Part shown: positions 1 through 64,000 of the stretch, in pieces
Position numbering within the stretch: the stretch's first letter is position 1
How the letters are laid out: each line of letters starts with the position of its first letter
DNA from: a virus
Direction: 5' to 3' (one strand)
Virus record (IMG/VR): IMGVR_UViG_3300046542_000291
Location: 51,641-115,640 of that record
DNA: 64,000 bases
Notes under the pieces: generated by a model
Seen by the model: the letters and a program-made list of their open reading frames with translations, nothing else
Database searches by the model: none
Told to the model about the DNA's origin: nothing
Made by a program: the position numbers and the translations under genes

Positions 1-1
1 T

Positions 2-163
2 TACCGGGGCTTTGATGGATGGAAGAACTTCTTTGACCGTAACTTCATCCTGGAGATGGACCCTTATGAAAATGGGGGTTCAGCAACCGAACGCAATGCG
101 CGTAAGAAATCAGCTAAGTTGTCAATGTCTCGTCAAATGACTAAAGCTGGTATTACAGCGTAA
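2..163 (+). CDS. 3' end of a gene that starts upstream of the window (partial, 53 codons + stop)
   Basis: Open frame from the window edge to TAA at 161-163. It is followed by AAGAGGAA and the next ATG. Confidence 0.35.
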   Translation, partial: YRGFDGWKNFFDRNFILEMDPYENGGSATERNARKKSAKLSMSRQMTKAGITA

Positions 164-176
164 AGAGGAACAACGC

Positions 177-299
177 ATGGAACCGTACATGACCATCCTA
201 GGGATGGGTTTCACAGAACACGAGCTGACGGTTTGGCTGGCTACCTTTGCAGCGTGCTGTATGGTGGGTATGTTTGCAATGATTGCCTTTAACGACTAG
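177..299 (+). CDS. small hydrophobic protein (40 aa)
   Basis: ATG at 177 preceded by AAGAGGAA; single hydrophobic segment; below the ORF-track size cutoff, found by reading. Confidence 0.35.
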   Translation: MEPYMTILGMGFTEHELTVWLATFAACCMVGMFAMIAFND

Positions 300-308
300 G
301 AAAAGAAT

Positions 309-620
309 ATGTCATGTGAAGATCTTCTGTTTCATGGTAAGCGTACAACTCAAGGCGTAAAGATCCTAGAGTATCCAACCTACACCATCGCTAATCTAAC
401 GGGTAACCGTTGGAACGTTCTGTGTCGTATGTACGGTGACTCGGGTTATCAACCCAGTGAAGCGGCCTGTAAGGAGTGGGTGCGTCGCCACATCAATCAT
501 TACGTACGTTTGGAAGAGCTTACCAAACTGCAAGACAAACTGGACCGGATAGAAAAACACATCAAAGGCCTCGGTTATAACTCCATTGAAGAATTTGCGG
601 TTGAGCACACAGGTGACTAG
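309..620 (+). CDS. hypothetical protein (103 aa)
   Basis: ORF-track ORF; AGGAAAAG RBS 5 nt upstream of ATG. Confidence 0.5.
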   Translation: MSCEDLLFHGKRTTQGVKILEYPTYTIANLTGNRWNVLCRMYGDSGYQPSEAACKEWVRRHINHYVRLEELTKLQDKLDRIEKHIKGLGYNSIEEFAVEHTGD

Positions 621-623
621 ACC

Positions 624-746
624 ATGGAAATAGTAATGACCCTGTTTGGCGCACCCATTACTGGCGAGCAGTTAGTTTTCGGTATAGCTGCTCTTTGTAT
701 AGCCACCGCATTTATCTGCGTGGGTTTAATCGTATCTGGAGATTGA
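624..746 (+). CDS. small membrane protein (40 aa)
   Basis: ATG at 624; hydrophobic 40-aa product; stop overlaps start of next ORF (TGATATG). Confidence 0.35.
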   Translation: MEIVMTLFGAPITGEQLVFGIAALCIATAFICVGLIVSGD

Positions 747-747
747 T

Positions 748-1002
748 ATGGTACAGGCATGTTGCGACAGCGTAGGTAAGTACATCAGTGAAGAAGGTGT
801 CCTGGATACCGAGAAGGTACGGGAACGGTTTGGGCTGGACGCGGTAATCGAAGTACGTGAGGATAAAGAATCTGAACTGGCCAAATGGATATTCACCAGG
901 GAAGCACGCTACCCCTCAGAGACATTTGTGATTGTCGGGGAAGTGGAATCGAAACTCTGTGTTTGCCCATGCCACCGAGTTGGTTTGATGGTGATGCATT
1001 AA
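748..1002 (+). CDS. hypothetical protein (84 aa)
   Basis: ORF-track ORF; tight spacing with neighbours. Confidence 0.45.
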   Translation: MVQACCDSVGKYISEEGVLDTEKVRERFGLDAVIEVREDKESELAKWIFTREARYPSETFVIVGEVESKLCVCPCHRVGLMVMH

Positions 1003-1070
1003 TAGGGAGCCTTAGGGCTCCTTTTATGCCCTATCGTTATGTTATTAAATTTACCGTTTACGAGGCAACT

Positions 1071-1793
1071 ATGATCGAGCAAATGCTGAATCCAGGTGTA
1101 TTGCTCCCCGAGGATACCGGCGACGTGATTTTTCTTTACGACCCCGTTACGAATACGGATCTCATCGGCGGCCCTGCGGTGAGTACGTTATCAGGGGGCG
1201 CAATCGCCGACTCAACTATCCTGATCAATAACCAGCCCACACTTAAGTTCCCAACTACAAACGCAAAGCATGTCATCACGTGGCCAACGGATCTAAACTT
1301 GGCTATCGGCAACTGGACATTAGAATGGTCTTTTATCAATGACAGCACACCGGCGGCGTACGGCAACGATCTTGTAATGTATTCCAGGTCAGGTGGTTCG
1401 GGTGTAGGTGTTTATATGCGCTTCGGCAACACGGGTTTTGGTAATCGTTATTTCATGTCCGATCCGAGGGGTGCGGTTGACCAAACTTTAACACAACCTC
1501 TACCGATTGCTAACTCATCACTGACCGGGGTCACCACTAACATAGCCTTGGTGAGTATTCAAGGTGTTATCCGAATCTACGTCAACGGCGTAGCTCAAAT
1601 GATGGCCCTAGGTGTAAGCACTAATACTTACGACAGACCAAGCATGATAGCTCAGGGAATGGATAAGATTTATTCCATTGGTCTGGGGTGGGCTGTTTCT
1701 GCTGTCCCCGCGGTACCAGGTCACCGCGGACGAATTAGGTTGAGTAACTTCGCCAGATACAGACGGAGCTATACGCCAGGACCGTTGGTGTAG
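1071..1793 (+). CDS. hypothetical beta-rich protein (240 aa), possibly jelly-roll/lectin-like
   Basis: ORF-track 885..1793 trimmed to the internal ATG at 1071 (MIEQML...), which has a GAGG RBS. The Gly/Thr/Asn-rich composition is typical of concanavalin-like folds; the fold call is a weak inference. Confidence 0.5.
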   Translation: MIEQMLNPGVLLPEDTGDVIFLYDPVTNTDLIGGPAVSTLSGGAIADSTILINNQPTLKFPTTNAKHVITWPTDLNLAIGNWTLEWSFINDSTPAAYGNDLVMYSRSGGSGVGVYMRFGNTGFGNRYFMSDPRGAVDQTLTQPLPIANSSLTGVTTNIALVSIQGVIRIYVNGVAQMMALGVSTNTYDRPSMIAQGMDKIYSIGLGWAVSAVPAVPGHRGRIRLSNFARYRRSYTPGPLV

Positions 1794-2063
1794 AATAAAA
1801 ATACTGGTCAGGTAATACTATACAGGAGACTGCACTCAAACCTGTCTCTGTTGGAAGGTGCCTAAACTCAACCTAGGCAACGGGCTGCACAGCCAATAGA
1901 GTAGAAGCCCTACGACCACGTCAAGCTGTCTATAGTGAAGCCGTGATCAGGGAAGCCCACCGCCGTACCCTTAGTATATCGAATCCGGGATAGACCCTGG
2001 TGAAGACCCAATAATCACCCGAAGGGCAAAGAAGGTGGACGGTACTACAGCGTATCTGTAGTA

Positions 2064-2137
2064 GCTCTGATCGTCTAACGGTAAGACAGTTGCCGCCCAG
2101 GCAACGTACATGGGTTCGACTCCCGAGATGAGCACCA
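2064..2137 (+). tRNA. tRNA-like element (74 nt), possible pseudo-tRNA: anticodon-loop triplet CCC with G at position 33, acceptor stem only 4/7 paired
   Basis: D-stem GTCT/AGAC, anticodon stem GTTGC/GCAAC with 7-nt loop CGCCCAG, T-arm ATGGG-TTCGACT-CCCGA and 3' ACCA are all in canonical register. The 5' GCTCTGA does not pair with the 3' GATGAGC beyond 4 bp. Confidence 0.35.
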
Positions 2138-2344
2138 TTTATAGATTCAATTGCCCCCGGAGGCATTTGCGTCGAATTTGAAAGATATAGTGGGTATCAC
2201 TGGCCTGACCGTGGTTGGTCCTAATGCTGGTTTCCCTCTTAATGAGAGGTAGGTATCTCTTTCAAATACAGTCGCTCTTCTTACCCAAGATCGGCAACCT
2301 ACGAGAATTAAGTGCACTGCTTATAAAGAGTGCCAGAGTTTGTG

Positions 2345-2430
2345 AGCGGGGTCGTCTAGCGGCCTAGGACACCGGTGGCCACCATAGCACCAAGCCGGAA
2401 ACACAGGTTCGATTCCTGTCCCCAATCCCA
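2345..2430 (+). tRNA. tRNA-like element (86 nt): tRNA-Glu-like D-arm and canonical T-arm, but no foldable anticodon arm and 2 acceptor mismatches
   Basis: T-arm ACAGG-TTCGATT-CCTGT followed by CCCCAAT-C-CCA; D-arm GTCT-AGCGGCCTA-GGAC resembles tRNA-Glu. A 31-nt middle segment containing the palindrome GGTGGCCACC cannot form a standard anticodon arm. Confidence 0.25.
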
Positions 2431-2437
2431 AAGTTTA

Positions 2438-2513
2438 GGATCAGTAGCTCAATTGGCAGAGCAACCGATTCCAAATCGGTAGGTTCCAAGTTCGACTCCT
2501 GGCTGGTCCGCCA
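2438..2513 (+). tRNA. trnW: tRNA-Trp (anticodon CCA), 76 nt with encoded CCA
   Basis: Hand-folded: acceptor GGATCAG/CTGGTCC (one G-U), D-arm GCTC-AATTGGCA-GAGC, anticodon arm ACCGA-TTCCAAA-TCGGT, variable AGGTT, T-arm CCAAG-TTCGACT-CCTGG, discriminator G, CCA. Confidence 0.85.
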
Positions 2514-2670
2514 GTTTTAAGAATCTGCTGCAGCAGATAGTGTGAGACATTCGGTCTGCGATAGTGCCAGCGCCTCGTAAGCGTGAGAAGACCCTAGGCC
2601 TCAGGATGAGGGAAAAGACCCGTAGCCGACGGAGAGCATCACACTAACACCATCCCCATTGGAGTATCCC

Positions 2671-2856
2671 ATGACGTCAGTAGTTACCATCAAAGCACAC
2701 CCGGTTGAAGGCAAGCAGGTCCAAGTGACCGTGAGTGACCCAACCATGAACCAGGAAGTCCTGGAACAGTTCTATCTGCAGAACGGTGAAAGCGCAGAAC
2801 GCGTTGTCTACGAAGACCGTGTGGTATCCGTTCGTGAAGTTTCCAAACCTGCGTAA
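2671..2856 (+). CDS. hypothetical protein (61 aa)
   Basis: ORF-track 2659..2856; first ATG is the 5th codon, preceded by GGAG. Confidence 0.45.
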   Translation: MTSVVTIKAHPVEGKQVQVTVSDPTMNQEVLEQFYLQNGESAERVVYEDRVVSVREVSKPA

Positions 2857-2877
2857 TGCACGCACCAGAGAGTAAAG

Positions 2878-3552
2878 ATGTTCGTCGATATCAGTGCCTA
2901 TTTGATCGCCACTCCTCTTCCAGTCTCCGATGAAAATCCGGTAGCGCTGGAACTCCTCGGCTCGGAAGCCTTGGTAAACTGCAAGGACGTGATCTGTCAA
3001 CTGGAAGACGGCTCCATACAACTCTCCGCTCCCACGTTGGGGGCATCTAGCAAAAGTACACACCGCACTCGGTGTGAATGGAAAGAGCCAGCTTACTGGG
3101 CTCTCGCTAGTGCCGCACATCACTGGTCTCGCCAAGAGATGGCTGTTACTCAGGTCAACTCAGCTCAGAAAGTAGTGATTGCACAAACACATGTGAAAGG
3201 CGCCACTACTCCGCCCCTGAAAGTCTTCTGGAATAAAGGGAAGATTACAGCTGGATTCCGTTCGAGTTTCGTTGATCCCACGATCAACAACTTTACCCTA
3301 CTCGAAGACGTGCCTCTCGGCATACTCTTCAAAGTAAGCCTGCATGTAACAGCGGCGGGTTCTGTTTCCGTCAATGTCCTTTGCGAAGGGCGTAAATCGG
3401 TGTGTCCGGTGTTGAAATTGGACAGCTCGTGGAAAGACCAGACCTTCCAGTTCCATGGGGGTGTTTACAACCAGATCGATTACAGCGATACGACACCGCC
3501 AGAAGATGGTTCTATCTGCATAATCACCGAGTTGTCAACAACGCATTACTAA
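2878..3552 (+). CDS. hypothetical protein (224 aa)
   Basis: ORF-track ORF; GAGAGTAAAG RBS region before ATG. Confidence 0.55.
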   Translation: MFVDISAYLIATPLPVSDENPVALELLGSEALVNCKDVICQLEDGSIQLSAPTLGASSKSTHRTRCEWKEPAYWALASAAHHWSRQEMAVTQVNSAQKVVIAQTHVKGATTPPLKVFWNKGKITAGFRSSFVDPTINNFTLLEDVPLGILFKVSLHVTAAGSVSVNVLCEGRKSVCPVLKLDSSWKDQTFQFHGGVYNQIDYSDTTPPEDGSICIITELSTTHY

Positions 3553-3606
3553 ACGTGATCGGAACCTTCGGGTTCCGTTTATGCCCACCAACAAAGAGTA
3601 ACTAAA

Positions 3607-4185
3607 ATGAAAGAGCCTAAGACGTTCGAGCTAATCGATCATTACGTGAACGGCATGAAAGAATATATCGCCACCAATCGCGAATACTGGCGAAGATCGA
3701 CCGGTGATGATCAAGCAACCTTCCTGAAAGACTTCGCTACCATCGGCGTAACGGTTCCTCGACAATCCGGAGCAACCTTCTGGGTACATACTCGTGCCAT
3801 TGCCGATAAGGACTCAATGGTTATTGTCTTCGGGCAACGCGATAAAGACGCGGCTTACAATAACTTTACCCACGCGGGGGAATACATTCCAATCCACTGC
3901 GGTAGGGAAGTTACAGCGGAAGAATGGCTACGTCGTAATGAGCAACGTGGACTTGGGGCTAAGTTCCTAGGTCGCTTCTTCACCACCGATGACGTGTTCC
4001 AGGAAATGAATAGTTGGTCCGAAGGGTTACAGGGGCACTCTCCATGGATTCGCGGACTGGGTATTAACAAAACGATTTACCTCATGGGGGCAGGTGCTAT
4101 CATGAGTAAGGTGAAACGTAACAAGCTGTATAACTGGCTTGCTAACTTCACTGACCCCGACAGCGTTATCATCACGGTGAACTAA
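3607..4185 (+). CDS. hypothetical protein (192 aa)
   Basis: ORF-track ORF; stop abuts start of next ORF (TAAATG). Confidence 0.55.
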   Translation: MKEPKTFELIDHYVNGMKEYIATNREYWRRSTGDDQATFLKDFATIGVTVPRQSGATFWVHTRAIADKDSMVIVFGQRDKDAAYNNFTHAGEYIPIHCGREVTAEEWLRRNEQRGLGAKFLGRFFTTDDVFQEMNSWSEGLQGHSPWIRGLGINKTIYLMGAGAIMSKVKRNKLYNWLANFTDPDSVIITVN

Positions 4186-4371
4186 ATGAGAGTCAAAGCT
4201 ACAATCGAAGCCGTTGCAAAGAACATCGAATTTCACAAGATCGATCTGGACAAAGACAACCGCATGGTGCGCCTGGGCGTAGGTCGACATGACGGTAAGT
4301 GGTTTGTTCGTGCCGACCTCTGGTTTGCGGGCTTCCGTCTCAACCAACGCGACTATACGTTGTTCGCGTAA
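4186..4371 (+). CDS. hypothetical protein (61 aa)
   Basis: ORF-track ORF directly coupled to the upstream gene; followed by a terminator hairpin. Confidence 0.45.
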   Translation: MRVKATIEAVAKNIEFHKIDLDKDNRMVRLGVGRHDGKWFVRADLWFAGFRLNQRDYTLFA

Positions 4372-4397
4372 CTGGTTGATTTTTCTGTAATAGTATG

Positions 4398-4438
4398 TAG
4401 GTAGTGCCCGAGCCTGGACACTACCTACAGCGTTTTAT
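4398..4438 (+). terminator. intrinsic terminator: 10-bp stem GTAGGTAGTG/CACTACCTAC, then AGCGTTTTAT
   Basis: Perfect inverted repeat with 12-nt loop followed by a T-run, 27 nt after the stop of 4186..4371. Confidence 0.6.
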
Positions 4439-4515
4439 GTCGCTTTGAATAATAAACAAATACTGACAACCACCCCGTATGTGGATGACCCACGCAAAAA
4501 GAAAGGACCTTTATC

Positions 4516-6372
4516 ATGCAACTCACACCAGAAATTTTGGCTGTCATCGATACAGCCCCAGAAGAGCGTAAAGAAAGTCTCACCGAACTCATCAAAAACA
4601 CCATCGCAAGCAACCTGGATAAGGATGCTTTGGCTATTGCGCAACACCTTGTGGCCTTTGGCCACTTCCACGACATGACCCGTTCGATCGTACACCCCGA
4701 TGAATTGTGGGATGCGGTCTCTGCGGTCGAGGAAGAGTTGCCTGAATACTGGCAGAGCACATCGGACGCCATCCAGGTCTGCCGCGGTGGCAACCAGATC
4801 ATCACCGAGAAGCTCGGTATCTGGCAAGCAGCCATGGATAAATACCAATCCACTAAAGAAGGTACCATCGATCCAAAGGTCATCTCCCCACTACCAGAAG
4901 AAGCTCCTGGAGACGCTCTCCTGGCTGAGTGCGACGTAACCCCTACCGTTGAGGTGGATAAACATCCAGACCTCTTCCAAACGCCTATCAGCGACGTACA
5001 CAGCTTCATGAAGCTTCTGGACGAAACGTTGAACCGGTATTTCGGCATTGACAACCTCCCAGTTGGCATGATCAGCGATGAACTCGCTCGCCTGGTCCAC
5101 AACAAGCTCTACGAACACTTCCTGGATCGCTACTGGGTAGAAGGCCATAACTACGCTTGGCCAAAGCGTGACCACGTTGAGCTCCGTCCTCGGAAGGTCG
5201 TTCGTATCTTCCTCGATGAGCATGATCCAGCGCCAGATCAAACACTGGCGTTCATCAAGAAAGAACTGGCCAAGTTGGATAAGGTCACCATCCTCGATTT
5301 ACTGAGTAATGGCACCGTCATCGAATGTGACGTCGACCAACCAATCAATGATGCAATCGATTCGGTTGAGTGTGAAGCCACTGCGCTGCCACACGACCCA
5401 CATTCCGATGAAGACACAGCGAAGATGTTGGAAAGTCTGGAGGACCCGTCCAAGTTGTACATGATGAAAGTCGATGGCGAACCCACCATCCTTTACATGG
5501 ATGGCGATGAAGCGGAACTGGCCAAAGAAGTATCGGCCGGTTTGCATAAGGACATCGAACTGCTGGCTGCCGAAGGCGCTGATGCATTGATGTTTGAACA
5601 CGGCCTGATCAGTAACATCCCGGATGGCTTCCCGAACGCCGAGAAATGGCGGACACTCATTCGTGAGAACTGCAGCCGCGCTTTCCGGAAGATCCTTCTG
5701 GAAAACGGTGAGCATGAAGAACTGGCTAAGCTGGATGCAGAAGCTGGCGAGAAAGTAGTTGGTCATATCGCTGGTGCCGAGATCCTCGCTCCAGAGAAAC
5801 CAAGCGAACAAATCGCTCAAGCTTCCATCGTCCCGAATGAACCGCAGGTAGATCCACTGACCTCGTTGGTGGAACCAAAGTTCTATCGTCCACTCAGCCT
5901 GTACGACATTGATCAATTCGATATCCCGGAAGGGAAAACCGAGTTGTTCGAATCGACCTGGAACATGATTCGTCAACCCGACATGCAAGTTTGGCTGGCT
6001 GGTCGTTACGATGTTCCTGATCTGCCATGCACTCCAGCTGACCTGGTTACCGTACAACGCTTCCTGACTCCTGTTCAGGAACACCCACAGCAGGAAGTCA
6101 TGTTCCGTCGTGTGCTGGAAAAGATCGGTGAAGAAGAACCGGAAATCAAGGAATGGTTGGAAAAGCGTGACGCTGCCCAAACTTCCCTGGAGTTCGATCT
6201 GACCGTCACTCCCGAAGGCCGTGCCCGTCAAAAGGTGATTGTACCGGCTGGTGTATCTGACCCACAGACACTGCTGCGTGAGATGGGGGACTTCCTCCAC
6301 ACTGACGAAGGTGTGTTCATGAGTCGTGATGCTGTCGAAGCCAAGTTCGGCGTGAAGATCATCGACGTTTAA
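4516..6372 (+). CDS. large acidic hypothetical protein (618 aa)
   Basis: Long ORF with AAGAAAGGA RBS; Asp/Glu-rich; no motif recognised; terminated by the bidirectional hairpin. Confidence 0.7.
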   Translation: MQLTPEILAVIDTAPEERKESLTELIKNTIASNLDKDALAIAQHLVAFGHFHDMTRSIVHPDELWDAVSAVEEELPEYWQSTSDAIQVCRGGNQIITEKLGIWQAAMDKYQSTKEGTIDPKVISPLPEEAPGDALLAECDVTPTVEVDKHPDLFQTPISDVHSFMKLLDETLNRYFGIDNLPVGMISDELARLVHNKLYEHFLDRYWVEGHNYAWPKRDHVELRPRKVVRIFLDEHDPAPDQTLAFIKKELAKLDKVTILDLLSNGTVIECDVDQPINDAIDSVECEATALPHDPHSDEDTAKMLESLEDPSKLYMMKVDGEPTILYMDGDEAELAKEVSAGLHKDIELLAAEGADALMFEHGLISNIPDGFPNAEKWRTLIRENCSRAFRKILLENGEHEELAKLDAEAGEKVVGHIAGAEILAPEKPSEQIAQASIVPNEPQVDPLTSLVEPKFYRPLSLYDIDQFDIPEGKTELFESTWNMIRQPDMQVWLAGRYDVPDLPCTPADLVTVQRFLTPVQEHPQQEVMFRRVLEKIGEEEPEIKEWLEKRDAAQTSLEFDLTVTPEGRARQKVIVPAGVSDPQTLLREMGDFLHTDEGVFMSRDAVEAKFGVKIIDV

Positions 6373-6373
6373 G

Positions 6374-6424
6374 CAAAAAAAAAATACGGCATAAGGCCAG
6401 CCCCGTTAAGGGCTGGCTTTTATG
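6374..6424. terminator. bidirectional intrinsic terminator at the strand switch (A10 - GGCCAGCCC-GTTAA-GGGCTGGC - TTTTAT)
   Basis: 8-9 bp GC stem flanked by an A-tract upstream and a T-tract downstream, so it can terminate both convergent transcripts (4516..6372 + and 6429..6665 -). Confidence 0.7.
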
Positions 6425-6428
6425 TCGT

Positions 6429-6665
6429 CTAACGGTACAGGAGAGCAAAGGTACCGTAGAGAGCCATTACCGTCACACCATGCAGAGCATAGGTTTCACT
6501 AGTGGACCAATACAGCAGACGAGCCTGAACGTGAGCGATACGTTCCTGGAACTTAGCCTTCTTGGATTGCTTGGTCCAGTAGTATTGCATCAGGAGACAG
6601 AAGACTGCCACTACGATCAATGCACCGCTGAACCACCAGAACGATTCGTGGATGTTCGCCCTCAT
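6429..6665 (-). CDS. small membrane protein (78 aa)
   Basis: ORF-track ORF; two hydrophobic segments; last gene of the minus-strand block. Confidence 0.5.
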   Translation of the reverse strand: MRANIHESFWWFSGALIVVAVFCLLMQYYWTKQSKKAKFQERIAHVQARLLYWSTSETYALHGVTVMALYGTFALLYR

Positions 6666-7429
6666 TCAATCACTTCCCATACATCGTAGGAGAGGTCAGT
6701 CTCCAGGTTAAAGGTATCCGCCGTCAGGCAGGCGGTGTAACCAACATAGTCGCTCGGCGATTCCGGGTTCAGGACCAGAGCGTACGCATTGTCGCTAGGG
6801 AACATCGTACGGAGGTTGCGAGCGATGGCGATGCCTGTGGTAGGCAAGACTGCGATCATGTCTTTGAAGTCCACCTGAGCGCGTTCCACGAGGTAAGCAC
6901 GCAGATGATCGACAACCATTTCGATCAGTGGGTCACCAAGCATGAGCGACACACCCACACCTTGGTTATCCATGACGTGGAAAGGACCTTGACCATCGGC
7001 CAGTGTCACACGTCCCTTGTCGACCGAATCAACAGCCACCACCGCAGTTGTACCAGTTGCATACGTGATCTGCACCTGGAAGCCAATGCCGAACATTTGC
7101 GATGCCAACATCAGGCGATCGATAGGATGCTCGACTTCCGCCAGCGTCTTGCCGTAGGCCGACTTGGTGGACAGGAAGTTAGCCATCTTGTTGTACTCGT
7201 CGCGATCGGCGTCACTCAGACACCAGACGTTGATGTTGTGCATGCCAGTACCGATGTTCACATCGACTTTGGCTTCAACCTGACCGTTGTCCGTATAGAC
7301 TTGGGCCATGTCGTTGTTGGCGCTCACCAGTCGACCAATCTGGGTAGTACCCATGACGTTGGTCTTGTGGACAAAGATGGTACGTTCGGATTGCCGACGT
7401 GCATCGATGAAGAGTTTAAGCTTGGACAT
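6662..7429 (-). CDS. hypothetical protein (255 aa)
   Basis: ORF-track ORF; AGGAGC RBS before ATG; overlaps downstream gene by 4 nt. Confidence 0.6.
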   Translation of the reverse strand: MSKLKLFIDARRQSERTIFVHKTNVMGTTQIGRLVSANNDMAQVYTDNGQVEAKVDVNIGTGMHNINVWCLSDADRDEYNKMANFLSTKSAYGKTLAEVEHPIDRLMLASQMFGIGFQVQITYATGTTAVVAVDSVDKGRVTLADGQGPFHVMDNQGVGVSLMLGDPLIEMVVDHLRAYLVERAQVDFKDMIAVLPTTGIAIARNLRTMFPSDNAYALVLNPESPSDYVGYTACLTADTFNLETDLSYDVWEVIE

Positions 7430-7442
7430 TTGAAGCTCCTGG

Positions 7443-7619
7443 TTAGAAAGCGGGTTCGACGATGTACATTTCCCATTCCTTCACGGCTTGACCAACGATC
7501 AAGTCGACGTTCGGATACTGCTCTTCGATATCAGAACCGCGGGCAGTGATTTGACGCTGTTCATCGCCAGACAGGTTCTTGACAGTGAGGGTGTACATTT
7601 GGTTTGGTTGCAGGGACAT
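7443..7619 (-). CDS. small hypothetical protein (58 aa)
   Basis: Read manually (below track cutoff): AAGGAA RBS 7 nt before ATG at 7619; fills an otherwise empty 190-nt gap. Confidence 0.4.
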   Translation of the reverse strand: MSLQPNQMYTLTVKNLSGDEQRQITARGSDIEEQYPNVDLIVGQAVKEWEMYIVEPAF

Positions 7620-7630
7620 GGAACGGTTCC

Positions 7631-7912
7631 TTATTTAAAGTGGTTGTAAATATCCAGGCCGGCTTCGATACCGGCAAGGAATAAGCAGAGGGTCGCAGAT
7701 TGAAGCAGGAGACGATCTATGTTCGCCACCCAGGGTTTGCGTAGCCATTGGATCATAAGCAGCTCACCGAGCGCACGGCGCTTCTCAGGGGTATCTATAG
7801 GCTCACCAGCCCACGTTATACGGTGGACAACGTACCAACGCATTACTTTACGCCAGATCATCCAGATGAGTGCGATGACAATGAACGGCTTGATGAAGTA
7901 AGCTTGCTCCAT
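7631..7912 (-). CDS. membrane protein (93 aa)
   Basis: ORF-track ORF; hydrophobic N- and C-terminal segments. Confidence 0.5.
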   Translation of the reverse strand: MEQAYFIKPFIVIALIWMIWRKVMRWYVVHRITWAGEPIDTPEKRRALGELLMIQWLRKPWVANIDRLLLQSATLCLFLAGIEAGLDIYNHFK

Positions 7913-7916
7913 GGAG

Positions 7917-8225
7917 TTAACCTTGAACGTAGGGGTAAATAAGAAAAATCAGGCAAAGACCACTCAGGATGATCAAGGTGTTCAGCGCAAAGCGCGTCGC
8001 GTCATACCAGATCTTGGCTTCGATATAATCAACATGAGCATTGACCATATCCACCAACCACGTTCGGGTATAGCCTTTGTCCTTGTCTTCTTTCAAGCCC
8101 TTCATGAAAGGTCCCCAAAGACGGTATTGTCGAACACAGCAGTAAATCCAAGTGCCCATAGGCAGAGCGATTCTGAGAATCAACCCCACAACGAACAGTA
8201 CTACGTAAACTGCAATGGGTGTCAT
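7917..8225 (-). CDS. membrane protein (102 aa)
   Basis: ORF-track ORF; two or three predicted TM helices. Confidence 0.5.
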   Translation of the reverse strand: MTPIAVYVVLFVVGLILRIALPMGTWIYCCVRQYRLWGPFMKGLKEDKDKGYTRTWLVDMVNAHVDYIEAKIWYDATRFALNTLIILSGLCLIFLIYPYVQG

Positions 8226-8416
8226 GGTGTTCCCCTAGTTACTTGAATAGTAGTTGAAAAAGTACAAACGTAACACAGATAGTCAGTAGTACCCACAAGC
8301 CAATTCGTTGCAGCTTGTCTTTACGCATCTCCCATTGGCGACGCTTAAGTCGCTCTAACAAAACGTTGGTCACAATGTATCTCCAGTTAGTGATACAGGC
8401 TTGAGATTTTTTTGGA

Positions 8417-9088
8417 TTACTTATCAAGTTGCATGTAAGACTTACGGATAGGAGTGGGATCAATGGCCAGCCATTTGGACACACGGGCACAGACTTTCTC
8501 GGCGTAGTCGTCACGAAAGGTGTTACCACCCACAACGTGGCCACTGTCCCGGACATAATAGTCATACTCTTCACTCACGGTGTTAGAGCGACGATTACCT
8601 AAGATGTGATAGTCCAGTGGGGTCATGCGGTAGTCGTCTGGAAGCAACTCCCGGATTTCTTTGAAGTACTCACGCGTACCACCAATGATAACCGGAACAC
8701 CCGTGCCATGACAGATGACATTGAAATTACCACTGTCCGTGTCAACAGAACCATGAAGGGTTTTACCGTCTGCGGTTAAACAAACGAAACTGATTTCCTT
8801 CACTGTTTTCAAGCCGAACCAGTTTTCATATTGGAGCAGGTGCTTTAACGAACCACCCGAATCCAGGAACTGAAGAAACTTCTTTTTGTTAGTGGTAAGT
8901 CCGGCAATGCCAATGGCCAGTAACACGTGCCCGAACGCCTCTACTTCACGTTGGAATAAATGGATCTTGTCTGAATCATTGGTGGTATAACGAACAACAC
9001 CGCCACCATCTTCGTTTTGCAGGGCGTGCGACCACGAGCTATGGCGATCAGCCAACATGACATTTCCGTCACAGTAAATTTGAGTCAT
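8417..9088 (-). CDS. hypothetical protein (223 aa); weak resemblance to HslV/proteasome-beta-type Ntn hydrolases
   Basis: AGGGAAAG RBS. The N-terminus M-T-QIYCDGNVMLAD and later Gly-rich blocks loosely match the HslV pattern; similarity judged by eye only. Confidence 0.6.
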   Translation of the reverse strand: MTQIYCDGNVMLADRHSSWSHALQNEDGGGVVRYTTNDSDKIHLFQREVEAFGHVLLAIGIAGLTTNKKKFLQFLDSGGSLKHLLQYENWFGLKTVKEISFVCLTADGKTLHGSVDTDSGNFNVICHGTGVPVIIGGTREYFKEIRELLPDDYRMTPLDYHILGNRRSNTVSEEYDYYVRDSGHVVGGNTFRDDYAEKVCARVSKWLAIDPTPIRKSYMQLDK

Positions 9089-9097
9089 AATCTTTCC

Positions 9098-9307
9098 CTA
9101 GAAACCGTTAACGTAACGCCAGTGACCTAGATGCAAACAGATAGCTGACATGAACATAGTCAGCAACATGATCGACCCGGACATGGCCACCAGTGGATGA
9201 TTATCTTTCAGCTTGATGCACGACCAGATAAACGTAATGGTCGAGAGCACACAGAGCGTACAGATGAAGATCAGGATGTACAGCTTTTCTGTAGAGAGTC
9301 CCCACAT
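9098..9307 (-). CDS. small membrane protein (69 aa)
   Basis: ORF-track ORF; strongly hydrophobic. Confidence 0.45.
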   Translation of the reverse strand: MWGLSTEKLYILIFICTLCVLSTITFIWSCIKLKDNHPLVAMSGSIMLLTMFMSAICLHLGHWRYVNGF

Positions 9308-9328
9308 ACCGAAGGCCTTTTGTTTGGA

Positions 9329-9667
9329 TTAGACCCGGCGATAAGACCGAGGAGAAAGCGGAACCGATCGTGAACGTATTGGAACTGGCTTCACTCGAAA
9401 GATACGGTCATGCAATGCAACCGCTAAGACAATACCAATCGAACTACCTAATGCCCCAGTCACCATAATCCAACGACCACCTGCAACCGATGTCTGTGCA
9501 GCCAGTACCTCAGATGCCCCGATGATGGCGCCAATGATAGCCATGGGTAGATACTTCCCCGCTACCATGTTCTTTACTTGAAAGCTTTTCATGAACACAA
9601 CAGAAAACGTGATCGAGAAGCTCAACATGAACAACCAAGCTTGATGCATAAAAACTCCAGAGGACAT
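9329..9667 (-). CDS. membrane protein (112 aa)
   Basis: ORF-track 9329..9718 trimmed to ATG at 9667, which has a GGAGGG RBS. The RBS lies in the 3' arm of a UUCG-type hairpin. 3-4 TM helices predicted. Confidence 0.5.
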   Translation of the reverse strand: MSSGVFMHQAWLFMLSFSITFSVVFMKSFQVKNMVAGKYLPMAIIGAIIGASEVLAAQTSVAGGRWIMVTGALGSSIGIVLAVALHDRIFRVKPVPIRSRSVPLSPRSYRRV

Positions 9668-9803
9668 AAAGCCCTCCCGAAGGAGAGCTCTATGCGTTAG
9701 ACGGGGGTCACCAGGCATCCACCTATTCGTGGACGGGGGAGAGAGGTGGAGAGATTGCCCTGGGGCCCCCTAAGCCGATAATCTTACATATAGTACTGTA
9801 AGA

Positions 9804-10307
9804 TTATTGATAGTGAGTTAACCCATCGCTCCCCAACGTCCCGCCTGACAACGAACTGGTGCCTAACAACAGTTCGATAATGCGCTGCTGCACATCGTCG
9901 TACATCGACTCGTTGGCCAGGGCGCTAGTGCCATCTGTAAAGTTCATGAGATACTTTACACCTACCTTCCCACCACCGTATTCCCCAGCCCCTGCTTCAA
10001 AATGGATCAGTGTTTCACCCGCTCCAAATTTAGGAGCGCAGAACCGGGTGAACGGAGCCAGTTGTCCAAAGGCACTCATCACGAAGATGACCTTCTCGTT
10101 TGCTTCAACGAGGTTTCGCATTCTCGCAACATGGGCTTGGTTGCTTTCCCACTTCACCAACCATTCGTCATACATCCGACGAAGTTCTGGACCGGCAGAG
10201 GAAGGTGGTTTATCGAAGACCCGTTGTGAACGCAGGTATTCCTCAACCTCATCGTACTCCTTACGTAAGTCGGTGATGGCTGGGTACTGTAGAATGAAAC
10301 GTTCCAT
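9804..10307 (-). CDS. hypothetical protein (167 aa)
   Basis: ORF-track ORF trimmed to internal ATG with GGGGG RBS; TAATG overlap with upstream gene. Confidence 0.55.
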   Translation of the reverse strand: MERFILQYPAITDLRKEYDEVEEYLRSQRVFDKPPSSAGPELRRMYDEWLVKWESNQAHVARMRNLVEANEKVIFVMSAFGQLAPFTRFCAPKFGAGETLIHFEAGAGEYGGGKVGVKYLMNFTDGTSALANESMYDDVQQRIIELLLGTSSLSGGTLGSDGLTHYQ

Positions 10308-10480
10308 TACTTTACCCCCACTTGCGTAGTAGCAATGGCAATGCATGCCAACATAGCCAGGTTGGTGTAGAAAAGGTACTTACGTGTTTGGCTATCCGAT
10401 GAACCGTTGATCAGGTGGAACACGGTCAACAATCCAATGAACCCCCAAACCGAAAACAGTTGATCAATCACTGCGGGCAT
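10307..10480 (-). CDS. small membrane protein (57 aa)
   Basis: ORF-track 10307..10549 trimmed to ATG with GGGAGG RBS; start overlaps stop of upstream gene. Confidence 0.4.
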   Translation of the reverse strand: MPAVIDQLFSVWGFIGLLTVFHLINGSSDSQTRKYLFYTNLAMLACIAIATTQVGVK

Positions 10481-10776
10481 TGAGCCTCCCAGACATCTTT
10501 CGGAAACCACAGAGTTGCGTAGTTCAGACCGATGGTCATGTGATGCCATCCCGCTTTCTGGAAGCGATCACACACGAGTTCACGCAAGCCTTCATCAGGT
10601 ACCATGCCTTCGGTCAGCGGGATGTGGATGGAACGCCACTCCCCTTCACGCATGATTCCAGGATAGGCTTCGAGGTGGGTGTTAATGTAAGCAACCACTG
10701 CATCGAGGTTGTCGAGCTTGTTGCGTTTCAAGAAGTCCAGAGTGGACATCGGTTGGGTATGTGAATGATCAGCCAC
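10468..10776 (-). CDS. hypothetical protein (102 aa)
   Basis: ORF-track ORF. Confidence 0.55.
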   Translation of the reverse strand: MADHSHTQPMSTLDFLKRNKLDNLDAVVAYINTHLEAYPGIMREGEWRSIHIPLTEGMVPDEGLRELVCDRFQKAGWHHMTIGLNYATLWFPKDVWEAQCPQ

Positions 10777-11041
10777 GGAGCCTCGTTGGAATCATGAACA
10801 TGATTCGGTCAAAGAATTTGAAGGAGATGTTCTTCCAACCGCGAGGCTCGTAGAGCTCGTCGATCAGAGGTTGCATCCAGTCTTCCGTGCTAACATCAAC
10901 ACGGATGTGTTTGCCATAGCCGTTGCATGGATCGTCAACTATACGACCTCTCTTTAAAGCTTCCTCGATCTTTTCGAGTACGGCCTTAAAGTCAGGGTCA
11001 TTCATCACGACCTCTTGAGCACTGGTGCGTTCTATTTGCAT
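10769..11041 (-). CDS. hypothetical protein (90 aa)
   Basis: ORF-track ORF; overlaps neighbours by a few nt. Confidence 0.55.
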   Translation of the reverse strand: MQIERTSAQEVVMNDPDFKAVLEKIEEALKRGRIVDDPCNGYGKHIRVDVSTEDWMQPLIDELYEPRGWKNISFKFFDRIMFMIPTRLRG

Positions 11042-11277
11042 ATTTGATCCTTGAAGCGGAAGAGGTGTTTAGCCCCCACGCCGAAGGCAACACATAGGAC
11101 CAGGCACAGCACTGCCCACCATGGGGACTGGTCATTCATGCTACTGAACATCGAGCCGAAGCTTATACCCGATGCCAGCGCCAGTAGGATGAAAACCAGC
11201 CAGAAGAACACTTCGCGGAGGTACATCCAGATTACTTGTTTGACGGTAACTTCACGGGCCATATTTACGTCTGCCAT
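11032..11277 (-). CDS. membrane protein (81 aa)
   Basis: ORF-track ORF; two TM segments. Confidence 0.5.
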   Translation of the reverse strand: MADVNMAREVTVKQVIWMYLREVFFWLVFILLALASGISFGSMFSSMNDQSPWWAVLCLVLCVAFGVGAKHLFRFKDQICK

Positions 11278-11750
11278 ATTGGAGGTTGAAGATGAGTGAA
11301 CAGGCTCAGCATGTTATCAAGGGTGGCATGGTCCATTTGGTACAGTAGTTTGGCGATACGAACACCAACGTCCCAGTTCTTTTCAACGATCGTGATTCGC
11401 TGATCACCGTCAGAGAGCACAAAACAAAAATTGAACTCTCCGTTCGAAGGTACCATCATGTGTTTTGCTGTGACGTAACTACCCTGACGGTAGAACTCAT
11501 CCAACTGGATAAGTGCAGTCATGTCACCAAACACACGCATCAGGTCACCAATAATCGTATTGAGTTCGATAAAACGACTGAGTTGGTGATGCCGTGGAGA
11601 ATGCGTTTCGATGAACTGCTTACGGGTATCGCCATCCAGAACCATCAACTCATTCTGAAAAGCCTCCGCTTCCTGGGTAAGGTTGTAGACAACGCCATAG
11701 ACTGCGTGGTACTCATTACCGTCAATACCAACATGATCATCATTCCACAT
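11265..11750 (-). CDS. hypothetical protein (161 aa)
   Basis: ORF-track ORF; first gene after the hairpin at 11788. Confidence 0.55.
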   Translation of the reverse strand: MWNDDHVGIDGNEYHAVYGVVYNLTQEAEAFQNELMVLDGDTRKQFIETHSPRHHQLSRFIELNTIIGDLMRVFGDMTALIQLDEFYRQGSYVTAKHMMVPSNGEFNFCFVLSDGDQRITIVEKNWDVGVRIAKLLYQMDHATLDNMLSLFTHLQPPIWQT

Positions 11751-11787
11751 AGATCACCTATTTGCCAAAATTAAAGTGGGACATAAT

Positions 11788-11805
11788 GCCTCCCCGAAGG
11801 GAGGC
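11788..11805 (-). terminator. GC-rich hairpin GCCTCCC-CGAA-GGGAGGC (UUCG loop in minus-sense RNA): putative terminator or RNA-stabilising stem
   Basis: Member of the repeated hairpin family; lies in an intergenic gap between 11960..12382 and 11265..11750. Confidence 0.5.
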
Positions 11806-11959
11806 AAGAAGCGGACCTAGCAACCTAGGACCAGGGGAAGGTCGATTACAATCCCCAAAGTGTACGGACTCGAACCGCACGTGTCACACGCTACATTGTT
11901 AAAGAGCATCGTAAAGGAGCAGAGGTAACCAGGAACCAATAGCTCTATATAATTACACA

Positions 11960-12382
11960 CTAAACGATTGGATCATGGCCAACGGGTTCAACCGTGGTCC
12001 ATGCCAGATCAGTCGGTGTAATGAGTGCCTCACCCAAACGGATGAGAGACTCTGTTCGTAGGTATTGATGATTCACGATATTGAACCGACCACCCACCGC
12101 ATGTTCATATTGCTTGAACAAACGATTGATAGCCAGATCCCGATCCGATTGGACCTCGTCGTCTTTCCGAGGAAGCGGCCGTTCATCTTCAGGCCACAGT
12201 ACAATAAAGCGGTAGTTGTCTACACCGTATTCCACGTGGTATGAATATTGATGCACGTTGAAATGTTCGCACTCCAGTTCGGTGTACGATTCGATAGTTG
12301 TCGTTGACTCACCAGTTAAAGCATTAAACGAGGCAAGCCTACGTCCCTTGGTTGTATCTACGATAACCAGGCTGGCCGACAT
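11960..12382 (-). CDS. hypothetical protein (140 aa)
   Basis: ORF-track ORF. Confidence 0.55.
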   Translation of the reverse strand: MSASLVIVDTTKGRRLASFNALTGESTTTIESYTELECEHFNVHQYSYHVEYGVDNYRFIVLWPEDERPLPRKDDEVQSDRDLAINRLFKQYEHAVGGRFNIVNHQYLRTESLIRLGEALITPTDLAWTTVEPVGHDPIV

Positions 12383-13038
12383 TACGCGGCCACTGCTTGG
12401 CGGTTGTGCTTGTTGCGGGTACGGATCACTTCACGGGTCAGTTGAATCTGCACTTCTTCCGAGAAGATCTCCGGGAATGCCCGACTCAACGCCACCGCAG
12501 CCATTTCTTCAGCTTGCTGGATGTCGATGTAGTTCGTCAGGATGATCCCGCGGTGATAGATGAAACAGTGGTGCCAGCTACCGTTCAGGTACAGGTCACC
12601 TTCGAAACCACCATAGGTGAGGGTTTCGTCGTTAGGACCGTCGCGGTACACATCCAGCTGTACGTTGCGATCCATGTGCATTTGCAGCAGGTCATTGCCC
12701 GTACCACCGAAGATGGTCGGACGCTTACGGCCGGTTACCACGTCCTGGATGGAATCCATCAGGCGAGGCAGTTCAGAAACCAGCTCCTGGAGATCACAAG
12801 CTTTGCTCATGGCATCCATGAATCGTTTGGCCAGGAAGTCGTACTCCGGGCCAGTCCACTGCCGTTGTTCGGCAGCGATGATGTGTACGCCGAACCAAGC
12901 ATAGCCGTTGGCATGCTTTGCCTTCACACAGAGGTGAGGGATGTTGTCTTCACCCGACTGATGATTCGTGGTGTAGTTTTCGATGCGTTTGATGACCAGG
13001 GTAATCAAACCCTTTTCGTCGATAATTTGAGTAGACAT
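12382..13038 (-). CDS. hypothetical protein (218 aa)
   Basis: ORF-track ORF; GGAACC RBS region. Confidence 0.6.
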   Translation of the reverse strand: MSTQIIDEKGLITLVIKRIENYTTNHQSGEDNIPHLCVKAKHANGYAWFGVHIIAAEQRQWTGPEYDFLAKRFMDAMSKACDLQELVSELPRLMDSIQDVVTGRKRPTIFGGTGNDLLQMHMDRNVQLDVYRDGPNDETLTYGGFEGDLYLNGSWHHCFIYHRGIILTNYIDIQQAEEMAAVALSRAFPEIFSEEVQIQLTREVIRTRNKHNRQAVAA

Positions 13039-13132
13039 GGGTGGTTCCTTTTGAACTTAGAATCTCTGGGTGGAGTTGAGGCCTCTTTTATCTCAACAAA
13101 TAATAATCGTACGTAGTTCTTTAAAAGGAAAC

Positions 13133-13801
13133 TCAGTCGCGATTGAGACAGTTGCCGAACTTTTGTTCTGCTTGGTATTGAATCTTCTTGGTGATGCTGT
13201 CCAACGTACTATCGAAGTTGCACACGAAGTCAATGGTGAAGTTGATCCCTTTGAGGATGTCTTCGCTATTGTCCGTGATGAACTGCGCCAGCTTCTTGTT
13301 GGAATGACCTGTATCAGTTGCTGCGTCTTCCTGCATCCGGGTAAGTAAACGTTGGATTACAGTTGAGTCAGCCAGATCGGCAATCCGGGTAGTGGTCAGG
13401 AAGTAATCGTTGGTGCCCTTATGACGGACAACAAACAAACGACCAGCCCCTTTACTCGAATATTCTTTACGATCTAACAGAAGACTTTCATCGATCAGGT
13501 CCCCTTCCAGCTCTGCAGCCGAGAAACGATGTGGTTGAGTAAGCATCCACAGTTCCAGCTCAGCGCCGCGTTCAATATGTTTAGCCAGCTCCCCGCCAAA
13601 CTGTTTTGGATGACGCCCCATCACCCGACGAATAACGGTGGTCCAATTGTTCGTTTCCGACAACCACACATCGCCAGTGTCCTTGACCACGATAGCGTAG
13701 AAGCCACCGGGGATCTTGGTCTTTGGTGCGGTGGTCTGGCCGGTCCAGTTAGCCATGTAACGCTTCAACACACCACGTGCAGTGTTATAACGGTTGAACA
13801 T
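13133..13801 (-). CDS. putative GIY-YIG-type (homing) endonuclease (222 aa)
   Basis: GFYAIVVKDTGDVWLSETNN...RR...H...E pattern resembles the GIY...YIG...R...H...E core. Basic C-terminal half fits a DNA-binding tail. First gene after a promoter-like motif. Confidence 0.45.
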   Translation of the reverse strand: MFNRYNTARGVLKRYMANWTGQTTAPKTKIPGGFYAIVVKDTGDVWLSETNNWTTVIRRVMGRHPKQFGGELAKHIERGAELELWMLTQPHRFSAAELEGDLIDESLLLDRKEYSSKGAGRLFVVRHKGTNDYFLTTTRIADLADSTVIQRLLTRMQEDAATDTGHSNKKLAQFITDNSEDILKGINFTIDFVCNFDSTLDSITKKIQYQAEQKFGNCLNRD

Positions 13802-13867
13802 GTAATACTCCTAGTTCCTATTGTTCTATTGAATGGTGTAGCTGAGTCTTTCTTTATTTACACGATT

Positions 13868-13876
13868 GTAATATAG
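13868..13876 (-). promoter_or_regulatory. conserved promoter-like motif CTATATTAC (minus sense), 67 nt upstream of the 13801 start
   Basis: One of five near-identical copies, each 25-45 nt downstream of a UUCG hairpin. Confidence 0.5.
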
Positions 13877-13897
13877 CTTTTAAATCACGTCCAATAA

Positions 13898-13917
13898 GGC
13901 CTCCCCGAAGGGAGGCG
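13898..13917 (-). terminator. UUCG-loop GC hairpin (GGCCTCCC-CGAA-GGGAGGC), putative terminator
   Basis: Repeated hairpin family; directly after the stop of 13924..14181. Confidence 0.55.
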
Positions 13918-13923
13918 CTTATG

Positions 13924-14181
13924 TCAGTTCTCCTGGCTAGAATCGATCAGGGGTACACAGTCCAGCTTGTAGTCGTCGTTAAACCCAGGGATCTCGTCTT
14001 CTACGAGCCAGCGCTTATCACTGATCCGCTTAACCGAGGGTTCCTTCAGAGTCGAGATGAAAGCATCACGCACAGCGTAACACTTATCCATCGACGACAC
14101 TACCTGTACGGTACGGGAACCGATTTCTGCATTACCCGACCCACCACTGAACACCATCACGAACAACGCTTCAACTAACAT
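13924..14181 (-). CDS. hypothetical protein (85 aa)
   Basis: ORF-track ORF. Confidence 0.5.
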   Translation of the reverse strand: MLVEALFVMVFSGGSGNAEIGSRTVQVVSSMDKCYAVRDAFISTLKEPSVKRISDKRWLVEDEIPGFNDDYKLDCVPLIDSSQEN

Positions 14182-15029
14182 GCTTTTTCCTTACGCTCAT
14201 TGCGAGCAGCCAGATAGAGTTCAACCGCTTCGGCAAACTCTTTCCATTCCTGGACGTATGCTTCACCGAGGACTTGTGGCAAGACACGCCACAGTTCATC
14301 GTTAGATGGGAGACCTGCTTCGGCGCAGGAAATCTTCCAGCTGTTGCGAAGCTTACGCAGACCGGACCCATAACGGGCTTTGTGCAAGATCACCGACCCG
14401 GACATTTCTGCCCCAGCTACCTTACCTAACTTCAAACCACCACCAGGGCCCAGCGAATGCCGAGAAGCATAGTTGATCAGATCACGGGTTAATGGACCCA
14501 GTTCATCAACGAGCTCTTCAAGGGTACGGGTACTGTCGTAGTGAATACCACCTGGGAAGTGACCCATCCAGAAAGGAAACATCTCTTTCAGATAGACCGC
14601 TTGCGCACGACGATGTTCACGGTGCTCTTCTTCACATTGTCGGGTGACGATTTCCTCGAACTCTTTGGTCATGCCATTAAAGAATTGACCAGTGGCGTTC
14701 ACGCTTTGCCACAGAATCGGCTTATACCGATCCGACAAAGCCACCCGGTCGATTACACGACAGACTTCGATCATGTAAGCGGAATGAGGTTCTTCCCATT
14801 CTTCCAGAGTAGCCTGGTATTCTTCGAAGTTCTTTTTGATGGCCGGTTTGACGAAGTTGATCAACGCCGGGAAGTCATGTGGATCTTGCGACCACTGTGC
14901 ACCCAGCTTCATCATCTCCATGGGAATCAGATTCCCTTCGTTGGTGATGGTGTACGTCTTATGGTCATCCGCTCGGCGAACACACCAAATGTAACCGAGC
15001 ATCACACCGCGTTCTTTTTCAACTGCCAT
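14175..15029 (-). CDS. hypothetical protein (284 aa)
   Basis: ORF-track ORF. Confidence 0.6.
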   Translation of the reverse strand: MAVEKERGVMLGYIWCVRRADDHKTYTITNEGNLIPMEMMKLGAQWSQDPHDFPALINFVKPAIKKNFEEYQATLEEWEEPHSAYMIEVCRVIDRVALSDRYKPILWQSVNATGQFFNGMTKEFEEIVTRQCEEEHREHRRAQAVYLKEMFPFWMGHFPGGIHYDSTRTLEELVDELGPLTRDLINYASRHSLGPGGGLKLGKVAGAEMSGSVILHKARYGSGLRKLRNSWKISCAEAGLPSNDELWRVLPQVLGEAYVQEWKEFAEAVELYLAARNERKEKAC

Positions 15030-15038
15030 GAGTCATCC

Positions 15039-15557
15039 TTACTTGAAAGAGTGACGAACCGTTTTATCCCCATGCTCACGCACCAGCTTAACTGGATCAA
15101 TGTGAATAGGTGCCCGGGTGAAGGTGAGGTTCTTACCGACGAGGAACTTCTTGAGGTCAATGCGTTCAACGGTAATGTTGCGCACGGTCTCCTGAGTCTT
15201 CCATTCGGTTTCGATGTTGTTGTGAGGGTTCATGACCTTAACCCAGCCATCATCCCCACGGAATGGGAAGGTGTACAGGTAGATGGTCATGTCGAAGAAC
15301 GCCGACAAGTCGATAGGCTTCCGGCAGTAGATGTAGATGTCGTCGCCAATGGTCGCGTAACGCTCACTGTCGAATGCTTTCTCCGTACCGCTACCGATGC
15401 CGAGACGAATGGCTTCTTCACGCTCAGAAGTCGCATAGAGCCACTGATTGGATTCGGTAACGTCCCACTGAACCAACTTCTTGGTGTGATTGAACCCAGG
15501 TTGGATCTCGTTTTGCTTAAACAGAGATCCGTGATACAGCGTTGTTGGTTGTTCCAT
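15039..15557 (-). CDS. hypothetical protein (172 aa)
   Basis: ORF-track ORF. Confidence 0.55.
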   Translation of the reverse strand: MEQPTTLYHGSLFKQNEIQPGFNHTKKLVQWDVTESNQWLYATSEREEAIRLGIGSGTEKAFDSERYATIGDDIYIYCRKPIDLSAFFDMTIYLYTFPFRGDDGWVKVMNPHNNIETEWKTQETVRNITVERIDLKKFLVGKNLTFTRAPIHIDPVKLVREHGDKTVRHSFK

Positions 15558-15807
15558 GTTGGTTTTCCACGAAGAAGAAGTCAGGGTGTTCGACCGAAGC
15601 AGCCCACCGGCGAATGGTTTTGGTGCTGATGTTTACAGCTGCCGCTGCCCGAGTGAGGTTCGGATAAACCACACCACGGATAGAAACGTGTTTCCGGATG
15701 GTTGCTTCACGAAGCAGAGAGGCAGCACGAATGTTCGCGATCTGTTCTTTGGTACGGACCTGACCTTCGTTCGGGTGTTCTTTCGGAAAGCTGTAGTGCG
15801 TGTTCAA
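15517..15807 (-). CDS. small helix-turn-helix DNA-binding protein (96 aa)
   Basis: Segment AAAAVNISTKTIRRWAAS looks like a typical HTH recognition helix. Confidence 0.5.
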   Translation of the reverse strand: MNTHYSFPKEHPNEGQVRTKEQIANIRAASLLREATIRKHVSIRGVVYPNLTRAAAAVNISTKTIRRWAASVEHPDFFFVENQHGTTNNAVSRISV

Positions 15808-16250
15808 ATCCCTGTTTCCTTGTCACGGTGTGCTTTAATCAATGGCAAAACTTGCTCATTGAGTGAAGGGTTGTAACTCCAGTCCTTTCCTGTCAAAGGC
15901 TGCTTGTCAAACAGTACCCGCTCTAAGCGGTTGAACTGATCGCAATAAGCTTCCAGGTTATGGACCATGTGGGTTTCATTCATGAAGTATTCGATCACTT
16001 GATAAGCAGTCCAATACTCCATCGAAGGGACCTGGTTGTCGTGGTCAAAGTTCAACCCCGCTTCCTCAGCCGCCCGCATCATTGTTTGCGTACGCCGAAC
16101 CAGCAGATCGATTTGCATCGGTTCCACTGGATAGGCCAAGAACCGACCACCTGGCATCCAATGGAGCCAATTCAGGAAGGTGCTATAGAAGTACGTGTGT
16201 TGATTGCGCTTCTGTGCTTCCGCCTTCTTCTGTTCCTTAGACTTTGCCAC
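15804..16250 (-). CDS. hypothetical protein (148 aa)
   Basis: ORF-track ORF. Confidence 0.55.
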   Translation of the reverse strand: MAKSKEQKKAEAQKRNQHTYFYSTFLNWLHWMPGGRFLAYPVEPMQIDLLVRRTQTMMRAAEEAGLNFDHDNQVPSMEYWTAYQVIEYFMNETHMVHNLEAYCDQFNRLERVLFDKQPLTGKDWSYNPSLNEQVLPLIKAHRDKETGI

Positions 16251-16890
16251 CGCGATTCTCCTTGGCGTCTGCGTAGTACTTGGCTTTGGACCCGGTACCT
16301 ACCACGCGATAATGATCGCGGATAGGCTCGATCCCTTCCGACACACCAGACATGGGGCGTGGGATGTGTTCAGATGGATGGGGCATACGGGCGGTGATCT
16401 GAGAGAACTTCATCTCACCCATTTCCGCCCGAAGTTTATCCCAGTCGTAGATGACCGAAGCGTTCGCCAAAGCTGGGCTGTCACTGTAGACATCAACCAA
16501 CTCCTGAGTGTAAGAACTCAGAAGAACGGTTGGACGTTTATCAATGATACCCTGACGGTAACACTCGTTCTCGAAATGGTTGATCAACACCATCCGACGG
16601 ATAGGGCTGGTGATCTTCGATGGAAACGTACCCACCCCGCGAGAACGCAGCCGATCGAGATCGTCTTCAGGCCAAGGTTGACCAGTGATACTCACCTGGG
16701 CTTCAATGGCGGCTTGAGCCAACTGTGCGGACAACTCAATGAAAGCTTCACTGAGAATATCCCCTTGCTCATACGACAGCAGTGCCCACTGCGGGAACAG
16801 GTCAGTCATATAAGCTTTGCGCTTCGCGTTAATATCCCCATCGCGTTTGCGCACTGCTACTGTAATGGTCGGCTTCAACTTCTTTTTCAT
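16237..16890 (-). CDS. hypothetical protein (217 aa)
   Basis: ORF-track ORF. Confidence 0.55.
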   Translation of the reverse strand: MKKKLKPTITVAVRKRDGDINAKRKAYMTDLFPQWALLSYEQGDILSEAFIELSAQLAQAAIEAQVSITGQPWPEDDLDRLRSRGVGTFPSKITSPIRRMVLINHFENECYRQGIIDKRPTVLLSSYTQELVDVYSDSPALANASVIYDWDKLRAEMGEMKFSQITARMPHPSEHIPRPMSGVSEGIEPIRDHYRVVGTGSKAKYYADAKENRGGKV

Positions 16891-16916
16891 GATTGCATCC
16901 AGCTTGTTATTAGTGG

Positions 16917-17360
16917 TTATTCTACAGCGGCATCCAGTTCTTCCAGATAAGGAAGCATATCGGTCAGAACAGCACGGAACTCAATCCACTTTTTCTTACC
17001 GAACTGATCCGGTACTTCAGGTTGCCATGGAAAGAAGGCATGGAACATCTTGTTATTCGCCATGACCTCTTTCCAGTGCTTCCGGTCGTTCCGCATCTTG
17101 CCTGAGTTCAGGTAACGCGCCATCACCTTGGTAGGGGTGGTCAGTCGACGCCCACGCAGGCGATCGAGCAACAAGCTGTTACCGGCAACACGGCAGTTGA
17201 GCAGCATCATCGCCGCTACCAGTTCCTTGGTCTTGGTGTGTACCACCAGAACACGCTCACGCATTGGAATGGTTTCGTCGTAATCGTTACCACCTGGAAA
17301 CAAAGCCATCCAGTCCGGGAACAACTTAGTGATGTACTCGTGATGGGTTACTTCAGACAT
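16917..17360 (-). CDS. hypothetical protein (147 aa)
   Basis: ORF-track ORF. Confidence 0.55.
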   Translation of the reverse strand: MSEVTHHEYITKLFPDWMALFPGGNDYDETIPMRERVLVVHTKTKELVAAMMLLNCRVAGNSLLLDRLRGRRLTTPTKVMARYLNSGKMRNDRKHWKEVMANNKMFHAFFPWQPEVPDQFGKKKWIEFRAVLTDMLPYLEELDAAVE

Positions 17361-17610
17361 CCGTTGCTTCCTTTTGCGAATTTTGGTATTTACTGCGGCC
17401 CATCATGGCGTCCACGAATTCCCGAGGACAGATAGGTACAATGGCGTTGTGCTCGACTCGAATGATATCGTCATGACGATTACCTTTCTTATCGAAGTAA
17501 GCGTAGATGGTCAGCAGGTATTGATTGCCTAACCGATCAACATCGAAAGCTTTGTAAGTCTCGATGTGTTTGTTAGTGGGAGCCTTGAACCAAGGCGCGT
17601 ACTTAGCCAT
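17353..17610 (-). CDS. hypothetical protein (85 aa)
   Basis: ORF-track ORF. Confidence 0.5.
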   Translation of the reverse strand: MAKYAPWFKAPTNKHIETYKAFDVDRLGNQYLLTIYAYFDKKGNRHDDIIRVEHNAIVPICPREFVDAMMGRSKYQNSQKEATDV

Positions 17611-17899
17611 TGGCTTGATCCGGCGTGTAACATGGAGGGCAATGCTTTACCCATTCCTGTTTTTCCCACGTGTCGATCGCCATCTGCCGCATACCCGGTA
17701 GACTGAGAAGGGCCACAGCCTCGTTTACACTAAGCGCGCGCTCACCCCGGATCATGGTGCCACTGATATTCAAGCCAAGTCGGCTTGCCTCAGTTGCCAA
17801 CTCAAGGGTGTACTGCATGTAATCCGGGTGGTCCATACCGACATGGGACCACTCCACGAACAACCCACACCGGTATTTCCAGAAATATTCGTAATCCAT
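17603..17899 (-). CDS. hypothetical protein (98 aa)
   Basis: ORF-track ORF trimmed to ATG with AGGTG RBS. Confidence 0.5.
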   Translation of the reverse strand: MDYEYFWKYRCGLFVEWSHVGMDHPDYMQYTLELATEASRLGLNISGTMIRGERALSVNEAVALLSLPGMRQMAIDTWEKQEWVKHCPPCYTPDQANG

Positions 17900-17906
17900 G
17901 GAGCAC

Positions 17907-18326
17907 CTATTTAAAAATGTAAAGGGTGGTTGCCAGTAGGGCACAGCCAATTACTGTGCCAAGCATTTTATTCATCTGCCGGATAGAGGCTCGACCATGG
18001 TCGATAAAGATGCAGAAGAGCAGATACCCCAGCGTCAAAGTGCCAAAGGTGGCTGACCCAACAAAGCTAAGTGCCGCAATAGCTTCGAGGTTATCGCGAC
18101 CAAAGGTGGCGAGGTAGGTGATGATTACACCGATGCAGCAAACGATAGCTGCCCACCACCAACGATAGCCGTTCTTCACGGCTTTCTTGTTCTCGGGGTC
18201 CCAGAGCAAATAAGCCCCGATGACCAAGAAGAAGATGCCGAATAGGGAGAAGCTGGTGATCAGTGCTTCCGGTATGGTGATCGGGTCGTATGCTGGGCGG
18301 TCACGCATGAGGATCATTACGCTCAT
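17907..18326 (-). CDS. membrane protein (139 aa)
   Basis: ORF-track ORF; 4 predicted TM helices. Confidence 0.55.
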   Translation of the reverse strand: MSVMILMRDRPAYDPITIPEALITSFSLFGIFFLVIGAYLLWDPENKKAVKNGYRWWWAAIVCCIGVIITYLATFGRDNLEAIAALSFVGSATFGTLTLGYLLFCIFIDHGRASIRQMNKMLGTVIGCALLATTLYIFK

Positions 18327-18652
18327 GATTCCACCACAACCAGTGGGTGATAGTCAGGTGAAGTTTCCCACAGGCGAACAACCCCAGTGAGTTTCTCCGC
18401 GATAACATCGGCCACGAAGCCATCACGGTTTTCGTACTTTACGAATTCCGCCAGTTTCTCTTTCGGAATTTCTTTGGCTTTATCCAACTGAAAGCCATCG
18501 GCGTTGTAGTCTTCTACAATCACCAAGTTACCCGATGCCAGAACACTCAGTACAACGAGGTATGGAACCGAAAAGAGTTCGTGCCAATAGTCACCTGGTT
18601 TTGGATCTTCCAGGTGGAGGCGATTTAATGCTTCCTGGTCGGCGTAGTTCAT
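18323..18652 (-). CDS. hypothetical protein (109 aa)
   Basis: ORF-track ORF. Confidence 0.55.
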   Translation of the reverse strand: MNYADQEALNRLHLEDPKPGDYWHELFSVPYLVVLSVLASGNLVIVEDYNADGFQLDKAKEIPKEKLAEFVKYENRDGFVADVIAEKLTGVVRLWETSPDYHPLVVVES

Positions 18653-18674
18653 AGATTCCTCTTTGCGTTATAAG

Positions 18675-18694
18675 GACCGCCCCGAAGGGCGGCC
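18675..18694 (-). terminator. UUCG-loop GC hairpin (CCGCCC-CGAA-GGGCGG)
   Basis: Repeated hairpin family; intergenic. Confidence 0.5.
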
Positions 18695-18700
18695 AGGTTG

Positions 18701-18988
18701 TTAACCTTCGAAGTCAAATGACATTCGAAGTTCTTCGGCCCCACGGGGCATGTTCCACAGAACGAGAGCGTACTGACCTGCAGGCTTTTCCAGCTTGCGG
18801 AGCAGTTTGTACATCCACTCGGGTTCGTTCATGTAGGCATGTGCCGTGTACATGCAGAGATCCCAGTCAGCACTGTGCCAGTGGTCGTTGGTTGGTTTCG
18901 GAGCCTTCCAGAGAAGGATCTTCGACGCCGTACCCTGACACAGTTGACCGATGACCTCGGTACCGTCATACAACCGGATGGAGTGCAC
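18701..18988 (-). CDS. hypothetical protein (95 aa)
   Basis: ORF-track ORF. Confidence 0.5.
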   Translation of the reverse strand: MHSIRLYDGTEVIGQLCQGTASKILLWKAPKPTNDHWHSADWDLCMYTAHAYMNEPEWMYKLLRKLEKPAGQYALVLWNMPRGAEELRMSFDFEG

Positions 18989-18990
18989 GT

Positions 18991-19467
18991 TTATGCGTCC
19001 TTCAGGAACTGAGACGAGAACGAACGGTCGGTTTCGTTGACCCAGTGTGGGTCCATCGTTGCCGACAGCACCGGATCAACACGCAGGTTGAACAACAGTT
19101 GATCGATGACATTGCCTTTACGGTTGTGCACGTTCAGGTCACCATTGACGAACATGTACACCATGGTCGGGGTGATCAGGAAGAAGTCACCGATGGTCAT
19201 CATCGAGAAGTCTTTCAGATCGTCAACGCGCTGCAGCTCACGTTTGACCAGATCACGGTAGACCGCTTCTGCGTGGTGGTTACCCAGGACAGCCAGGCCA
19301 GTCAGCTTTTCACCGTTGAACTCGTAGTCAACCGGACGGTTCAGGTAGTTGTGCTCGGAACACACGCTTTCTTGGAACAGATTCACACCAGTCGGACGAA
19401 CCGACAGGATGTAGTTGTGGGCCGATGGGTTGAACACGTACAGTGCTTGGGTTTTCTCTTGAGGCAT
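18991..19467 (-). CDS. hypothetical protein (158 aa)
   Basis: ORF-track ORF. Confidence 0.55.
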   Translation of the reverse strand: MPQEKTQALYVFNPSAHNYILSVRPTGVNLFQESVCSEHNYLNRPVDYEFNGEKLTGLAVLGNHHAEAVYRDLVKRELQRVDDLKDFSMMTIGDFFLITPTMVYMFVNGDLNVHNRKGNVIDQLLFNLRVDPVLSATMDPHWVNETDRSFSSQFLKDA

Positions 19468-19479
19468 TGAAGATCTCTC

Positions 19480-19803
19480 CTAGTTTGTGAATGGTACCGT
19501 AACCATAAGCTCCTGTTGCCATACGGCGTGGAGCCCGTATAGATAGTTGCCGGCCGGTAGATTTTTAACACAGCCAGATGGTGCACTGGCCAGTTGGATG
19601 AGCGCTTGTCTTGCAACAAAGAAGTTGTTGAAGATTACACGCTCGTGTTGGTCTTCTGGCTTGACCCAGTCAGCCTTGTTGGACCCCTTCAGCCTCGAGT
19701 ACTCGCAGACAAGTCGGCGATCGGGTGAAAGGATAGTAAGGTAGTACTGGGGTTCCGGCTGGTGGATATGCCACGTTTGCCGTGATTCGTCGAACCCCTC
19801 CAT
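19480..19803 (-). CDS. hypothetical protein (107 aa)
   Basis: ORF-track ORF. Confidence 0.5.
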   Translation of the reverse strand: MEGFDESRQTWHIHQPEPQYYLTILSPDRRLVCEYSRLKGSNKADWVKPEDQHERVIFNNFFVARQALIQLASAPSGCVKNLPAGNYLYGLHAVWQQELMVTVPFTN

Positions 19804-19805
19804 GA

Positions 19806-20048
19806 TTACAGCCCCTGCGGTGTTTCCGGGAATGGAATCGTACCGTGTTCAACAAGGTCGCCTTCGGCCACCCAGTTCTTTGCAAAGTTTTCGTTGTCTT
19901 TGCGAACCAGATACGGACTGGATTTCTCGGGGTAGAACGCCATTACCATGACGCTTTCCCCTTTGGCCAACGTTCCGGACGGATTAGCGACCTGAACTTG
20001 TTGCTTGGTGCGCCATGTACGAATTGGATTAACTGCATCAGGGTGCAT
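19806..20048 (-). CDS. hypothetical protein (80 aa)
   Basis: ORF-track ORF. Confidence 0.45.
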   Translation of the reverse strand: MHPDAVNPIRTWRTKQQVQVANPSGTLAKGESVMVMAFYPEKSSPYLVRKDNENFAKNWVAEGDLVEHGTIPFPETPQGL

Positions 20049-20055
20049 AGGGTCC

Positions 20056-20661
20056 TCAGTGGTATTTTGGATTGATGAGGTTACTTGCTTTAATACCTAC
20101 CCCGAAAGGTTCAGTGTCGAACAAGTGTTGCGTGACGCCACATTGGGGATCGTCAGGGAAGCGACCTTGATAGTCGGACAGGATGATCTGGTAGATCTCT
20201 GCCTTCGCCATCGTGTCACGGGTCAGCAACTTACTGGCCATCTTGCCGTAGCCTTCGTAATGACGCTGGGTATCCAGCTTTCGCAAACGCACATACGGAT
20301 GATTGTAAGCGCGTTCTGGGTCATCCTTGCCGTAGTGCAAATGGAGGAAAGTCGCAAAGCGCTCTTTCCCTTCGTCGTCGTCCAGATTAGTGAAGCCATG
20401 GTTGTGCTCGTAAAACTCCAGTACCAACTCAAACAAATCGTTGACACCGCCATTCAGGATGTTCCCACCGAACAGCAAATCCGGAAGACCACGTGTCGCA
20501 AGGCCAGCGGTGAATTGGAATGGTGGGACGGCTGGATCATGACTGTACGTCACCAGGCTGAAGCGATGGTGCGACAACACGCTGTGGAACGAATGGACCA
20601 TTGATTCCAAGTAGTCTTCGACATCGGAACCAGTTGTTGGCCACTGTAGTACGTTGAGCAT
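20056..20661 (-). CDS. hypothetical protein (201 aa)
   Basis: ORF-track ORF. Confidence 0.55.
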   Translation of the reverse strand: MLNVLQWPTTGSDVEDYLESMVHSFHSVLSHHRFSLVTYSHDPAVPPFQFTAGLATRGLPDLLFGGNILNGGVNDLFELVLEFYEHNHGFTNLDDDEGKERFATFLHLHYGKDDPERAYNHPYVRLRKLDTQRHYEGYGKMASKLLTRDTMAKAEIYQIILSDYQGRFPDDPQCGVTQHLFDTEPFGVGIKASNLINPKYH

Positions 20662-20675
20662 GGCTTCCTCTTTTT

Positions 20676-21023
20676 CTAGTTAAGCAAACAATAAGGCGTA
20701 TCGTTTGTCTTGCGGATTTCTTTTTCCAACGCTTTGCTTTCTTTGTCAGAGCTGGTTGGGAACTCCAACATCCGAAGCTCAGGTTCCCAGTCCCACTGAG
20801 CCTGCAGCTTCTTGTTTGGGTGCTTGCCATTAGCGAGCATTGCCAAATGTCGATCTACGTCATTACTGACGACGCGAGAAGTCCCAACAATAAACTTCCC
20901 CGTTGAAATTGTTTCGATCAGGTACACTCCACGCGTCACTGGCGTGGATCGCCCAGACTTCCCACGCTCACGTCCCCAAATGGTCGTGGTCCACGTGTGG
21001 GCCTTTGCTTCTGTTTTAAACAT
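20676..21023 (-). CDS. small GIY-YIG nuclease (115 aa)
   Basis: Clear GIY-YIG core: GVYLIETISTGKFIVGTS...R..H.....N..L, with downstream E and N. Confidence 0.65.
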   Translation of the reverse strand: MFKTEAKAHTWTTTIWGRERGKSGRSTPVTRGVYLIETISTGKFIVGTSRVVSNDVDRHLAMLANGKHPNKKLQAQWDWEPELRMLEFPTSSDKESKALEKEIRKTNDTPYCLLN

Positions 21024-21068
21024 GACAATCTCCTAAACCTATAGATTTAGGTCCATAGTACTACTTCC

Positions 21069-21272
21069 CTAGCCAGGACTGACCTGACTAGAGGAGCAGT
21101 AGAAGTCACACGCTGGATAAGCTTCCGGGTGCACCTTCAGGGATTCAGAACCCCCTTCAACGACCGTCAGACGCTCACCAGCAGACGCCATCAACAAAGG
21201 AGCCTCGTTATCAGGCCCATTGTTGTAGATGGCTTTCTTGGCGATCACAGTGTCCCCTGAGGAATAACTCAT
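21069..21272 (-). CDS. hypothetical protein (67 aa)
   Basis: ORF-track ORF. Confidence 0.4.
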   Translation of the reverse strand: MSYSSGDTVIAKKAIYNNGPDNEAPLLMASAGERLTVVEGGSESLKVHPEAYPACDFYCSSSQVSPG

Positions 21273-21466
21273 TTCTTCACCTCGAACAACGACAGGTCAG
21301 ACCAGTATTGCTTTTTATCGCGATGGGGTTGGAGCAGAACAAGTTGTTTACCCATCCACACATTAAAGCCAACTGCAACCGCCTTAGCATCTTTCTTCAG
21401 AACAGTCTTCTCATTCAGATCGACGTCCTGTTTCGCAACAATTACCATACCTGCATGACAGTACAT
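21269..21466 (-). CDS. hypothetical protein (65 aa)
   Basis: ORF-track ORF; 4-nt overlap with downstream gene. Confidence 0.4.
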   Translation of the reverse strand: MYCHAGMVIVAKQDVDLNEKTVLKKDAKAVAVGFNVWMGKQLVLLQPHRDKKQYWSDLSLFEVKK

Positions 21467-21478
21467 ACGTTCCCTTAC

Positions 21479-21991
21479 TTAGGCTGTGGCCTCCGTTACC
21501 TTCTTGGCATAGGTGGCTAGGTAGAATTCGAAACAATCCAGATCCCTGGAGTAGTTCATCCAATTGGACCGGATATTGATTTCTTTGGCATAACCATTGA
21601 TACCATCCTCCACAACGGTCGTGTGAATTGGCTGCAGGGCTTGTTGGAAAGCTTCAGCAGCCGAGATAGGAGCATCGCCAAACATCTCGATCCACGTAGT
21701 TAAACGATCACCCAACCCAGGGGTAGCGTAACGAGAGAACCACAACGCGGAGATCTCATGACCGTATTCCCGAGCCATTGCTTCCAGATGAAAGTAGGAT
21801 GGGTTTAAAGACAATAGATCTTCATGATTGTCGATCAAGCACGGTTGGATGGACATGGTGAAAGCGTCACGCACTTCAACCTTGACCAGACCTTTATCCC
21901 AGCAGATGAATCGAACACGGTCACCGGCTTTTGCAACGCGGATATCGTTGAGGCGTATCTCACTTCCCAACCGCAACATAATCTTTTTCAA
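21479..21991 (-). CDS. hypothetical protein (170 aa)
   Basis: ORF-track ORF. Confidence 0.55.
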   Translation of the reverse strand: MKKIMLRLGSEIRLNDIRVAKAGDRVRFICWDKGLVKVEVRDAFTMSIQPCLIDNHEDLLSLNPSYFHLEAMAREYGHEISALWFSRYATPGLGDRLTTWIEMFGDAPISAAEAFQQALQPIHTTVVEDGINGYAKEINIRSNWMNYSRDLDCFEFYLATYAKKVTEATA

Positions 21992-22368
21992 TTGGTGTAG
22001 TCCTTGAATGGGTCTTCCAGGTCACCGGCACGTACCGCACCGATCTCACCATGGTTTTCGTTGTTCTTGACTGTGAAGAAATCTTCGCCACGGTGAATGT
22101 CTTCACCCAGCACTTCGATCTGATCACCTTCGTTCGCGTACTTAACTTCCGTGTAACCGTTCTCACGGTCGAACAACAGGATGTAGATGTCGCGCGCAGC
22201 GGTCAGGATCATCCCCTGACCTACTTCGGATCGAGCGAGTTGACCGAGAAGACTCAGACCCCCACTCAGGTTTTGCATCATGTTCATACGGTGTACCTCT
22301 ATGTGGTTTGACAGATCTGTAATGTAGATCTGAGATCGGTTGAGATGAAGCGACATAAGCGGACCCAA
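21988..22368 (-). CDS. hypothetical protein (126 aa)
   Basis: ORF-track ORF. Confidence 0.5.
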   Translation of the reverse strand: MGPLMSLHLNRSQIYITDLSNHIEVHRMNMMQNLSGGLSLLGQLARSEVGQGMILTAARDIYILLFDRENGYTEVKYANEGDQIEVLGEDIHRGEDFFTVKNNENHGEIGAVRAGDLEDPFKDYTN

Positions 22369-22383
22369 ATGGGCCCACTCAGT

Positions 22384-22920
22384 TTATGCAAAGTGCAGCT
22401 TAAGACCGACCACCGGAGACTCTTTGTCCGAGGTGATCTTGCAAAGGCCGGTGTTGATGTTGAACTCCAGATTGAAGCCCCAACGCAAACCGTTCAGCTT
22501 GGTAACGAAACCAGTCTTCACGATGCGTTCATTGCCTACGTTGTAGGCTTTGTCACTCAGTTCGATGACAGCCATCTTGTTGAGGGGGTGAATCTTGAGG
22601 TTGTCGCCGTCATCAACGTAGGCGAGTTCCTTCAAGTACAGCTTGCTCGGGATCTTGCCGAGTTGGCAGATATCGTAGAGCTTTACACCGGCTTCGGACA
22701 GTTTGAGATAACCGGTAAGGGCAATCTCCCCGTTCGATTCCACGCGCTGTGGCATGGACTGGCTATGCTGAACGAACAGCTCGCCATTGGTGTCCCGGTT
22801 AAACACAGGAAACATCCCTGGCATGTGTTTTTCGATCATCAGGATTTTCCTGTAAGGGTTGATAAAGTAGCCGCACCTAATATCAGCATGAGGCCAAGCA
22901 GTAACTGAACTTCGGACCAA
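22384..22920 (-). CDS. hypothetical protein (up to 178 aa; start uncertain)
   Basis: ORF-track ORF with several candidate internal ATGs. Confidence 0.5.
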   Translation of the reverse strand: MVRSSVTAWPHADIRCGYFINPYRKILMIEKHMPGMFPVFNRDTNGELFVQHSQSMPQRVESNGEIALTGYLKLSEAGVKLYDICQLGKIPSKLYLKELAYVDDGDNLKIHPLNKMAVIELSDKAYNVGNERIVKTGFVTKLNGLRWGFNLEFNINTGLCKITSDKESPVVGLKLHFA

Positions 22921-22935
22921 GACTGAAACATAGTG

Positions 22936-23352
22936 TCACTCCTTGATGGCCCGTCTCCAAGTTAACTGGGCATTCAGTCCAGACAGGTTAGTAACGTTCA
23001 CCCGCGTTATCCGCTCGTGCTGTACCCTAACACTGACCTTCAGTAGCACCACGTCTTCAGAACCACGTAATATTGGTTTCAGAAGATACGGATCAGACGT
23101 GTGGTGCCAACTAGCCTTCTGCTTATCGATGATCAAGTAAAACTGGCTGAGACCATTCATCAGTGGAATCAAACCGCTTTCCATTGAAATGGGCCATTTT
23201 GAGGTCAGCCTTTGGTTGGCGTATTCCGTATGAACTGTCAGGTGAATTGGTTGGAACCAGCAAACCGGTTTAGCCAATATCCTGAAAACGACCCAGCCGG
23301 CGAGGCAGAGCAGTACTGCCAGCAGCGAACTGTTTATCGGGTTCATGTACAC
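22936..23352 (-). CDS. membrane protein (138 aa)
   Basis: ORF-track ORF; N-terminal TM segment. Confidence 0.5.
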   Translation of the reverse strand: MYMNPINSSLLAVLLCLAGWVVFRILAKPVCWFQPIHLTVHTEYANQRLTSKWPISMESGLIPLMNGLSQFYLIIDKQKASWHHTSDPYLLKPILRGSEDVVLLKVSVRVQHERITRVNVTNLSGLNAQLTWRRAIKE

Positions 23353-23359
23353 TCCTTAT

Positions 23360-23680
23360 TTACGCAGCCGCTTGTCCCACGGCCATCAGCATTGCGAGCT
23401 GGCTGTTTTTGGGTATTTCCAGCTCAGTCAGTTCTTCACCGGTTTTGCACAGTGTAAGTGTTTCCAGGTTTCCCCGGAGATCACAGGTGAACTCCACTGC
23501 GCCCTCCGGGTGTAACCCGAACGAGCGCCAGTTGCTATTATCGGAGATGTCAAAGGTAAAGAGTCGCTCCTTACCGAGAAATTCCGTTACCCAAGCTTCT
23601 CCGCGTTTAATCAATCTGACGCTTGCCATATTGTTACCCTTCGGCTTTGGTGAGATCCTCCTTTGTAAGAGAGATCCCAA
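23360..23680 (-). CDS. hypothetical protein (106 aa)
   Basis: ORF-track ORF. Confidence 0.5.
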   Translation of the reverse strand: MGSLLQRRISPKPKGNNMASVRLIKRGEAWVTEFLGKERLFTFDISDNSNWRSFGLHPEGAVEFTCDLRGNLETLTLCKTGEELTELEIPKNSQLAMLMAVGQAAA

Positions 23681-24095
23681 TGGTAGTTGAGGTTTCTTTC
23701 TTACCGCCGACGTAATGATCGTGTTCGATCACTTCTTCAGCATTGTTTGCTTCAAACCATTGGTGTGCCCGCTCGATAACTTCGGCGTGAGTACGACCGT
23801 AAACAGCTACAGTCAGCTTACTCTTCACCTTAGTGGTAGCGCCCCAACGTTTGCCATGTTCTGGATTAGGTACCATCTGGAACGTATCGAAATATCCGAC
23901 ACAGATGACGCCGTTAGCGAGGATCTCTTTCCAAAGCTCAGGATCTTCAGAGGCGTTATGAATCGCCCCGAAGGCCATCTTCTGGATACTGGTGATGCGG
24001 TCAAAGGACGAATCGGAATCGCAGTCCTTCACCCACATGTGCATGGTTACCCGAGTAACCCACTTGGTGAGTTGTTTCTCGAGACTGCTCATCAC
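23634..24095 (-). CDS. hypothetical protein (153 aa)
   Basis: ORF-track ORF. Confidence 0.55.
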   Translation of the reverse strand: MMSSLEKQLTKWVTRVTMHMWVKDCDSDSSFDRITSIQKMAFGAIHNASEDPELWKEILANGVICVGYFDTFQMVPNPEHGKRWGATTKVKSKLTVAVYGRTHAEVIERAHQWFEANNAEEVIEHDHYVGGKKETSTTIGISLTKEDLTKAEG

Positions 24096-24832
24096 ACGGC
24101 TTCCATCTCGCCATGCAGACTGCGCGATTCCAACTGGATGTCGCGCAGGATATCTGCTGGCATCAGGTTGAAGGCAACGATCAGGATGGAACGGTTCTCA
24201 CCATTCACCGGGTTGTATTGATGCAGGCAGATGGAGTGCTCATCTTTGTCGATGGCGGTGATCCGAGTGCCTTTGTTCTGCATGGAGTGCGCAATCGTCA
24301 TCATGGTGCTATTGACTTGGATCGCGTCGTCTTCAGGCATGTTGGTAATGTAGTGCCCGACTTCTTTCAGCACTTCACCAATCGAGTAATCCCCAGTGCG
24401 CCCGACACTTACCGGGGCAAAGGAAACCACCGAAGGCATGCCGATAGCTTGATATGCCTTTTCCAATTTGATAGCCTTTTCGAGATCTTTGAGGATCTCT
24501 GTTTCAGTGGGCCATTGGTGCATGACCCAATCCACAGAACCGATTTGTTCACGACTGTCCGGATTGACCGGAATCAAGCTAACCAGGAACCGACGACATT
24601 GATTGAAGTCGGTATCGCAAATAGCCAGAATGGTCAACTCCATGCTGTCGGCAAGTTGATCGAATGCAGCCTTCGCTTTCTCGTACGAGAAAAGCTCACA
24701 GTTGTAACGGTCTGCAAAGTACCACTGACTGAAGTTAGTCATGTTGACTTCGGTTTCCCCATTGCGTGGAGTAACGAAGCCAACTTCCTGACCGTCGGCC
24801 ATAATTTGCAGAACGTAATTTTCGTGAGGCAT
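24092..24832 (-). CDS. hypothetical protein (246 aa)
   Basis: ORF-track 24092..24892 trimmed to ATG with AAGGGA RBS. Confidence 0.55.
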   Translation of the reverse strand: MPHENYVLQIMADGQEVGFVTPRNGETEVNMTNFSQWYFADRYNCELFSYEKAKAAFDQLADSMELTILAICDTDFNQCRRFLVSLIPVNPDSREQIGSVDWVMHQWPTETEILKDLEKAIKLEKAYQAIGMPSVVSFAPVSVGRTGDYSIGEVLKEVGHYITNMPEDDAIQVNSTMMTIAHSMQNKGTRITAIDKDEHSICLHQYNPVNGENRSILIVAFNLMPADILRDIQLESRSLHGEMEAV

Positions 24833-24845
24833 GGGTAAATCCCTT

Positions 24846-25427
24846 TTAGATTGTTTTTGGTGGTGCTGGAGCGATCTTGTAGATATGCTCAAACATCAGT
24901 GAGTCAAGGTGAACATCGCTACGCCGAGTGACGTGGTGGATGCAGTTGGTTTGTTCGGTGAACAGTTGATGAAGGCGATCCCAATGGACCTCCAAGTTAT
25001 TTGCCCAGGCTGGACCCATCTTGCGACGAGCGTCAGTAAGCCAAGCTTCTTTGAAACCCTTGCGGGGGTAAACGACCGTGTAGGCGAGATTCATTTCTCG
25101 AAGACGGTCAAAGCTTTGTTTACCCCATGCTTCAATGGTAACCAGCCGGTCCATGTTGACCCCGCGCCAGATACGCATTTCTTCCGGTGGATGAAAAGCC
25201 CAACGCCCGGTGATCGGCACTTGCCCATATTGTGCAGATCCCAAATCCAACCCAGGCATCATCACTAAGATTCGATCACACTTAGGTCGAACCTCACCGT
25301 CAAAGCTTTCCTTGATGTAACACGCTTTCGAACGGTCTGTACGTTTCAGGATCAAGTCCAGGTACAGATCGTGGTTTCGGCGATCAGGAAACTCTACTTG
25401 TGGAAATGTACTCACAAGATCCCCCAA
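24846..25427 (-). CDS. hypothetical protein (193 aa); C-terminal domain paralogous to the C-terminus of 25412..26353
   Basis: Shared block VVYPRKGFKEAWL...NNLEVHWDRLHQLF...N.IHHV vs VIYPTRELFIEWL...LAVNWEKLQQFF...NCKHIEL. Confidence 0.55.
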   Translation of the reverse strand: MGDLVSTFPQVEFPDRRNHDLYLDLILKRTDRSKACYIKESFDGEVRPKCDRILVMMPGLDLGSAQYGQVPITGRWAFHPPEEMRIWRGVNMDRLVTIEAWGKQSFDRLREMNLAYTVVYPRKGFKEAWLTDARRKMGPAWANNLEVHWDRLHQLFTEQTNCIHHVTRRSDVHLDSLMFEHIYKIAPAPPKTI

Positions 25428-26353
25428 GACTTCAGATCATCCAACGTGATGGAGGCGTCGTGAAGTTCAATGTGTTTGCAGTTGTTGGACCGACGGAAGA
25501 ACTGCTGAAGCTTCTCCCAGTTAACAGCCAGCATACCTTCGTCTACCAGTGAATTGTTTGCCTTGTAGCGTTGCAGCCATTCAATGAAGAGTTCACGGGT
25601 TGGGTAGATAACCGTAAACGGCATCCCCTTTTCGTGAAGGATCGTGGAGACATCGCCAAAGGTTGTATAAACAACCGTTAACTTGTCTCGTTGAACCAAT
25701 TGCATTTTGACAATGAACTCGTCTGTGATGGTGCCGTAGCGCGTCGAGAACTCAGGACTGGTAAGCGCAGTAAAGGTACCCGGGAAACATACGAGAAACT
25801 TTGTCTGCTCCCGTTGGGTATCGAGCATCTTGGCCTTATCCAAGGCGTAGTCAACCCACGAAGTTGGCGTCTTGAGTGCCGGGTCATTCCGCACGTAGGT
25901 ACGCTTGTCCACTACAGTGAATAGTGGTGGCAAGTTATTCAAATCCACCGGTTCATTACGGTCAACTTCGTTCAGGTCTTCCGTAAGGATAGCCCGGTGG
26001 GGTGTTGGTAGACGACCCTTCGTACCGAGCTCCCAAACATTACCGAATTCCTTGTACTCGGTGCATGCTGGATTTACCCCAGTGATACGCCCTGACAGCT
26101 TTTCAGGAACTTTTTCAACGCCGAGGTAGGCGGCCAGTTTGTCCAATGGCAGACCCTTCAACCAGGCCAAGACGCCACACGCTTTCGGCCAGGAAGTGAA
26201 GACGTAAGCCTCACTGATACCTTGGACACAGGCCGCATCCACAAGAGCCTTCAGTCCACGTGAACTGTGGTAGCGATCAGGTTGACCGTACTGTGTGATA
26301 ACTACAACGAAGCCGCCTGCATTACCTGGGTTTGTTTCAGTTGTCATGTGCAT
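25412..26353 (-). CDS. two-domain hypothetical protein (313 aa)
   Basis: ORF-track ORF trimmed to ATG with AGGAAA RBS. N-terminal GGFVVVITQYG Rossmann-like start; C-terminal domain paralogous to 24846..25427. Confidence 0.6.
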   Translation of the reverse strand: MHMTTETNPGNAGGFVVVITQYGQPDRYHSSRGLKALVDAACVQGISEAYVFTSWPKACGVLAWLKGLPLDKLAAYLGVEKVPEKLSGRITGVNPACTEYKEFGNVWELGTKGRLPTPHRAILTEDLNEVDRNEPVDLNNLPPLFTVVDKRTYVRNDPALKTPTSWVDYALDKAKMLDTQREQTKFLVCFPGTFTALTSPEFSTRYGTITDEFIVKMQLVQRDKLTVVYTTFGDVSTILHEKGMPFTVIYPTRELFIEWLQRYKANNSLVDEGMLAVNWEKLQQFFRRSNNCKHIELHDASITLDDLKSWGIL

Positions 26354-26366
26354 TTTATTTTCCTGT

Positions 26367-26669
26367 TTACTTAAAGTAGTAGGTGCGGGAAACCATCTTA
26401 CTGCTGCGGGGGTCATCCCGGTGGAGCGAGTAGCTGAGGAACGCGGGTTTCTTGTCCAACTTCAGAAGCGCCAGCTTAACCAGATCTGGATAGTCAAACA
26501 CGGACGCAAACAATTCACGGGCGCGACTGTAGTCCCGCATACGAAACGCTTTCGCATGATCGGGCGTGGTGGTCAGGATCAGTGAATCCACATCAGGGCG
26601 AGCAACCGCGATGTAGTGGGCACCTTCCTCTCCAGGAACTTTGATAGTGATGAAGAATGGGTAGTTCAT
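26367..26669 (-). CDS. hypothetical protein (100 aa)
   Basis: ORF-track ORF. Confidence 0.5.
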   Translation of the reverse strand: MNYPFFITIKVPGEEGAHYIAVARPDVDSLILTTTPDHAKAFRMRDYSRARELFASVFDYPDLVKLALLKLDKKPAFLSYSLHRDDPRSSKMVSRTYYFK

Positions 26670-26728
26670 GATAATCCTTATTTACACAAAAAGAAAAGGG
26701 TCCTTGGTGGGACCCTACTCAACACGAC

Positions 26729-27052
26729 TTAATCAACTTCCACGCCAACTTCCGAGATGGAAGCGGTGGAGATGATTTCGGTCGTACCGAATATGGCTTG
26801 GTTAAAACGGTTGAACATGTACTCGTGCATTTCCTCAGAGCGGTCATAAACAATTCCATCCGCTTTGCCATCAATGTGGACAAACCGGTAGGTGACCAAC
26901 TCCGGTAGAAGATGATCAATGGTCAGGACGATCTTTTGAAAGCCGCGCATGTCCACCCCATAAAGAGGAGAACCTTGCCCGAGAATGGTAGTGACATTCA
27001 CAACCTTAGCCGTGAGGTCTTTGTTGAACTTACCGGTAGACTGAGATTGCAT
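26729..27052 (-). CDS. hypothetical protein (107 aa), first gene of a promoter-driven unit
   Basis: ORF-track ORF; GGAG RBS; 35 nt downstream of the CTATATTAC motif. Confidence 0.5.
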   Translation of the reverse strand: MQSQSTGKFNKDLTAKVVNVTTILGQGSPLYGVDMRGFQKIVLTIDHLLPELVTYRFVHIDGKADGIVYDRSEEMHEYMFNRFNQAIFGTTEIISTASISEVGVEVD

Positions 27053-27086
27053 ATGTAACTCCTGTTTTCTGGTTTAGATTCACAAA

Positions 27087-27095
27087 AGTAATATA
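27087..27095 (-). promoter_or_regulatory. conserved promoter-like motif CTATATTAC inside a 41-nt block nearly identical to 42685-42725
   Basis: Same motif as the other copies. Flank TTCAAAGCATTTAAAAGCCTATATTACTTTTGTGAATCTAA is near-identical to the copy at 42685-42725. Confidence 0.55.
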
Positions 27096-27134
27096 GGCTT
27101 TTAAATGCTTTGAATGTACAAAAAGAAAATGGCA

Positions 27135-27158
27135 TAAGGCCTCCCCGAAGGGAGGCTT
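27135..27158 (-). terminator. UUCG-loop hairpin CATAAGGCCTCCC-CGAA-GGGAGGCTTTATG (13-bp stem)
   Basis: Repeated hairpin family; follows the stop of the Big_2 protein gene; T-rich on the minus strand afterwards. Confidence 0.6.
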
Positions 27159-27163
27159 TATGT

Positions 27164-27703
27164 TTAAGCGGTAACGGTAACAGTCTTGTCGACGCTGTAC
27201 TTGCCAGCTTCTGCAACAGTGATAACCGAAGTACCAGCAGCAACACCGGTAACCAGACCGCTCGAAGAGACGGTGGCTTTGGCCGGGGTAGCCGAGGTGT
27301 AGGTTGGAGCAGGGGTGTACGCTTCGCCGTTCTTGGTAACGGTCAGGACGAGTTGTACAGTACCAGCAACAGCAACCGACGGAGTAGCCGGAGCCAGAGT
27401 GGCGACGTATACATCAACCTTTGGCTTCACCGAGAAGGCAACGACAACGCGTTTGGCTTCCTGGATGACTTCCACGTCTTTCCAGCCGGCTGCTTCGATG
27501 GCTTCTTTGAGGGAAGCCTGAGCAGCGGTGGTCAGCTGAACGCCATCGGCGATGACGCGCAGGTTCGGGTTGTCGATTTCGGCGTTGGTGACGTAGTCGA
27601 CGGTAGTTTGTTTGGTCAGGTGAGCATTGATTGCCGCTTCGATAGGACCAACGTCCAGGGCGACGCGGGCAGCAATGGCATCAGCTTTGTTCAGTACAGC
27701 CAT
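27164..27703 (-). CDS. Ig-like (Big_2-type) domain protein, possible virion surface/decoration protein (179 aa)
   Basis: C-terminal ATVSSSGLVTGVAAGTSVITVAEAGKYSVDKTVTVTA is a textbook bacterial Ig-like group-2 motif. Ala/Val/Thr-rich. GAGGAG RBS. Confidence 0.6.
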   Translation of the reverse strand: MAVLNKADAIAARVALDVGPIEAAINAHLTKQTTVDYVTNAEIDNPNLRVIADGVQLTTAAQASLKEAIEAAGWKDVEVIQEAKRVVVAFSVKPKVDVYVATLAPATPSVAVAGTVQLVLTVTKNGEAYTPAPTYTSATPAKATVSSSGLVTGVAAGTSVITVAEAGKYSVDKTVTVTA

Positions 27704-27894
27704 GTTGAAACTCCTCAAATGATGCATTCACAACGAATACATAAGATCAGGTAAAAGCCGCTTCAACGTGGTTAACTGACACCGCTAAGACGGGTCACAC
27801 CCATATAAAAAGTCCCGATGGCTAGCATCGAGAGTGGTCCACGGTATTCAAACGCGAGGACCGCTATCTTGTAAAACATGTTTCGTTCGATCAC

Positions 27895-28242
27895 CTACGT
27901 GTTAATGGATTCAGCGAATGCTTTACCCAGACTACATAAGGTGATATCGGTATCGCTGAAGTCAGCGTTGATCATGACTTCACCACGGAGCATTACAATC
28001 TCGCGTGCGTCTATGACATCGAATACCGTTTGAGCACCTTCCTTCAATCCATCTGCATAAGCGGCTTTGGCCTCGTCACTTCCACGATCGGTGGATTCTA
28101 CGGCCGCTTTATCAGTAAGGGAATCGACGACAGCCCCGAGCAACCGGGTTTGCTGTTCAAGGGACTCTTTCTTCTGTTCTTCTTCCAAGTCATTCAAGAT
28201 CTTGATAGCCTCTTGAAGACCGTCTGACATCATGAGTGACAT
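27895..28242 (-). CDS. paralogue family member (115 aa), C-terminus ...SLGKAFAESINT
   Basis: GAAGGA RBS; N-terminus MSLM; shares a ~40-aa core (AYADGLKEGAQTVFDVID...) and the C-terminal tail with 5-6 neighbours. Confidence 0.6.
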   Translation of the reverse strand: MSLMMSDGLQEAIKILNDLEEEQKKESLEQQTRLLGAVVDSLTDKAAVESTDRGSDEAKAAYADGLKEGAQTVFDVIDAREIVMLRGEVMINADFSDTDITLCSLGKAFAESINT

Positions 28243-28259
28243 GATAATACCGTCCTTCT

Positions 28260-28613
28260 TTACGTGTTGATTGATTCAGCGAAAGCCTTCGCCAGGCTAA
28301 TGCGGTGATGATCGTCAGTCGTGTAATCGATGTTGATCAGAGCCTCGCCCTTACCCAGAATGATGTCCTGCTCGTCAATGACTTCCAGAGTTTTGATAAC
28401 CCCTGCACGCAGACCCTCATTATAAGCTATCGCTTCGTATTGGTTAATGAAACCGCCGTTGTCGTGTTTCCCATCGACGAGTACATTTGACAGTGAACCC
28501 AGGAACGTTGTTTTCGCTGCTCCTGCTACAACCATCTGCTCACGCTCTACCCGTTCGAGGATGTCCACGGCACGTTGAAGGTCAGCTTTGTTGATTGGGC
28601 GCATTAGGCTCAT
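28260..28613 (-). CDS. paralogue family member (117 aa), C-terminus ...SLAKAFAESINT
   Basis: ORF-track 28260..28676 trimmed to the MSLM start with GGAG RBS. The frame stays open up to 28676, so the start is uncertain. Confidence 0.55.
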   Translation of the reverse strand: MSLMRPINKADLQRAVDILERVEREQMVVAGAAKTTFLGSLSNVLVDGKHDNGGFINQYEAIAYNEGLRAGVIKTLEVIDEQDIILGKGEALINIDYTTDDHHRISLAKAFAESINT

Positions 28614-28742
28614 GGTGTTCGTCTCCATAGACAGGTAGGCAATACCTACACTTCTTTTTGTCGGAGCACACCCCAATGATTTCCATCAAGGGTGCACTTC
28701 TATTGAGACGGCTGTCGAGTTTATTCGGCAACCACGCCAGAC

Positions 28743-29003
28743 TCAGCTATTGATTGCGTCAGCGAACGCTTTGCTGAGTTTGACGCTCTCGTTGATTACA
28801 CCAGCCGGGGAGACCAGTTGCAGGCCGACGGTGTCGATGACTTCCAGTACATGGTTGACACCGAACAGGCTACCAGCAACAAAAGCCGCTTTGTCGTGGT
28901 CGCCGTTGTTGTCTGCAGCCGATTCAGTTACAACGCCAACAGCGGCGATGAAAGCAGCTTGATCGACAGCCTGGTCTTCGGTAGTGGTGATTACGTCGTT
29001 CAT
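28743..29003 (-). CDS. paralogue family member (86 aa), C-terminus ...LSKAFADAINS
   Basis: AGGAG RBS; shares core and tail. Confidence 0.6.
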   Translation of the reverse strand: MNDVITTTEDQAVDQAAFIAAVGVVTESAADNNGDHDKAAFVAGSLFGVNHVLEVIDTVGLQLVSPAGVINESVKLSKAFADAINS

Positions 29004-29068
29004 GCGGTAAAACTCCTGGGTACTACTGCTAATGGCCTCTCTCGGTAAAATCCGGAGAGTGATTTGTT

Positions 29069-29554
29069 TTACGTATTGATTGCGTCAGCCCAGCATTGGC
29101 CGAGACTGATGAGCGTTTCGTCGTCGTTGTAATCCACGTTGATTGGGGTTTCCCCATCCATCGTAGTTACAATGAGTTTTCGTTTGTCGAGTGCGTTGAA
29201 CACTACACCCGCGCCTTCTTTCAGACCGGCTTTGAAGGCGACGTACGCTTCCGGGTTGCCTTGAAAGAACGTCCCGGTATTGCCTTTTTCTTGAAGATCT
29301 TCGATGACCTGCGTCATCAACCGCGTTCGTTCAACACCTGTGGTTTCGTTGTAAGCTGTTTCAAGATCACGGAGCTTCTGCTCTATGCGCTTATGCTCAT
29401 CCGATTTTTCAACAACAACCGTCATCGTTACCTCCGGCTCTGGTTGTATCACGCCTTGCATGAGTTGAATGTTAGCCCAGGTTGCCCCGAGCAGTTCTGC
29501 GATTGGAAAAGGGGCCGGGGTAGCCGGAACCAAATCCGAACAACTGTAGTTCAT
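29069..29554 (-). CDS. paralogue family member (161 aa), C-terminus ...SLGQCWADAINT
   Basis: ORF-track 29069..29572 trimmed to the ATG that overlaps the upstream stop (ATGA) and has a GGGAGGA RBS. Confidence 0.6.
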   Translation of the reverse strand: MNYSCSDLVPATPAPFPIAELLGATWANIQLMQGVIQPEPEVTMTVVVEKSDEHKRIEQKLRDLETAYNETTGVERTRLMTQVIEDLQEKGNTGTFFQGNPEAYVAFKAGLKEGAGVVFNALDKRKLIVTTMDGETPINVDYNDDETLISLGQCWADAINT

Positions 29555-30042
29555 GTATTGATGTCCTCCCACAGATTACTAATTATCCCCCAAACCGGAT
29601 TATGGTAATCATCGACCAAGTCAAGGTGACCCTGTAGGATTGTTACTGTGTCCGAGATAGATGTCTGAATACTTTCCTCGACCAGTGGCATAACCATGGC
29701 GTGGAGTTCTTTAGGCAACTGATCCTGGACAAATGTCGCTTGTGACTTGAAGAGGTCTTGTAACTCATCCCGTATAGGTCCTAAGACCGGTGACACACTT
29801 TCGTATGCATACCACGGGGCACTGCCGTCGGACGGGGGAGGTTCTACGCCTAGTTTTTCATAGGCCACCCGAATTGCCGGGTCAAGCCACTCATCTGGTT
29901 CGAGGTCCTCATCGGGCTCTACCATTACGTGCTCATCCCACGGCAAATCTTCATCACCAACGTCGTCTTCAAAGTCCCGACGAAAGTCCTCCTCGTCATC
30001 CATGGCATTGCCAAGCATGATCCCATCCAACGACATGTTCAT
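29551..30042 (-). CDS. acidic paralogue family member (163 aa), C-terminus ...IISNLWEDINT
   Basis: Asp/Glu-rich; ATGA overlap with both neighbours; divergent but recognisable tail. Confidence 0.55.
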   Translation of the reverse strand: MNMSLDGIMLGNAMDDEEDFRRDFEDDVGDEDLPWDEHVMVEPDEDLEPDEWLDPAIRVAYEKLGVEPPPSDGSAPWYAYESVSPVLGPIRDELQDLFKSQATFVQDQLPKELHAMVMPLVEESIQTSISDTVTILQGHLDLVDDYHNPVWGIISNLWEDINT

Positions 30043-30344
30043 GAATTAATCGCCTCTACAAACGCGTCTGCGATGTCTTCGAGGAATGGGAAGCAACCCA
30101 TATCCCCAGGCGATATAAACGCCAGCTGACAGCTGGCCTCTATCGTACTGCAGGTTCCGATTACAGCAGAGTGGATGGCGTCTTGTGCACACTCCTTCAC
30201 CCATTTGGTAGCATCATCGTTGATGTCCCAAAGAGCGCAGATGCGGTCATTGTTGATGAACTGTTCCACCGCAGCAGATGCTACGCCTTGCAGTTCACTA
30301 ACCAAGTCTTTCTTGCCTTGGGCGAGAATTTCATTTTCCATCAT
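30039..30344 (-). CDS. paralogue family member (101 aa), C-terminus ...IADAFVEAINS
   Basis: GAGGTG RBS; shares tail. Confidence 0.6.
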   Translation of the reverse strand: MMENEILAQGKKDLVSELQGVASAAVEQFINNDRICALWDINDDATKWVKECAQDAIHSAVIGTCSTIEASCQLAFISPGDMGCFPFLEDIADAFVEAINS

Positions 30345-30378
30345 TCACCTCTAGAGTATCACTCTGATAGGTATTTGT

Positions 30379-30651
30379 TTACAGGGTCAATAGTGGCCCC
30401 TTACCGTTGTGGATAGTAATCCCACCTTCACTGAGTTCTACCCGGTTACGTTCCAACCAATCCAGGGCATGTTGCACGCCCTGCTTGATCCCTTCGGCAA
30501 CATCACCATTGGGATCGGGTACTTTGGGCTGTGGTAAAGCCCGCAGTTCGTTTAGCAACGCTGAACGGCGATTAGATGTTGGTGTCTTTACAGTCACCAA
30601 TCCATGCGCTTCCAGCGTTGCCAGAAATGGATCATCTTCAACATCCTTCAC
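30379..30651 (-). CDS. hypothetical protein (90 aa)
   Basis: ORF-track ORF. Confidence 0.5.
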   Translation of the reverse strand: MKDVEDDPFLATLEAHGLVTVKTPTSNRRSALLNELRALPQPKVPDPNGDVAEGIKQGVQHALDWLERNRVELSEGGITIHNGKGPLLTL

Positions 30652-30985
30652 GGAGCGCTACTCCCGTCACGACTTGAATGAACATCTCCTTGCGTTCCCG
30701 TTCGTCCGTTAAAGGACCAACGTAAAACACCAAGTGAGGTTGTCCGGTAAAGTCAGGCTGCATGTATTCAGTGTACGCAATCCCTGCAGCCACTAAGTGA
30801 TGCCGACGACGATTGGCTGTGCGGTTAGGGCACATGTCTTCATCGGCCAGCATATAGAAGCTGTGCTCTCCATAAGAGAACTTCCCTTCCCCCTCACAGG
30901 GTTCGGTTGGAGGCAATCGCCACCAATCCTGTTTAACAGAGCCGTCGTTAACGACCCCCATGTATCCGACTGAGTTCAATGGCAT
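30638..30985 (-). CDS. hypothetical protein (115 aa)
   Basis: ORF-track ORF. Confidence 0.5.
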   Translation of the reverse strand: MPLNSVGYMGVVNDGSVKQDWWRLPPTEPCEGEGKFSYGEHSFYMLADEDMCPNRTANRRRHHLVAAGIAYTEYMQPDFTGQPHLVFYVGPLTDERERKEMFIQVVTGVALREGC

Positions 30986-31505
30986 TGGCCCGTGTTTCCT
31001 TTTTCAGCATGTGGTTACTTGAAACCCGCAGATGGTAATGCAACCCACCGTTAACCCAGGAAGAGATCTTGTCGTCAAACCCAAACGAGTTCAGGACTTG
31101 CTCCGCCAATTCGGCATCCACGTAGAACCACACCTGGGCTATCCCTTGTGGAGTCGACCAGATAATCGAGTTCTCACCGTCGATGACTGTATAACCCGCC
31201 ACGTGATTACCAGCTACGTAATCTTGACACCACTGGGCAATCAACATTGGTAACTTCGATGGTGGGTGGTTTGGATGACGGGGAATGTCACAGGCAGGAC
31301 CCATGTACGTGTAGTACGTACCATCCGTCAATTGACCATTGGCTTGGTCAAAAATACCACGACCTTTCAGTTCACGGATCTTACGGAGACCATCCTCTTT
31401 AGTTCGGTAGAGGTATACCGTTCCAGTCATCGGTGACGAGTCGGTAACAGTGACTTGGGTCAACTGCTCTACTTCGTTCCGAATAGCGATCGCCTGTAGG
31501 ATCAC
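30948..31505 (-). CDS. hypothetical protein (185 aa)
   Basis: ORF-track ORF. Confidence 0.55.
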   Translation of the reverse strand: MILQAIAIRNEVEQLTQVTVTDSSPMTGTVYLYRTKEDGLRKIRELKGRGIFDQANGQLTDGTYYTYMGPACDIPRHPNHPPSKLPMLIAQWCQDYVAGNHVAGYTVIDGENSIIWSTPQGIAQVWFYVDAELAEQVLNSFGFDDKISSWVNGGLHYHLRVSSNHMLKKETRANAIELSRIHGGR

Positions 31506-31536
31506 AGTAGCTTCCTTTTATAGTAGACGGCATAGA

Positions 31537-31556
31537 GCTACTCCCGAAGGAGCAGC
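31537..31556 (-). terminator. UUCG-loop hairpin (GCTACTCC-CGAA-GGAGCAGC, one mismatch)
   Basis: Hairpin family; directly after the SPFH gene. Confidence 0.45.
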
Positions 31557-31568
31557 ACTACACGTGGA

Positions 31569-32429
31569 TCAGTTGCCGCCGTTGAAGACTTTGTTGCTCA
31601 TGCCGGGGGTACCGAACGCTTGGTACGGTGCGAACACCACGTTCTTGTTCTCCGCCATCAGAGCTTGAACTTTCAGCGCTTCGTACGCCAGCAGATTCGG
31701 GCTGATACCCGCCGCCGTGATTTCGTTTTGATCGCGCAGAGTGCGAGCAACAGTCAGATCGATTTCACGTTGTGCTTGAGCCAGCTTCAGCGAGTTTTCA
31801 CGCTTGACCATTTCAATGGCCTGCTGGTTTTCTTCGGTCTTGATCGCCAGTTCACGTTCGGACTGTTTCTCGATCGCCTGCGTGATCACGTCCGGATACT
31901 TCAGATTGGCCAGGGTAACGTTGGAGACTTCCAGAGGAGAGTTCGCCATCGCTTCTTTCAGCTTGATCTGAAGATCTTTGTTGATCTGATCGAAGTTGGT
32001 ACCGACGTCTTCGGTGCGATATTTTCCAACGACAGAGCGAGCCACGGTTTGAACCATGTCACGGCCGTAGACACCGTACACCTGTTGCAGCGATACCAGG
32101 TTGTCTTGCACCTTGATGTCGTTGAACATGGAGTTGATGGTCTTGTCACCACCGCCGATACGAGTACGGAAACGGATCTCGAACTGGAGATCCATCCGAT
32201 CGAGCATCTTCACCCGCATCGTTTCCGAAACGGTTTGCGTCGACGTATCGAGCAGAACCAGTTCTTCACGCATGCCGATGGTGTACTTGCCGGTTTGCTT
32301 CACTTCGGTCGAGTAGCCATCAGGCGACAGGATTTTGCCGAGGTGTGCAGGGGGAACGGTCACGCGGTTGCAACCAGCGACTGCCAGCAGGCACAGCGAA
32401 ACGATCAGCGCTTTGATTCCGTACTTCAT
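31569..32429 (-). CDS. SPFH/band-7 (prohibitin/HflK-like) domain lipoprotein (286 aa)
   Basis: Signal peptide with lipobox LAVAG-C. Characteristic SPFH region (...VTLANLKYPDVITQAIEKQSERELAIKTEENQQAIEMVKRENSLKLAQAQ...) with coiled-coil tail. Confidence 0.75.
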   Translation of the reverse strand: MKYGIKALIVSLCLLAVAGCNRVTVPPAHLGKILSPDGYSTEVKQTGKYTIGMREELVLLDTSTQTVSETMRVKMLDRMDLQFEIRFRTRIGGGDKTINSMFNDIKVQDNLVSLQQVYGVYGRDMVQTVARSVVGKYRTEDVGTNFDQINKDLQIKLKEAMANSPLEVSNVTLANLKYPDVITQAIEKQSERELAIKTEENQQAIEMVKRENSLKLAQAQREIDLTVARTLRDQNEITAAGISPNLLAYEALKVQALMAENKNVVFAPYQAFGTPGMSNKVFNGGN

Positions 32430-32770
32430 TTAGCATTTTCCTTAACAGCGTTTTCGAGGGTTTTCTTGAAGCTTTCTTCCGCAGAAGCTTTGTTGGTACC
32501 GGTGGTAGCAGACGCCTTTGGTTCAGGCACTGTGTAATCCGGAGCATCAAAGCTTGCCCGAGGCAGAGAACTTTGCTTGTGACCGATGTTGACGTTCCAG
32601 GCAACCAGTACGGCCAGCGCAATCACCGAAATCCATACCCGCTGAGGCTTACCCAGCTGGACGATTTTGTTCTTGGTGAAGATGAGCCAACCACTGACCG
32701 CCAGGGTAAGTACCAGGTCAATAACGAACTTAACCGGGCTACCGGAGAAGTACATTGCGAAGAGATCCAT
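32426..32770 (-). CDS. small two-TM membrane protein (114 aa), possible NfeD-like partner of the SPFH protein
   Basis: Two hydrophobic helices then a soluble Lys/Ala-rich tail; 4-nt overlap with the SPFH gene start. The partner role is inferred from the usual SPFH-NfeD operon architecture. Confidence 0.5.
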   Translation of the reverse strand: MDLFAMYFSGSPVKFVIDLVLTLAVSGWLIFTKNKIVQLGKPQRVWISVIALAVLVAWNVNIGHKQSSLPRASFDAPDYTVPEPKASATTGTNKASAEESFKKTLENAVKENAK

Positions 32771-32833
32771 GGGATTCCTTAGAGTGTGATGTCAGAGGGC
32801 TAGTAACACAGTATGACTAAGCCCAGTATTTTG

Positions 32834-33055
32834 TTACCGTAAAGCTTTTGCCGTAATGAACCTTACATTTTTGGTCCTGGCCATGAAACCTTTTACCCGG
32901 TCAGCCATAGCCCGTATTTCTTCCTTGGAGGGCTCACATGCTCTCTTTGGCAGAAAGGCGCTGTCAGGGTAGTCCACAATCACAAAACCGTTCACAATGC
33001 TTACAGGGCAGTTACCGAGCAACATAGGCCACCTATGAGTTAATGGAAGCAGCAA
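32834..33055 (-). CDS. hypothetical protein (73 aa)
   Basis: ORF-track ORF. Confidence 0.4.
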   Translation of the reverse strand: MLLPLTHRWPMLLGNCPVSIVNGFVIVDYPDSAFLPKRACEPSKEEIRAMADRVKGFMARTKNVRFITAKALR

Positions 33056-33302
33056 ACGCTTCCGAGATCAGGCCGCCATCACGAATGATGCCTTCGTTAG
33101 CCAGGGTATCCACGGCAGTCCACATGGCCAGACCGATGACGTTGGTCACGATGTTCTCCACCCGCTTTTGTACTTCTGGATCATCGAAGCGGAAATGGCA
33201 CCGGCTGTCTGTGGCGTAGTTCTTAACCAGGTGATCTTTTGCCTTGGTCAATTGCTCAACCATTTTAGCACTGTCGTCAACTGGTTCATCGTTGTCGTGC
33301 AT
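33033..33302 (-). CDS. paralogue family member (89 aa), C-terminus ...ISEAFAASINS
   Basis: ORF-track 33033..33434 trimmed to ATG with AGGGGAA RBS located just after the stop of the upstream gene. Confidence 0.55.
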   Translation of the reverse strand: MHDNDEPVDDSAKMVEQLTKAKDHLVKNYATDSRCHFRFDDPEVQKRVENIVTNVIGLAMWTAVDTLANEGIIRDGGLISEAFAASINS

Positions 33303-33312
33303 GTCGTTCCCC

Positions 33313-33672
33313 TTAGGAATTAACCATTCGGAAGTGTTCGCACAGATTGCCCGCGATACTGGCGTTCTCTTCAACGAACGGGAGCCAGTTACCACCAGCT
33401 TCGATCGCTTCCTGTTTTTCAGTTTCGCCCACATCGGGCATCATGTTGAAGCCTGGGCAATTGGGATGATCGCCATCCAGGATCATGAAGATCCGGTCGC
33501 ACATGCCCGTAGCTACCGCCAGTGCCAGCTCCGCCGAATCATCGATGGCCTGAATGGCCGGAGAAGCCAACAGGTCGTCGCGTTCTGCTTTCACCGTATC
33601 AATGAACAGTTCGGTGACTTCACTGAAAGCAGCTTCACGGGATTGACCATTACCTTCGAAGTACACAGTCAT
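33313..33672 (-). CDS. hypothetical protein (119 aa); C-terminus ...CEHFRMVNS, possibly a distant family member
   Basis: Trimmed to the ATG that overlaps the upstream stop (ATGA). Confidence 0.5.
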   Translation of the reverse strand: MTVYFEGNGQSREAAFSEVTELFIDTVKAERDDLLASPAIQAIDDSAELALAVATGMCDRIFMILDGDHPNCPGFNMMPDVGETEKQEAIEAGGNWLPFVEENASIAGNLCEHFRMVNS

Positions 33673-34007
33673 GGTTTTGCTCCTTCGGTCCACTGTTTGA
33701 AGTAGTCCGAGTTATTGCCTTGGACATCCCGGAGTTTACCGAGAAGGCGTAAATCGCTAATGCCACCCAGCGAGTTACGGCAGGAAGCATGGTGCTGTTC
33801 TTGTAACACCGCTTTCCGCTCCAAGGTAACGTAGGTAATGGTTACCTTACCGTTGGTGCCAGTGCGGTTAAGCCCATAAGCCACGTAACCTTCTGCTTCA
33901 AGCGCTTTGTTAATAAGTGCATTGAACTCGGTGGTTGCATCGGACATGGTTACATGGTAGTAACCATCCTCCACCGGGAATTCTTTGTACGAGTCGATGT
34001 TAAGCAT
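33669..34007 (-). CDS. hypothetical protein (112 aa)
   Basis: ORF-track ORF. Confidence 0.5.
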   Translation of the reverse strand: MLNIDSYKEFPVEDGYYHVTMSDATTEFNALINKALEAEGYVAYGLNRTGTNGKVTITYVTLERKAVLQEQHHASCRNSLGGISDLRLLGKLRDVQGNNSDYFKQWTEGAKP

Positions 34008-34009
34008 CG

Positions 34010-34333
34010 TTATTGCCCCTGTTCTTCTTGCTCTTCCACAAAGCGCTGGTCATCCAGAGCAATAGTCAACGTGTGGCGGCCACTGTCTTCATCACGCGTC
34101 CAGACGTAGTTCCAACCGGCACTCTCCAACAGCAGATTAACCCGATCACGCAGTTTCTGACGCATTGGAAAGGTCAGATCGAAACGCCAGGTGGGTTCAA
34201 CGCGGGCATCGACCCTGTCGTCAGCTACCGTCTCTTTGCAGATACGTGCGATTAACGCTTGATACTTCAGTTCATCCACGTGTTTTTGGATGTACTCTTT
34301 GGTGGGAATCGGGAATGCTACAGCATCGGACAT
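34010..34333 (-). CDS. hypothetical protein (107 aa)
   Basis: ORF-track ORF. Confidence 0.5.
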   Translation of the reverse strand: MSDAVAFPIPTKEYIQKHVDELKYQALIARICKETVADDRVDARVEPTWRFDLTFPMRQKLRDRVNLLLESAGWNYVWTRDEDSGRHTLTIALDDQRFVEEQEEQGQ

Positions 34334-34345
34334 TACATACTCCTG

Positions 34346-34864
34346 TTATGACTGTTGAGGGCCAGGTTTAATAGTTTTGAGTTTCTTGATGAGGTCCTGT
34401 TCAATGCCTTCTTCGGCATCGTCCATTAACTCGTCAAGCGTATAAGCGAACATTGACTTGTCGTAGGTGCCTTCCGGCACACGGACGGTATTGGGTACGA
34501 ACAACATCACATCAAACAAATCGTGCTCATCTCGGAACTCGCCTAGATTATGAGCGGTCAGAGTAGAAGAGTGCATCTCACCGTATTTCAGTTCAAAGGT
34601 CGGGCCATCCTTATTGAAGTCTAAGCTCCAATCCTGAAAGGCGAAACCGTAACGATCTGGATCAGCGCGTGCTGTCGTAACGTCAGCATCAGATACGTTC
34701 TTGTAGCTGGCGTATCGATCGAAGAATTCTTTACTGAATGCTGAGACGTAGGCTAATTTTCCATCACCTCCGAAAACATACATCTCTGGGTACACACGTA
34801 ACTCAAGCGGACCGTCGTTGGTTGCCCATACTCCTTTTATGACGACAAGCTTTTGGTAGCTCAT
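34346..34864 (-). CDS. hypothetical protein (172 aa), first gene after a promoter motif
   Basis: ORF-track ORF; AGGAAG RBS; 28 nt downstream of CTATATTAC. Confidence 0.55.
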   Translation of the reverse strand: MSYQKLVVIKGVWATNDGPLELRVYPEMYVFGGDGKLAYVSAFSKEFFDRYASYKNVSDADVTTARADPDRYGFAFQDWSLDFNKDGPTFELKYGEMHSSTLTAHNLGEFRDEHDLFDVMLFVPNTVRVPEGTYDKSMFAYTLDELMDDAEEGIEQDLIKKLKTIKPGPQQS

Positions 34865-34891
34865 AGGAAGTTCCTTTTTGGTTGCCTGGTA

Positions 34892-34900
34892 GTAATATAG
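34892..34900 (-). promoter_or_regulatory. conserved promoter-like motif CTATATTAC
   Basis: Flank CATTTTATTTCAGATCTATATTACTAC is shared with the copy at 52949. Confidence 0.5.
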
Positions 34901-34935
34901 ATCTGAAATAAAATGGAGTAAAAAAGAAAAAAGTA

Positions 34936-34957
34936 AAGGCCTCCCCGAAGGGAGGCT
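34936..34957 (-). terminator. UUCG-loop hairpin GGCCTCCC-CGAA-GGGAGGC(TTTATG)
   Basis: Hairpin family; directly after the stop of 34966..35418. Confidence 0.55.
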
Positions 34958-34965
34958 TTATGTGG

Positions 34966-35418
34966 TTATGGGGCTTTAGCAAAGTTACGTTTCATTGCCT
35001 TAGCGGGTTTACCCACCATACCGGCACAGCCAATCTTAGTTGCCCTGTTAACAGCATCGGGGTAAGACACGCCAGCCTGAACTTGTTTAGCGATGACTGG
35101 GTTACCGAGCATGGAAACAATGTTGGCATCAAAACGCATTGCCATGTTAGTAGCTGCCCATCGGTCATCGTTGGCCGCTTCCGCCGCGGTGAGGTCAACC
35201 AACGCGGTAGTTCTTTCGTCAGCGTTTTTACCGTCCATGTACCATCGAGTGATTAATGTAGTCAACTCGGTGTAACGCTTGCAGGTTAGTGGGGTGATAG
35301 TGAGGTCGACGTCAACTTCAGTATCGAGACTTTGTACGACCCGTGGAGTGTCGTTAGCCGAAGCCAGACCCGTGAGGAACAACAGTCCTACGATCATGAG
35401 TGTAATTACGTTTTTCAT
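34966..35418 (-). CDS. secreted/periplasmic protein (150 aa)
   Basis: N-terminal signal peptide (MKNVITLMIVGLLFLTGLASA); paralogous to 35456..35890. Confidence 0.55.
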   Translation of the reverse strand: MKNVITLMIVGLLFLTGLASANDTPRVVQSLDTEVDVDLTITPLTCKRYTELTTLITRWYMDGKNADERTTALVDLTAAEAANDDRWAATNMAMRFDANIVSMLGNPVIAKQVQAGVSYPDAVNRATKIGCAGMVGKPAKAMKRNFAKAP

Positions 35419-35455
35419 GTCTTGCCTTTTGGTTTGTATTGAAAGGGGCGTAGTT

Positions 35456-35890
35456 TTATTCGCTAACGCGTAAAGGTACAGCGTACTTCGAGTTTTCGTT
35501 GAGAGCGCAGCGATTCTGCATTTCCAGGCCGAAAGCTTCTGGGGTTTTGTAACCAGCCTTCACCCGTTCCTTGACATTCTTATCAGTCAGAATCGTGTAG
35601 AAGTTATCGACCGCTGCAACCAACATGGCGTGTGCCAGGTATTGTGGATCGTCGTTCAGTACTTCGACCGAGTTGGTGGCTGTTTGCAGTTGCTCACTGA
35701 TTGACTCCAGTGGAACTTCTTCCACCAGTTGCCCACCGATAGTAACCGCCATGTCACGTACGACCGCACAGACTGGAGCCGTTACCAGCATCTCCGTTCT
35801 TTCGGTCGGTGAGATACCCGTGTAGATCTTTACTTCAGCGTGCGCAGGTTGCATGGTAAGTGCAGCTGCCATTACGAGACTAAGCATCAT
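35456..35890 (-). CDS. secreted/periplasmic protein (about 144 aa), paralogue of 34966..35418
   Basis: ORF-track ORF trimmed to MMLSLVMAAALTMQPAHA signal peptide; start overlaps upstream stop. Confidence 0.5.
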   Translation of the reverse strand: MMLSLVMAAALTMQPAHAEVKIYTGISPTERTEMLVTAPVCAVVRDMAVTIGGQLVEEVPLESISEQLQTATNSVEVLNDDPQYLAHAMLVAAVDNFYTILTDKNVKERVKAGYKTPEAFGLEMQNRCALNENSKYAVPLRVSE

Positions 35891-36338
35891 GTTCAGTACT
35901 CTCTTCTTTGGGGACGTACACGAAGGCATCCAGGTTAAAGCAGATAGCTTGGATGTCCATTCTTTTGGCCTCAATCTGGCGAGCTTCATGCTCAATCTGA
36001 GACCGGTTGGGGTTTCCCTTGAACAGGGTCATTTCAATGTGCCACCCCATTTGTTTCAGGCGGAACACCAGATGACGTGGCCCGTTGTACGGATCGATCT
36101 TTTGTGGCTGACCTGTTTCCAGTTCAATCACCTTCAGGTAGTGCTCGTAATGGGCACGAACCAGATCCTGACCACCAACTTCGTGACCATTGATGATTAC
36201 CCACAGGCAAGGCTTGCAGTTGTTGAACGGTGTTTCTGCTTTCACACACAGCGAACGTGTAAACAGATCCGTTGAACTGAGGAACTTGTCGCCGTACAGC
36301 TCGCCCAAGATCTTTGGGGTATTGATGAAGTTCTTCAT
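35880..36338 (-). CDS. hypothetical protein (152 aa)
   Basis: ORF-track ORF. Confidence 0.55.
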   Translation of the reverse strand: MKNFINTPKILGELYGDKFLSSTDLFTRSLCVKAETPFNNCKPCLWVIINGHEVGGQDLVRAHYEHYLKVIELETGQPQKIDPYNGPRHLVFRLKQMGWHIEMTLFKGNPNRSQIEHEARQIEAKRMDIQAICFNLDAFVYVPKEESTEHDA

Positions 36339-36643
36339 TGTACTTCCTTCTTTGCGGATATCAATACTTCGTTTTTCACTTGAAGCTCTTTGTTCTCGGT
36401 GACCAGCATCGCCACAAAGAAAAGAACCGTGAGTGCTGCAACAGGCTTAAGTACGGTCATCCCCACCCGGACGAATGACATTGACTTCTTAATGGGACGT
36501 TCAGCCTCCAGCCCATCGAAGTTGTACTTGAAAAGCTTATGTCGTAAAATCACAGCGTCAATGAGCAAGCCCGCCACAAAGATCAGGGTGATCAAACCGA
36601 AGCTGATAAAGAACACTTGTGCATACGGGATTTGGTCACTCAT
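36335..36643 (-). CDS. membrane protein (102 aa)
   Basis: ORF-track ORF; TM helices. Confidence 0.5.
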   Translation of the reverse strand: MSDQIPYAQVFFISFGLITLIFVAGLLIDAVILRHKLFKYNFDGLEAERPIKKSMSFVRVGMTVLKPVAALTVLFFVAMLVTENKELQVKNEVLISAKKEVQ

Positions 36644-36999
36644 TTTGGGCAGATATCCTTGAGGTTAATAGCAGCTGGCTTTTCCACACCCACCAGTTGG
36701 GAGGTCAGGAGCTGGTTACTTTCGAGCAGACGTTCGTTTTTCTCGATAAGCCCCCGAACATACAGCATGTTGAAAGTCACCAATCCGAAGAACAACATGA
36801 ACGAGGCGGCAATCGTACAAGTGCGGCCCAAGTCAATCATGGACTGCCAACGTTCTTCAAGAAGGTTGAATGTGTAATTAACCTTCTTACCCTGCGATCT
36901 GGTGTGGGATAGCTGGAGCTTAGCGTAGAACCACATCACCCCACCGAAGAAAAAGATAAGGCATGCAACGGTAAAAGCAATTGCAAACAAAAGAGGCAT
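36640..36999 (-). CDS. membrane protein (119 aa)
   Basis: ORF-track ORF; TM helices. Confidence 0.5.
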   Translation of the reverse strand: MPLLFAIAFTVACLIFFFGGVMWFYAKLQLSHTRSQGKKVNYTFNLLEERWQSMIDLGRTCTIAASFMLFFGLVTFNMLYVRGLIEKNERLLESNQLLTSQLVGVEKPAAINLKDICPK

Positions 37000-37025
37000 A
37001 ACGCATTCCTATTAGACGGTTAGAA

Positions 37026-37046
37026 AGGGTTCCCCGAAGGGAACCC
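37026..37046 (-). terminator. UUCG-loop hairpin GGGTTCCC-CGAA-GGGAACCC
   Basis: Hairpin family; after the stop of the 37055..38431 gene. Confidence 0.5.
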
Positions 37047-37054
37047 AGTATAGA

Positions 37055-38431
37055 TCAATCGATTGGGGTACCTTCGTCATCGTTGTCAGGTTCACCAGCA
37101 ACGACGTAGTCCAGATGGATGGCCACCTTAGACCCGTACGGTGATTGACGGCACAGTTCCCAAGCCCCATTACAGGTGGGTTTGTCACTGACAAACTTGA
37201 AACCCAGATCGTAGAGGTACTTCACAACCGGATCTTCCAGTTGCTTCTCGTGGATAGGTTTCAGGTTAATCCACCACGTGCGGTTGTTACGCCCTTCCGG
37301 CAAACGGAACTCCAAAAGAGTGTGGGCCAATGGAGCAGTGATCTCAATCACTTCGCCATTCCGCAGGGTAGTGCCTTGACGCTTCACGTGATCAGCCAGC
37401 CCGGTAGGAACAACGTTGCGGGTCATCAGGTAACCCTGAGTGATCGATGCAATGTCATTGGCTACGTAGCTGTGGAACTCCTCCGATTGGAACATGTCGC
37501 AGATACTGAGACGAACCATATCGGTGGACAGACGTTCGAAGTCAGAGTCGTAGTTCATGCGAATCTCATTAAGACGATTCTCCATGTACTCGATTTCGAC
37601 GTCGGTTTGACTTTCTTCGTGAAGCTTCCGCAACCAGTTAGGCATTTCACCGTAGCGGCGAGAGATGAGGTGTGTCAACAAACGTAACGGACCGATATGA
37701 GAGACGCCGCCGGTCGACTTGTGGATCACGCGCAACATGCTCAGCAACTTGTCTTCAGTGATACCGAGATGATCGGCTACGCAGTTGAAACGCACCGAGA
37801 CACTGAACGCAGCGCGCTCAACCAGGTAGTTGTGCAGTTGCATGAACAAGTTCTGGTTCCGTGACATGGCTTCAGCATGAGCCATGGTGTCGACTTCGAT
37901 GATCGGATCTTCAACACGATCCCAGCCATCACCAGGAATGTCATCAAGCGAAGTACCAAAACTGTCATCCTCTGGAGGAGCGTCAGTCAGTTGTGGCGTA
38001 CCGCCACTGGCGAGTACGTGACGAACATCCCAGAGAGGCTGGTGAAGCATGTCGTGGAGATCCTTTGGGTCAGGAATAGCCATTGCCTGAACTTGAAGGA
38101 TCTTTAGCGAGTTGATGAGTTGGGTGTAGAAGCCCCCGTCAGTCAAGCTTTCTGGCAAGAGACGGGCTACCCAACCAGGGCGCTGGTCAGTACCGGTACG
38201 GTAACCGATGAGCGCCAAAGCGGCGCATGTACTGGTGAAACGACTTGCACTGAAGTATTGGAACATTTCCTGCACTGTCGTTTCGACTGTGAGGATAGAC
38301 AAATCAACCTGGTTGGCAAGCTCATCCATGGTGATTGGTGACAATGTCTTGACCCGGGGTGCCAGGATGGTGATAATGGCGATAGCGGTTTGTGTAAGCT
38401 TGCCAAGGTGTTCATTAGACAGCATGTGCAT
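37055..38431 (-). CDS. large hypothetical protein (458 aa)
   Basis: ORF-track 37055..38503 trimmed to ATG with AGGAG RBS; no motif recognised. Confidence 0.6.
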   Translation of the reverse strand: MHMLSNEHLGKLTQTAIAIITILAPRVKTLSPITMDELANQVDLSILTVETTVQEMFQYFSASRFTSTCAALALIGYRTGTDQRPGWVARLLPESLTDGGFYTQLINSLKILQVQAMAIPDPKDLHDMLHQPLWDVRHVLASGGTPQLTDAPPEDDSFGTSLDDIPGDGWDRVEDPIIEVDTMAHAEAMSRNQNLFMQLHNYLVERAAFSVSVRFNCVADHLGITEDKLLSMLRVIHKSTGGVSHIGPLRLLTHLISRRYGEMPNWLRKLHEESQTDVEIEYMENRLNEIRMNYDSDFERLSTDMVRLSICDMFQSEEFHSYVANDIASITQGYLMTRNVVPTGLADHVKRQGTTLRNGEVIEITAPLAHTLLEFRLPEGRNNRTWWINLKPIHEKQLEDPVVKYLYDLGFKFVSDKPTCNGAWELCRQSPYGSKVAIHLDYVVAGEPDNDDEGTPID

Positions 38432-38535
38432 TTGAAACTCCTGCCCGTTGGGGCTCAGGGTATAAAAGAAAAGCAGTTGTGCCTTTCTTTGAAATGTAGC
38501 CAAGCTGTTGAGCTATGGCTACAGTATTACGGATC

Positions 38536-38979
38536 TCAGTAGAATTTACCTATGGTAATGCGATTGAGGATGTTTTCAAATAACTCCTCTTTGATGTCCA
38601 GTAACCAGACAGCCCGGTATCGGAAACCTGGGCGAGGTTCCAACTCGATCTTGATGAAATCAATATCAAGCACTTCAGGTGGAACACGGCAATGATGCCG
38701 GACAACCGAGAGAGGTGGCAAGTCTTCGTTGGTGTAGAAGAGACGCCACGTTCCATCCGTTGCCATGGTTTGCGACAGCGTTGTAGATAACTGCCCTTTC
38801 TTCCAACCTGGAATCTGACAGTTCATTGTTTTGTAACCATCCCCTGTTGAAAGAGGATGTATCCGACGAATGGTAGCGATTGCAGCTATCGCTTCGTTCT
38901 GGAAGTGGTACTCTACAGCCTTAGCCCCGAGTAGCATCTTCTTCAACCAATCCTCGGTTCGCTTATCGAGATGGTCCAT
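38536..38979 (-). CDS. hypothetical protein (about 147 aa; start uncertain)
   Basis: ORF-track 38536..39132. An upstream small membrane ORF overlaps the long N-terminal extension, so an internal start was chosen. Confidence 0.45.
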   Translation of the reverse strand: MDHLDKRTEDWLKKMLLGAKAVEYHFQNEAIAAIATIRRIHPLSTGDGYKTMNCQIPGWKKGQLSTTLSQTMATDGTWRLFYTNEDLPPLSVVRHHCRVPPEVLDIDFIKIELEPRPGFRYRAVWLLDIKEELFENILNRITIGKFY

Positions 38980-38995
38980 GTGTGTAGCCCTAGTT

Positions 38996-39199
38996 TCAAG
39001 AAAAGAAAGAACACGGTACAGTACCCAGCCGGTATGAAACGATTTGTGTAACAACCCACGAACCCAAGATTGCCCAGCTTGCATTCTTGTAGTTTTCTTT
39101 CGATGGGTTTTTGCTGAACAGGTAGCAAACAAAGAACAGCACGAGCATCGACCACACCCAAAGGATGAGACCGATATCAGACAACAGTGTAGGGTTCAA
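38996..39199 (-). CDS. small membrane protein (67 aa)
   Basis: ORF-track ORF; two TM helices. Confidence 0.45.
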   Translation of the reverse strand: MNPTLLSDIGLILWVWSMLVLFFVCYLFSKNPSKENYKNASWAILGSWVVTQIVSYRLGTVPCSFFS

Positions 39200-39228
39200 T
39201 TTAGATTGGACCTATAAAGGGTGAGGGT

Positions 39229-39651
39229 TTATGCAGCGGTCCAGCGTTTATACGTGCTGACTGGGTAAGCATCGCCAGCCCAGGTCATGTCGCTTTGCAT
39301 CTTTTCAACCAGCGCACAGATACGCGTGGCCACCATACGCTTGCTGATTGGACGGATACGATCTGGATTGTCCAGAACTTCCATCCCAGTAACAGTAGTG
39401 CGGGCCATTACGTGGAAACGGAAAGTCTCCAGCTCAGCACTTGCCGTGCTTTTAATGGTGATGTCGACGTGCTTCAAGTTATCGGTGTCTTTGAACACCG
39501 ACTGAACCACAAACGTCAATACCGTTTTGTTGATGGTGAAGGTTGTGTTGAACAGCTGATGTTTCTCCAACGCTGCGGAATAGCCTTCACGCAGCAGCGC
39601 CTCTAAAGCAGTCATTGCAATGGAGGTGAACATCTTGTTAGTAAACGACAT
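39229..39651 (-). CDS. hypothetical protein (140 aa), paralogue of 42182..42667
   Basis: Shared blocks TALEALLREGYSAALEKHQLFNT / DTDNLKHVDITIKSTAS with 42182..42667. Confidence 0.55.
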   Translation of the reverse strand: MSFTNKMFTSIAMTALEALLREGYSAALEKHQLFNTTFTINKTVLTFVVQSVFKDTDNLKHVDITIKSTASAELETFRFHVMARTTVTGMEVLDNPDRIRPISKRMVATRICALVEKMQSDMTWAGDAYPVSTYKRWTAA

Positions 39652-39681
39652 AACTCTTTTCCTTGGATTGTGGGTAGTGCT

Positions 39682-40182
39682 TTACAGCGGTAGGTTTCGT
39701 ACAACAAGTTCAGTTGGAACCGTCTTGCCGGGTTTGAGTGAACCGTCAGTTTCATAACGGTCCATGATTTCCATCATGTAGTACTGGAACGCCAGTTGGG
39801 TAGACATCATCCAACCTGCACCTTTGTCGCCAAACCAGGCCGATTCGGCATGCTGGACAATGAAGTTAGCATCGACTTGAAAGCGAACAGTGTGACTGAG
39901 CTTGCTACCTCGACGACCGGTACGGGTGAAGTCAAAGAAGTGTCCGTGCTCATTACTGAACGCCACGCTGAAACGGAACGACTCAGCTGACTCCGAGGTT
40001 TCACGATCCAACACAGGCATCAACCCACCCAGCATGACCAGGTAACCATGCTGGAGAACAATGTCCAACGTAGCCCTCATGTTTGCCAGGACCATGTTTT
40101 GTACCGGGTTGGAAGCGAGCATTTCTTTGTACTCGAGTTCCGTTCCTTTGAAGCCACAGGCTACCGCTTTTACATAGTCCAT
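39682..40182 (-). CDS. hypothetical protein (166 aa), possibly distantly related to 39229/42182
   Basis: ORF-track ORF; weak similarity over the first ~60 aa. Confidence 0.5.
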   Translation of the reverse strand: MDYVKAVACGFKGTELEYKEMLASNPVQNMVLANMRATLDIVLQHGYLVMLGGLMPVLDRETSESAESFRFSVAFSNEHGHFFDFTRTGRRGSKLSHTVRFQVDANFIVQHAESAWFGDKGAGWMMSTQLAFQYYMMEIMDRYETDGSLKPGKTVPTELVVRNLPL

Positions 40183-40394
40183 GTCAACCCCTTTTCTGCA
40201 ATGATTTCTTTGAAGTACGACATCATTTTTTCGTCGTACACGTCGAATCGGTCGGCGATGTGCAGTGCAGCCATCGTAACGCTCATGCCGTCATTCTTGA
40301 CGTACTTGCGGATGAGGTCGTATTTGAAGATTTGGCACGCGGCATTCCATGGTATCTCGATACCTTTCTCGGGAACAACTTTGTTATTGCTCAT
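40170..40394 (-). CDS. hypothetical protein (74 aa)
   Basis: ORF-track ORF. Confidence 0.45.
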   Translation of the reverse strand: MSNNKVVPEKGIEIPWNAACQIFKYDLIRKYVKNDGMSVTMAALHIADRFDVYDEKMMSYFKEIIAEKGLTWTM

Positions 40395-40395
40395 A

Positions 40396-40788
40396 TCAAC
40401 CTTCTGCTGGGTAGATTATTTCAGTAACGTAGTCGGCGAAGAGTTCAGGGATAAACTTCAGGAAGTCCCAGTCTTCATCAGCCACTTCGTCAACTTCTTT
40501 GAAATCATGGAACTTGACGTTACGGCATTGGTTGTTACCCACCACGTCGAAGTCAAACGAGAAGCCGTGACCGGTTTCATCATCCAGTACAATTACCTTG
40601 ATGATGCGGCGAATCAAACGACCCACGCCATTGATGGCGCTGATCGAGATGTGGTAACCGTCGGTGTGTTCGAAGATTGGGGTATCGTTGATTGCGTCGG
40701 TGTTCTTGTCACCCAGACGAGCACCGATTGCAGCAATGGAATCTTTGATCAGCATGAAGCGAGTACGGCGATGAGAATTCAGGTCCAT
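40396..40788 (-). CDS. hypothetical protein (130 aa)
   Basis: ORF-track ORF. Confidence 0.5.
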   Translation of the reverse strand: MDLNSHRRTRFMLIKDSIAAIGARLGDKNTDAINDTPIFEHTDGYHISISAINGVGRLIRRIIKVIVLDDETGHGFSFDFDVVGNNQCRNVKFHDFKEVDEVADEDWDFLKFIPELFADYVTEIIYPAEG

Positions 40789-40831
40789 GGTGTTGCTCCT
40801 TGTTTATGAATTAAGTATAACAGCTTTTCAG

Positions 40832-41149
40832 TTAGATAGCACTATCTACTGCGCCGTTTGTGTTGAAGTCCAGAATGAACTGCATGTCAGGCATTACGTG
40901 GGTGAAAGCCCAATCGGGTTCGGTGCCTTCTGGGAAGCGGCTGAAGGTAAACGTCCCAGCCTCTTTATTCGGCTCGACCAGTTCGCCGGTAACCAACCAG
41001 AGGCGATCTTTCTTGTCGTCACCCTGAACAGTGTACGCGTGTGCGAAGATAGGTTCAAGCCAGTTCACAGCAATTTCAGTGATGTTGTTACCCAACACCA
41101 AGGATACGAATTTGAGATGCTCAGCAAGGATTTCGGGATCTTTGTTCAT
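40832..41149 (-). CDS. hypothetical protein (105 aa)
   Basis: ORF-track 40832..41245 trimmed to the ATG downstream of the hairpin at 41167. Confidence 0.45.
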   Translation of the reverse strand: MNKDPEILAEHLKFVSLVLGNNITEIAVNWLEPIFAHAYTVQGDDKKDRLWLVTGELVEPNKEAGTFTFSRFPEGTEPDWAFTHVMPDMQFILDFNTNGAVDSAI

Positions 41150-41166
41150 GTTGTTCTCAAAGAAAA

Positions 41167-41182
41167 GGGCCCCGAAGGGCCC
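41167..41182 (-). terminator. UUCG-loop hairpin GGGCC-CCGAA-GGGCCC
   Basis: Hairpin family; between 41188..41556 and the next gene. Confidence 0.45.
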
Positions 41183-41187
41183 GTAGA

Positions 41188-41556
41188 TTAATCGTCGCAG
41201 AGAATGCCGATGGAATCGTAGAAGCAAGCGGATGCAGAGCTCCACGATGTACCGTAGAAGCTCTCCAGATCCTCTTCAGAGGCGTTCTTTGTCAGCTCGG
41301 CATACATTGCCTTACCCAGACCAGTACGGCGCGCCTCTGGGCTTACGTAAGACATTACCCAGTAACGGCAGTGAAGCATTACAGCTACCGGTTTGCCATC
41401 CTTCATGGCCAACACGCTGTCTGTCGAAGGGATGTGAAAGTCGTCAGCTAATACCCGGCGAAGAATGAAGCTACGACCCGGGGTGTCTTTGCAGTGCAAG
41501 CCAGCTTCCAGTGCCAGCTGAAGTTTCTCTTCATGAGAGCCTTGATGAAATTCCAT
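41188..41556 (-). CDS. small GNAT-family acetyltransferase-like protein (122 aa)
   Basis: Segment VSPEARRTGLGKAMYAEL matches the GNAT acetyl-CoA-binding motif A (R-x-x-G-x-G/A). Confidence 0.5.
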   Translation of the reverse strand: MEFHQGSHEEKLQLALEAGLHCKDTPGRSFILRRVLADDFHIPSTDSVLAMKDGKPVAVMLHCRYWVMSYVSPEARRTGLGKAMYAELTKNASEEDLESFYGTSWSSASACFYDSIGILCDD

Positions 41557-41635
41557 GTTGATTTCCTAGTTGCGTTTTGATGTGGTGATTATACGGGTGT
41601 AACAAACAGTCGTCAAGCTTTTTATTGCTCCAAGA

Positions 41636-41658
41636 AAAGCCCCCTTTCGGAGGCCTTC
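41636..41658 (-). terminator. GAAA-loop hairpin (GCCTCC-GAAA-GGGGGC in minus sense) followed by T-run: intrinsic terminator
   Basis: 6-bp stem with one G-U, GNRA loop, TTTTCTT after it on the minus strand; directly after the stop of 41664..41864. Confidence 0.5.
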
Positions 41659-41663
41659 CTTAG

Positions 41664-41864
41664 TTACGCACTACGAAGAAGAGCTTCTTCCCGGAGAGCG
41701 TCCCGTTCCTTATCGGAGAGGCTAAATGCAGCCAGTACACGATCAACGGTTTCTTCGGCGGTGTCCTCGGATTCCCCGACTTCACCAACAGCCGCGCTGA
41801 CGATGGAGACCAGATACGAAACACGTACCTGAGTGGACTTGAACAGCAGCTCTTCGTATTTCAT
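41664..41864 (-). CDS. hypothetical acidic protein (66 aa)
   Basis: ORF-track ORF. Confidence 0.45.
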   Translation of the reverse strand: MKYEELLFKSTQVRVSYLVSIVSAAVGEVGESEDTAEETVDRVLAAFSLSDKERDALREEALLRSA

Positions 41865-41945
41865 TTACTTCTTCCTGTTTGCTTGTTTGGAGATTAGATT
41901 TTAAGGCATAGCTCAAGGGGAGTCAACCCTTTTCTTCAACTATTT

Positions 41946-42185
41946 TTATTCCTTACTGATAATGACGCATGAAGTTTCACGGCGGAGACGACCGTCTTCA
42001 GATACGCTCCGATTGCCAATGAGCTTCGTAGGCAAGCCTGCGTGTTGACCACGAGCGTAGTCTTGACACATAGGCAAGGCATCAGGTCCTTCGAACTGCA
42101 AGGTACCTGTCGCTACCATTCCCGGCGGGGGACTGGCCATGTTTCCGATTGTGGTGAGAACGGTGAAGAATGCAACCTTGATCAT
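41946..42185 (-). CDS. small secreted protein (79 aa)
   Basis: N-terminal signal-peptide-like segment. Confidence 0.45.
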   Translation of the reverse strand: MIKVAFFTVLTTIGNMASPPPGMVATGTLQFEGPDALPMCQDYARGQHAGLPTKLIGNRSVSEDGRLRRETSCVIISKE

Positions 42186-42667
42186 CGTCTGGTTCCTTTA
42201 CGGCTGACATTCCCACGGTCAGTGAGAATCTGGGTTAGAATGGATGAGGAGTAATACTGTATCTCTGTGTTGCGTGGTTCACCGTCGACGGTAAAGTCCT
42301 CGTAGATTTTGATGACCAGGTGAGTGAGTACCCGACTGATACGGGCGTAGTTGACCGGGTATGGCTTGAAGGAATCCTGTTGGATCGACAAGACAAACAC
42401 GTTATTGCTTTCTTGTGGGAAGTCCAGCTTTACAATTTCACTCCAACCACTGGTGTGTGCCAGTTGAATGGTAAGGAAGCGAAGGTTGTCTGTGTCATCG
42501 GCCTTTGCATCAGCCAGGATGGTGATCGAATAGTTAGCCTTGCCATCAGGCACGATAGTGTTGAACTTACCATGACGCAGGAACATATCTGCGTAGCCAG
42601 CCAACAGGATCTTTTGCAGAGCAAATTGTAGTTGCCCTAAGTGAATTTCTTTGCTAAACTCTTTCAT
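42182..42667 (-). CDS. hypothetical protein (161 aa), paralogue of 39229..39651; first gene after a promoter motif
   Basis: ORF-track ORF; 33 nt downstream of CTATATTAC. Confidence 0.55.
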   Translation of the reverse strand: MKEFSKEIHLGQLQFALQKILLAGYADMFLRHGKFNTIVPDGKANYSITILADAKADDTDNLRFLTIQLAHTSGWSEIVKLDFPQESNNVFVLSIQQDSFKPYPVNYARISRVLTHLVIKIYEDFTVDGEPRNTEIQYYSSSILTQILTDRGNVSRKGTRR

Positions 42668-42699
42668 ACTGCTTTATTTCCTGGGTTAGATTCACGAAA

Positions 42700-42708
42700 G
42701 TAATATAG
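42700..42708 (-). promoter_or_regulatory. conserved promoter-like motif CTATATTAC inside the duplicated 41-nt block
   Basis: Near-identical to 27071-27111. Confidence 0.55.
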
Positions 42709-42750
42709 GCTTTTAAAACGTTTGAATAGACAAAAAGAAAACGGCATACA

Positions 42751-42768
42751 CCAGCCCCGAAGGGCTGG
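42751..42768 (-). terminator. UUCG-loop hairpin CCAGCCC-CGAA-GGGCTGG(CTTATG)
   Basis: Hairpin family; after the stop of 42780..43124. Confidence 0.55.
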
Positions 42769-42779
42769 CTTATGTGAGC

Positions 42780-43124
42780 TTAACCTTCGACTGTTTCAAC
42801 ATCCAGGAAAAGCTTGACAGCATCACCGACTACGGGTAACATCTTGTCACTCACCAGAATGATGACATCGCCCGGGTAGAGCAAAGTGGTGTACTGGTGG
42901 TTGTCGCCATGGGTCAACTGCCAGACGACGTAGTCAACAGCGGCATCAGCCCGGAAGAAGACTTTATCCCGCGTCAGGACACGTTGAAAGTTTTCGAGAT
43001 CCAGACCAACTGTTGGGTAGAACTGTTGCCCGTCGGTCTCCCCATCCCCGCACACTTCGGCATGGCCGACTTGAAGACCAGAGTGGGTAGTACCGAATTT
43101 GTCTTTGATGATTACTTTAGTCAC
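42780..43124 (-). CDS. hypothetical protein (114 aa)
   Basis: ORF-track ORF. Confidence 0.5.
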   Translation of the reverse strand: MTKVIIKDKFGTTHSGLQVGHAEVCGDGETDGQQFYPTVGLDLENFQRVLTRDKVFFRADAAVDYVVWQLTHGDNHQYTTLLYPGDVIILVSDKMLPVVGDAVKLFLDVETVEG

Positions 43125-43136
43125 GACAACACTTCC

Positions 43137-43562
43137 TTACATTACGCGGAATTCACCGCTAGCCAGTTCAACGATCTTGATTTGCTCACCGCCACGGATC
43201 TGATGGTCCGCTGAAGCCGTTAGCATTTGGGTACTGCCATTGAAGCTGACCAGCAGGTTACACCCCCAGGTTTCTTTGCCCATGGAGTTACCAACCGCAC
43301 CGCCAGCCAAACCACCTGCGATACCACCCAGCAGGCCACCAGCACCTTTGCCGAATAACATCTTGCCAACGATAGCGCCACCCACAGCACCAACACCACC
43401 ACCCACTACCGTTTTGCCAGTAGTGTCTTCTTTGTTTACCAGTTGACACGATGCCGTATCAACGGTAGCATGAGTTACCGATTTGACGCCTTCTGCTTTG
43501 GCGCAGGCAGACAGCAACATTGCAGCAGTGGCTACCGCAACCAGCAGTACACGATTTTTCAT
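43137..43562 (-). CDS. glycine-zipper outer-membrane lipoprotein (SlyB/17-kDa-antigen-like), 141 aa
   Basis: Lipobox LLSA-C. Long Gly-x-x-x-Gly zipper (GGGVGAVGGAIVGKMLFGKGAGGLLGGIAGGLAGGAVG). Confidence 0.65.
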   Translation of the reverse strand: MKNRVLLVAVATAAMLLSACAKAEGVKSVTHATVDTASCQLVNKEDTTGKTVVGGGVGAVGGAIVGKMLFGKGAGGLLGGIAGGLAGGAVGNSMGKETWGCNLLVSFNGSTQMLTASADHQIRGGEQIKIVELASGEFRVM

Positions 43563-43571
43563 TTCAGTTCC

Positions 43572-43841
43572 TTAGTAGAGGATGAGTTTGACTTTTACAG
43601 CGTTGTAGGTGAACGTCCAGACTTCCCCTTCCGTTGTCCAGTGAGGACGCATGGTGATATCGACAGGTTGGTTAGGACGGGTAACGTTTCGGATATGCCG
43701 AAGCATTTCCTTCACGGAGGAATCGAAGAACAGATTCTCGTTTTCCACCGTACACTTCCAGTGCTTGGTACGGGTGAACGGAATTTTGATTGCATGACAC
43801 AACCAGATCCAGAAGATGTAAGGAATCGCCCAGAGACTCAT
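43572..43841 (-). CDS. membrane protein (89 aa)
   Basis: ORF-track ORF; N-terminal TM helix. Confidence 0.45.
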   Translation of the reverse strand: MSLWAIPYIFWIWLCHAIKIPFTRTKHWKCTVENENLFFDSSVKEMLRHIRNVTRPNQPVDITMRPHWTTEGEVWTFTYNAVKVKLILY

Positions 43842-44554
43842 TAGCGTTCCCCGGCAGCGTCACACACATCGAAACGTTCAACACCCGTTTCATCGGGTAG
43901 TTCTTCACGCACAACCACCGGTTTTAGTGGTGGTAGTTCGGGAGCTTTACCGAAACCTTCGATGGCAGCTGCTTTGAGCGCAGCGCTCTCCATCTCCGAT
44001 TCACCCTGGAAGTTGCTGAAGGTGATGGTCTTCGTTACTTCATTGTTACGGAAGACGAAATCTTTCATGCCCAGACCTGGATGCCCACCAGTGGCATGAG
44101 CCAACAAGCAATGCATAGCCTGGACGCGGGACAACTTGTCAGGGGTGGCCTCGAACTTATAGATGAGGGGTTCCCCGTAGAATTCTCCACGGTCATTCTG
44201 GGAGTGTAGATGAACCACACCAGTAGCGACGCCATTGATCATCAAGATCTCAGCGAAGGTGTGGCGCCAGAAGTCACCACCTGGCCAGTGGTAGTGGGGC
44301 CAGCTGTTATCACCGAACAGCGAGTTGAACGCACCCGTCAAAGTGTCACGGGTTCCGTAATGACCACTGCCACGACCGAAGACGGTTTCACGAGCATGGG
44401 CCAGAATGCCGATGTTGATCCCGTGAACATCACCTGTAGGGCCGACGATGTGAATATCAGGTTGAAGGTGCCCGGCATCATTGACCAACTGATCAATTAC
44501 GAGGGCAAGTTTCTCACGCGATTCACCTTTAATATCCGCTGTGTTGCGTTGCAT
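43841..44554 (-). CDS. hypothetical protein (237 aa) with a GDVHG motif; possible phosphoesterase
   Basis: VGPTGDVHG resembles metallophosphoesterase motif I, but motifs II/III are not canonical. Sits immediately downstream of the ligase and RtcB genes. Confidence 0.55.
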   Translation of the reverse strand: MQRNTADIKGESREKLALVIDQLVNDAGHLQPDIHIVGPTGDVHGINIGILAHARETVFGRGSGHYGTRDTLTGAFNSLFGDNSWPHYHWPGGDFWRHTFAEILMINGVATGVVHLHSQNDRGEFYGEPLIYKFEATPDKLSRVQAMHCLLAHATGGHPGLGMKDFVFRNNEVTKTITFSNFQGESEMESAALKAAAIEGFGKAPELPPLKPVVVREELPDETGVERFDVCDAAGER

Positions 44555-44577
44555 GTTATTCTACCTGTTGTCAAAAG

Positions 44578-44594
44578 CAGGCCCCGAAGGGCCC
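44578..44594 (-). terminator. UUCG-loop hairpin GGCCC-CGAA-GGGCC
   Basis: Hairpin family; after the ligase gene stop. Confidence 0.45.
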
Positions 44595-44600
44595 ACTTGA

Positions 44601-46001
44601 TTATTCTTCGTCGTCTTTCTTCTTTTCCAAATACTGAGTACTTACAGCTTTAAAGCTGAACACTCGGTCGGTGCACTTGAACACCAGTCCTTCGCGGTAA
44701 GTTTTCTTCGGTTGTTTCGGATCGACATTGAACGCACGCGGACCTTCAGCCATCAGGAGAATATCCTGAATAGTAGTGCCCACCGGAATAACAAACTTCT
44801 CATGCATGACCGGGACGTAAGGAAGGCCGATGGCAGCACATACACCACGAGCTTCTTCCGGCAACAACTCCTGGCTACCATTGCGGTATACGCTGTAGAC
44901 ATGGTATTCAACATCTTCCACGCCTTCGAAGCCAGACTGGATATCTGGACCGATCAGCTCGCCTTGAACAGTGATGTATTCACCTGTCTCTTCCTGGTAC
45001 GCCTTCAGCTTCTCAACCACCTTGTTCTTGGTGACGTAGCGGGTGAAGTTCCGGGAGGTGCTGTCGCCAATACCGGTGTTGGCTTTCCATTCAGGGACGT
45101 GAAGGTTGTTCATACGGAACGCCCATTTGCCATCTTCGTCCTTGAAGAACCACGACTTCGGTTTTAGGAAGTTGCGGTTGCGCGCCAGGAGGGTACCGAT
45201 CCAGTAACGGATCTGATCTGGTTTGGACCATTCCTCGTCACCGATAACCAACTCGTAGTTACGCGAGCAAACGCCAGTACGAACACCACCATCATCCAGG
45301 CAGAATACCGTCATGGAGCTACCGTCGAGTTTCCAGGTAACTTCGAATTCAGTGCCTTCCGCCTTTGCCGCTTCGAACGCGACTGTCTTGTTCTGGATAC
45401 GATCCTGATCAGACTTGAGCAGTTGCTTCGGCCATGGCAGGAGAGCATTACCCACGTTACCGAGGATCTTACGTACCAGACGCATGTACCAGCCAGAACC
45501 AGCTGCAGCCTGTTGCGCCGGCGACATGAGTGGCTTGGCTGCAAACTTCAGGATGCCCAGCTCCAACGTCATGTTGGTTTCAGCTGGAAGGTCTTTGTAT
45601 TTCTCTGGGAGTGGTACAACCAACCCCTGGGCCAGCTCCTTACGAAGACGGAGCGTGCGCAAACGGTGATAAGCCTTACCGTTGATCAGGCGGTTATCGG
45701 AACGGCGTGCCTCGAGGAACCCGAACAGTGGGTTATCGATTGGCAACAGCGAGTCGATCTCGCAGTACACCACACGGTCACCCTTCTTGTATTCGTCCAG
45801 CTTGACCACGCACTGCCAGCCGCCGATGATTGCCAGAGACAAGGCATCAGCATTTGGATGTTTGATCACGTCGTCAAGTACGACGATACGCGCCAGTTTG
45901 CGGTCGGTTTCAACCACCCCGTTCCCCTCACGGATTGGTTTGAGTTCAGCAGCTACATCGGGGGTAGCGGTTGCGACTTCGATCTTTTCTACGACAGACA
46001 T
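44601..46001 (-). CDS. ATP-dependent polynucleotide (RNA/DNA) ligase with an N-terminal OB domain resembling tRNA-binding (Myf/EMAP-like) domains, 466 aa
   Basis: Nucleotidyltransferase motif I WKLDGSS (KxDG) and motif IV EGLVFK. N-terminus (ARIVVLDDVIKHPNADALSLAIIGGWQCVV...KKGDRVVY) follows the HP.AD.L pattern of tRNA-binding OB domains. Confidence 0.75.
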   Translation of the reverse strand: MSVVEKIEVATATPDVAAELKPIREGNGVVETDRKLARIVVLDDVIKHPNADALSLAIIGGWQCVVKLDEYKKGDRVVYCEIDSLLPIDNPLFGFLEARRSDNRLINGKAYHRLRTLRLRKELAQGLVVPLPEKYKDLPAETNMTLELGILKFAAKPLMSPAQQAAAGSGWYMRLVRKILGNVGNALLPWPKQLLKSDQDRIQNKTVAFEAAKAEGTEFEVTWKLDGSSMTVFCLDDGGVRTGVCSRNYELVIGDEEWSKPDQIRYWIGTLLARNRNFLKPKSWFFKDEDGKWAFRMNNLHVPEWKANTGIGDSTSRNFTRYVTKNKVVEKLKAYQEETGEYITVQGELIGPDIQSGFEGVEDVEYHVYSVYRNGSQELLPEEARGVCAAIGLPYVPVMHEKFVIPVGTTIQDILLMAEGPRAFNVDPKQPKKTYREGLVFKCTDRVFSFKAVSTQYLEKKKDDEE

Positions 46002-46017
46002 GTTTCTTCCTTAGGTC

Positions 46018-46266
46018 TTATTGCAAAGGTTTGCAGGTTACAGTGATTTTTGCCATACGGCTCGACAGTGCGCCACCATCGACTCTCGATTCAACGTAGT
46101 CTTTGGTTTCTTTGACGAGGTAAGGCTTCATGCCGTATGTCTCTACGACTTGTTCAATTGCGGCTGGACACGTGTTGGCATCTGACAGTTCTGTGACTGT
46201 TGGTGCACCACCAGGTCCTGCGCCTGTATTGAACGCAAATGCGATAACAAGTAACGCTTTCATCAT
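46018..46266 (-). CDS. small secreted protein (82 aa)
   Basis: Signal peptide MMKALLVIAFAFNTGAG; two Cys. Confidence 0.5.
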   Translation of the reverse strand: MMKALLVIAFAFNTGAGPGGAPTVTELSDANTCPAAIEQVVETYGMKPYLVKETKDYVESRVDGGALSSRMAKITVTCKPLQ

Positions 46267-47546
46267 TACCCCTTAACGCAGAGAACCTGCTTCAGCGTGT
46301 GGACGATCTCGACGAGTTCAGCCTGAGCTGCCATCACGTCTTCGATGTTCTTGTACGCCTTCGGGGTCTCATCGAGCACACCTTCATCTTTACGGCATTC
46401 AACACCAGCCGTATCGCGGATGTGATCTTCGATGGTGAAGTTACGGTTAGCCGCTTTACGCGACATCACACGACCAGCACCATGCGAACAGGAGCAGAAC
46501 GACTCACGGTTGCCCTTACCACGAACGATGAACGACTTCGCACCCATCGACCCTGGGATAATACCCAGAGTACCTTCCTCGGCGTTTACGGCACCTTTAC
46601 GGGTAACCAGAACGTTCTCACCGAAGTGACGTTCCTGGGACACGTAGTTGTGGTGGCAATTGATTGCCGCCATGTCGGTGTCGATTGGCAGGTTCAGGGT
46701 TTTGTGGATCGCCCCCAGAACAGCCTTCATCATGAGCGTACGATTCAGTGCTGCGAAACGCTGTGCCCACGATACCGCCTGCAGGTAGTCGTCGTAGTAC
46801 TTGGTACCGTGTGGCAGGTAAGCCAGATCTTGGTCTGGTAGATGGATAAAGAAACGACCCATCTCTTCCTTTGCCTTGTTGATGAAGTACTGACCGATCG
46901 CATTCCCGATACCACGGGAACCAGAGTGCAGCATTACCCACACACGCTGTTCCTCGTCCAAGCACAGCTCAACGAAGTGGTTACCGGTACCGAGAGTACC
47001 CACATGGTTCCACGCCCGTTGTGCAGCCTTGGTGAGCTTCGGGTGTTTCTCAACGATTTGGTTCAGTTGCGTTCGCAACTTCTCCGCTTCAGCAGCGATC
47101 ATGATGTCCTTGTTATCGAACACAGTCACCTTACCGAAAGCACCACGGTCGTTTGGACCACCGTTGTCAGTACGGCCATGTGGTACTACCGCTTCGATAG
47201 CTGCCCGCAGATGGCCGAGGCTATCTGGCAGTTGGTCTGCACCGAACGTCAAGCGACGAGCGGCCATTCCGCACCCGATATCGACCCCCACCGCAGCGGG
47301 AATGATTGCACCTTTAGTAGCAATGACGCTACCGACAGTGGCACCCAACCCGAAGTGTACGTCCGGCATTACTGCAACGTGCGAATGGATGAACGGCAAC
47401 GACGCCAGGTTCTTCAACTGCTTGACTGCGGTCTCTTCGACTGGAACCCCCACGGTCCAGCCTTTAATCGGCTTCGAACCCGGTTCAGGTTCGCCACCAA
47501 TGATTTCGAAAGACTTATCTTGCTGCTGGGATTTCTTTTGTTTCAT
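46266..47546 (-). CDS. rtcB: RtcB-family RNA ligase (3'-phosphate/5'-OH ligase), 426 aa
   Basis: Blocks HFGLGATVGSVIA, DIGCGMAA, GTLGTGNHFVEL and HSGSRGIGN match conserved RtcB metal/GTP-binding motifs. Confidence 0.9.
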   Translation of the reverse strand: MKQKKSQQQDKSFEIIGGEPEPGSKPIKGWTVGVPVEETAVKQLKNLASLPFIHSHVAVMPDVHFGLGATVGSVIATKGAIIPAAVGVDIGCGMAARRLTFGADQLPDSLGHLRAAIEAVVPHGRTDNGGPNDRGAFGKVTVFDNKDIMIAAEAEKLRTQLNQIVEKHPKLTKAAQRAWNHVGTLGTGNHFVELCLDEEQRVWVMLHSGSRGIGNAIGQYFINKAKEEMGRFFIHLPDQDLAYLPHGTKYYDDYLQAVSWAQRFAALNRTLMMKAVLGAIHKTLNLPIDTDMAAINCHHNYVSQERHFGENVLVTRKGAVNAEEGTLGIIPGSMGAKSFIVRGKGNRESFCSCSHGAGRVMSRKAANRNFTIEDHIRDTAGVECRKDEGVLDETPKAYKNIEDVMAAQAELVEIVHTLKQVLCVKG

Positions 47547-47578
47547 AACTACCTCACGCGGATGGAAAGAGGGTGTAG

Positions 47579-47830
47579 CTAAACGTTGTTTATTTCTTTG
47601 ATGTAAGCAAAGGCCTCATCACGGTAGAAGACATGACCATTATGGTTACCCATGTCCGCTACCGCTTCATTGAGTTCCCTTTCGAACCACCAGTACCACT
47701 CCGGCCCCTTTGGTTGATAACGGGCACACCACTTAGCGTATTCCAGCAAGTTGCATGCACAGTTACCACGAGGGACCTGGGGCTCTTTAGGTGGAGTCTT
47801 ACCAAAGACTCGGCGTAACCATTCGACCAT
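47579..47830 (-). CDS. hypothetical Cys/Trp-rich protein (83 aa)
   Basis: ORF-track ORF. Confidence 0.45.
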   Translation of the reverse strand: MVEWLRRVFGKTPPKEPQVPRGNCACNLLEYAKWCARYQPKGPEWYWWFERELNEAVADMGNHNGHVFYRDEAFAYIKEINNV

Positions 47831-48210
47831 TACGCCACTGCCGCCTCACCAAACGTCAGCTCTTTGTAAAGCTGCGGTTTCGGAGGCATCAGGGTGATAC
47901 CACTGCAAGCACTGAAATGGGCCTGAATGGTTTCGTTGCGTTCCTGGCGGATGTAATCGTAGTTGAACAGGAACCCGTCCAACTCAACTTGATTAATCGC
48001 CTTGGTCGGATCGATGTAACTGGTTTCCCACGGACCAACCTCATGGTTAACCGAATGGAACAGCACACCGGCTGTTTTCTCAGCCAGGGATTGCATCCCG
48101 GTCATGACCTTGGAATAGAAGCGTTCGATCAACAAGCGTTGCTGCTTAGGAGAACTGGCACTCCAGATAGCCGAGCCATAATGTTCTACAACCTGTTCTG
48201 TACGTTCCAT
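47830..48210 (-). CDS. hypothetical protein (126 aa)
   Basis: ORF-track ORF. Confidence 0.5.
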   Translation of the reverse strand: MERTEQVVEHYGSAIWSASSPKQQRLLIERFYSKVMTGMQSLAEKTAGVLFHSVNHEVGPWETSYIDPTKAINQVELDGFLFNYDYIRQERNETIQAHFSACSGITLMPPKPQLYKELTFGEAAVA

Positions 48211-48225
48211 CGGATACCTCTTGAG

Positions 48226-49542
48226 TTATGCCGCTTTGAGAAGGGGCAATGTGGGGATGGATGCAATAAAGGCATCCGGGTCACGGCGATGTTCAAGGAA
48301 CAACGCTTGCAGGTCACAGCCCGCTATGTCCTCGAAACACCCACTGAATTCGTAGGTATGCTCCGGGAACACAACATGGATGTACTCGCGTACTTCTACA
48401 TCGGTCAAGTAACCGATTTCCATCAGGTGGTCCACTCGACCTTTACGAACTACCGCATCATCGATCTTGTCGATGTGGTTGGTAGTCATGAAGATCACCG
48501 TGCCGTTCAGCGAAACCACCCCGTCCAACACGTTGAGCACTTTGCTCAGGGTCAACCGGGAGAACTCTTCGTTCAGGGCTTCGAAGATGTTTGCTTCCGC
48601 AACTTTCTTCTTGGCTGGCGCCGCCGGTAAAGCACCGAGTGTTTCCACCGGTTCAACCTTTGGCTTCTTCGGTGTACGCGCCTTGAAGGCAGCCGAACTG
48701 TCGAAGTCTTCGATCAACACCACCGAGTTCGGGGGCAGGTGACTGAGGGCTTTCTCGAATGACGTATCGTCCATCGAGTTGATGTTGATGGTGCAGATGT
48801 TCTTGCCGAAGTGGGCAGCCAGTGCCTTGATGATACTGGTCTTGCCTGTACCTGGCTTACCGTGGATAACAAACGTCGACTTGTAAGCCATGCCACGTTC
48901 GTTGTACCACTCTTCACTTTCGTAGAACTGTTCCAGCTCGAAGATCAACTTATCCTTCGTAGCTTTGTTCATCGCTACCGTCTTGAGAGGACGCTTCTTG
49001 ATCTCACACAGGTACTGCCAGCCTTGATCACCGGTGTACGTATAGATGCGGGACTTCAGTGAGTTCTCTTTCGGCATGAACGAACTGACCAGGTCCTTCA
49101 ACACTTGTTGATTACGACCCCAGGTGAAAATCGTGACGCGTTCTTTCTCGTTGGTTGACCCTTGACTGTTCAATGCTTCTTTCTTGAACCAGTACAGGCG
49201 TCTCTTATAAACGAAGAAGTGTGTGCCGAAACCAGGGCCTATAATTGTCCGGCTGTTGGGTGACTCCAAGCTGATGTTCCGCGAGTAGCGTGACCAGGGT
49301 TGTTCACAGAACCACTGCATGAAGGACGTGAAGTGAACACGGTCTTCTGACCAAGCGGTGGCGTTGTTGAACGTCAGGCTGGTCATGCATTGTTTCAGTG
49401 TGGCCGAGTACACCGTTTTGGGCACCTGCCGCAGTATCGCGTACAGGAACCCCATTAGGCCAGCAAGGACGATGCCTGCTGCCCAGGGGGAAACCTTGTT
49501 GAATGTCAGGTATTGCTGCTGAAGCCAATCAATAAATTCCAT
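48226..49542 (-). CDS. membrane-anchored AAA+ ATPase, BCS1-like (438 aa)
   Basis: N-terminal TM helix plus a BCS1-N-like region. Walker A IHGKPGTGKTSII, Walker B VVLIEDFD, arginine-finger region. Confidence 0.75.
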   Translation of the reverse strand: MEFIDWLQQQYLTFNKVSPWAAGIVLAGLMGFLYAILRQVPKTVYSATLKQCMTSLTFNNATAWSEDRVHFTSFMQWFCEQPWSRYSRNISLESPNSRTIIGPGFGTHFFVYKRRLYWFKKEALNSQGSTNEKERVTIFTWGRNQQVLKDLVSSFMPKENSLKSRIYTYTGDQGWQYLCEIKKRPLKTVAMNKATKDKLIFELEQFYESEEWYNERGMAYKSTFVIHGKPGTGKTSIIKALAAHFGKNICTININSMDDTSFEKALSHLPPNSVVLIEDFDSSAAFKARTPKKPKVEPVETLGALPAAPAKKKVAEANIFEALNEEFSRLTLSKVLNVLDGVVSLNGTVIFMTTNHIDKIDDAVVRKGRVDHLMEIGYLTDVEVREYIHVVFPEHTYEFSGCFEDIAGCDLQALFLEHRRDPDAFIASIPTLPLLKAA

Positions 49543-49610
49543 GTCACATAGCTCTCTGTGTTAAACCGGCATAGATCGCCCCTTCCCTGGAGCGGTTCTA
49601 TGTTGGGGTG

Positions 49611-51392
49611 TTATGCAGCTTCGCGCAGGGTTGCACGAACTTCTTCGAAGGTCACTTCGTTCGGGAACGTGCCGTCTTTGTAGATCGGACGCAGTTCACC
49701 CGAGTGAGTGTCGAGGTCAGCGATTTCGAACTTCTGCTCTTGGAGCAGCTCAAAGTCACCGGCTTCGTTCTTCACAACCTTCAGGAAGCCCTTGGCCGAC
49801 TTCTTGTTGGTTTCGCCTTCGGTCTTCGGCGCCTTGAACAGCTCAACGAACACGTCGTCCACTTGAACGGCGGTAGCCTTGATGGCGTAGCCGAAGGTGT
49901 CACGAGTGTTGTGCTGATAGGTGTACGAACCGATACCCAGAACCCAGTTGCACGAAGCGAAGCCTTTCTTCATCAGGCGACGCATGATTTCCTGGGTACG
50001 TTCCACAGTGATCGAATCACCGTAGATCAGGCCAACACGTTCGTGCAGCACTTTGAAGCCCTTGTCGGTCATGGTGCCACCGAAAGTGTTCCACAGGCAT
50101 TCCACCGCACCGATCTGTTCGGCGTTCAGTTCTACCGGAGCCCACAGGTAGCCCAGAGCCGTGTAGTACTTCTCGGCGTCTTCAGCACTGATCGGATTTT
50201 CGTAGCGGGTTGCTTTGTACGTCATGCCGTTCAACAGAACGTACTCGACGTCTTTCGCTTTGCCGTTGTTGACCAGTTCGCTGAATTCCAGCGAGTTGTG
50301 AACTTCCACACCGCAGATGACTTCAACAGGATCACCGGAATCCGGACGGAACACCACTTTGGCCAGGCCGTTGGCGTCTGGTTGACGAGCCAGGATTTCT
50401 TCCTTCAGGGAAGGGGCAACAATGGTCAGGACACCCCAGAAGTCGAAGCTGTCGCAGACCAGGCTGATGATGCCAGTAGGACACTTGACGGTAATGGCAT
50501 CCAGGATGAACTGACGCTCGGCCAGCAGTTGCGCTTTGCCGTATGCATCGGGATCGAGGTCACCACCAGTCAGGCCTTTTTCCAGCAGCCACTTGGTCAT
50601 GTTGTACAGGATGTTCGAAGTAGCAACGGCGTGTTCGGTAGCACGCACCGATACAGCCAGGAACTCGACGTCGCTGTTGGCGAAGTACATGTCTTCGGCG
50701 TAGTCGATGGCCGGCAGGGTATCGGTACCCACGAAGCTGGTCAGGTGACCGGCGCCAGTACGAGCAGCATCTTCAGGACCGGACAGGCCACGGAAGGCGA
50801 AGTCATGCCCTTGCAACGCAACGAAGTCACGAGGCGAACCAGTCAGGTCAGCGAAGTGTTCCAGGATGCGACGGTATTCGTAAGCGATGGTGGCGTTGCA
50901 GACCATTTTCCAGATCAGCGACGACATCAGGGTTTCCAGGTAGTTCACTACCCAGAAGAATTCCGGTACGGTGTTGTAGATCACGTAGCCCGGAACGTTC
51001 ATGTTCAGGCGAGAGCCTTCCGGTACCGACAGGATGGTAACCGGTAAGTAACCCAGGTCATGCAGTGCTGCCATGGCTTCGATGTCAACCATACCTTCAC
51101 CGAGGTAGTTCTTCATGCGGCGAGCGTAGCGACGGATCACTTGCTCTTTCGGCTTGCTGAAGAACGAATCGTGCCACAGGCCGTGAACTTCACGCATCAC
51201 GCCTTGGATACCGAACCAGACGACTTTGCTATCCCAGAGGTAGGACTGGGACTTGCTGCCCTTGAACAGACGGTCTGCACGTGGAGTGCCGTTACCGTAG
51301 GCGAAGTTGGTGCCGTTCGGGTACAGAGGGCCGTGACCCATTTTGTAACCGTCTGCTGCAGTCGGGCCAAACAGTTTGAAAGAAGTGCTCAT
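49611..51392 (-). CDS. nadV: nicotinamide phosphoribosyltransferase-family enzyme (NadV/Nampt-like; could be a Namat-type variant), 593 aa
   Basis: Conserved Nampt blocks including VFRPDSGDP and the GS...DSFD region. ORF-track 49611..51443 trimmed to ATG with AAGGAAA RBS. Confidence 0.85.
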   Translation of the reverse strand: MSTSFKLFGPTAADGYKMGHGPLYPNGTNFAYGNGTPRADRLFKGSKSQSYLWDSKVVWFGIQGVMREVHGLWHDSFFSKPKEQVIRRYARRMKNYLGEGMVDIEAMAALHDLGYLPVTILSVPEGSRLNMNVPGYVIYNTVPEFFWVVNYLETLMSSLIWKMVCNATIAYEYRRILEHFADLTGSPRDFVALQGHDFAFRGLSGPEDAARTGAGHLTSFVGTDTLPAIDYAEDMYFANSDVEFLAVSVRATEHAVATSNILYNMTKWLLEKGLTGGDLDPDAYGKAQLLAERQFILDAITVKCPTGIISLVCDSFDFWGVLTIVAPSLKEEILARQPDANGLAKVVFRPDSGDPVEVICGVEVHNSLEFSELVNNGKAKDVEYVLLNGMTYKATRYENPISAEDAEKYYTALGYLWAPVELNAEQIGAVECLWNTFGGTMTDKGFKVLHERVGLIYGDSITVERTQEIMRRLMKKGFASCNWVLGIGSYTYQHNTRDTFGYAIKATAVQVDDVFVELFKAPKTEGETNKKSAKGFLKVVKNEAGDFELLQEQKFEIADLDTHSGELRPIYKDGTFPNEVTFEEVRATLREAA

Positions 51393-51405
51393 TACTTTGT
51401 TTTCC

Positions 51406-52281
51406 TTACGCATTGATCCAGGTGAGTTTGTTATCGACAACACCGTCTGGGCGAGTACTGCCCTGTGCTGTCGGATGGAACGAGTTGGTGGTGTAGACGT
51501 GGTCGTACTTTTCAGTAACCAGGTCGAAACCGTACGAGAAGATCCCGTGCGTTACCAACAGTTCCAATCGTGCTGGATTATGCTTGCGGATTTCTTCAGC
51601 CAGTTGGATGAAGGTCCGTCCACCATCACAGATGTCGTCACAGACCAGCAGTCGTTTGCCAGTTACATCGGCATCGAACTTGGTCTTGGTGATTTCCATC
51701 GTTTCCAGGTCACGCTCTTTAGTAGCCGTGATGTAACCAGCGCAGCCCAGGTGAGCAGCCAACGCTTTCACTTTCTTGACAGCCCCTGCATCAGGAGCCA
51801 CCAGCCAGGTATCGTGCAGTTCGTTTGCCGTAGCATCCAACATGTGCACGATGTCAGCCTGGGTCTTGACGATCACGCGGTTGATCAACGCCGGCGTAGT
51901 GTCGCTGTGCGGGTCCAAAATGGTCACACTGACGAACTCACAGAGGTTGATCAACTTCGCTGCTACCGCAATACCCAACGACTCCCCGGGGTTACACACG
52001 CGGTCCTGCCGGGCGTAAGGGACATAAGGGATATATGCGCTTACCGGTACGTCGGGACGAATGCGACGGATCGCATCGGTAACGTGCAGTAAAGCGAGGA
52101 AGTCAGTTGGGGTACGGAGGTTGGCCATGACTTGAATGTCCATGCAACCGCGGATTTTGTTGTGGAACTCTTTCGGAATAAGTGGGTTAACTTCCCCACC
52201 TTTGAACGTGCTCACGTCAACGATAGTCTGCGCCACTCCCCAGTGGTCGCCATTGCCGCGTCGGATACTTAAACGAATCAT
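51406..52281 (-). CDS. prs: ribose-phosphate pyrophosphokinase-family enzyme (PRPP synthetase, or ADPR-pyrophosphokinase-type homologue), 291 aa
   Basis: YARQDR motif and PRPP-binding loop LLVCDDICDGGRTF; immediately upstream of the nadV-like gene. Confidence 0.85.
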   Translation of the reverse strand: MIRLSIRRGNGDHWGVAQTIVDVSTFKGGEVNPLIPKEFHNKIRGCMDIQVMANLRTPTDFLALLHVTDAIRRIRPDVPVSAYIPYVPYARQDRVCNPGESLGIAVAAKLINLCEFVSVTILDPHSDTTPALINRVIVKTQADIVHMLDATANELHDTWLVAPDAGAVKKVKALAAHLGCAGYITATKERDLETMEITKTKFDADVTGKRLLVCDDICDGGRTFIQLAEEIRKHNPARLELLVTHGIFSYGFDLVTEKYDHVYTTNSFHPTAQGSTRPDGVVDNKLTWINA

Positions 52282-52332
52282 TACGGTAGCCTTTTGCTAT
52301 GGTCTTGTATTATTCGGGACGCAGGTATTCCT

Positions 52333-52563
52333 TTACGCTGCGACCTGTAACAATGCTGGGTTCCATGGAATACGGCCTTCGAACATCTGTTCACGTTCAG
52401 AGAGTTCGGCCACAGGTTTACGGCCTTCCAGCTTACGCCAGGCCTTATCAAGGTCAGCCATGTGCTTGTCCAGTTCTTTGGTTTTCTTGAGTGTTGCCAA
52501 CTCATAACCACCCGAACCAGGCATCATCATGGTGCCGTCTTTATAGCGGATTGGCTTAGCCAT
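52333..52563 (-). CDS. hypothetical protein (76 aa)
   Basis: ORF-track ORF. Confidence 0.45.
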   Translation of the reverse strand: MAKPIRYKDGTMMMPGSGGYELATLKKTKELDKHMADLDKAWRKLEGRKPVAELSEREQMFEGRIPWNPALLQVAA

Positions 52564-52916
52564 CAGTAACCCACCGAGCGTTGGATGAAGGCGATGAATG
52601 CCGGGAAGTTCTCTTCCATTACTTTAACGATAGTATCGGGATCAGTTTCAATCCCCATGTCGTTATCGTAAAGGGAAGGATCTTTGTAGGTGAAGTGACT
52701 ACCGGAATTGTCAATCCGGAACTCCAGGGTAAGCTTACCCTTCTTCAATGTGTAGGCGGCATAAGCGGTAGATTGACTACCATAATCCAAACGACGGCAT
52801 TGGATGGTTACACCCGAATGCATTTGTGGTTCGGATTGGATCTTGTCCGCTTCTTCCCGGTGGTGAATGATAGCCGCTTTGTAGAGAGCAGCCCACAATC
52901 TGAGTTTATAGTGCAT
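52563..52916 (-). CDS. hypothetical protein (117 aa), first gene after a promoter motif
   Basis: ORF-track ORF; 33 nt downstream of CTATATTAC. Confidence 0.5.
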   Translation of the reverse strand: MHYKLRLWAALYKAAIIHHREEADKIQSEPQMHSGVTIQCRRLDYGSQSTAYAAYTLKKGKLTLEFRIDNSGSHFTYKDPSLYDNDMGIETDPDTIVKVMEENFPAFIAFIQRSVGY

Positions 52917-52948
52917 TACATTTTCCTCTTGGTTTTAGACACAAAGTA

Positions 52949-52957
52949 GTAATATAG
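52949..52957 (-). promoter_or_regulatory. conserved promoter-like motif CTATATTAC
   Basis: Flank shared with the copy at 34892. Confidence 0.5.
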
Positions 52958-52995
52958 ATTTCAAATAAAATGGAGTAAAAAAGAAACGGAATAAA

Positions 52996-53015
52996 GCCTC
53001 TCCCGAAGGAGAGGC
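52996..53015 (-). terminator. UUCG-loop hairpin GCCTCTCC-CGAA-GGAGAGGC
   Basis: Hairpin family; after the stop of 53046..53387. Confidence 0.55.
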
Positions 53016-53045
53016 AATATCTTTAGATGTCAGGACGAACGTCCA

Positions 53046-53387
53046 TCACACCCAATCTTCTTCGCGACCAGCACCGGTGCCAATATCTTGACTACCGATC
53101 TCTTCGCAGCCGATACCTTCACCGACTCCATGATCCATCTCTTTCATGTTACACTCCCATGCCTCATCGGCTTTTAATTCAGCAACAGTAATCAAACCCC
53201 ATTGCCGTCGTGGATTCCCCCACAACCGACACCGAAAGCAACTGCAGTTAAAGGCATTACGTTTCCGTAAGCGCCCAGGCACTGCAACGACCTCCCCAAC
53301 ACGGGCTTTGTAAATCTGCATGTGTTTATGCACAACCCGATCATTGTGGTGTTGGCGCAGTTGTGCGAGAGATTTGTTACTTGACAT
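53046..53387 (-). CDS. Cys-rich hypothetical protein (113 aa)
   Basis: CSCFRC...C..W pattern suggests a small zinc-binding module. Confidence 0.5.
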   Translation of the reverse strand: MSSNKSLAQLRQHHNDRVVHKHMQIYKARVGEVVAVPGRLRKRNAFNCSCFRCRLWGNPRRQWGLITVAELKADEAWECNMKEMDHGVGEGIGCEEIGSQDIGTGAGREEDWV

Positions 53388-53435
53388 GCTTGTTCCTCAA
53401 CACGAGCCTACAGCACAACGCTGTAGGCTATCGTA

Positions 53436-53903
53436 TCAAGAAGCTTTGCCCCATTGCGAGATGTTCCATACTGCGAGCTCCTCGGCGGTCATGTCGATGG
53501 TTTCATAAGGTTTGTCAACCATCTCCGTCCAAAGGGTTGGGTTCAGCCAAATCCCCCGGTCTTCGAAGACGTTGTTCCCTTTATCGGCCCAGTTCTGAAG
53601 AAGCCGTTTGCGGTATTGCCACGGCATCAACTTGTACCAGACCTTGTTGAACCATTCCACAGTAATAGGCCATTCATCAAGGCGATCCCGTGGAATAGCT
53701 AACATCACCTGGGTGTGCCAACTCAAGTTGATACTCGCGCGAACTGGCCCGGGTTGTGCCCCAATCAACTTACGGCACATTCTCTGGACAACGTACATGA
53801 ACTTGTTCAACCGCACTTCATCGAGGAAGATGAAATTGGAGAGATCCCCGACACCACGTTCCCGTACGATTGCTGTCAACCTTTCCCGTTCGGTCAGTTG
53901 CAT
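53436..53903 (-). CDS. hypothetical Trp-rich protein (155 aa)
   Basis: ORF-track ORF. Confidence 0.55.
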   Translation of the reverse strand: MQLTERERLTAIVRERGVGDLSNFIFLDEVRLNKFMYVVQRMCRKLIGAQPGPVRASINLSWHTQVMLAIPRDRLDEWPITVEWFNKVWYKLMPWQYRKRLLQNWADKGNNVFEDRGIWLNPTLWTEMVDKPYETIDMTAEELAVWNISQWGKAS

Positions 53904-54036
53904 CTTAGACCTTTCCTTTATTCAGCTTTGTGGTTTTGAACAACCACGTTATTGAGGGTGACCCCAATACCCGCTGTGACGAACGTACCTACCACCAGAG
54001 CGACGGTAAAGAATGCAGCGCGAACTACTTTCCGGT

Positions 54037-54357
54037 TCATACGTAAATCACCTCGAGCTTGTTGCCACCCCATTTAGCACGAAAGACATGCCGTCCGTAC
54101 TTCCACGGGTGTGGGTAGTTCTCGATCGTGATGGAGATAGTTGGTTCATCTTCCACCAGTTCTTGAACTTTCTGCAACACCTCACCGATTGCTCGGTGAG
54201 GATACACAGGTACGTAATTGCTCAGGTCTTCCTTGTGACGAATCACGACGGTGTTTTTGCCCAGGTAAAGGTGGTACGGAAACATCAGTCCCCATACCAA
54301 ACTACCCAAGGTCATTGCCGCCACTTCTTCCCACAGTGGTCTTTTAGGGCGATGCAT
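54037..54357 (-). CDS. hypothetical protein (106 aa)
   Basis: ORF-track ORF; N-terminal hydrophobic segment. Confidence 0.5.
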   Translation of the reverse strand: MHRPKRPLWEEVAAMTLGSLVWGLMFPYHLYLGKNTVVIRHKEDLSNYVPVYPHRAIGEVLQKVQELVEDEPTISITIENYPHPWKYGRHVFRAKWGGNKLEVIYV

Positions 54358-54360
54358 GGT

Positions 54361-55704
54361 TTAGATCCCGTTGGCACCACACGACTTCAGTACGGACTGA
54401 AGGGTGGCATTGGTGGTTGACCCGCGTTCAAAGATTGCAATGCGGAAGTGTTTGCTCAGCTCGGTGAGTACATCATCCAGCTTGGTAGCCGGATAGAGAT
54501 TGTTGCCACCGTCTGGGAGTTGCTGCATGAACACGGCGTCCTCTTTGATCCCCACGCCGCCGACCAGATAATTACAGATCTGTTGCACGAGGGCCGTTTT
54601 ACCGGAGTGAGGAGCCGCGACGATTGCGATGTTGGTGACGCCATGTGCGAGGTCGCGGACGGGGGCTGGATAGACGCGCATGGCTTCGTCCAAAGGGAGT
54701 GGGCGTGCCGGATCTACCGAGAATCGCTGAACGATACGGTGCTCACTCACAATGTACTCTTTGGTGGGAACATAGTTCTTCACCGATTCCATCAGAGCAT
54801 CACGACCCATCAAGCCAATGTCAGCTTGCAGATCCTGGGCCACTACTTCAAAACCAGCGTCGCTCAGCATGTGTGCCAGCTTCGCCGACAAAGCCGTTTT
54901 ACCCGAACCCGTTTCACCGGTGATGATGATAGCCACTTGTTGCTTTTCTTTTGGCTTCTCTTCAACCACACGTCGCGCCACTGGAGCAGCCAACGCACGG
55001 ATTTGCATCCGACTGACCTGAACAAGGCCAGCCGACATGACGAACGGATCGCTACCACTGTAGAGCAGGATCAAATCACCCGCTTCCATCTTGCGCCCAC
55101 GGGGCTCACCACCTGGATGACTCGCCGGTGGATGCCCACCATTGAAGTACCACACACCTTCCCATTGTGTCAACGTTTTCGAATCGACCCAGTTGGTAAA
55201 TGTAGCCACAGCGTTGGTAGTAACACCAATACCCACATGGCCTTCTTCGTCGTTGAAGTAGACACCTTCATAGGAATGCTCCAGTGCGTCAGTGATTTTG
55301 ATAGCCGTGTGATTAGCACGCTTGTCTTCTGGCGAAGTGATCGAGAACTTGGCGTTAGCCCTTGAACGACTGTAGTGTTCTGGATCACCGTCGGGCTCAC
55401 TGAGGATCAACACATCCCCAACATAAACCTGGATGTTTCGGGTGGACCCCTGACTGTTGATGAGGCGGGCGTATACGCTGAACTCACGCCCGCCATGGAG
55501 GGCAAAGAACTCCAGACGATAGACTTTCTGCAACACAGCAAACAGCGCTTCAGCCGCAGCGCTGGTGTATGCCAGTTCCACCACCGCTTTACCCTCAAAC
55601 ACCGAGACGGCTTTGATGAGTGCCCCTTCCATCGTTACAGCTTTGGCGTCAGATGGACGATGCTGTTCGATGCGGATACACGGAAACTTAATTGGGTTTT
55701 GCAT
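54361..55704 (-). CDS. P-loop NTPase-domain protein with two Walker-A motifs (447 aa)
   Basis: GETGSGKTAL and APHSGKTAL in the C-terminal half; beta-rich N-terminal half; no specific family recognised. Confidence 0.6.
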   Translation of the reverse strand: MQNPIKFPCIRIEQHRPSDAKAVTMEGALIKAVSVFEGKAVVELAYTSAAAEALFAVLQKVYRLEFFALHGGREFSVYARLINSQGSTRNIQVYVGDVLILSEPDGDPEHYSRSRANAKFSITSPEDKRANHTAIKITDALEHSYEGVYFNDEEGHVGIGVTTNAVATFTNWVDSKTLTQWEGVWYFNGGHPPASHPGGEPRGRKMEAGDLILLYSGSDPFVMSAGLVQVSRMQIRALAAPVARRVVEEKPKEKQQVAIIITGETGSGKTALSAKLAHMLSDAGFEVVAQDLQADIGLMGRDALMESVKNYVPTKEYIVSEHRIVQRFSVDPARPLPLDEAMRVYPAPVRDLAHGVTNIAIVAAPHSGKTALVQQICNYLVGGVGIKEDAVFMQQLPDGGNNLYPATKLDDVLTELSKHFRIAIFERGSTTNATLQSVLKSCGANGI

Positions 55705-55730
55705 GGATCACCTTGTTAAGGAATGAATGG

Positions 55731-56534
55731 TTACTCGGCAGCTTTCAATTCACTACCAGGTTCGATTATGAGCCATCCGAACGTGTCCGTGCGGAGATCT
55801 TCTGTGTCGCGTCTTGCGCCATTGAATGGATTGTAGAACCAGGCAACCGTAGGGAATGTGCACCGGAAGATATCTACGGTCCAGCCACTGTCCATCTTCG
55901 ATCCAGTGTGTGGATGAAAGGCAAGCTTAGCCCCATGGATATCGCGCTTCTCCGGATAGATCTTACCGCCGTTGGCAACGATTTCCTCACGCTTGCATTT
56001 CTTCATGAGGTCGTTGAAAGGCATGCCCGAGTCGGCGGCGCAGATACGTACGTCGACAACAATACCGCGTTCCACCAGGCGTTGAATTTGATCAACCACA
56101 CGCACTTCGGTGTAGTCGATATTCAAATCATCGTCAAGTGAAGTAATGATGATGCGTGCTGGATCAACGTCGAGTTTCATCAACTCCAGCTTAACGTACT
56201 CCATAAGAGTACTCTTGCCAGTATTTGGTAATCCGATCGAGAAGAGACTCATCTGACTGCGAACTGACGGCTGCAACACCACCGATGGACGGATACGGTG
56301 ATCCGGTTTGTCAACGTCAGCCTGGAACAGCCCCATCGACAAACCATGTTCGCTGAACCGGAAGTTCATCCCGCGCAAACGACCCATGTCAGCGATGTTC
56401 TCATCCCCGATCGCAGTTACGCCGAAATTGACGGTCAAACCTGCTTCACGCAGCTTCTTGGTGATCCAGGCAGCGAAGTGACCTTTACCATGGCCAACAT
56501 GTGCGCTAATGATCAACGTTACTTTATTTTCCAT
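55731..56534 (-). CDS. P-loop protein with tandem nucleotide-binding motifs, possible nucleoside/nucleotide kinase (267 aa)
   Basis: ISAHVGHGKGH and GLPNTGKSTL (Walker A) about 100 aa apart. A kinase role in the nucleotide/NAD context is inference only. Confidence 0.6.
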   Translation of the reverse strand: MENKVTLIISAHVGHGKGHFAAWITKKLREAGLTVNFGVTAIGDENIADMGRLRGMNFRFSEHGLSMGLFQADVDKPDHRIRPSVVLQPSVRSQMSLFSIGLPNTGKSTLMEYVKLELMKLDVDPARIIITSLDDDLNIDYTEVRVVDQIQRLVERGIVVDVRICAADSGMPFNDLMKKCKREEIVANGGKIYPEKRDIHGAKLAFHPHTGSKMDSGWTVDIFRCTFPTVAWFYNPFNGARRDTEDLRTDTFGWLIIEPGSELKAAE

Positions 56535-56552
56535 TTTGTATCTCCGACATAA

Positions 56553-56572
56553 GGCCTCCCCGAAGGGAGGCG
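56553..56572 (-). terminator. UUCG-loop hairpin GCCTCCC-CGAA-GGGAGGC between thyA-like gene and the next gene (terminator or attenuator/processing site)
   Basis: Hairpin family. Only 18 nt before the RBS of 55731..56534, so read-through is probably needed for the downstream gene. Confidence 0.45.
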
Positions 56573-56578
56573 GTACGT

Positions 56579-57952
56579 TTAAACTGCCACTGGAGCAGGG
56601 ATATGGGGATGGCTATCGTAACCGACCAATTTAAAGTCGTTGATATCCATGTCCAGAACATCACGCTTATTCGGATTTATCCAAATAGTGCACGGCTGTT
56701 TTGGTGTACGGGTTTGTTGCAGAGCCACCTGGTCCATGTGGTCCAGATAGATGTGGGCATCACCAACTTGATGAATCAGTTCTTCAGCCCAGTAGTTGCA
56801 CTCATGAGCCAACAGGTGAGTGAGAATCGAGTACTGGGTGAGATTGAAGGGCGCGCCCAAAAAGATGTCATTGGAACGCATCCAGAACAAACACTTCAAT
56901 GCACGACGTGGAACCTTCATGCTGTCGAGGTCGAGGTGTTGTTCCTCTTCGGTGCGGTCAGGAAAGCGGAGCATCTTGCTGAGGTTCATGTACATACCGT
57001 ACAGAGGCTCCTCAGGATGGTCTGCTGCCTGTTTGTAGATCTCGGCCTGGTGACGATCATGGATCTTGTCGTAGATCGCCCAGCGCTCTTCCAGGGACAG
57101 CACACGGGTCCAGAACTGAACCATGGCATGGCATGGCGGCAGGGCTTGTTGATCCACGTAAGCCGGATTCCAGAAACACAGAATGTGACGTCGGGAGTCA
57201 GGGCTGTTCTTCAGCGAGTGCTGCAGATCTTTAAACTGGTCGATGGTTCGGGTAATGATGAACTTACCCTTGTTCCGGCAAAGCTTCTTGTAACCCAGCT
57301 TCTGCATCTCCGGCCATTCTTTTGGCGAGATAACGCGGGTGTCTTCCAGGTTACGGATCATCTTGCCGTAAACGTGACCCAGAGGACCTTCAGTCACTTC
57401 CTGGTCGGAAATACCAATGTGGCGGAAGAAGTCCTTCCACAACGGATGTTCCTTGTCATCGTGCATTGCCTGGGCATTGTCCGTCGACGTCTCGATCAAA
57501 TAGTTCGGGATCATCTTGTCGCTACCAGGCACTTCAGTGTAGTTGACGTAAGAATGAAACTTCTCGCCAACATTACCAAAGTGAATACCCGCAGGATAAC
57601 CCTTCAGTTCGATCTCACCCCAACCGAAGTGCTTGCGCTTGTATTGCTTGCGCATTTCAGCCGCAGTACGAGGACGGTACTTGGCCCCTTCTGGCTTGAC
57701 CCAGTCATCCCAGATGCCACAGTTGTTGTCTTTCAGGTACTTGACGTTGGTGTCGCCGGAGAGCACCCACTTGAGTTCGACCTTGTTGTCGTTCTCAGGT
57801 ACGAACTTTGTCGTTGGTCTGGCTACGGTCCAGTCGGAGATGTCGTAGCGATGCATGGCGCCGAAGCTGGAGATCGTTCCTGTATTGGTCCGGTCCCCCT
57901 TGGCCACGCCGTGCTTCAAAGTGTTTTCCTGGTACTGAAGGTATTGATGCAT
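56579..57952 (-). CDS. thyA: thymidylate synthase-family enzyme with two large insertions (ThyA or dUMP/dCMP hydroxymethylase-type), 457 aa
   Basis: GDRTNTGT N-terminal motif, catalytic LPPCH, DIFLGAPFN...YSILTHLLAHEC block, and C-terminal HPHIPAPVAV. About 90-aa and 85-aa insertions relative to 264-aa E. coli ThyA. Confidence 0.85.
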   Translation of the reverse strand: MHQYLQYQENTLKHGVAKGDRTNTGTISSFGAMHRYDISDWTVARPTTKFVPENDNKVELKWVLSGDTNVKYLKDNNCGIWDDWVKPEGAKYRPRTAAEMRKQYKRKHFGWGEIELKGYPAGIHFGNVGEKFHSYVNYTEVPGSDKMIPNYLIETSTDNAQAMHDDKEHPLWKDFFRHIGISDQEVTEGPLGHVYGKMIRNLEDTRVISPKEWPEMQKLGYKKLCRNKGKFIITRTIDQFKDLQHSLKNSPDSRRHILCFWNPAYVDQQALPPCHAMVQFWTRVLSLEERWAIYDKIHDRHQAEIYKQAADHPEEPLYGMYMNLSKMLRFPDRTEEEQHLDLDSMKVPRRALKCLFWMRSNDIFLGAPFNLTQYSILTHLLAHECNYWAEELIHQVGDAHIYLDHMDQVALQQTRTPKQPCTIWINPNKRDVLDMDINDFKLVGYDSHPHIPAPVAV

Positions 57953-58245
57953 CGTATTTCCCTAGTAGTTCTGTAACAGCAAAATTGGAATTGCGGAGGC
58001 TATACGAATTGATGAGTGCACCCAAGGCAGCAGCCATCGACACTTGATCCGGTAGCCCAATGAAACCTTTTGGTGCCTCCATCAACCAAGGCCTGACGCG
58101 CCTGAAAGGAGGCATGCAATAAAAGCCATCGATGTCTGTGTAAGGCTTAGGGGCCTCAAGGCAACGATAACTGATAAGGTACTTCTTTACAGGACCAGGT
58201 AAGGCCCACGGGGTTTGTCGCCGTTCATAGCACATCGCGGCACCT

Positions 58246-58818
58246 TTAAACGAAGCCACCTACCTGCAGGACGGCGTAGGGGATGATGATTGCTTCTGGG
58301 TCCATACCCGAACGCTCGAAGTACAACAGCGCTGGGAAGTCATGGTCCTTCGGAATCGTAGCCAAACTACCCGGCAGATTAGCGTCGTCAAACGCTTGGT
58401 CCAGACCAATACGGTCATTGACCCGATAAGTCCATGGAGCCATCTTGATGAAGTGGACTTTCTTTGGAGTTTCCACTTCCAGGTCCATCGCCAGGGTTGC
58501 CCCTTTTGGCAGTGGCCGAAGCTTGGTCAGCAACCAGGTACCCAGATGAAGATCCAGGGTCAGGTAAGCTGCCATCTGATCACCGTCAGCGAAACGCTGG
58601 AAGATGGTCACAGTAAAGCGTCCGTCGGCGCTTGTAGTGCCACCACGGACGTAATAGTCATTGGAGGCCAGTGGCATGCCACGAAGATAAACGCCAGCCT
58701 CTGAGAGCTTCACAGACTTGTCACGGATACCATCAACACCAGCGGACGCATCCAGTGGCATAGAAACTTGTAAAGTGCGCGCTTTGGTAGTGGCGTCGCA
58801 TTCAGTGCAGCAAGCCAT
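58246..58818 (-). CDS. hypothetical protein (190 aa)
   Basis: ORF-track 58246..58872 trimmed to ATG with AAGGAGG RBS. Confidence 0.55.
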   Translation of the reverse strand: MACCTECDATTKARTLQVSMPLDASAGVDGIRDKSVKLSEAGVYLRGMPLASNDYYVRGGTTSADGRFTVTIFQRFADGDQMAAYLTLDLHLGTWLLTKLRPLPKGATLAMDLEVETPKKVHFIKMAPWTYRVNDRIGLDQAFDDANLPGSLATIPKDHDFPALLYFERSGMDPEAIIIPYAVLQVGGFV

Positions 58819-58872
58819 TGGGGCCTCCTTGCTAAAAGAAAAGGATGAAAGGGGGAGCCAGGCTCCCCGCAT

Positions 58873-59613
58873 TCAATATTTGCCGTGGATGTGGAAGATC
58901 AAGCTGATGTTCTCATCGTGACGCAGAGCGATCAGGCCGTGTTCCAGTTCGTAGGTTTGCTTGTCCATGTCGAATGTGATGAACGTGTGGTCCATCGCAG
59001 CGTCGATACGGAAGCGCGCTTTACGTGCATCATCGCTGGCAACCGGAACAACCTGGATGTCATTGATCAGCGTGGTGCCTTCAAAGACACCTGTCGCCGT
59101 AACACGTTCGATAGTAGCTTGCTCATGGGGCTCGATGAAACGAGTTTCCCCCACCAGCACACTGCCGTCGATGGTGAGCTGCCGACGCAGTTCGTCATTG
59201 CCGCGATTCTCTGGCAACCGCATGGGTTCCAGGATGAGGTTGACCTGTGCGGTCTTTGGTCCGTTGTGCATTTGGTTGATGTTCTCGCTTGGTTCCACTT
59301 CTACCAACTTTTCCGGGAAGCATGCGCTAACACTAATGCACATCTCGACACCATGTATATTGAATACATAGTTGTCTTTTGCAAACCAGGCACTCTCCGA
59401 CTTATGAATCACATCGGGGTAAATTGGATCGTCGAACATGTTCAGGAAGGTGACTCCCGAAAGGCCGGTAATGATCCAGCCCTCGGGAATGTTACTGGTG
59501 TTGACAACGGCACCGTCACGGGTAATGTCTACCGGGTAGGTGACCAACTGAGCCAGCAGGTTGGTGTGTGGGTGATACACAACATCAAGACGGTGGTTCT
59601 CGGGCTCTTGCAT
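58873..59613 (-). CDS. hypothetical protein (246 aa)
   Basis: ORF-track ORF. Confidence 0.6.
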   Translation of the reverse strand: MQEPENHRLDVVYHPHTNLLAQLVTYPVDITRDGAVVNTSNIPEGWIITGLSGVTFLNMFDDPIYPDVIHKSESAWFAKDNYVFNIHGVEMCISVSACFPEKLVEVEPSENINQMHNGPKTAQVNLILEPMRLPENRGNDELRRQLTIDGSVLVGETRFIEPHEQATIERVTATGVFEGTTLINDIQVVPVASDDARKARFRIDAAMDHTFITFDMDKQTYELEHGLIALRHDENISLIFHIHGKY

Positions 59614-60323
59614 CAGTCGAGTCTCGGTTTGAGGAAGATGGCTTTCGCCGCCCCCACGGCTTGAATGTGATCGAACAGAGCGCTGTTGCCAACGTTCTGC
59701 AAGACCTGCAGTTGTTCTTCGTTGATGGGTGAACCATTCCAGTTGAACCCAGCACGATCCTTGATGTCCCAGAAGGTTTCCAGGAGACGGTTAGGGATCA
59801 AATGCACACAGTGAATAGTAAGCACTTTCTCCGTGGTCGGAAAACGACGAAGGTAGTTGGTATCCTGCGCATGGAGCGTAGTCCCCACAACAATGGTTTC
59901 TACGTTCTCTTCCAACACATTAAGAGGAGTCTCGTAAAACTCCCCACCGCGTGTTTCGTACCGACAGCGATAACTGGCCAAAACGTCTTTGTTAACGTAA
60001 CGGATGTAGTCCTGGATCGGGGTTCCCGTTCCGTCATCCATGGTGCTCTTGGCCTGGATTTCTTCGGTCGTGTTCAGCGCCATGCGCAGCACGTCGAATG
60101 TGTCTTGGCCGGTCATGGTGATAGCCGTGAAGGCGAACTGAATTTTGACGAGTTCCTTGGAATCTTTGAACGCATCTTCCGGCGCATACAGAATGTGCTG
60201 GGCGAAGGTGTCTTGGATTTCGTAGATTTCGCTATCGTTCATCGACACCTCCTTCGTCAGGCGTGCCAAGTTCAGGAATTCACCAACAGGATTATTGCGA
60301 ATCCCAGCGAAGAGTTCAATCAT
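59613..60323 (-). CDS. hypothetical protein (236 aa)
   Basis: ORF-track ORF. Confidence 0.6.
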   Translation of the reverse strand: MIELFAGIRNNPVGEFLNLARLTKEVSMNDSEIYEIQDTFAQHILYAPEDAFKDSKELVKIQFAFTAITMTGQDTFDVLRMALNTTEEIQAKSTMDDGTGTPIQDYIRYVNKDVLASYRCRYETRGGEFYETPLNVLEENVETIVVGTTLHAQDTNYLRRFPTTEKVLTIHCVHLIPNRLLETFWDIKDRAGFNWNGSPINEEQLQVLQNVGNSALFDHIQAVGAAKAIFLKPRLD

Positions 60324-61087
60324 TGTTTACCGCCTTGAAGGAGGGTGAGTTTAGGGGGACCCTTATAACGCGAAGGGCCTTTGAATACAGGGGTGGTTGG
60401 AAGATCACCGAAGTCCAGCAATGGGCTTGGCATTTCCAGAGCCGCGGAGAGGAAGTCTTCTTCCGTCCCAGTGAAGCCTTTTGCACGGGCCAGGTCGTAA
60501 GCCGACATGTGGTCACCCTTCGAGGCAACCTGCGTAGTGCGTTCTTCGAGCGATGGACGCTTCATCAACGCATCCCGCACCTGACCAGCCTTTTCACGGA
60601 AAGTCGCAGTGAACTTTTTCGGATAAACGTCGTTCGCTGCACCCGGTCCCATGAACGGTGGGTTACCAATGTCGTCTTTCTGCTCCGGGGTGAATACCGG
60701 AAACAGGTCCAGCGGAATACCACCGTTGTTAGCCATCATCTCCAGTTCCGCTTCCACCCCAGGGAACGGCGCCAGAGTTGTGTGCATTTCGTCCAGTGGA
60801 ACTTGAACGGCCAGCAGAGAATGCCAAGGGGCTTCCACCTGTTGTACGACACCACCAGATTTGCAGCTGAAACTGAAACCTTCGTCGGTGTACTTCAGGT
60901 CACGAATGGCCTGCATCGACATGTTGATTACAGAAACCCCGGTGTCATCACAGACGGAGTTCAGGTATGCGTTGTCGGAATCCCAGGCACGAATCACTAC
61001 GTTCATGCGCCCGAAACCGTTCTCACCAAACCACTCGTAAAAAGCGTTCAGGATGACGTGGTTCAGCGAGGTCAAAGGCTTGCTCAT
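60320..61087 (-). CDS. SspB-like ClpXP adaptor homologue (255 aa)
   Basis: N-terminal 110 aa align to stringent-starvation-protein-B substrate-binding domain: LNAFYEWFGENG, VINMSMQAIRDL, FSCKSGG, VPLDEM vs E. coli LRAFYEWLLDN, VLNIAPRAVGNL, FNARFGG. Followed by a long flexible acidic/Pro-rich tail. Confidence 0.6.
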   Translation of the reverse strand: MSKPLTSLNHVILNAFYEWFGENGFGRMNVVIRAWDSDNAYLNSVCDDTGVSVINMSMQAIRDLKYTDEGFSFSCKSGGVVQQVEAPWHSLLAVQVPLDEMHTTLAPFPGVEAELEMMANNGGIPLDLFPVFTPEQKDDIGNPPFMGPGAANDVYPKKFTATFREKAGQVRDALMKRPSLEERTTQVASKGDHMSAYDLARAKGFTGTEEDFLSAALEMPSPLLDFGDLPTTPVFKGPSRYKGPPKLTLLQGGKQ

Positions 61088-61099
61088 GTTTACTCCTAG

Positions 61100-61348
61100 T
61101 TAGTTATGTTCTTCAACTGTAGGCTCAAGAATCCACTTGAAGGGAATACCGAGTCTATCGACGTACCCCAAAAGGGTTTCCAAACGTACAGCCCCGTCTT
61201 CGCGGTTTACTTTGAGGCGGCTATAAGTCTCCCTGCTAATGCAGAGAAGACTGGCCATTTGCTTGCCGTACAGGCGGTGCTTCTTTTGGTAACTAAACAC
61301 GGCATCGATCAGCATCTGCTTCACTGCCGGGATTTGGTCACTCAACAT
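61100..61348 (-). CDS. small HTH (XRE/Cro-like) transcriptional regulator (82 aa)
   Basis: MASLLCISRETYSRLK matches a helix-turn-helix. Confidence 0.5.
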   Translation of the reverse strand: MLSDQIPAVKQMLIDAVFSYQKKHRLYGKQMASLLCISRETYSRLKVNREDGAVRLETLLGYVDRLGIPFKWILEPTVEEHN

Positions 61349-61388
61349 ATTTGGAACCCCAGTATATTTACGAGATTGTATTCAACGT

Positions 61389-61397
61389 TGTAATGTA
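61389..61397 (-). promoter_or_regulatory. variant of the promoter-like motif (CTACATTAC), 41 nt upstream of the HTH gene
   Basis: One mismatch to CTATATTAC; not preceded by a UUCG hairpin. Confidence 0.3.
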
Positions 61398-61621
61398 GAC
61401 TTGAAACTTTTTGCGTTAATTCTTGCGGAACAGGCCCAACATACCGGCGACAGCGCCGAGCATAATGAGGCTACCGATAGCCATCAGACCGTATTGAAAG
61501 AAGTCGTGCATTGTTCACCCGATTGGATAATGGAAGAGGCCGAAGATACCGGCCAAGGTTAGGACAACCCCGAGAACGTAAACGTCACCGCCGGGGTATT
61601 TGTATGGGTTAAAGCAGCCAT

Positions 61622-61870
61622 TCAGGACGACACACAGTACACCCGCAAAGAAGCAGACCAATGAAAGCTGGAACATTCGATATTCACCAAGTAGCCCGAG
61701 ATAGCGAAGAGGGCAACAGCCGCCCCCATCAAGTAATAAGAGAACGTTCGTAATTCTTTTAGTTCGTTACGCCCATCATCTCCGTGAGAAGTTACTACCC
61801 AGAAGACCATCCCGAAACACAGGCAGATTACCCCGGTGGAAAACATTAGAGCTGTCCAGTTAATATCCAT
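61622..61870 (-). CDS. small membrane protein (82 aa; frame near the 3' end uncertain)
   Basis: ORF-track ORF. An alternative overlapping frame also encodes a hydrophobic peptide, so there is a possible frameshift or two small genes. Confidence 0.4.
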   Translation of the reverse strand: MDINWTALMFSTGVICLCFGMVFWVVTSHGDDGRNELKELRTFSYYLMGAAVALFAISGYLVNIECSSFHWSASLRVYCVSS

Positions 61871-61886
61871 GTTTAGTCTCTAATAA

Positions 61887-61911
61887 GCGACATAACGCCT
61901 CCCCGGAGGGA
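61887..61911 (-). terminator. hairpin GCCTCCC-CGGA-GGGAGGC (UCCG loop in minus sense)
   Basis: Hairpin family variant; after the stop of 61922..62329. Confidence 0.5.
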
Positions 61912-61921
61912 GGCTTATGTT

Positions 61922-62290
61922 TCAGTATGTCAAAACCACAGCCTTGCCGTAGTCGTTCATCATGCAGGAATTGTACGACGCCATGTAGGTGTCCATTGGG
62001 GAAAGTTTGTTATTCCACACTGGATCGACGTCTTGGATTACTTTAGGAAGAACACTGTAAAGAACGTTATCTTTATTCTTCACAACGTAGCCCTTGAGAG
62101 CCTGGAGATTTTTACGCCAAGACTCTTCAGTCTCGCCGCGCTGCTTTGCTTCCGTGGTAGCCTTGGTCATTAGCGCCAAGCCTTCACAGTAGTTCAGATC
62201 AGCCATCACCGCTGTAGCCATTGCTTGCATTGGAACTGAGAACAGAACCAGTACAACCAAAAGCCGCATTACGTGTGTTAAACATTGCAT
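61922..62290 (-). CDS. secreted protein (about 122 aa)
   Basis: ORF-track 61922..62329 trimmed to signal-peptide start MQCLTHVMRLLVVLVLFSVPMQAMA. Confidence 0.5.
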   Translation of the reverse strand: MQCLTHVMRLLVVLVLFSVPMQAMATAVMADLNYCEGLALMTKATTEAKQRGETEESWRKNLQALKGYVVKNKDNVLYSVLPKVIQDVDPVWNNKLSPMDTYMASYNSCMMNDYGKAVVLTY

Positions 62291-62328
62291 CACGTTGTAC
62301 CTTGGTTGAGGGATCAGAATATAGGACA

Positions 62329-62829
62329 CTACTCGGAGTCTTCACCGGACATATAGAAGAGAGCATTGTTGTGATTAAACCCATCGGTAGCGACACGGAA
62401 GATGTAACTCAACCGACTTATTCCGTCACCAATGTAGTCGTATGCGCTGATGCCACAATAGAGCCGGTTAGGGTTCTTGGCATCCAATGTACTCACCAAC
62501 GAGTCGATGTACTCCATGGCGGGCACAAAGCCAAACGTTTTCTCGTCCTGTCTCCAAGAGTCATTCGTTAGGCTGGTAATGTACCGTTCCGTGACGTCAT
62601 CGCTTTGATCTTGACAGAAGCCTGCAACCGCAGACAAGATGTATAGATCGGGATCGAGGTCCATGTGTGCATACGTTTCATTAAACGCGTACAACCACTC
62701 ACCTTTCTCAGCAATGATCTTTTCTAACCACCCGTGTTCAGCCGTACCATTAACGACAACGTCTGTAAAGAGCTCAGGGCAAGCTGCCGCAAGATACTCT
62801 TTACGAATAATGCGAAACCGTTGAGCCAT
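62329..62829 (-). CDS. hypothetical protein (166 aa)
   Basis: ORF-track ORF. Confidence 0.55.
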   Translation of the reverse strand: MAQRFRIIRKEYLAAACPELFTDVVVNGTAEHGWLEKIIAEKGEWLYAFNETYAHMDLDPDLYILSAVAGFCQDQSDDVTERYITSLTNDSWRQDEKTFGFVPAMEYIDSLVSTLDAKNPNRLYCGISAYDYIGDGISRLSYIFRVATDGFNHNNALFYMSGEDSE

Positions 62830-62831
62830 TA

Positions 62832-62990
62832 TTATTGTCCCAGTGAACAGAGTTGTTTACACTCCGACACTTGTTTAGCCAGCTTCTGCAAAAGATCAGC
62901 CTGGTTGTTCGTGAGTTCCTTAAGTTCAAGGACCTCTTCTTCCAACTTGGCAATACGCTCTTCTTTCTTTGCTTTCTCTGGACAGCCCAT
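62832..62990 (-). CDS. small coiled-coil protein (52 aa)
   Basis: Read manually: GGAG 8 nt before ATG; heptad-like KLEEEVLELKELT; fills the gap between two genes. Confidence 0.35.
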   Translation of the reverse strand: MGCPEKAKKEERIAKLEEEVLELKELTNNQADLLQKLAKQVSECKQLCSLGQ

Positions 62991-63003
62991 AGGGATTCTC
63001 CGA

Positions 63004-63420
63004 CTAGATATTTAACCGATAATTCCAGTCCCCGTGATGGGTACCGTTATTAAAGGCTTCGATCTGATGCGGCTCCATACCTGTCGCGTGCAGGTGGAAC
63101 GTCATGTTCAAGCGACGGGTCATGTACCGCTCCGACAACTCTACCGCATAAGTGTCGTCATTGCAGTTAATGGTTACCTTCGCCACGTGGATGGGTTTCA
63201 TCTTGCACGACTTATCCCAGATGTCAAAAACCTTAATGTCCTCGTACCGATCCAACTTGGGAACAATACGAAAAGCAAAAATGGGAACTTCGTTCACACC
63301 ACTCACTCGGTCTGGTGTAATCCAAACCGGATGGCCAATGTGCTTCTGACAGAATCCACGGATACTGTCATTGAGGTCTCCCTTCACCCCACTGTACAAG
63401 GGAAGATGAACGACGATCAT
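63004..63420 (-). CDS. hypothetical protein (138 aa)
   Basis: ORF-track ORF. Confidence 0.55.
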   Translation of the reverse strand: MIVVHLPLYSGVKGDLNDSIRGFCQKHIGHPVWITPDRVSGVNEVPIFAFRIVPKLDRYEDIKVFDIWDKSCKMKPIHVAKVTINCNDDTYAVELSERYMTRRLNMTFHLHATGMEPHQIEAFNNGTHHGDWNYRLNI

Positions 63421-63812
63421 ACAGCGATACTCCCTTGATACTGTTGCTTACCGAGTTCTTGAGTAATCTCCAAGACAGCGGTAAATGGGCGGGTCTTCTG
63501 GTTAGCCTTGGGTTTAACCCACCAATACTTTTTCTTCTGCATGTCGAACTCGAGTTCAACCACAGGGGCATTGTCTTCCTCGTCGAAGAAGGTGAACACT
63601 GTACGGGCGGGTCGTTCAATAGGGACTTCCCGGTACCACTGAACCTTACTGACTTGTTGCATGTCAGGTGGGTAAGCGGTAGCCAGGATGTCTACGGATT
63701 CAAAACTGGATAGCTTGTCCCCGTAATGGGCGAGGCTGATCGGGTACCCGGACTTGGAGAAGTCCAAGAGGTAGTTCAACGTCACCAGCGTTTTGAGAAT
63801 CTTCGGTTCCAT
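63417..63812 (-). CDS. hypothetical protein (131 aa)
   Basis: ORF-track ORF. Confidence 0.5.
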   Translation of the reverse strand: MEPKILKTLVTLNYLLDFSKSGYPISLAHYGDKLSSFESVDILATAYPPDMQQVSKVQWYREVPIERPARTVFTFFDEEDNAPVVELEFDMQKKKYWWVKPKANQKTRPFTAVLEITQELGKQQYQGSIAV

Positions 63813-64000
63813 CTGGCAGTTTCTCTCGAATGAAGAACATCATATCGATAGGCCAGGTTTCACTTGGATCAGTCCAGGTCAGGACAATACGCTTGTTGAT
63901 ACGGCTGGTACGAACAAACGCCACTTCCCGTCCTTCACGAACAACGGAGATGAGTTCAGACTTCTCACCTTCACCACGTGTAATGGTGAATGTAAAGCCC
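63700..64000 (-). CDS. 3' part of a gene starting beyond the window (frame open to 64000); true 3' end unclear
   Basis: ORF-track 63700..63924 stays open upstream to the window edge. It overlaps 63417..63812 by about 110 nt, so one of the two C-termini is probably wrong. Confidence 0.35.
   Translation of the reverse strand, partial: GFTFTITRGEGEKSELISVVREGREVAFVRTSRINKRIVLTWTDPSETWPIDMMFFIREKLPDGTEDSQNAGDVELPLGLLQVRVPDQPRPLRGQAIQF

Follow-up and report, generated by a model that had tools for sequence, protein, structure and literature searches.

Why do eight small neighbouring genes of a giant phage end in nearly the same few residues, and what might such an ending do? The question arises in a stretch of 64,000 nucleotides (the window, meaning the whole of the DNA analysed) from a 310-kb chimallivirus, a nucleus-forming jumbo phage distantly related to Pseudomonas phage Psa21. 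An initial annotation described here a small tandem family with a common C-terminal end, and the family is real: eight minus-strand ORFs, all in a single operon, lie within 27895-33672, each at the coordinates first given for it, and all eight tail-bearing ORFs are contained in less than 6 kb of one strand. From high to low coordinates, the features of the locus are as follows.

34939..34956, minus strand: terminator-like hairpin and T-run (GCCTCCCTTCGGGGAGGC then CTTTACTTTT), closing the preceding transcription unit just 5′ of the operon promoter
34892..34899, minus strand: TATATTAC promoter motif heading the operon, of the phiKZ/201phi2-1 type
33313..33672, minus strand: member, 119 aa, tail EHFRMVNS; orthologue of phiKZ gp258, 201phi2-1 gp369 and PhiPA3 gp306
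33033..33302, minus strand: member by tail only, 89 aa, tail EAFAASINS; body unlinked to any subfamily
30039..30344, minus strand: member, 101 aa, tail DAFVEAINS; joins the large superfamily with tails masked
29551..30042, minus strand: member, 163 aa, tail NLWEDINT, very acidic N-terminal half; recruited with tails masked
29069..29554, minus strand: member, 161 aa, tail QCWADAINT, core tandem group c0; closest to Psa21 gp346
28743..29003, minus strand: member, 86 aa, tail KAFADAINS, core tandem group c0 (tail-masked BLAST, alignment)
28260..28613, minus strand: member, 117 aa, MSLM start, tail KAFAESINT, core tandem group c0 (tail-masked BLAST, alignment)
27895..28242, minus strand: member, 115 aa, MSLM start, tail KAFAESINT, core tandem group c0, last of the array (tail-masked BLAST, alignment)
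27813..27833, minus strand: terminator-like hairpin and T-run (TCTCGATGCTAGCCATCGGGA then CTTTTTATAT) between the last family gene and the Big_2 gene; a consensus match only
27164-27727: downstream gene with a Big_2 domain, by domain match

Much of the first description of these genes stands. Two members do start with MSLM, GGAG-like ribosome binding sites are present, and ATGA stop/start overlaps are found at 30042-30039 and 29554-29551, plus 33672-33669. The member singled out as highly acidic (29551-30042) has a net charge of -33, and in fact all eight proteins are acidic, with pI values of 4.05-4.94. The ORF at 33313..33672, listed only as a possible member, belongs to the family both by its tail and as an orthologue of PHROG 11061.

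The common ending is far from what chance would supply. Exactly these eight of ~570 ORFs in the window (stop-to-stop, ≥50 aa, six frames) end in [IV]N[ST], where 0.46 would be expected from the frequency of the tripeptide itself within the same ORFs (Poisson P(≥8) = 3e-8); adding an aromatic residue at position -7 brings the expectation to 0.14 and P to 4e-12. The tail had been called an almost invariant octapeptide, which is too strong, since all that is common to the eight is an aromatic at -7 (or -6) followed by [IV]-N-[ST]. The codons of the tail vary synonymously (ATC/ATT, AAC/AAT, and AGC, TCA or TCC for Ser), so selection is on the protein; a nucleotide motif or a translation-frame artefact, the latter raised at the outset as a possible undoing of the family, is rejected on the same ground. 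No unrelated enzyme among the other ORFs of the 64-kb window carries the tail.

In relatives, the signature can be written aromatic-[FW]-x-x-[IVL]-[NS]-[STN]-COOH; a looser form, aromatic-x-x-x-[IVL]-[NS]-[STN]-COOH, fits all eight window ORFs and 127 unique sequences in relatives. Among those 127 sequences the last three positions hold 2.7-3.3 bits of information each, the highest of the last 14 residues, and the two polar end residues hold ~3 bits each. The position of the chain end is also conserved. For example, in gp258-type proteins, which end in Y-[FW]-x-x-[VI]-[NS]-[SN], the stop codon lies exactly two residues past the Ile/Val in 49 of 50 orthologue clusters. Longer ends do occur: phiKZ gp258 has two residues beyond the motif (VNRG), and 201phi2-1 gp370 carries an extension past it. 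The tail of 33033-33302 is identical to that of Psa21 gp346. The tails are amphipathic, with helical moments of 0.27-0.60.

Whether the bodies are related as well as the ends was addressed by alignment and by iterative HMM searches from which the last 9 aa of each protein had been removed. Seeded from one subfamily, such a search recruits 45 of 1190 ORFs, comprising 40 with the tail, five neighbours with degenerate tails and no unrelated protein; 30039-30344, 29551-30042 and the gp258 type are among the recruits, and 30039-30344 is reached by profiles seeded from both the c8 and c2 subfamilies. Most subfamilies are thereby linked, with the four tandem copies forming a group apart. These c0 genes (27895/28260/28743/29069) recruit 17 tail-bearing relatives of 17 with tails masked, and their bodies are homologous to Psa21 gp346, gp350, gp351 and gp352; tail-masked BLAST of 29069-29554 gives E values of 8e-18 to Psa21 gp346 and 2e-17 to 27895-28242. 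A core of ~40 aa had been proposed for the whole array; by tail-masked BLAST it is common to the four tandem genes in 27895-29554, but not to the rest. With tails masked, no significant link to the remaining subfamilies was found for the c0 genes together with the gp351/352 type (hhalign E 0.11), nor for a group ending in WxNDINS, and 33033-33302 found no relatives at all. These three sets may have acquired the tail convergently.

One member bears on the importance of the chain end. The ORF at 29551-30042, which is also homologous to PhiPA3 gp308, encodes by itself a domain that Tepukevirus-like phages carry inside larger fusion proteins. In these fusions, present in L002, L006, L009, L010 and L012, the domain is N-terminal to another, and its internal copy reads NLWDTQTRN, with N-L-W kept and I-N-[ST] lost. 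That these residues disappear once the end becomes internal suggests a role for the free terminus as such.

All eight genes fall within a lineage-specific superfamily of Pseudomonas-infecting Chimalliviridae, whose proteins are small (80-220 aa), acidic and mostly helical. Small genes with the tail lie at syntenic loci of Tepukevirus-like, Pawinskivirus, Phabiovirus, PhiPA3, 201phi2-1 and Viktualia phages, with 8-9 members in Psa21, 5-9 in each of eight Tepukevirus-like metagenomic phages, seven in Phabio, six in PS119XW, five in PhiPA3 and four each in 201phi2-1 and Viktualia, while phiKZ keeps essentially one. Each Tepukevirus-like genome has a single copy of almost all subfamilies, arranged alike. 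Across genera, both the number of copies and the set of subfamilies differ widely; in the window, c0 is present four times and c2, c3, c5 and c6 are missing. The most widespread branch is that of phiKZ gp258 and 201phi2-1 gp369 (PHROG 11061), of which 33313-33672 is an orthologue at 33-46% identity; its residues 2-119 align to profile positions 1-123 (E 3e-22). This type is found by tblastn in 63 Pseudomonas phage records, forming 50 orthologue clusters; none of the other seven window ORFs matches PHROG 11061 at E ≤ 1. The remark that the family was not recognisable from described ones is borne out, as searches of Pfam-A, NCBIfam, PADLOC and PDB sequences gave no match above threshold, and the one PHROG is of unknown function. 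For the phiKZ gp258 family, the literature and databases yielded only transposon tolerance and RNA-seq counts, with no function, structure or paper found.

The regulatory setting of the array is that of an early operon. The promoter motif reported at 34892 is confirmed (TATATTAC, 34892-34899); the window contains five such sites, each of them on the minus strand, against 0.47 expected, and the others show the same hairpin/T-run/promoter layout as the one heading this operon. Its extended context fits the 201phi2-1 consensus printed in Table 2 of PMC7058600, and motifs of this type are ascribed to early genes and the virion RNA polymerase. It also precedes the family-bearing operons of Psa21, 201phi2-1 and phiKZ, and the position of 33313-33672 is orthologous, in a TATATTAC-headed operon of the accessory arm of Pseudomonas chimalliviruses. 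The NAMPT, thymidylate synthase, RNA ligase and SspB-like neighbours are syntenic with those of Phabio, 201phi2-1 and Viktualia. At the distal end, the array does lie upstream of a gene with a Big_2 domain, as first noted, but a terminator-like hairpin at 27833-27813, the probable 3′ end of the early operon, separates that gene from the last member.

Structure prediction, put forward initially as a check on the tail, points to a folded end. The AlphaFold model of 33313-33672, built with 50 orthologues, is helical and confident (pLDDT 88.3, pTM 0.74), and in it the tail is an ordered helix at the end of the chain (residues 110-118, pLDDT ~86, in a model of pLDDT 88) in which Y113 and V117 match the core residues A54, I58, G60 and L62 in conservation. 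From model confidence and conservation together, we infer that the tail packs against the central helix. A low-confidence model of 28260-28613 (pLDDT 65) gives the same order of elements, namely helix 9-48, helix 58-81, hairpin 84-93 and a terminal helix 102-116. In these models, the tail looks like the ordered last helix of a common fold rather than a detachable address label. Of note is that a purely structural role fits poorly with the ~3-bit polar ends and with the exact stop position in 49 of 50 clusters.

Experiments on relatives give further indications. Two datasets place 8 and 28 transposon insertion sites, respectively, in PHIKZ258, which lies within the largely non-essential orf184-304 arm of phiKZ, while most phiKZ virion proteins appear essential (PMC12676376). 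In PhiPA3, GFP fusions of gp313 are diffuse in the cytoplasm and those of gp308 form cytoplasmic puncta (PMC10643120, Supplementary Table 3). Had the GFP been attached C-terminally, it would have masked the tail. In the same study, proximity labelling with nuclear RecA as the source enriched gp313 in two of three trials (log2 fold change 3.3), and gp308 appears in both the RecA and ChmA proximity lists (PMC10643120). Psa21 gp352, a relative of the tandem group, bears a YhfG-type Fic-inhibitory motif (RNFQASSKLEG) before the family domain (25.3 bits against a cutoff of 22.6), so the scaffold can carry an inhibitor module; the match in P0003 is borderline at 22.3 bits against the same cutoff. 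A search of the window in six frames found no S/T-x-x-x-E-G/N motif of this type.

Taken together, these observations are best explained, with about an even chance of being right, by an expanded superfamily of early accessory binders built on a shared scaffold that is closed by the tail helix. The family would have grown by tandem duplication inside one operon with an early promoter of the virion-RNA-polymerase type. The scaffold would start with an N-terminal helix, continue with a central one bearing small residues along it (A/G-x-x-x-G ... [IL]-[DE]) and close with the tail, a short amphipathic helix at the C-terminus in which the aromatic pair and the Ile/Val would form the buried face, the Asn/Ser at -2 would cap the helix and the chain would end one residue later. 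Specificity would come from variable N-terminal segments and hairpin insertions, with the scaffold and free C-terminus held constant. We infer a binder or inhibitor role for the paralogues, which would act in the cytoplasm, in stoichiometric fashion, on different host or defence proteins as their targets. The earlier suggestion of diversified effectors or anti-defence proteins survives in this form: tandem expansion is observed, and the effector reading is reasonable given the early-type promoter, the dispensable gp258 and the fusion with a Fic motif.

A possible, if unlikely, alternative is that the free C-terminus, aromatic-[FW]-x-x-[IV]-[NS]-[ST]-COOH, is a recognition peptide read by one phage or host receptor, which would dock, localise or co-regulate early effectors at, for example, the early infection vesicle, the nuclear shell or an import or turnover factor. 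The information peak at the last three of 14 positions, the chain end at the motif in 49 of 50 gp258 clusters and in 40 of the 45 body-recruited relatives, the sharing of the tail by groups without detectable body homology, the internal copy without I-N-[ST], and the proximity of gp313 to nuclear RecA and of gp308 to RecA and ChmA are all consistent with it. However, the tail is predicted to be helical and ordered with a confidence similar to that of the whole model, it occurs on no unrelated cargo among the window ORFs, phiKZ gp258 tolerates its two extra residues (VNRG), 201phi2-1 gp370 has an extension beyond the motif, and the gp313 and gp308 GFP fusions are cytoplasmic, neither nuclear nor on the shell. 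Nuclear cargo, moreover, is chosen via folded-surface residues and not terminal signals, according to a review (PMC12908238). The portable address or packaging tag first envisaged does not fit an ordered helix that is found only on this set, most of whose bodies are homologous without the tail. Mimicry of the chimallin tail, the C-terminal segment by which ChmA docks into neighbouring protomers, was also considered and is excluded because the ChmA C-termini of phiKZ, Psa21 and PS119XW (..GTWY, ..GMMY and ..GTLY) are unlike the family tail. It seems rather improbable that the free C-terminus is a linear signal specific to Pseudomonas chimalliviruses, with one reader that places, times or destroys early effectors; an import, export or shell-associated factor, the early infection vesicle or a protease adaptor could be that reader.

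A single hetero-oligomeric early complex built from the paralogues, with their C-terminal helices bundled as the interface, is doubtful. Such co-assembly would accord with co-transcription, with the coupling of several genes via ATGA overlaps, with the amphipathic tail helix and with the ordered, nearly complete set of subfamilies in each Tepukevirus-like genome; yet the complement differs widely among genera, phiKZ makes do with essentially one member, and a single-chain model already places the tail confidently.

A common degron, read directly or via the SspB-like product of 60320-61087 and sending spent early proteins to ClpXP, is very improbable. Timed clearance of early proteins is a plausible need, and SspB-like homologues exist in Psa21, PS119XW, PhiPA3 and Phabio. 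The call for 60320-61087 is itself weak, with PHROG matches (8945, E 3.6e-4; 25970, E 1e-6) and a sub-threshold Pfam SspB match (E 0.018; 15.5 bits against 27). ClpX C-degrons end non-polar, e.g., LAA, and in the ssrA system SspB reads an AANDENY-like sequence, whereas the tails inspected end in polar N-S/T without LAA-like or AANDENY-like segments and are predicted to be folded, not flexible. SspB-like genes also occur in phiKZ (gp232), 201phi2-1 (gp347) and Erwinia phage RAY (gp039), far beyond the range of the family, so the two are not co-distributed.

Packaging as internal or ejected virion proteins, with the tail as a capsid address in the manner of T4 internal proteins, is the most improbable of all: chimallivirus heads do hold many small internal proteins, and the Ig-domain protein directly downstream has an N-domain homologous to 201phi2-1 gp382, but the 201phi2-1 record, which flags gp382 as a virion protein by mass spectrometry, flags none of the family members gp369, gp370 and gp376-378, the promoter is early-type with a terminator-like hairpin before the Big_2 gene, the PhiPA3 relatives are cytoplasmic, gp258 is dispensable where most phiKZ virion proteins appear essential, and known capsid-targeting sequences are N-terminal and cleaved. 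The address-tag, degron and virion readings are weakly supported or contradicted.

Nucleus-forming jumbo phages are a main model of viral compartmentalisation in bacteria, and ~70% of phiKZ genes, dispensable under laboratory conditions, have no known function (PMC12676376). Several dozen hypothetical genes per clade are now grouped in one superfamily with an easily recognised signature, spanning Tepukevirus, Pawinskivirus, Phabiovirus, PhiPA3, 201phi2-1 and Viktualia, with a reduced form in phiKZ, and cultured phages carry experimentally tractable members. If these are scaffolded inhibitors, as the Psa21 Fic-antitoxin fusion suggests, the array would be a candidate list of anti-defence or host-takeover proteins; should the free C-terminus prove to act as a signal, it would be a new code for sorting or turnover, and the first terminal one on record in nucleus-forming phages. 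Under either reading, the tail is a cheap experimental handle.

Among known proteins, the closest are phiKZ gp258, 201phi2-1 gp369 and PhiPA3 gp306, of which 33313-33672 is a full-length orthologue with the same TATATTAC-operon position and ending, in a branch linked by tail-masked profiles to several other subfamilies. PHROG 11061, however, matches one window gene of eight, and phiKZ has essentially one copy, with the VNRG ending. The T4 internal proteins (IPI-III, Alt) are likewise dissimilar small proteins with one short terminal motif in common. The T4 capsid targeting sequence is N-terminal, ~10 residues long and cut by the prohead protease, and its bearers are late virion proteins; in contrast, the window motif is C-terminal and predicted to be helical and folded, on early-operon proteins whose relatives are not flagged as virion components. 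The ssrA degron resembles the tail as a short conserved extreme C-terminus at which the position of the carboxylate matters, in a genome with an SspB-like gene, but differs in that the window tail is polar at its last two residues, is predicted to be structured and is not matched in distribution by SspB-like genes. Class I Fic antitoxins (YhfG, VbhA; PF10832) share their S-x-x-x-E-G inhibitory-helix motif with Psa21 gp352, P0003 and P0004, all relatives of the window's tandem group, although the motif is absent from the window and the family domain itself is unrelated to YhfG. Finally, the array resembles early accessory regions, such as phiKZ orf184-304 and the early regions of T4 and T7, in being small, acidic, non-essential, early, tandem and variable in copy number. 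The early accessory and anti-defence arrays of large lytic phages usually consist of unrelated genes, whereas the members found here keep a common chain terminus across at least six phage genera.

In Pseudomonas chimalliviruses, a set of small acidic proteins whose genes lie behind early-type promoters forms a real superfamily, and apparently an undescribed one. In the window, eight ORFs on the minus strand (27895-33672) encode products of 86-163 aa that end in KAFAESINT (two ORFs), KAFADAINS, QCWADAINT, NLWEDINT, DAFVEAINS, EAFAASINS or EHFRMVNS. In a six-frame set of stop-to-stop ORFs no shorter than 50 aa, these eight and no other end in [IV]-N-[ST], whereas 0.46 such endings are expected from the tripeptide frequency in the same ORFs (P for eight or more ~3e-8). 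Requiring an aromatic residue at -7 as well lowers the expected number to 0.14 (P ~4e-12). The codons for the last three residues differ synonymously, and selection therefore acts at the protein level. Serine is written as AGC, TCA or TCC, and this use of both AGC and TCN rules out a nucleotide-level signal or a frame artefact as the origin of the tail.

The initial annotation had described a near-invariant terminal octapeptide; what all eight proteins have in common is the last three residues and an aromatic residue near -7, and nothing more. Its ~40-aa core is likewise present in the four tandem genes at 27895-29554 (27895-28242, 28260-28613, 28743-29003 and 29069-29554; the tandem group) but absent from the other members. 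Also as described, MSLM starts are present, ribosome binding sites are GGAG-like, and genes overlap by ATGA at 30042-30039 and 29554-29551. The member singled out as very acidic has a net charge of -33, and acidity is in fact common to all eight (pI 4.05-4.94).

Whether the tail is a shared tag or the end of a shared fold was addressed by cutting the last nine residues from 1190 ORFs of 13 loci before iterative profile searches. A tandem-group seed then recruited 17 sequences, every one of which carries the tail. A seed of the PS119XW gp311 / 201phi2-1 gp376 type grew to 45 sequences, with the tail present in 40 and no unrelated recruits; the remaining five, which include phiKZ gp258 and 201phi2-1 gp370, are neighbouring genes whose tails are degenerate or extended. 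This larger group includes window genes 30039-30344 and 29551-30042 and the gp258 type, that is, 33313-33672 and its orthologues. The bodies of most subfamilies are therefore homologous. Profile-profile comparison of the two groups gave a non-significant E of 0.11, with the best local alignment lying on both central helices, and tail-masked profile comparison linked neither the WxNDINS group nor 33033-33302 to either of them. Two phiKZ proteins with similar endings, gp241 (3078-3407 of the phiKZ locus, ..NYRVVNR), reported as the activator of the Juk defence (PMC12676376), and gp242 (3519-3956, ..EYFLRAVNKF), were not recruited with tails masked, and their endings are therefore probably coincidence.

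The window is part of a 310,396-bp metagenomic contig, and among isolates Pseudomonas phage Psa21 (Tepukevirus, Chimalliviridae) comes closest to it. Psa21 has eight members in its syntenic block (gp339, 340, 342, 343, 346, 350, 351 and 352), with one more further downstream. Eight Tepukevirus-like metagenomic phages, whose loci were picked by a conserved SPFH lipoprotein gene as anchor, have 5-9 members per locus, all on a single strand. Slightly relaxed endings brought in members from PS119XW, Phabio, PhiPA3, 201phi2-1 and Viktualia.

Relaxed endings of family members in four relatives
PS119XW: ..YFESVNT, ..LFEGVNT and others
Phabio: ..YFRVVNT, ..LWDDIST, ..YFEEISN
PhiPA3: ..QLFNDISN, ..AFWNAVSN, ..SFFDEISN
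201phi2-1: ..LYFEEVSN, ..LLWEAVSN

Window gene 33313-33672 is an orthologue of phiKZ gp258, 201phi2-1 gp369 and PhiPA3 gp306 (PHROG 11061, E 3e-22). Across 50 orthologue clusters this type ends in Y-[WF]-x-x-[VI]-[NS]-[SN], which is chain-terminal in 49; the phiKZ cluster alone has two extra residues after it. The information content of the tail over 127 unique sequences is 3.25 bits at -3 (V/I), 3.24 at -2 (N/S), 2.74 at -1 (S/N/T) and 2.49 at -7 (Y/W/F), values biased upward because the motif itself gathered part of the set. In PA7, a 44-aa ORF (12312-12446 of its locus) copies the N-terminus of the PS119XW gp309 type (MTIYFEGTGEPRAATFSEVRDLF...) and then stops; from its sequence, this phiKZ-like genome apparently once had a second paralogue of the gp258 type, of which the ORF is what remains after decay.

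AlphaFold gave a confident model of 33313-33672 from 50 orthologues (pLDDT 88.3, pTM 0.74), with helices at 16-35, 38-41, 46-65, 83-91 and 110-118. The last of these is formed by the tail (pLDDT ~86); a terminal helix predicted to be ordered does not support the address or degron tag that had been proposed. In the orthologue alignment, tail residues Y113 and V117 match A54, I58, G60 and L62 of the central helix in conservation. A low-confidence model of 28260-28613 (pLDDT 65) has the same order of elements: long helix, central helix, hairpin and terminal helix. The tandem-group alignment is invariant at G71, N94, I115 and N116 only, and shows a G-x-x-x-G pattern in the central helix. Judged by pLDDT and conservation, the tail would lie with its aromatic/aliphatic side against the small residues of the central helix, and Asn/Ser would cap the helix. 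The reading we prefer, to which we give about an even chance, is that of a conserved helical scaffold whose fold would be closed by the C-terminal helix, and whose variable N-terminal and hairpin segments would act in the cytoplasm as binders of different host or defence targets.

Recognition of the free C-terminus by a common reader is doubtful, and draws on a fused copy of one domain. As a standalone protein, the 29551-30042 domain ends in ..NLWEDINT in the window and in ..QLFNDISN in PhiPA3 (gp308). Five Tepukevirus-like phages have it fused ahead of a second family domain, and only the latter keeps the ending, ..SW[AS]EAVNS. The internal copy reads ..NLWDTQTRNHV.., so that N-L-W is retained and I-N-[ST] is gone. 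Together with the fixed stop position, this loss suggests that the free terminus counts beyond simple helix packing, which gives a signal-type reading some weight. Assembly of different members into hetero-oligomers through their tails is a distinctly unlikely alternative. The initial annotation had proposed a degron read by an SspB-like adaptor (gene 60320-61087) or packaging in the virion. A degron read by SspB/ClpXP is very improbable and packaging marginally more so, because tail chemistry and predicted order are unfavourable to both, SspB-like genes are distributed widely, and the 201phi2-1 virion annotation speaks against packaging: in that record gp382 is marked as a virion protein by mass spectrometry, and family members carry no such mark. 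Co-distribution of the family with the SspB-like gene is ruled out, the latter being much more widespread, and mimicry of the chimallin tail is excluded.

The operon that holds the family opens at TATATTAC, an early promoter motif attributed to the virion RNA polymerase. The motif occurs five times in the window, against 0.47 expected.

13868-13875, minus strand, TATATTAC promoter
27088-27095, minus strand, TATATTAC promoter
34892-34899, minus strand, TATATTAC promoter heading the operon with all eight family genes, an operon start already proposed and upheld here
42700-42707, minus strand, TATATTAC promoter
52949-52956, minus strand, TATATTAC promoter

Each copy is preceded by a hairpin with a T-run and lies in AT-rich surroundings, the extended context being ATTTAAAAGC[C]-TATATTAC-TTTTGTG or TTTTATTT-A-ATC-TATATTAC. 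These five promoters with their context mark the operon boundaries of the window. TATATTAC is a predicted phiKZ promoter, and the AT-rich context agrees with the 201phi2-1 consensus (both Table 2 of PMC7058600); the same motif opens the equivalent operons in Psa21, 201phi2-1 and phiKZ. Within the queried 27000-35000, the sole nucleotide-level match to any phage record is 27078-27253 (Psa21, 80% over 176 nt), which takes in a T-run and the TATATTAC copy at 27088-27095 together with the end of Big_2 and the following gene's leader; conservation is thus higher in this regulatory region than in the coding DNA on either side.

The array had been placed directly upstream of the Big_2 gene (27164-27727, minus strand). 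The two are adjacent, but a terminator-like hairpin (27833-27813) intervenes, which suggests that Big_2 may form its own, later transcription unit. The N-domain of the Big_2 protein is homologous to 201phi2-1 gp382 (E 4e-8) and also to PS119XW gp320. RefSeq calls the Psa21 orthologue of the Big_2 protein (64% identity) "major head protein", a name that was probably mis-transferred by way of the Ig domain.

Other genes of the window also merit description. Midway in the family block lies a translationally coupled pair, an SPFH/Band_7 lipoprotein (lipobox LAVAGC; Pfam E 4.5e-15) and a membrane protein of 114 aa, and this phage-encoded pair belongs to an operon whose promoter is of early type. 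Psa21, Tepukevirus-like contigs and PS119XW have lipoproteins 59-62% identical to the one in the window. Identity is 61% in the 235-kb contig IMGVR_UViG_2974506819_000001, where the 20-kb SPFH locus contains no tail-motif ORF, so that SPFH pair and tail family can be separated. A possible second, loose set of paralogues in the same operons has "...L-x-E-A-G-W-x-x-V..." near the C-terminal third. Its first two window genes are placed there by eye only because they have no pairwise match at E <=0.05, and among relatives pairwise E-values are weak except for clear orthologue pairs. Finally, a cluster of genes for RNA repair and nucleotide metabolism shows synteny with Phabio, 201phi2-1 and Viktualia; its thymidylate synthase is unusually long (457 aa), with a large insertion and a PHROG match over the entire protein.

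31569-32429 and 32426-32770, minus strand, SPFH lipoprotein and membrane protein
34010-34333, 33669-34007 and the N-domain of 27164-27727, loose set in the window
gp306, gp307 and gp320 of the relative L003, phiKZ gp260.1 and Psa21 gp335, loose set in relatives
44601-46001, minus strand, RNA ligase
46266-47546, minus strand, RtcB
49611-51443, minus strand, nicotinamide phosphoribosyltransferase
56579-57952, minus strand, thymidylate synthase

The family had gone unrecognized among described phage proteins, and database and literature searches agree. Pfam, NCBIfam, PADLOC and PDB sequence profiles returned no relatives, and PHROGs matched one member only (33313-33672). Word-indexed and exhaustive searches, the latter over 1.84 billion representative proteins, gave matches within the Pseudomonas chimallivirus clade only. 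In the literature searched, no paper on gp258 or PHIKZ258 was found, and the 201phi2-1 and PhiPA3 genes turn up in tables only, the family itself not being the subject of any study found.

Published data on relatives nonetheless bear on location and essentiality. By TnSeq, phiKZ orf184-304 is a largely non-essential arm, and PHIKZ258 has 8 and 28 insertion sites (PMC12676376). PhiPA3 gp313 (YP_009217392.1, ..SFFDEISN) was enriched in nuclear RecA proximity labelling in two of three trials (log2 fold change 3.3; Table 2 of PMC10643120), and gp308 (YP_009217387.1) is in both the RecA and ChmA lists of that study. The nuclear site that RecA labelling would imply disagrees with the GFP fusions, tag orientation not established, which were "diffuse cytoplasmic" for gp313 and "cytoplasmic puncta" for gp308 (Supplementary Table 3, PMC10643120). 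A review holds that residues of the folded surface, not terminal signals, choose nuclear cargo (PMC12908238).

Relatives of the tandem group hint at a function. Psa21 gp352 (9969-10337 of its locus) and two metagenomic relatives, P0003 and P0004, share a body-homology group with the tandem group. A YhfG-type Fic-antitoxin motif, RNFQASSKLEG, opens Psa21 gp352 (25.3 bits for PF10832, cutoff 22.6) and is absent from the window; P0003 and P0004 too have an N-terminal YhfG-type motif fused to the family C-terminal domain. The scaffold is therefore able to carry an inhibitor module, and by sequence these three proteins are candidate phage inhibitors of Fic AMPylases.

Follow-up and report, generated by a model that had tools for sequence, protein, structure and literature searches.

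SPFH proteins, among them prohibitin, stomatin, flotillin, and HflK/C, are universal membrane scaffolds, and to our knowledge all those that have been characterised structurally oligomerise into a ring or dome on the membrane surface. Prohibitin does so on the non-cytoplasmic side of its membrane, where it cages an AAA protease. HflK/C likewise cages its AAA protease on the non-cytoplasmic membrane side (PMC12048511). NfeD genes are often found in operons with SPFH genes, and QmcA-YbbJ, an NfeD-SPFH complex whose structure has been solved, is described as projecting into the cytoplasm (PMC13086221). Membrane partners other than NfeD also have a precedent. Thus, the Bacillus subtilis SPFH protein SamI (YdjI) acts in protection against membrane stress and depends on SamG and SamH (YdjG and YdjH), two small membrane proteins that are not NfeD and whose genes adjoin its own (bioRxiv 10.64898/2026.02.06.704340 and PMC8581546).

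The locus described here lies in a 64,000-nucleotide window (the whole stretch of DNA that was analysed) from a giant phage, in which an SPFH scaffold-type gene adjoins a gene for a small two-helix membrane protein. A preliminary description had reported a 114-aa protein with two transmembrane (TM) helices, an SPFH lipoprotein gene overlapping it by 4 nt, and a hairpin directly after the latter. The overlapping genes were present where reported, both on the minus strand, and the hairpin was confirmed. The features are as follows.

32426-32770, minus strand: partner gene, encoding a 114-aa inner-membrane hairpin protein of PHROG 32239, a family of unknown function (from the ORF list)
32678-32737, minus strand: partner TM helix 1, aa 12-31 (AlphaFold helix 12-31, hydropathy peak)
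32594-32650, minus strand: partner TM helix 2, aa 41-59, with a K/R-rich, predicted cytoplasmic loop (aa 32-40) before it (AlphaFold helix 41-59)
32432-32593, minus strand: predicted periplasmic tail of the partner, aa 60-113 (alignments, AlphaFold)
32426-32429, minus strand: ATGA overlap of the partner stop codon and the SPFH start codon, tcat on the plus strand (sequence)
31569-32429, minus strand: SPFH/Band_7 lipoprotein gene, 286 aa (ORF list, Pfam, PHROG)
32370-32429, minus strand: lipoprotein signal peptide with lipobox V-A-G-C (aa 17-20), Cys20 predicted to be lipidated, then N-R-V (sequence, alignment)
31899-32369, minus strand: SPFH alpha/beta domain, aa 21-177 (AlphaFold block-mean pLDDT 87-94; Foldseek matches to prohibitin, HflK/C, and stomatin)
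31650-31892, minus strand: long helices, aa 180-239 and 244-260, then a low-confidence C-terminal tail (DSSP on the AlphaFold model)
31537-31556, minus strand: 8-bp hairpin with a UUCG loop, 12 nt past the SPFH stop codon (RNA folding)

Judged by homology, both ORFs are real genes and not chance ORFs, because both have homologues in many phages. A Shine-Dalgarno sequence, AAGGA(A), precedes each of them, at 32439-32443 for the SPFH gene and 32775-32780 for the partner gene; a promoter scan found no sigma-70-type promoter at the locus. Megablast of positions 30000-35000 against phage records gave no match, so that the window has only distant relatives among the phages sequenced. Nine of the ten neighbouring genes in the window are ORFans and the other belongs to a PHROG of unknown function, so the context gives no functional clue.

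The 286-aa product matched Pfam Band_7 (PF01145; E = 4.5e-15, residues 24-203) with 56.6 bits, above the curated cutoff of 23.6 for this superfamily. It also matched PHROG 200, 'lipoprotein' (E = 5e-50), the family of PAK_P3 gp041, RisingSun gp131, and pf16 gp165, which carry SPFH, Band 7, or prohibitin annotations; the window protein is a member with no difference in the SPFH gene itself, but databases give this family no link to the partner. Identity to the Psa21, RisingSun, PAK_P3, pf16, and Miami proteins was 52-65%. The N-terminus, MKYGIKALIVSLCLLAVAGC, carries a lipobox whose G19 and C20 were invariant in a 20-sequence alignment, and a lipobox was found in 118 of 120 homologues; together with the Band_7 match, this bears out the earlier assignment of an SPFH-domain lipoprotein. 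Signal peptide and lipobox place the protein in the periplasm, and the product is accordingly predicted to be exported and lipid-anchored through Cys20, with its SPFH protomer exposed there. Against PADLOC defence models, the SPFH protein gave only a 13.8-bit match to PDC-S02 (E = 0.016), too weak for assignment, and the partner had no match.

The AlphaFold model of the SPFH protein (overall pLDDT 80) comprises strands over residues 21-91, helices over 95-160, a strand at 166-177, and helices at 180-239 and 244-260, the last two of which are read here as counterparts of the wall-forming coiled-coil helices in SPFH cages. Foldseek matched this model to full-length PHB1/2, HflK/C, stomatin, erlin, and QmcA protomers with E = 1e-13 to 1e-9; the probability was 1.00 to PHB, HflK/C, stomatin, erlin, flotillin, and QmcA, and the alignments spanned 254-302 columns of the full-length PHB1/2, HflK/C, and stomatin protomers. 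The modelled alpha/beta fold, long helices, and C-terminal tail are as in cage-formers, and an N-terminal membrane anchor is present in the form of a lipid anchor via the lipobox (VAGC, Cys20). As modelled, the complete protomer known from cage-forming SPFH proteins is present. The best matches were to prohibitin PHB1/PHB2 (9o9z and 8rrh, E = 2e-13), which also has an N-terminal anchor and holds its SPFH domain on the non-matrix side; it differs in being eukaryotic, mitochondrial, and heteromeric, with 16-18% identity to the phage protein.

Among bacterial proteins, HflK/HflC (top Foldseek matches 9cz2, 7vhq, and 7wi3, E = 1e-13 to 1e-8) show the same succession of N-terminal anchor, SPFH domain, long helices, and C-terminal tail, and the same topology, the SPFH domain lying on the periplasmic side (for HflK/C, PMC12048511). 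These likenesses, and the caging of an AAA protease by HflK/C, would suit a mimic of HflK/C, in which a periplasmic SPFH assembly captures or shields FtsH or another inner-membrane protease or channel, altering the turnover of host or phage membrane proteins. We regard this as quite unlikely. The phage protein is orthologous to neither HflK nor HflC, no NCBIfam HflK/HflC model being among its matches at E ≤ 0.1, and a sequence-level PDB search found only an archaeal stomatin (E = 6e-5). Moreover, the phage protein is held by a lipid instead of a TM helix, a single SPFH gene stands in place of the K/C heteropair, and the module supplies its own small membrane partner, so that a host client may be unneeded.

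That partner evolves too fast for sequence searches, so that synteny was the productive route to its relatives. A word-indexed search retrieved only the protein itself, a profile 14 proteins, and exhaustive phmmer nine at E ≤ 0.001, query included. It matched PHROG 32239 (E = 1.3e-15), and its homologues in jumbo phages were 27-38% identical; relatives fell in PHROGs 32239, 13586, 15523, and 36640, or in none. Foldseek against the PDB gave no match at E ≤ 0.001. Pfam and PDB matches of the partner family to DUF4131, Wzy_C, and TolQ (E ~0.005 to 1) were dismissed as noise from TM segments.

Over 31 partners, 134 lysines and arginines were counted in the loop versus five in the N-tail, and the model, built from a 20-sequence alignment, pairs residues 5-8 with 60-63 on the same membrane side. 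The partner is thus predicted to be an N-out/C-out inner-membrane hairpin with a cytoplasmic loop, its short N-terminus and tail of ~55 residues lying in the periplasm; by this charge distribution, the tail shares a compartment with the SPFH domain. The tail has next to the membrane the motif N-[VI]-G-H-[KR]-Q..L.R..FD, then a linker that is disordered, and at its C-terminus an amphipathic helix (aa 94-113); in the model, a strand at 60-63 is followed by low pLDDT over 64-93 and a helix at 94-113.

The preliminary description had likened the pair to the bacterial NfeD-SPFH operon. As an analogy of architecture this stands, since in QmcA-YbbJ and FloA-NfeD, too, the SPFH gene adjoins one whose small product has TM helices at its N-terminus and a soluble C-terminal part facing the SPFH compartment, and QmcA is a structural match to the phage protein (8z5g, E = 2e-9). 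As homology it does not. The window partner matched no Pfam family at E ≤ 10, NfeD (PF01957) was absent among the best 25 of 64 Pfam families for 24 partner homologues, and the partner family profile retrieved no NfeD chain from the PDB at E ≤ 10. The C-terminal OB-fold beta-barrel of NfeD is likewise missing from the partner model, whose tail is a linker (64-93) and one helix (94-113) that Foldseek did not match. Both sequence and model thus indicate that the partner is not NfeD. There is accordingly a very slim chance that the 114-aa protein is a diverged short NfeD and the pair a phage copy of the bacterial operon, even though gene order and plan are the same and NfeD genes so often accompany SPFH genes (PMC13086221). 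The compartments also differ, the SPFH domain here being periplasmic and anchored through a lipobox, whereas the QmcA-YbbJ cage protrudes into the cytoplasm (PMC13086221). The preliminary description had staked its reading both on relatedness of the small protein to NfeD and on joint conservation of the pair in related phages; the first failed, whereas the second was upheld. The roles it proposed, modulation of FtsH, a counter to abortive infection, or superinfection exclusion, are speculative.

A homologous two-TM gene lies directly upstream of the SPFH gene in ~35 of the related loci examined, which include Psa21-, RisingSun-, PAK_P3-, and pf16-type phages and two bacterial contigs. In seven distant lineages a similar two-TM gene lies directly downstream instead; hhalign related the upstream and downstream partner types with 62% probability (E = 7e-5). 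The distance matrices of the two proteins were correlated (Mantel r = 0.785, reached by none of 2000 permutations), which co-inheritance alone can produce. By sequence comparison, the two genes are inherited together as a cassette across unrelated phage lineages, and this strong conservation of the pairing strongly supports a functional pair. Back-translated motifs, scanned twice against 185,579 species genomes, retrieved no relative; because such scans depend on the patterns used, they are only weak evidence for rarity in bacteria. The two contigs mentioned above, which are of bacterial size, do carry the pair.

The hairpin after the SPFH gene, GCUGCUCC-UUCG-GGAGUAGC on the minus strand, lies within a 63-nt fold of -21.5 kcal/mol (z = -2.8). 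It has no U-tract and a terminator scan made no call there. Strong hairpins occur 3' of the SPFH gene in seven of the eight loci folded, followed in four by a U-rich stretch; RisingSun, PAK_P3, and pf16 are three of these four, and pf16 has an annotated terminator at the corresponding position. The element is probably a transcript-end or stability element.

Expression data for a cultivated relative bear on the timing of the pair. In S5 Table of PMC4933390, PAK_P3 gp041, the SPFH gene, drew 65,120 reads at 3.5 min, the highest number among gp001-gp051, and its read share did not change significantly by 13 min; the partner gene had ~40-fold fewer reads. In pf16, an annotated promoter lies inside the partner gene. 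A strict 1:1 complex is therefore doubtful, given the read gap in PAK_P3 and the internal promoter in pf16.

Class II holins are typically small two-TM proteins, and in PAK_P3 the pair lies ~3 kb downstream of annotated endolysin and spanin genes. Both points would fit a lysis-timing device made up of a holin or antiholin and a periplasmic regulator, which we nevertheless consider highly improbable. The neighbours in the window are ORFans and not lysis genes, the partner matches no PHROG lysis family, and in PAK_P3 the transcripts are plentiful as early as 3.5 min, in contrast to those of the late lysis genes with their log2 fold changes of 3.3-5.8 (S5 Table of PMC4933390). In our reading the pair serves neither lysis nor the virion; against lysis, the PAK_P3 endolysin and spanins are annotated separately, with an annotated terminator and promoter intervening. 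A spanin pair consists of a small proline-rich outer-membrane lipoprotein and a type II inner-membrane protein with a long periplasmic coiled coil, encoded in a lysis cassette. Identification of the present pair as a two-component spanin was rejected; the lipoprotein here is an SPFH protein of 266 residues, its partner spans the membrane with two TM helices, the only match to PHROG 456 (E = 0.23) covers the signal peptide, and in PAK_P3 the spanins are separate and the pair is expressed early.

Sorting of the lipoprotein raises a different possibility. Of 118 homologues, 112 have G, S, or N at position +2 after the cysteine predicted to be lipidated, and only five have Asp; the window protein has Asn-Arg after Cys20, with no Asp at +2, so that the outer membrane is the default prediction of the E. 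coli +2 rule, which would separate the SPFH protein and its partner into different membranes. An outer-membrane lipoprotein might serve in superinfection exclusion, acting on a receptor or channel like T5 Llp or Cor, or might form a trans-envelope link by contacting the partner tail across the periplasm in a spanin-like geometry. In RisingSun a Cor-type exclusion gene lies eight genes upstream of the pair, and an inner-membrane protein with a periplasmic tail encoded by a gene that overlaps one for a lipoprotein is a spanin-like layout. We think this reading unlikely. We know of no SPFH protein on the outer membrane, and the family spans hosts with different receptors, yet its SPFH proteins are 52-65% identical, which argues against a receptor-specific blocker. 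Against the spanin version in particular, the PHROG 456 match is confined to the signal peptide and PAK_P3 has spanins of its own. The early expression of the pair, on the other hand, is as reported for T5 Llp (bioRxiv 10.64898/2026.03.26.714494).

Taken together, we give about an even chance to the reading that the two genes make up an envelope module of the phage, in which a periplasmic SPFH scaffold has a dedicated partner other than NfeD. By analogy with other SPFH proteins, the lipoprotein would oligomerise into a ring or dome on the membrane surface. The partner would be its dedicated membrane-embedded subunit, docking via the conserved juxtamembrane motif and C-terminal helix, and may nucleate the SPFH assembly or sit enclosed by it. 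It would thus take the part played by NfeD with QmcA and FloA, or by SamG/SamH (YdjG/YdjH) with SamI, without homology to them. The likeness to SamI is one of plan, SamI being cytosolic and working with PspA (bioRxiv 10.64898/2026.02.06.704340 and PMC8581546). Most speculatively, the assembly, made from the first minutes of infection, might fence off or stabilise a patch of the host envelope, keeping the inner membrane intact and energised through a long infection or blocking DNA entry by superinfecting phages. Envelope protection or superinfection exclusion is, we infer, the most likely role. No functional study of a phage SPFH protein, or experiment on any member of this family, was found in the literature.

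A bolder and more doubtful proposal, which we put forward tentatively, is that the pair represents an unrecognised, widespread device with which virulent phages of Gram-negative bacteria build, within minutes of infection, a periplasmic SPFH cage with a private non-NfeD membrane subunit, and so control a patch of the envelope. If so, its possible ends include superinfection exclusion, neutralising membrane-attacking defence effectors, and holding the proton-motive force until lysis. The anchor of the cage might even lie in the outer membrane, a location unprecedented for an SPFH protein.

Many unrelated virulent phages have acquired and retained a compact two-gene version of the SPFH scaffold. 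The remainder of those genomes have nothing in common, yet their SPFH proteins are still 52-65% identical, which points to a strong, portable selective benefit during infection. For annotation, PHROGs 32239, 13586, 15523, and 36640, all of unknown function, can now be assigned as the partner of PHROG 200. PAK_P3 (gp040/gp041) and RisingSun (gp130/gp131) can be cultivated, which makes the module a tractable system; it could show what a minimal periplasmic SPFH assembly does, how a non-NfeD partner works, and whether phages use membrane scaffolds for exclusion, anti-defence, or envelope protection.

Two genes on the minus strand of the window, sharing four bases, encode an SPFH lipoprotein and a small two-TM partner, and a hairpin lies directly beyond them:

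32426..32770, minus strand: ORF of the partner, 114 aa (ORF calling)
31569..32429, minus strand: ORF of the SPFH lipoprotein, 286 aa (ORF calling)
32426-32429, minus strand: ATGA overlap of the partner stop codon and the SPFH start codon (sequence)
31537-31556: hairpin of 8 bp with a UUCG loop, 12 bases 3' of the SPFH stop codon

This arrangement had been proposed in the preliminary description, and each element was found: a Band_7 match and a lipobox identify the lipoprotein, and the upstream product has two hydrophobic helices. An AAGGA(A) ribosome-binding motif precedes both ORFs. The hairpin exceeds shuffled controls in stability (z = -2.8); it has no U-tract, and a consensus terminator scan made no call there.

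The window is a portion of a jumbo phage genome, as indicated by its gene content (RNA ligase, RtcB, nicotinamide phosphoribosyltransferase, PRPP synthetase and thymidylate synthase) and by the occurrence of the closest SPFH relatives in jumbo phages, among them Psa21, RisingSun, Miami and PA1C. Searches located both proteins, 100% identical, on one metagenome contig of 310,396 bp. The genes surrounding the pair are small ORFans; one 150-aa ORF on the same strand, ~2.2 kb upstream (34966-35418, minus strand), has a signal-peptide-like N-terminus, MKNVITLMIVGLLFLTGLASA, which makes it a possible further exported phage protein of this gene block. Elsewhere in the window, the nicotinamide phosphoribosyltransferase gene (PHROG 448, E = 1e-176; 49611-51443, minus strand) overlaps that for ribose-phosphate pyrophosphokinase (PHROG 619, E = 1e-81; 51406-52281, minus strand), and together they constitute a type of NAD+ salvage pair that phages are believed to deploy against NAD-depleting defence systems. 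The RNA ligase (PHROG 968; 44601-46001, minus strand) adjoins an RtcB-type tRNA-splicing ligase (PHROG 1075; 46266-47546, minus strand) in what looks like an RNA/tRNA repair set; phage PAK_P3 also has an RNA ligase gene, three genes 3' of its SPFH gene. The 457-aa thymidylate synthase-like ORF (56579-57952, minus strand) aligns, over its full length, to no more than positions 33-308 of a profile with 335 positions and matches a second profile in two stretches; the gene may harbour a large insertion or a fused segment.

The SPFH protein matches Pfam Band_7 well over threshold (E = 4.5e-15) and PHROG 200, 'lipoprotein' (E = 5e-50). Its N-terminus is a lipoprotein signal peptide, MKYGIKALIVSLCLLAVAGC, whose lipobox Gly-Cys is invariant across a 20-sequence alignment and present in 118/120 homologues. 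The AlphaFold model (mean pLDDT 80) comprises:

residues 21-177: alpha/beta SPFH domain
residues 180-239: 60-residue helix
residues 244-260: second helix
after the second helix: low-confidence C-terminal tail

In Foldseek searches this model matched full-length protomers of human prohibitin, E. coli HflK/C, stomatin, erlin, flotillin and QmcA over 254-302 aligned columns (E = 1e-13 to 1e-8). Each of these proteins assembles into rings or cages on membranes, and the phage protein would build a ring or dome like its structural relatives. At the sequence level the family is distant from solved structures, an archaeal stomatin core being the sole match (E = 6e-5); no NCBIfam HflK or HflC model and no entry of a defence-model library matched. 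The protein is a full-length SPFH protomer, predicted from its signal peptide and lipobox to be lipid-anchored with its whole SPFH part in the periplasm. This is the same side as HflK/C, and the opposite of QmcA-YbbJ, a solved NfeD-SPFH complex with a cage reaching into the cytoplasm (PMC13086221).

The partner belongs to PHROG 32239, a family of unknown function (E = 1.3e-15). Its AlphaFold model (pLDDT 74, from a 20-sequence alignment) consists of:

residues 12-31: helix 1
residues 41-59: helix 2
residues 5-8 with 60-63: tiny beta pairing
residues 64-93: unstructured stretch
residues 94-113: single C-terminal helix

The likeness to NfeD, a common bacterial SPFH partner, that the preliminary description had seen did not hold for the protein itself. 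The model lacks an OB-fold and matched nothing in a PDB fold search; a Pfam search at E <= 10 gave zero matches; NfeD was absent among the Pfam families listed for 24 partner homologues (25 of 64 families); and the family profile retrieved only transmembrane noise from the PDB. Across 31 family members, Lys+Arg residues number 134 in the inter-helix loop versus 5 in the N-terminal tail, so by the positive-inside rule the loop is predicted to be cytoplasmic and both termini, including a tail of ~55 residues, periplasmic. Alignments show that this tail holds a conserved juxtamembrane motif, roughly F-[DN]-V-G-x-R-Q-x-x-L-x-R-x-x-F-[DN], a short middle element, E-K-V-x-V, and an amphipathic C-terminal helix. 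With a hairpin predicted in the inner membrane and a tail in the periplasm, the partner would be the membrane-embedded subunit of the SPFH assembly. We propose a function comparable to that of NfeD, or of B. subtilis SamG/SamH, without homology to either.

Sequence searches with the partner recovered little, 17 phage records (tblastn) and 9 proteins, query counted (exhaustive phmmer); synteny revealed many more. The two genes had been put forward as a pair, and they are conserved as one, which is the principal finding: among the loci examined with an SPFH homologue at 38-65% identity, ~35 have a same-strand 97-125-aa protein of partner architecture directly upstream. These include Psa21-, RisingSun-, PAK_P3/KPP10- and pf16-type phages, some thirty IMG/VR contigs of 14 to 317 kb, and two contigs of bacterial size, one of them from Pseudomonas luteola. 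On these two (514 kb and 810 kb) the pair is at L004 7699-8897 (P. luteola JBJDQB010000003.1) and L006 7700-8888; in P. luteola it neighbours a RecD2-like helicase, a Macro-domain protein and umuDC-like genes, in what may be a mobile island or prophage remnant. Eight genes upstream of its pair, RisingSun has gp123 (L001 1-359), annotated as a Cor superinfection-exclusion protein. One IMG/VR locus (L027 2611-2962) has a truncated partner missing the first helix, with an ORF of 65 aa that lacks TM helices between it and the SPFH gene; this partner could be a decaying copy or a frameshift.

Seven distant lineages (loci L010, L044, L045, L046, L047, L048 and L050) have the reverse order, an SPFH lipoprotein (23-32% identity) with, next to it downstream, a two-helix protein of 105-139 aa whose charged tail often ends in a motif resembling F-D-E-M-V-[KR]-Y-K. 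The carriers are T4-like Vibrio phages, T5-like Vibrio phage PG07, Alteromonas phage PT11-V22, Aeromonas phage 4L372XY, Acidovorax phage ACP17, Xanthomonas phage XacN1 and one IMG/VR contig. In Fusobacterium phage Fnu1 (L049), a tailless 52-aa two-TM protein comes after a TM-anchored prohibitin. Profile-profile comparison aligned upstream- and downstream-type partners over a region running from helix 2 through the C-terminus (62% probability, E = 7e-5), which suggests, short of proof, a common origin. SPFH and partner pairwise distances are correlated (Mantel r = 0.785, 0/2000 permutations as high), and mean identity is 52% for SPFH proteins versus 20% for partners; the genes therefore travel as a cassette in which the partner diverges much faster. 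Partners fall into PHROGs 32239, 13586, 15523 and 36640, or none, with no link to PHROG 200 recorded in PHROGs. Across virulent phages that infect many different Gram-negative hosts, the two genes are tightly co-inherited.

Published RNA-seq of PAK_P3 (L002 3611-4837; S5 Table, gp001-gp051) gives, for replicate 1 at 3.5 min, 65,120 reads to the SPFH gene, gp041, the highest count among gp001-gp051, and only 1,701 to the partner gene, gp040; the gp041 share of phage reads shows no significant change by 13 min, and upstream lysis and structural genes increase by log2 3-13 (PMC4933390). SPFH transcription in this one cultivated relative is early and sustained. The ~38-fold excess of gp041 over gp040 reads at 3.5 min, together with a phage promoter annotated within the pf16 partner gene (L009 2430-2457), suggests that the SPFH gene is on a separate transcript. 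The pf16 record also annotates a rho-independent terminator directly 3' of the SPFH gene, and strong hairpins occupy this position in 7/8 loci folded, four of them (RisingSun, PAK_P3 and pf16 included) followed by a U-rich stretch. From these hairpins, the read counts and the internal promoter, the SPFH gene is usually last in its transcription unit, and its product may be in excess over the partner. RisingSun gp131, the SPFH protein, was detected by mass spectrometry in a crude lysate (PMC6034870); the protein is made, and such detection does not show virion membership.

At lipobox position +2, 111/118 homologues have Gly or Ser and five only have Asp, while the window protein has Asn; under the E. 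coli rule the outer membrane would be the predicted destination. We know of no SPFH assembly described there; with the lipoprotein so placed, the pair would span the periplasm.

HflK/C-like capture of FtsH by the SPFH assembly, as suggested in the preliminary description, would be topologically possible. We favour envelope stabilisation or superinfection exclusion as the candidate role because the module is expressed early, is portable across phages with differing receptors and hosts, and lies outside lysis cassettes. Taken alone, the SPFH gene belongs to an established and annotated phage family, PHROG 200, labelled 'SPFH domain/band 7', 'prohibitin' or 'lipoprotein' in GenBank. In the literature searched, we found no description of its obligate pairing with a fast-evolving two-helix partner, of that partner's non-NfeD nature, or of the breadth of the pair, in both gene orders, over phage lineages. 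Both the anchor and the partner of this SPFH scaffold are new, in a viral setting, and the anatomy of the pair is clear and experimentally tractable.
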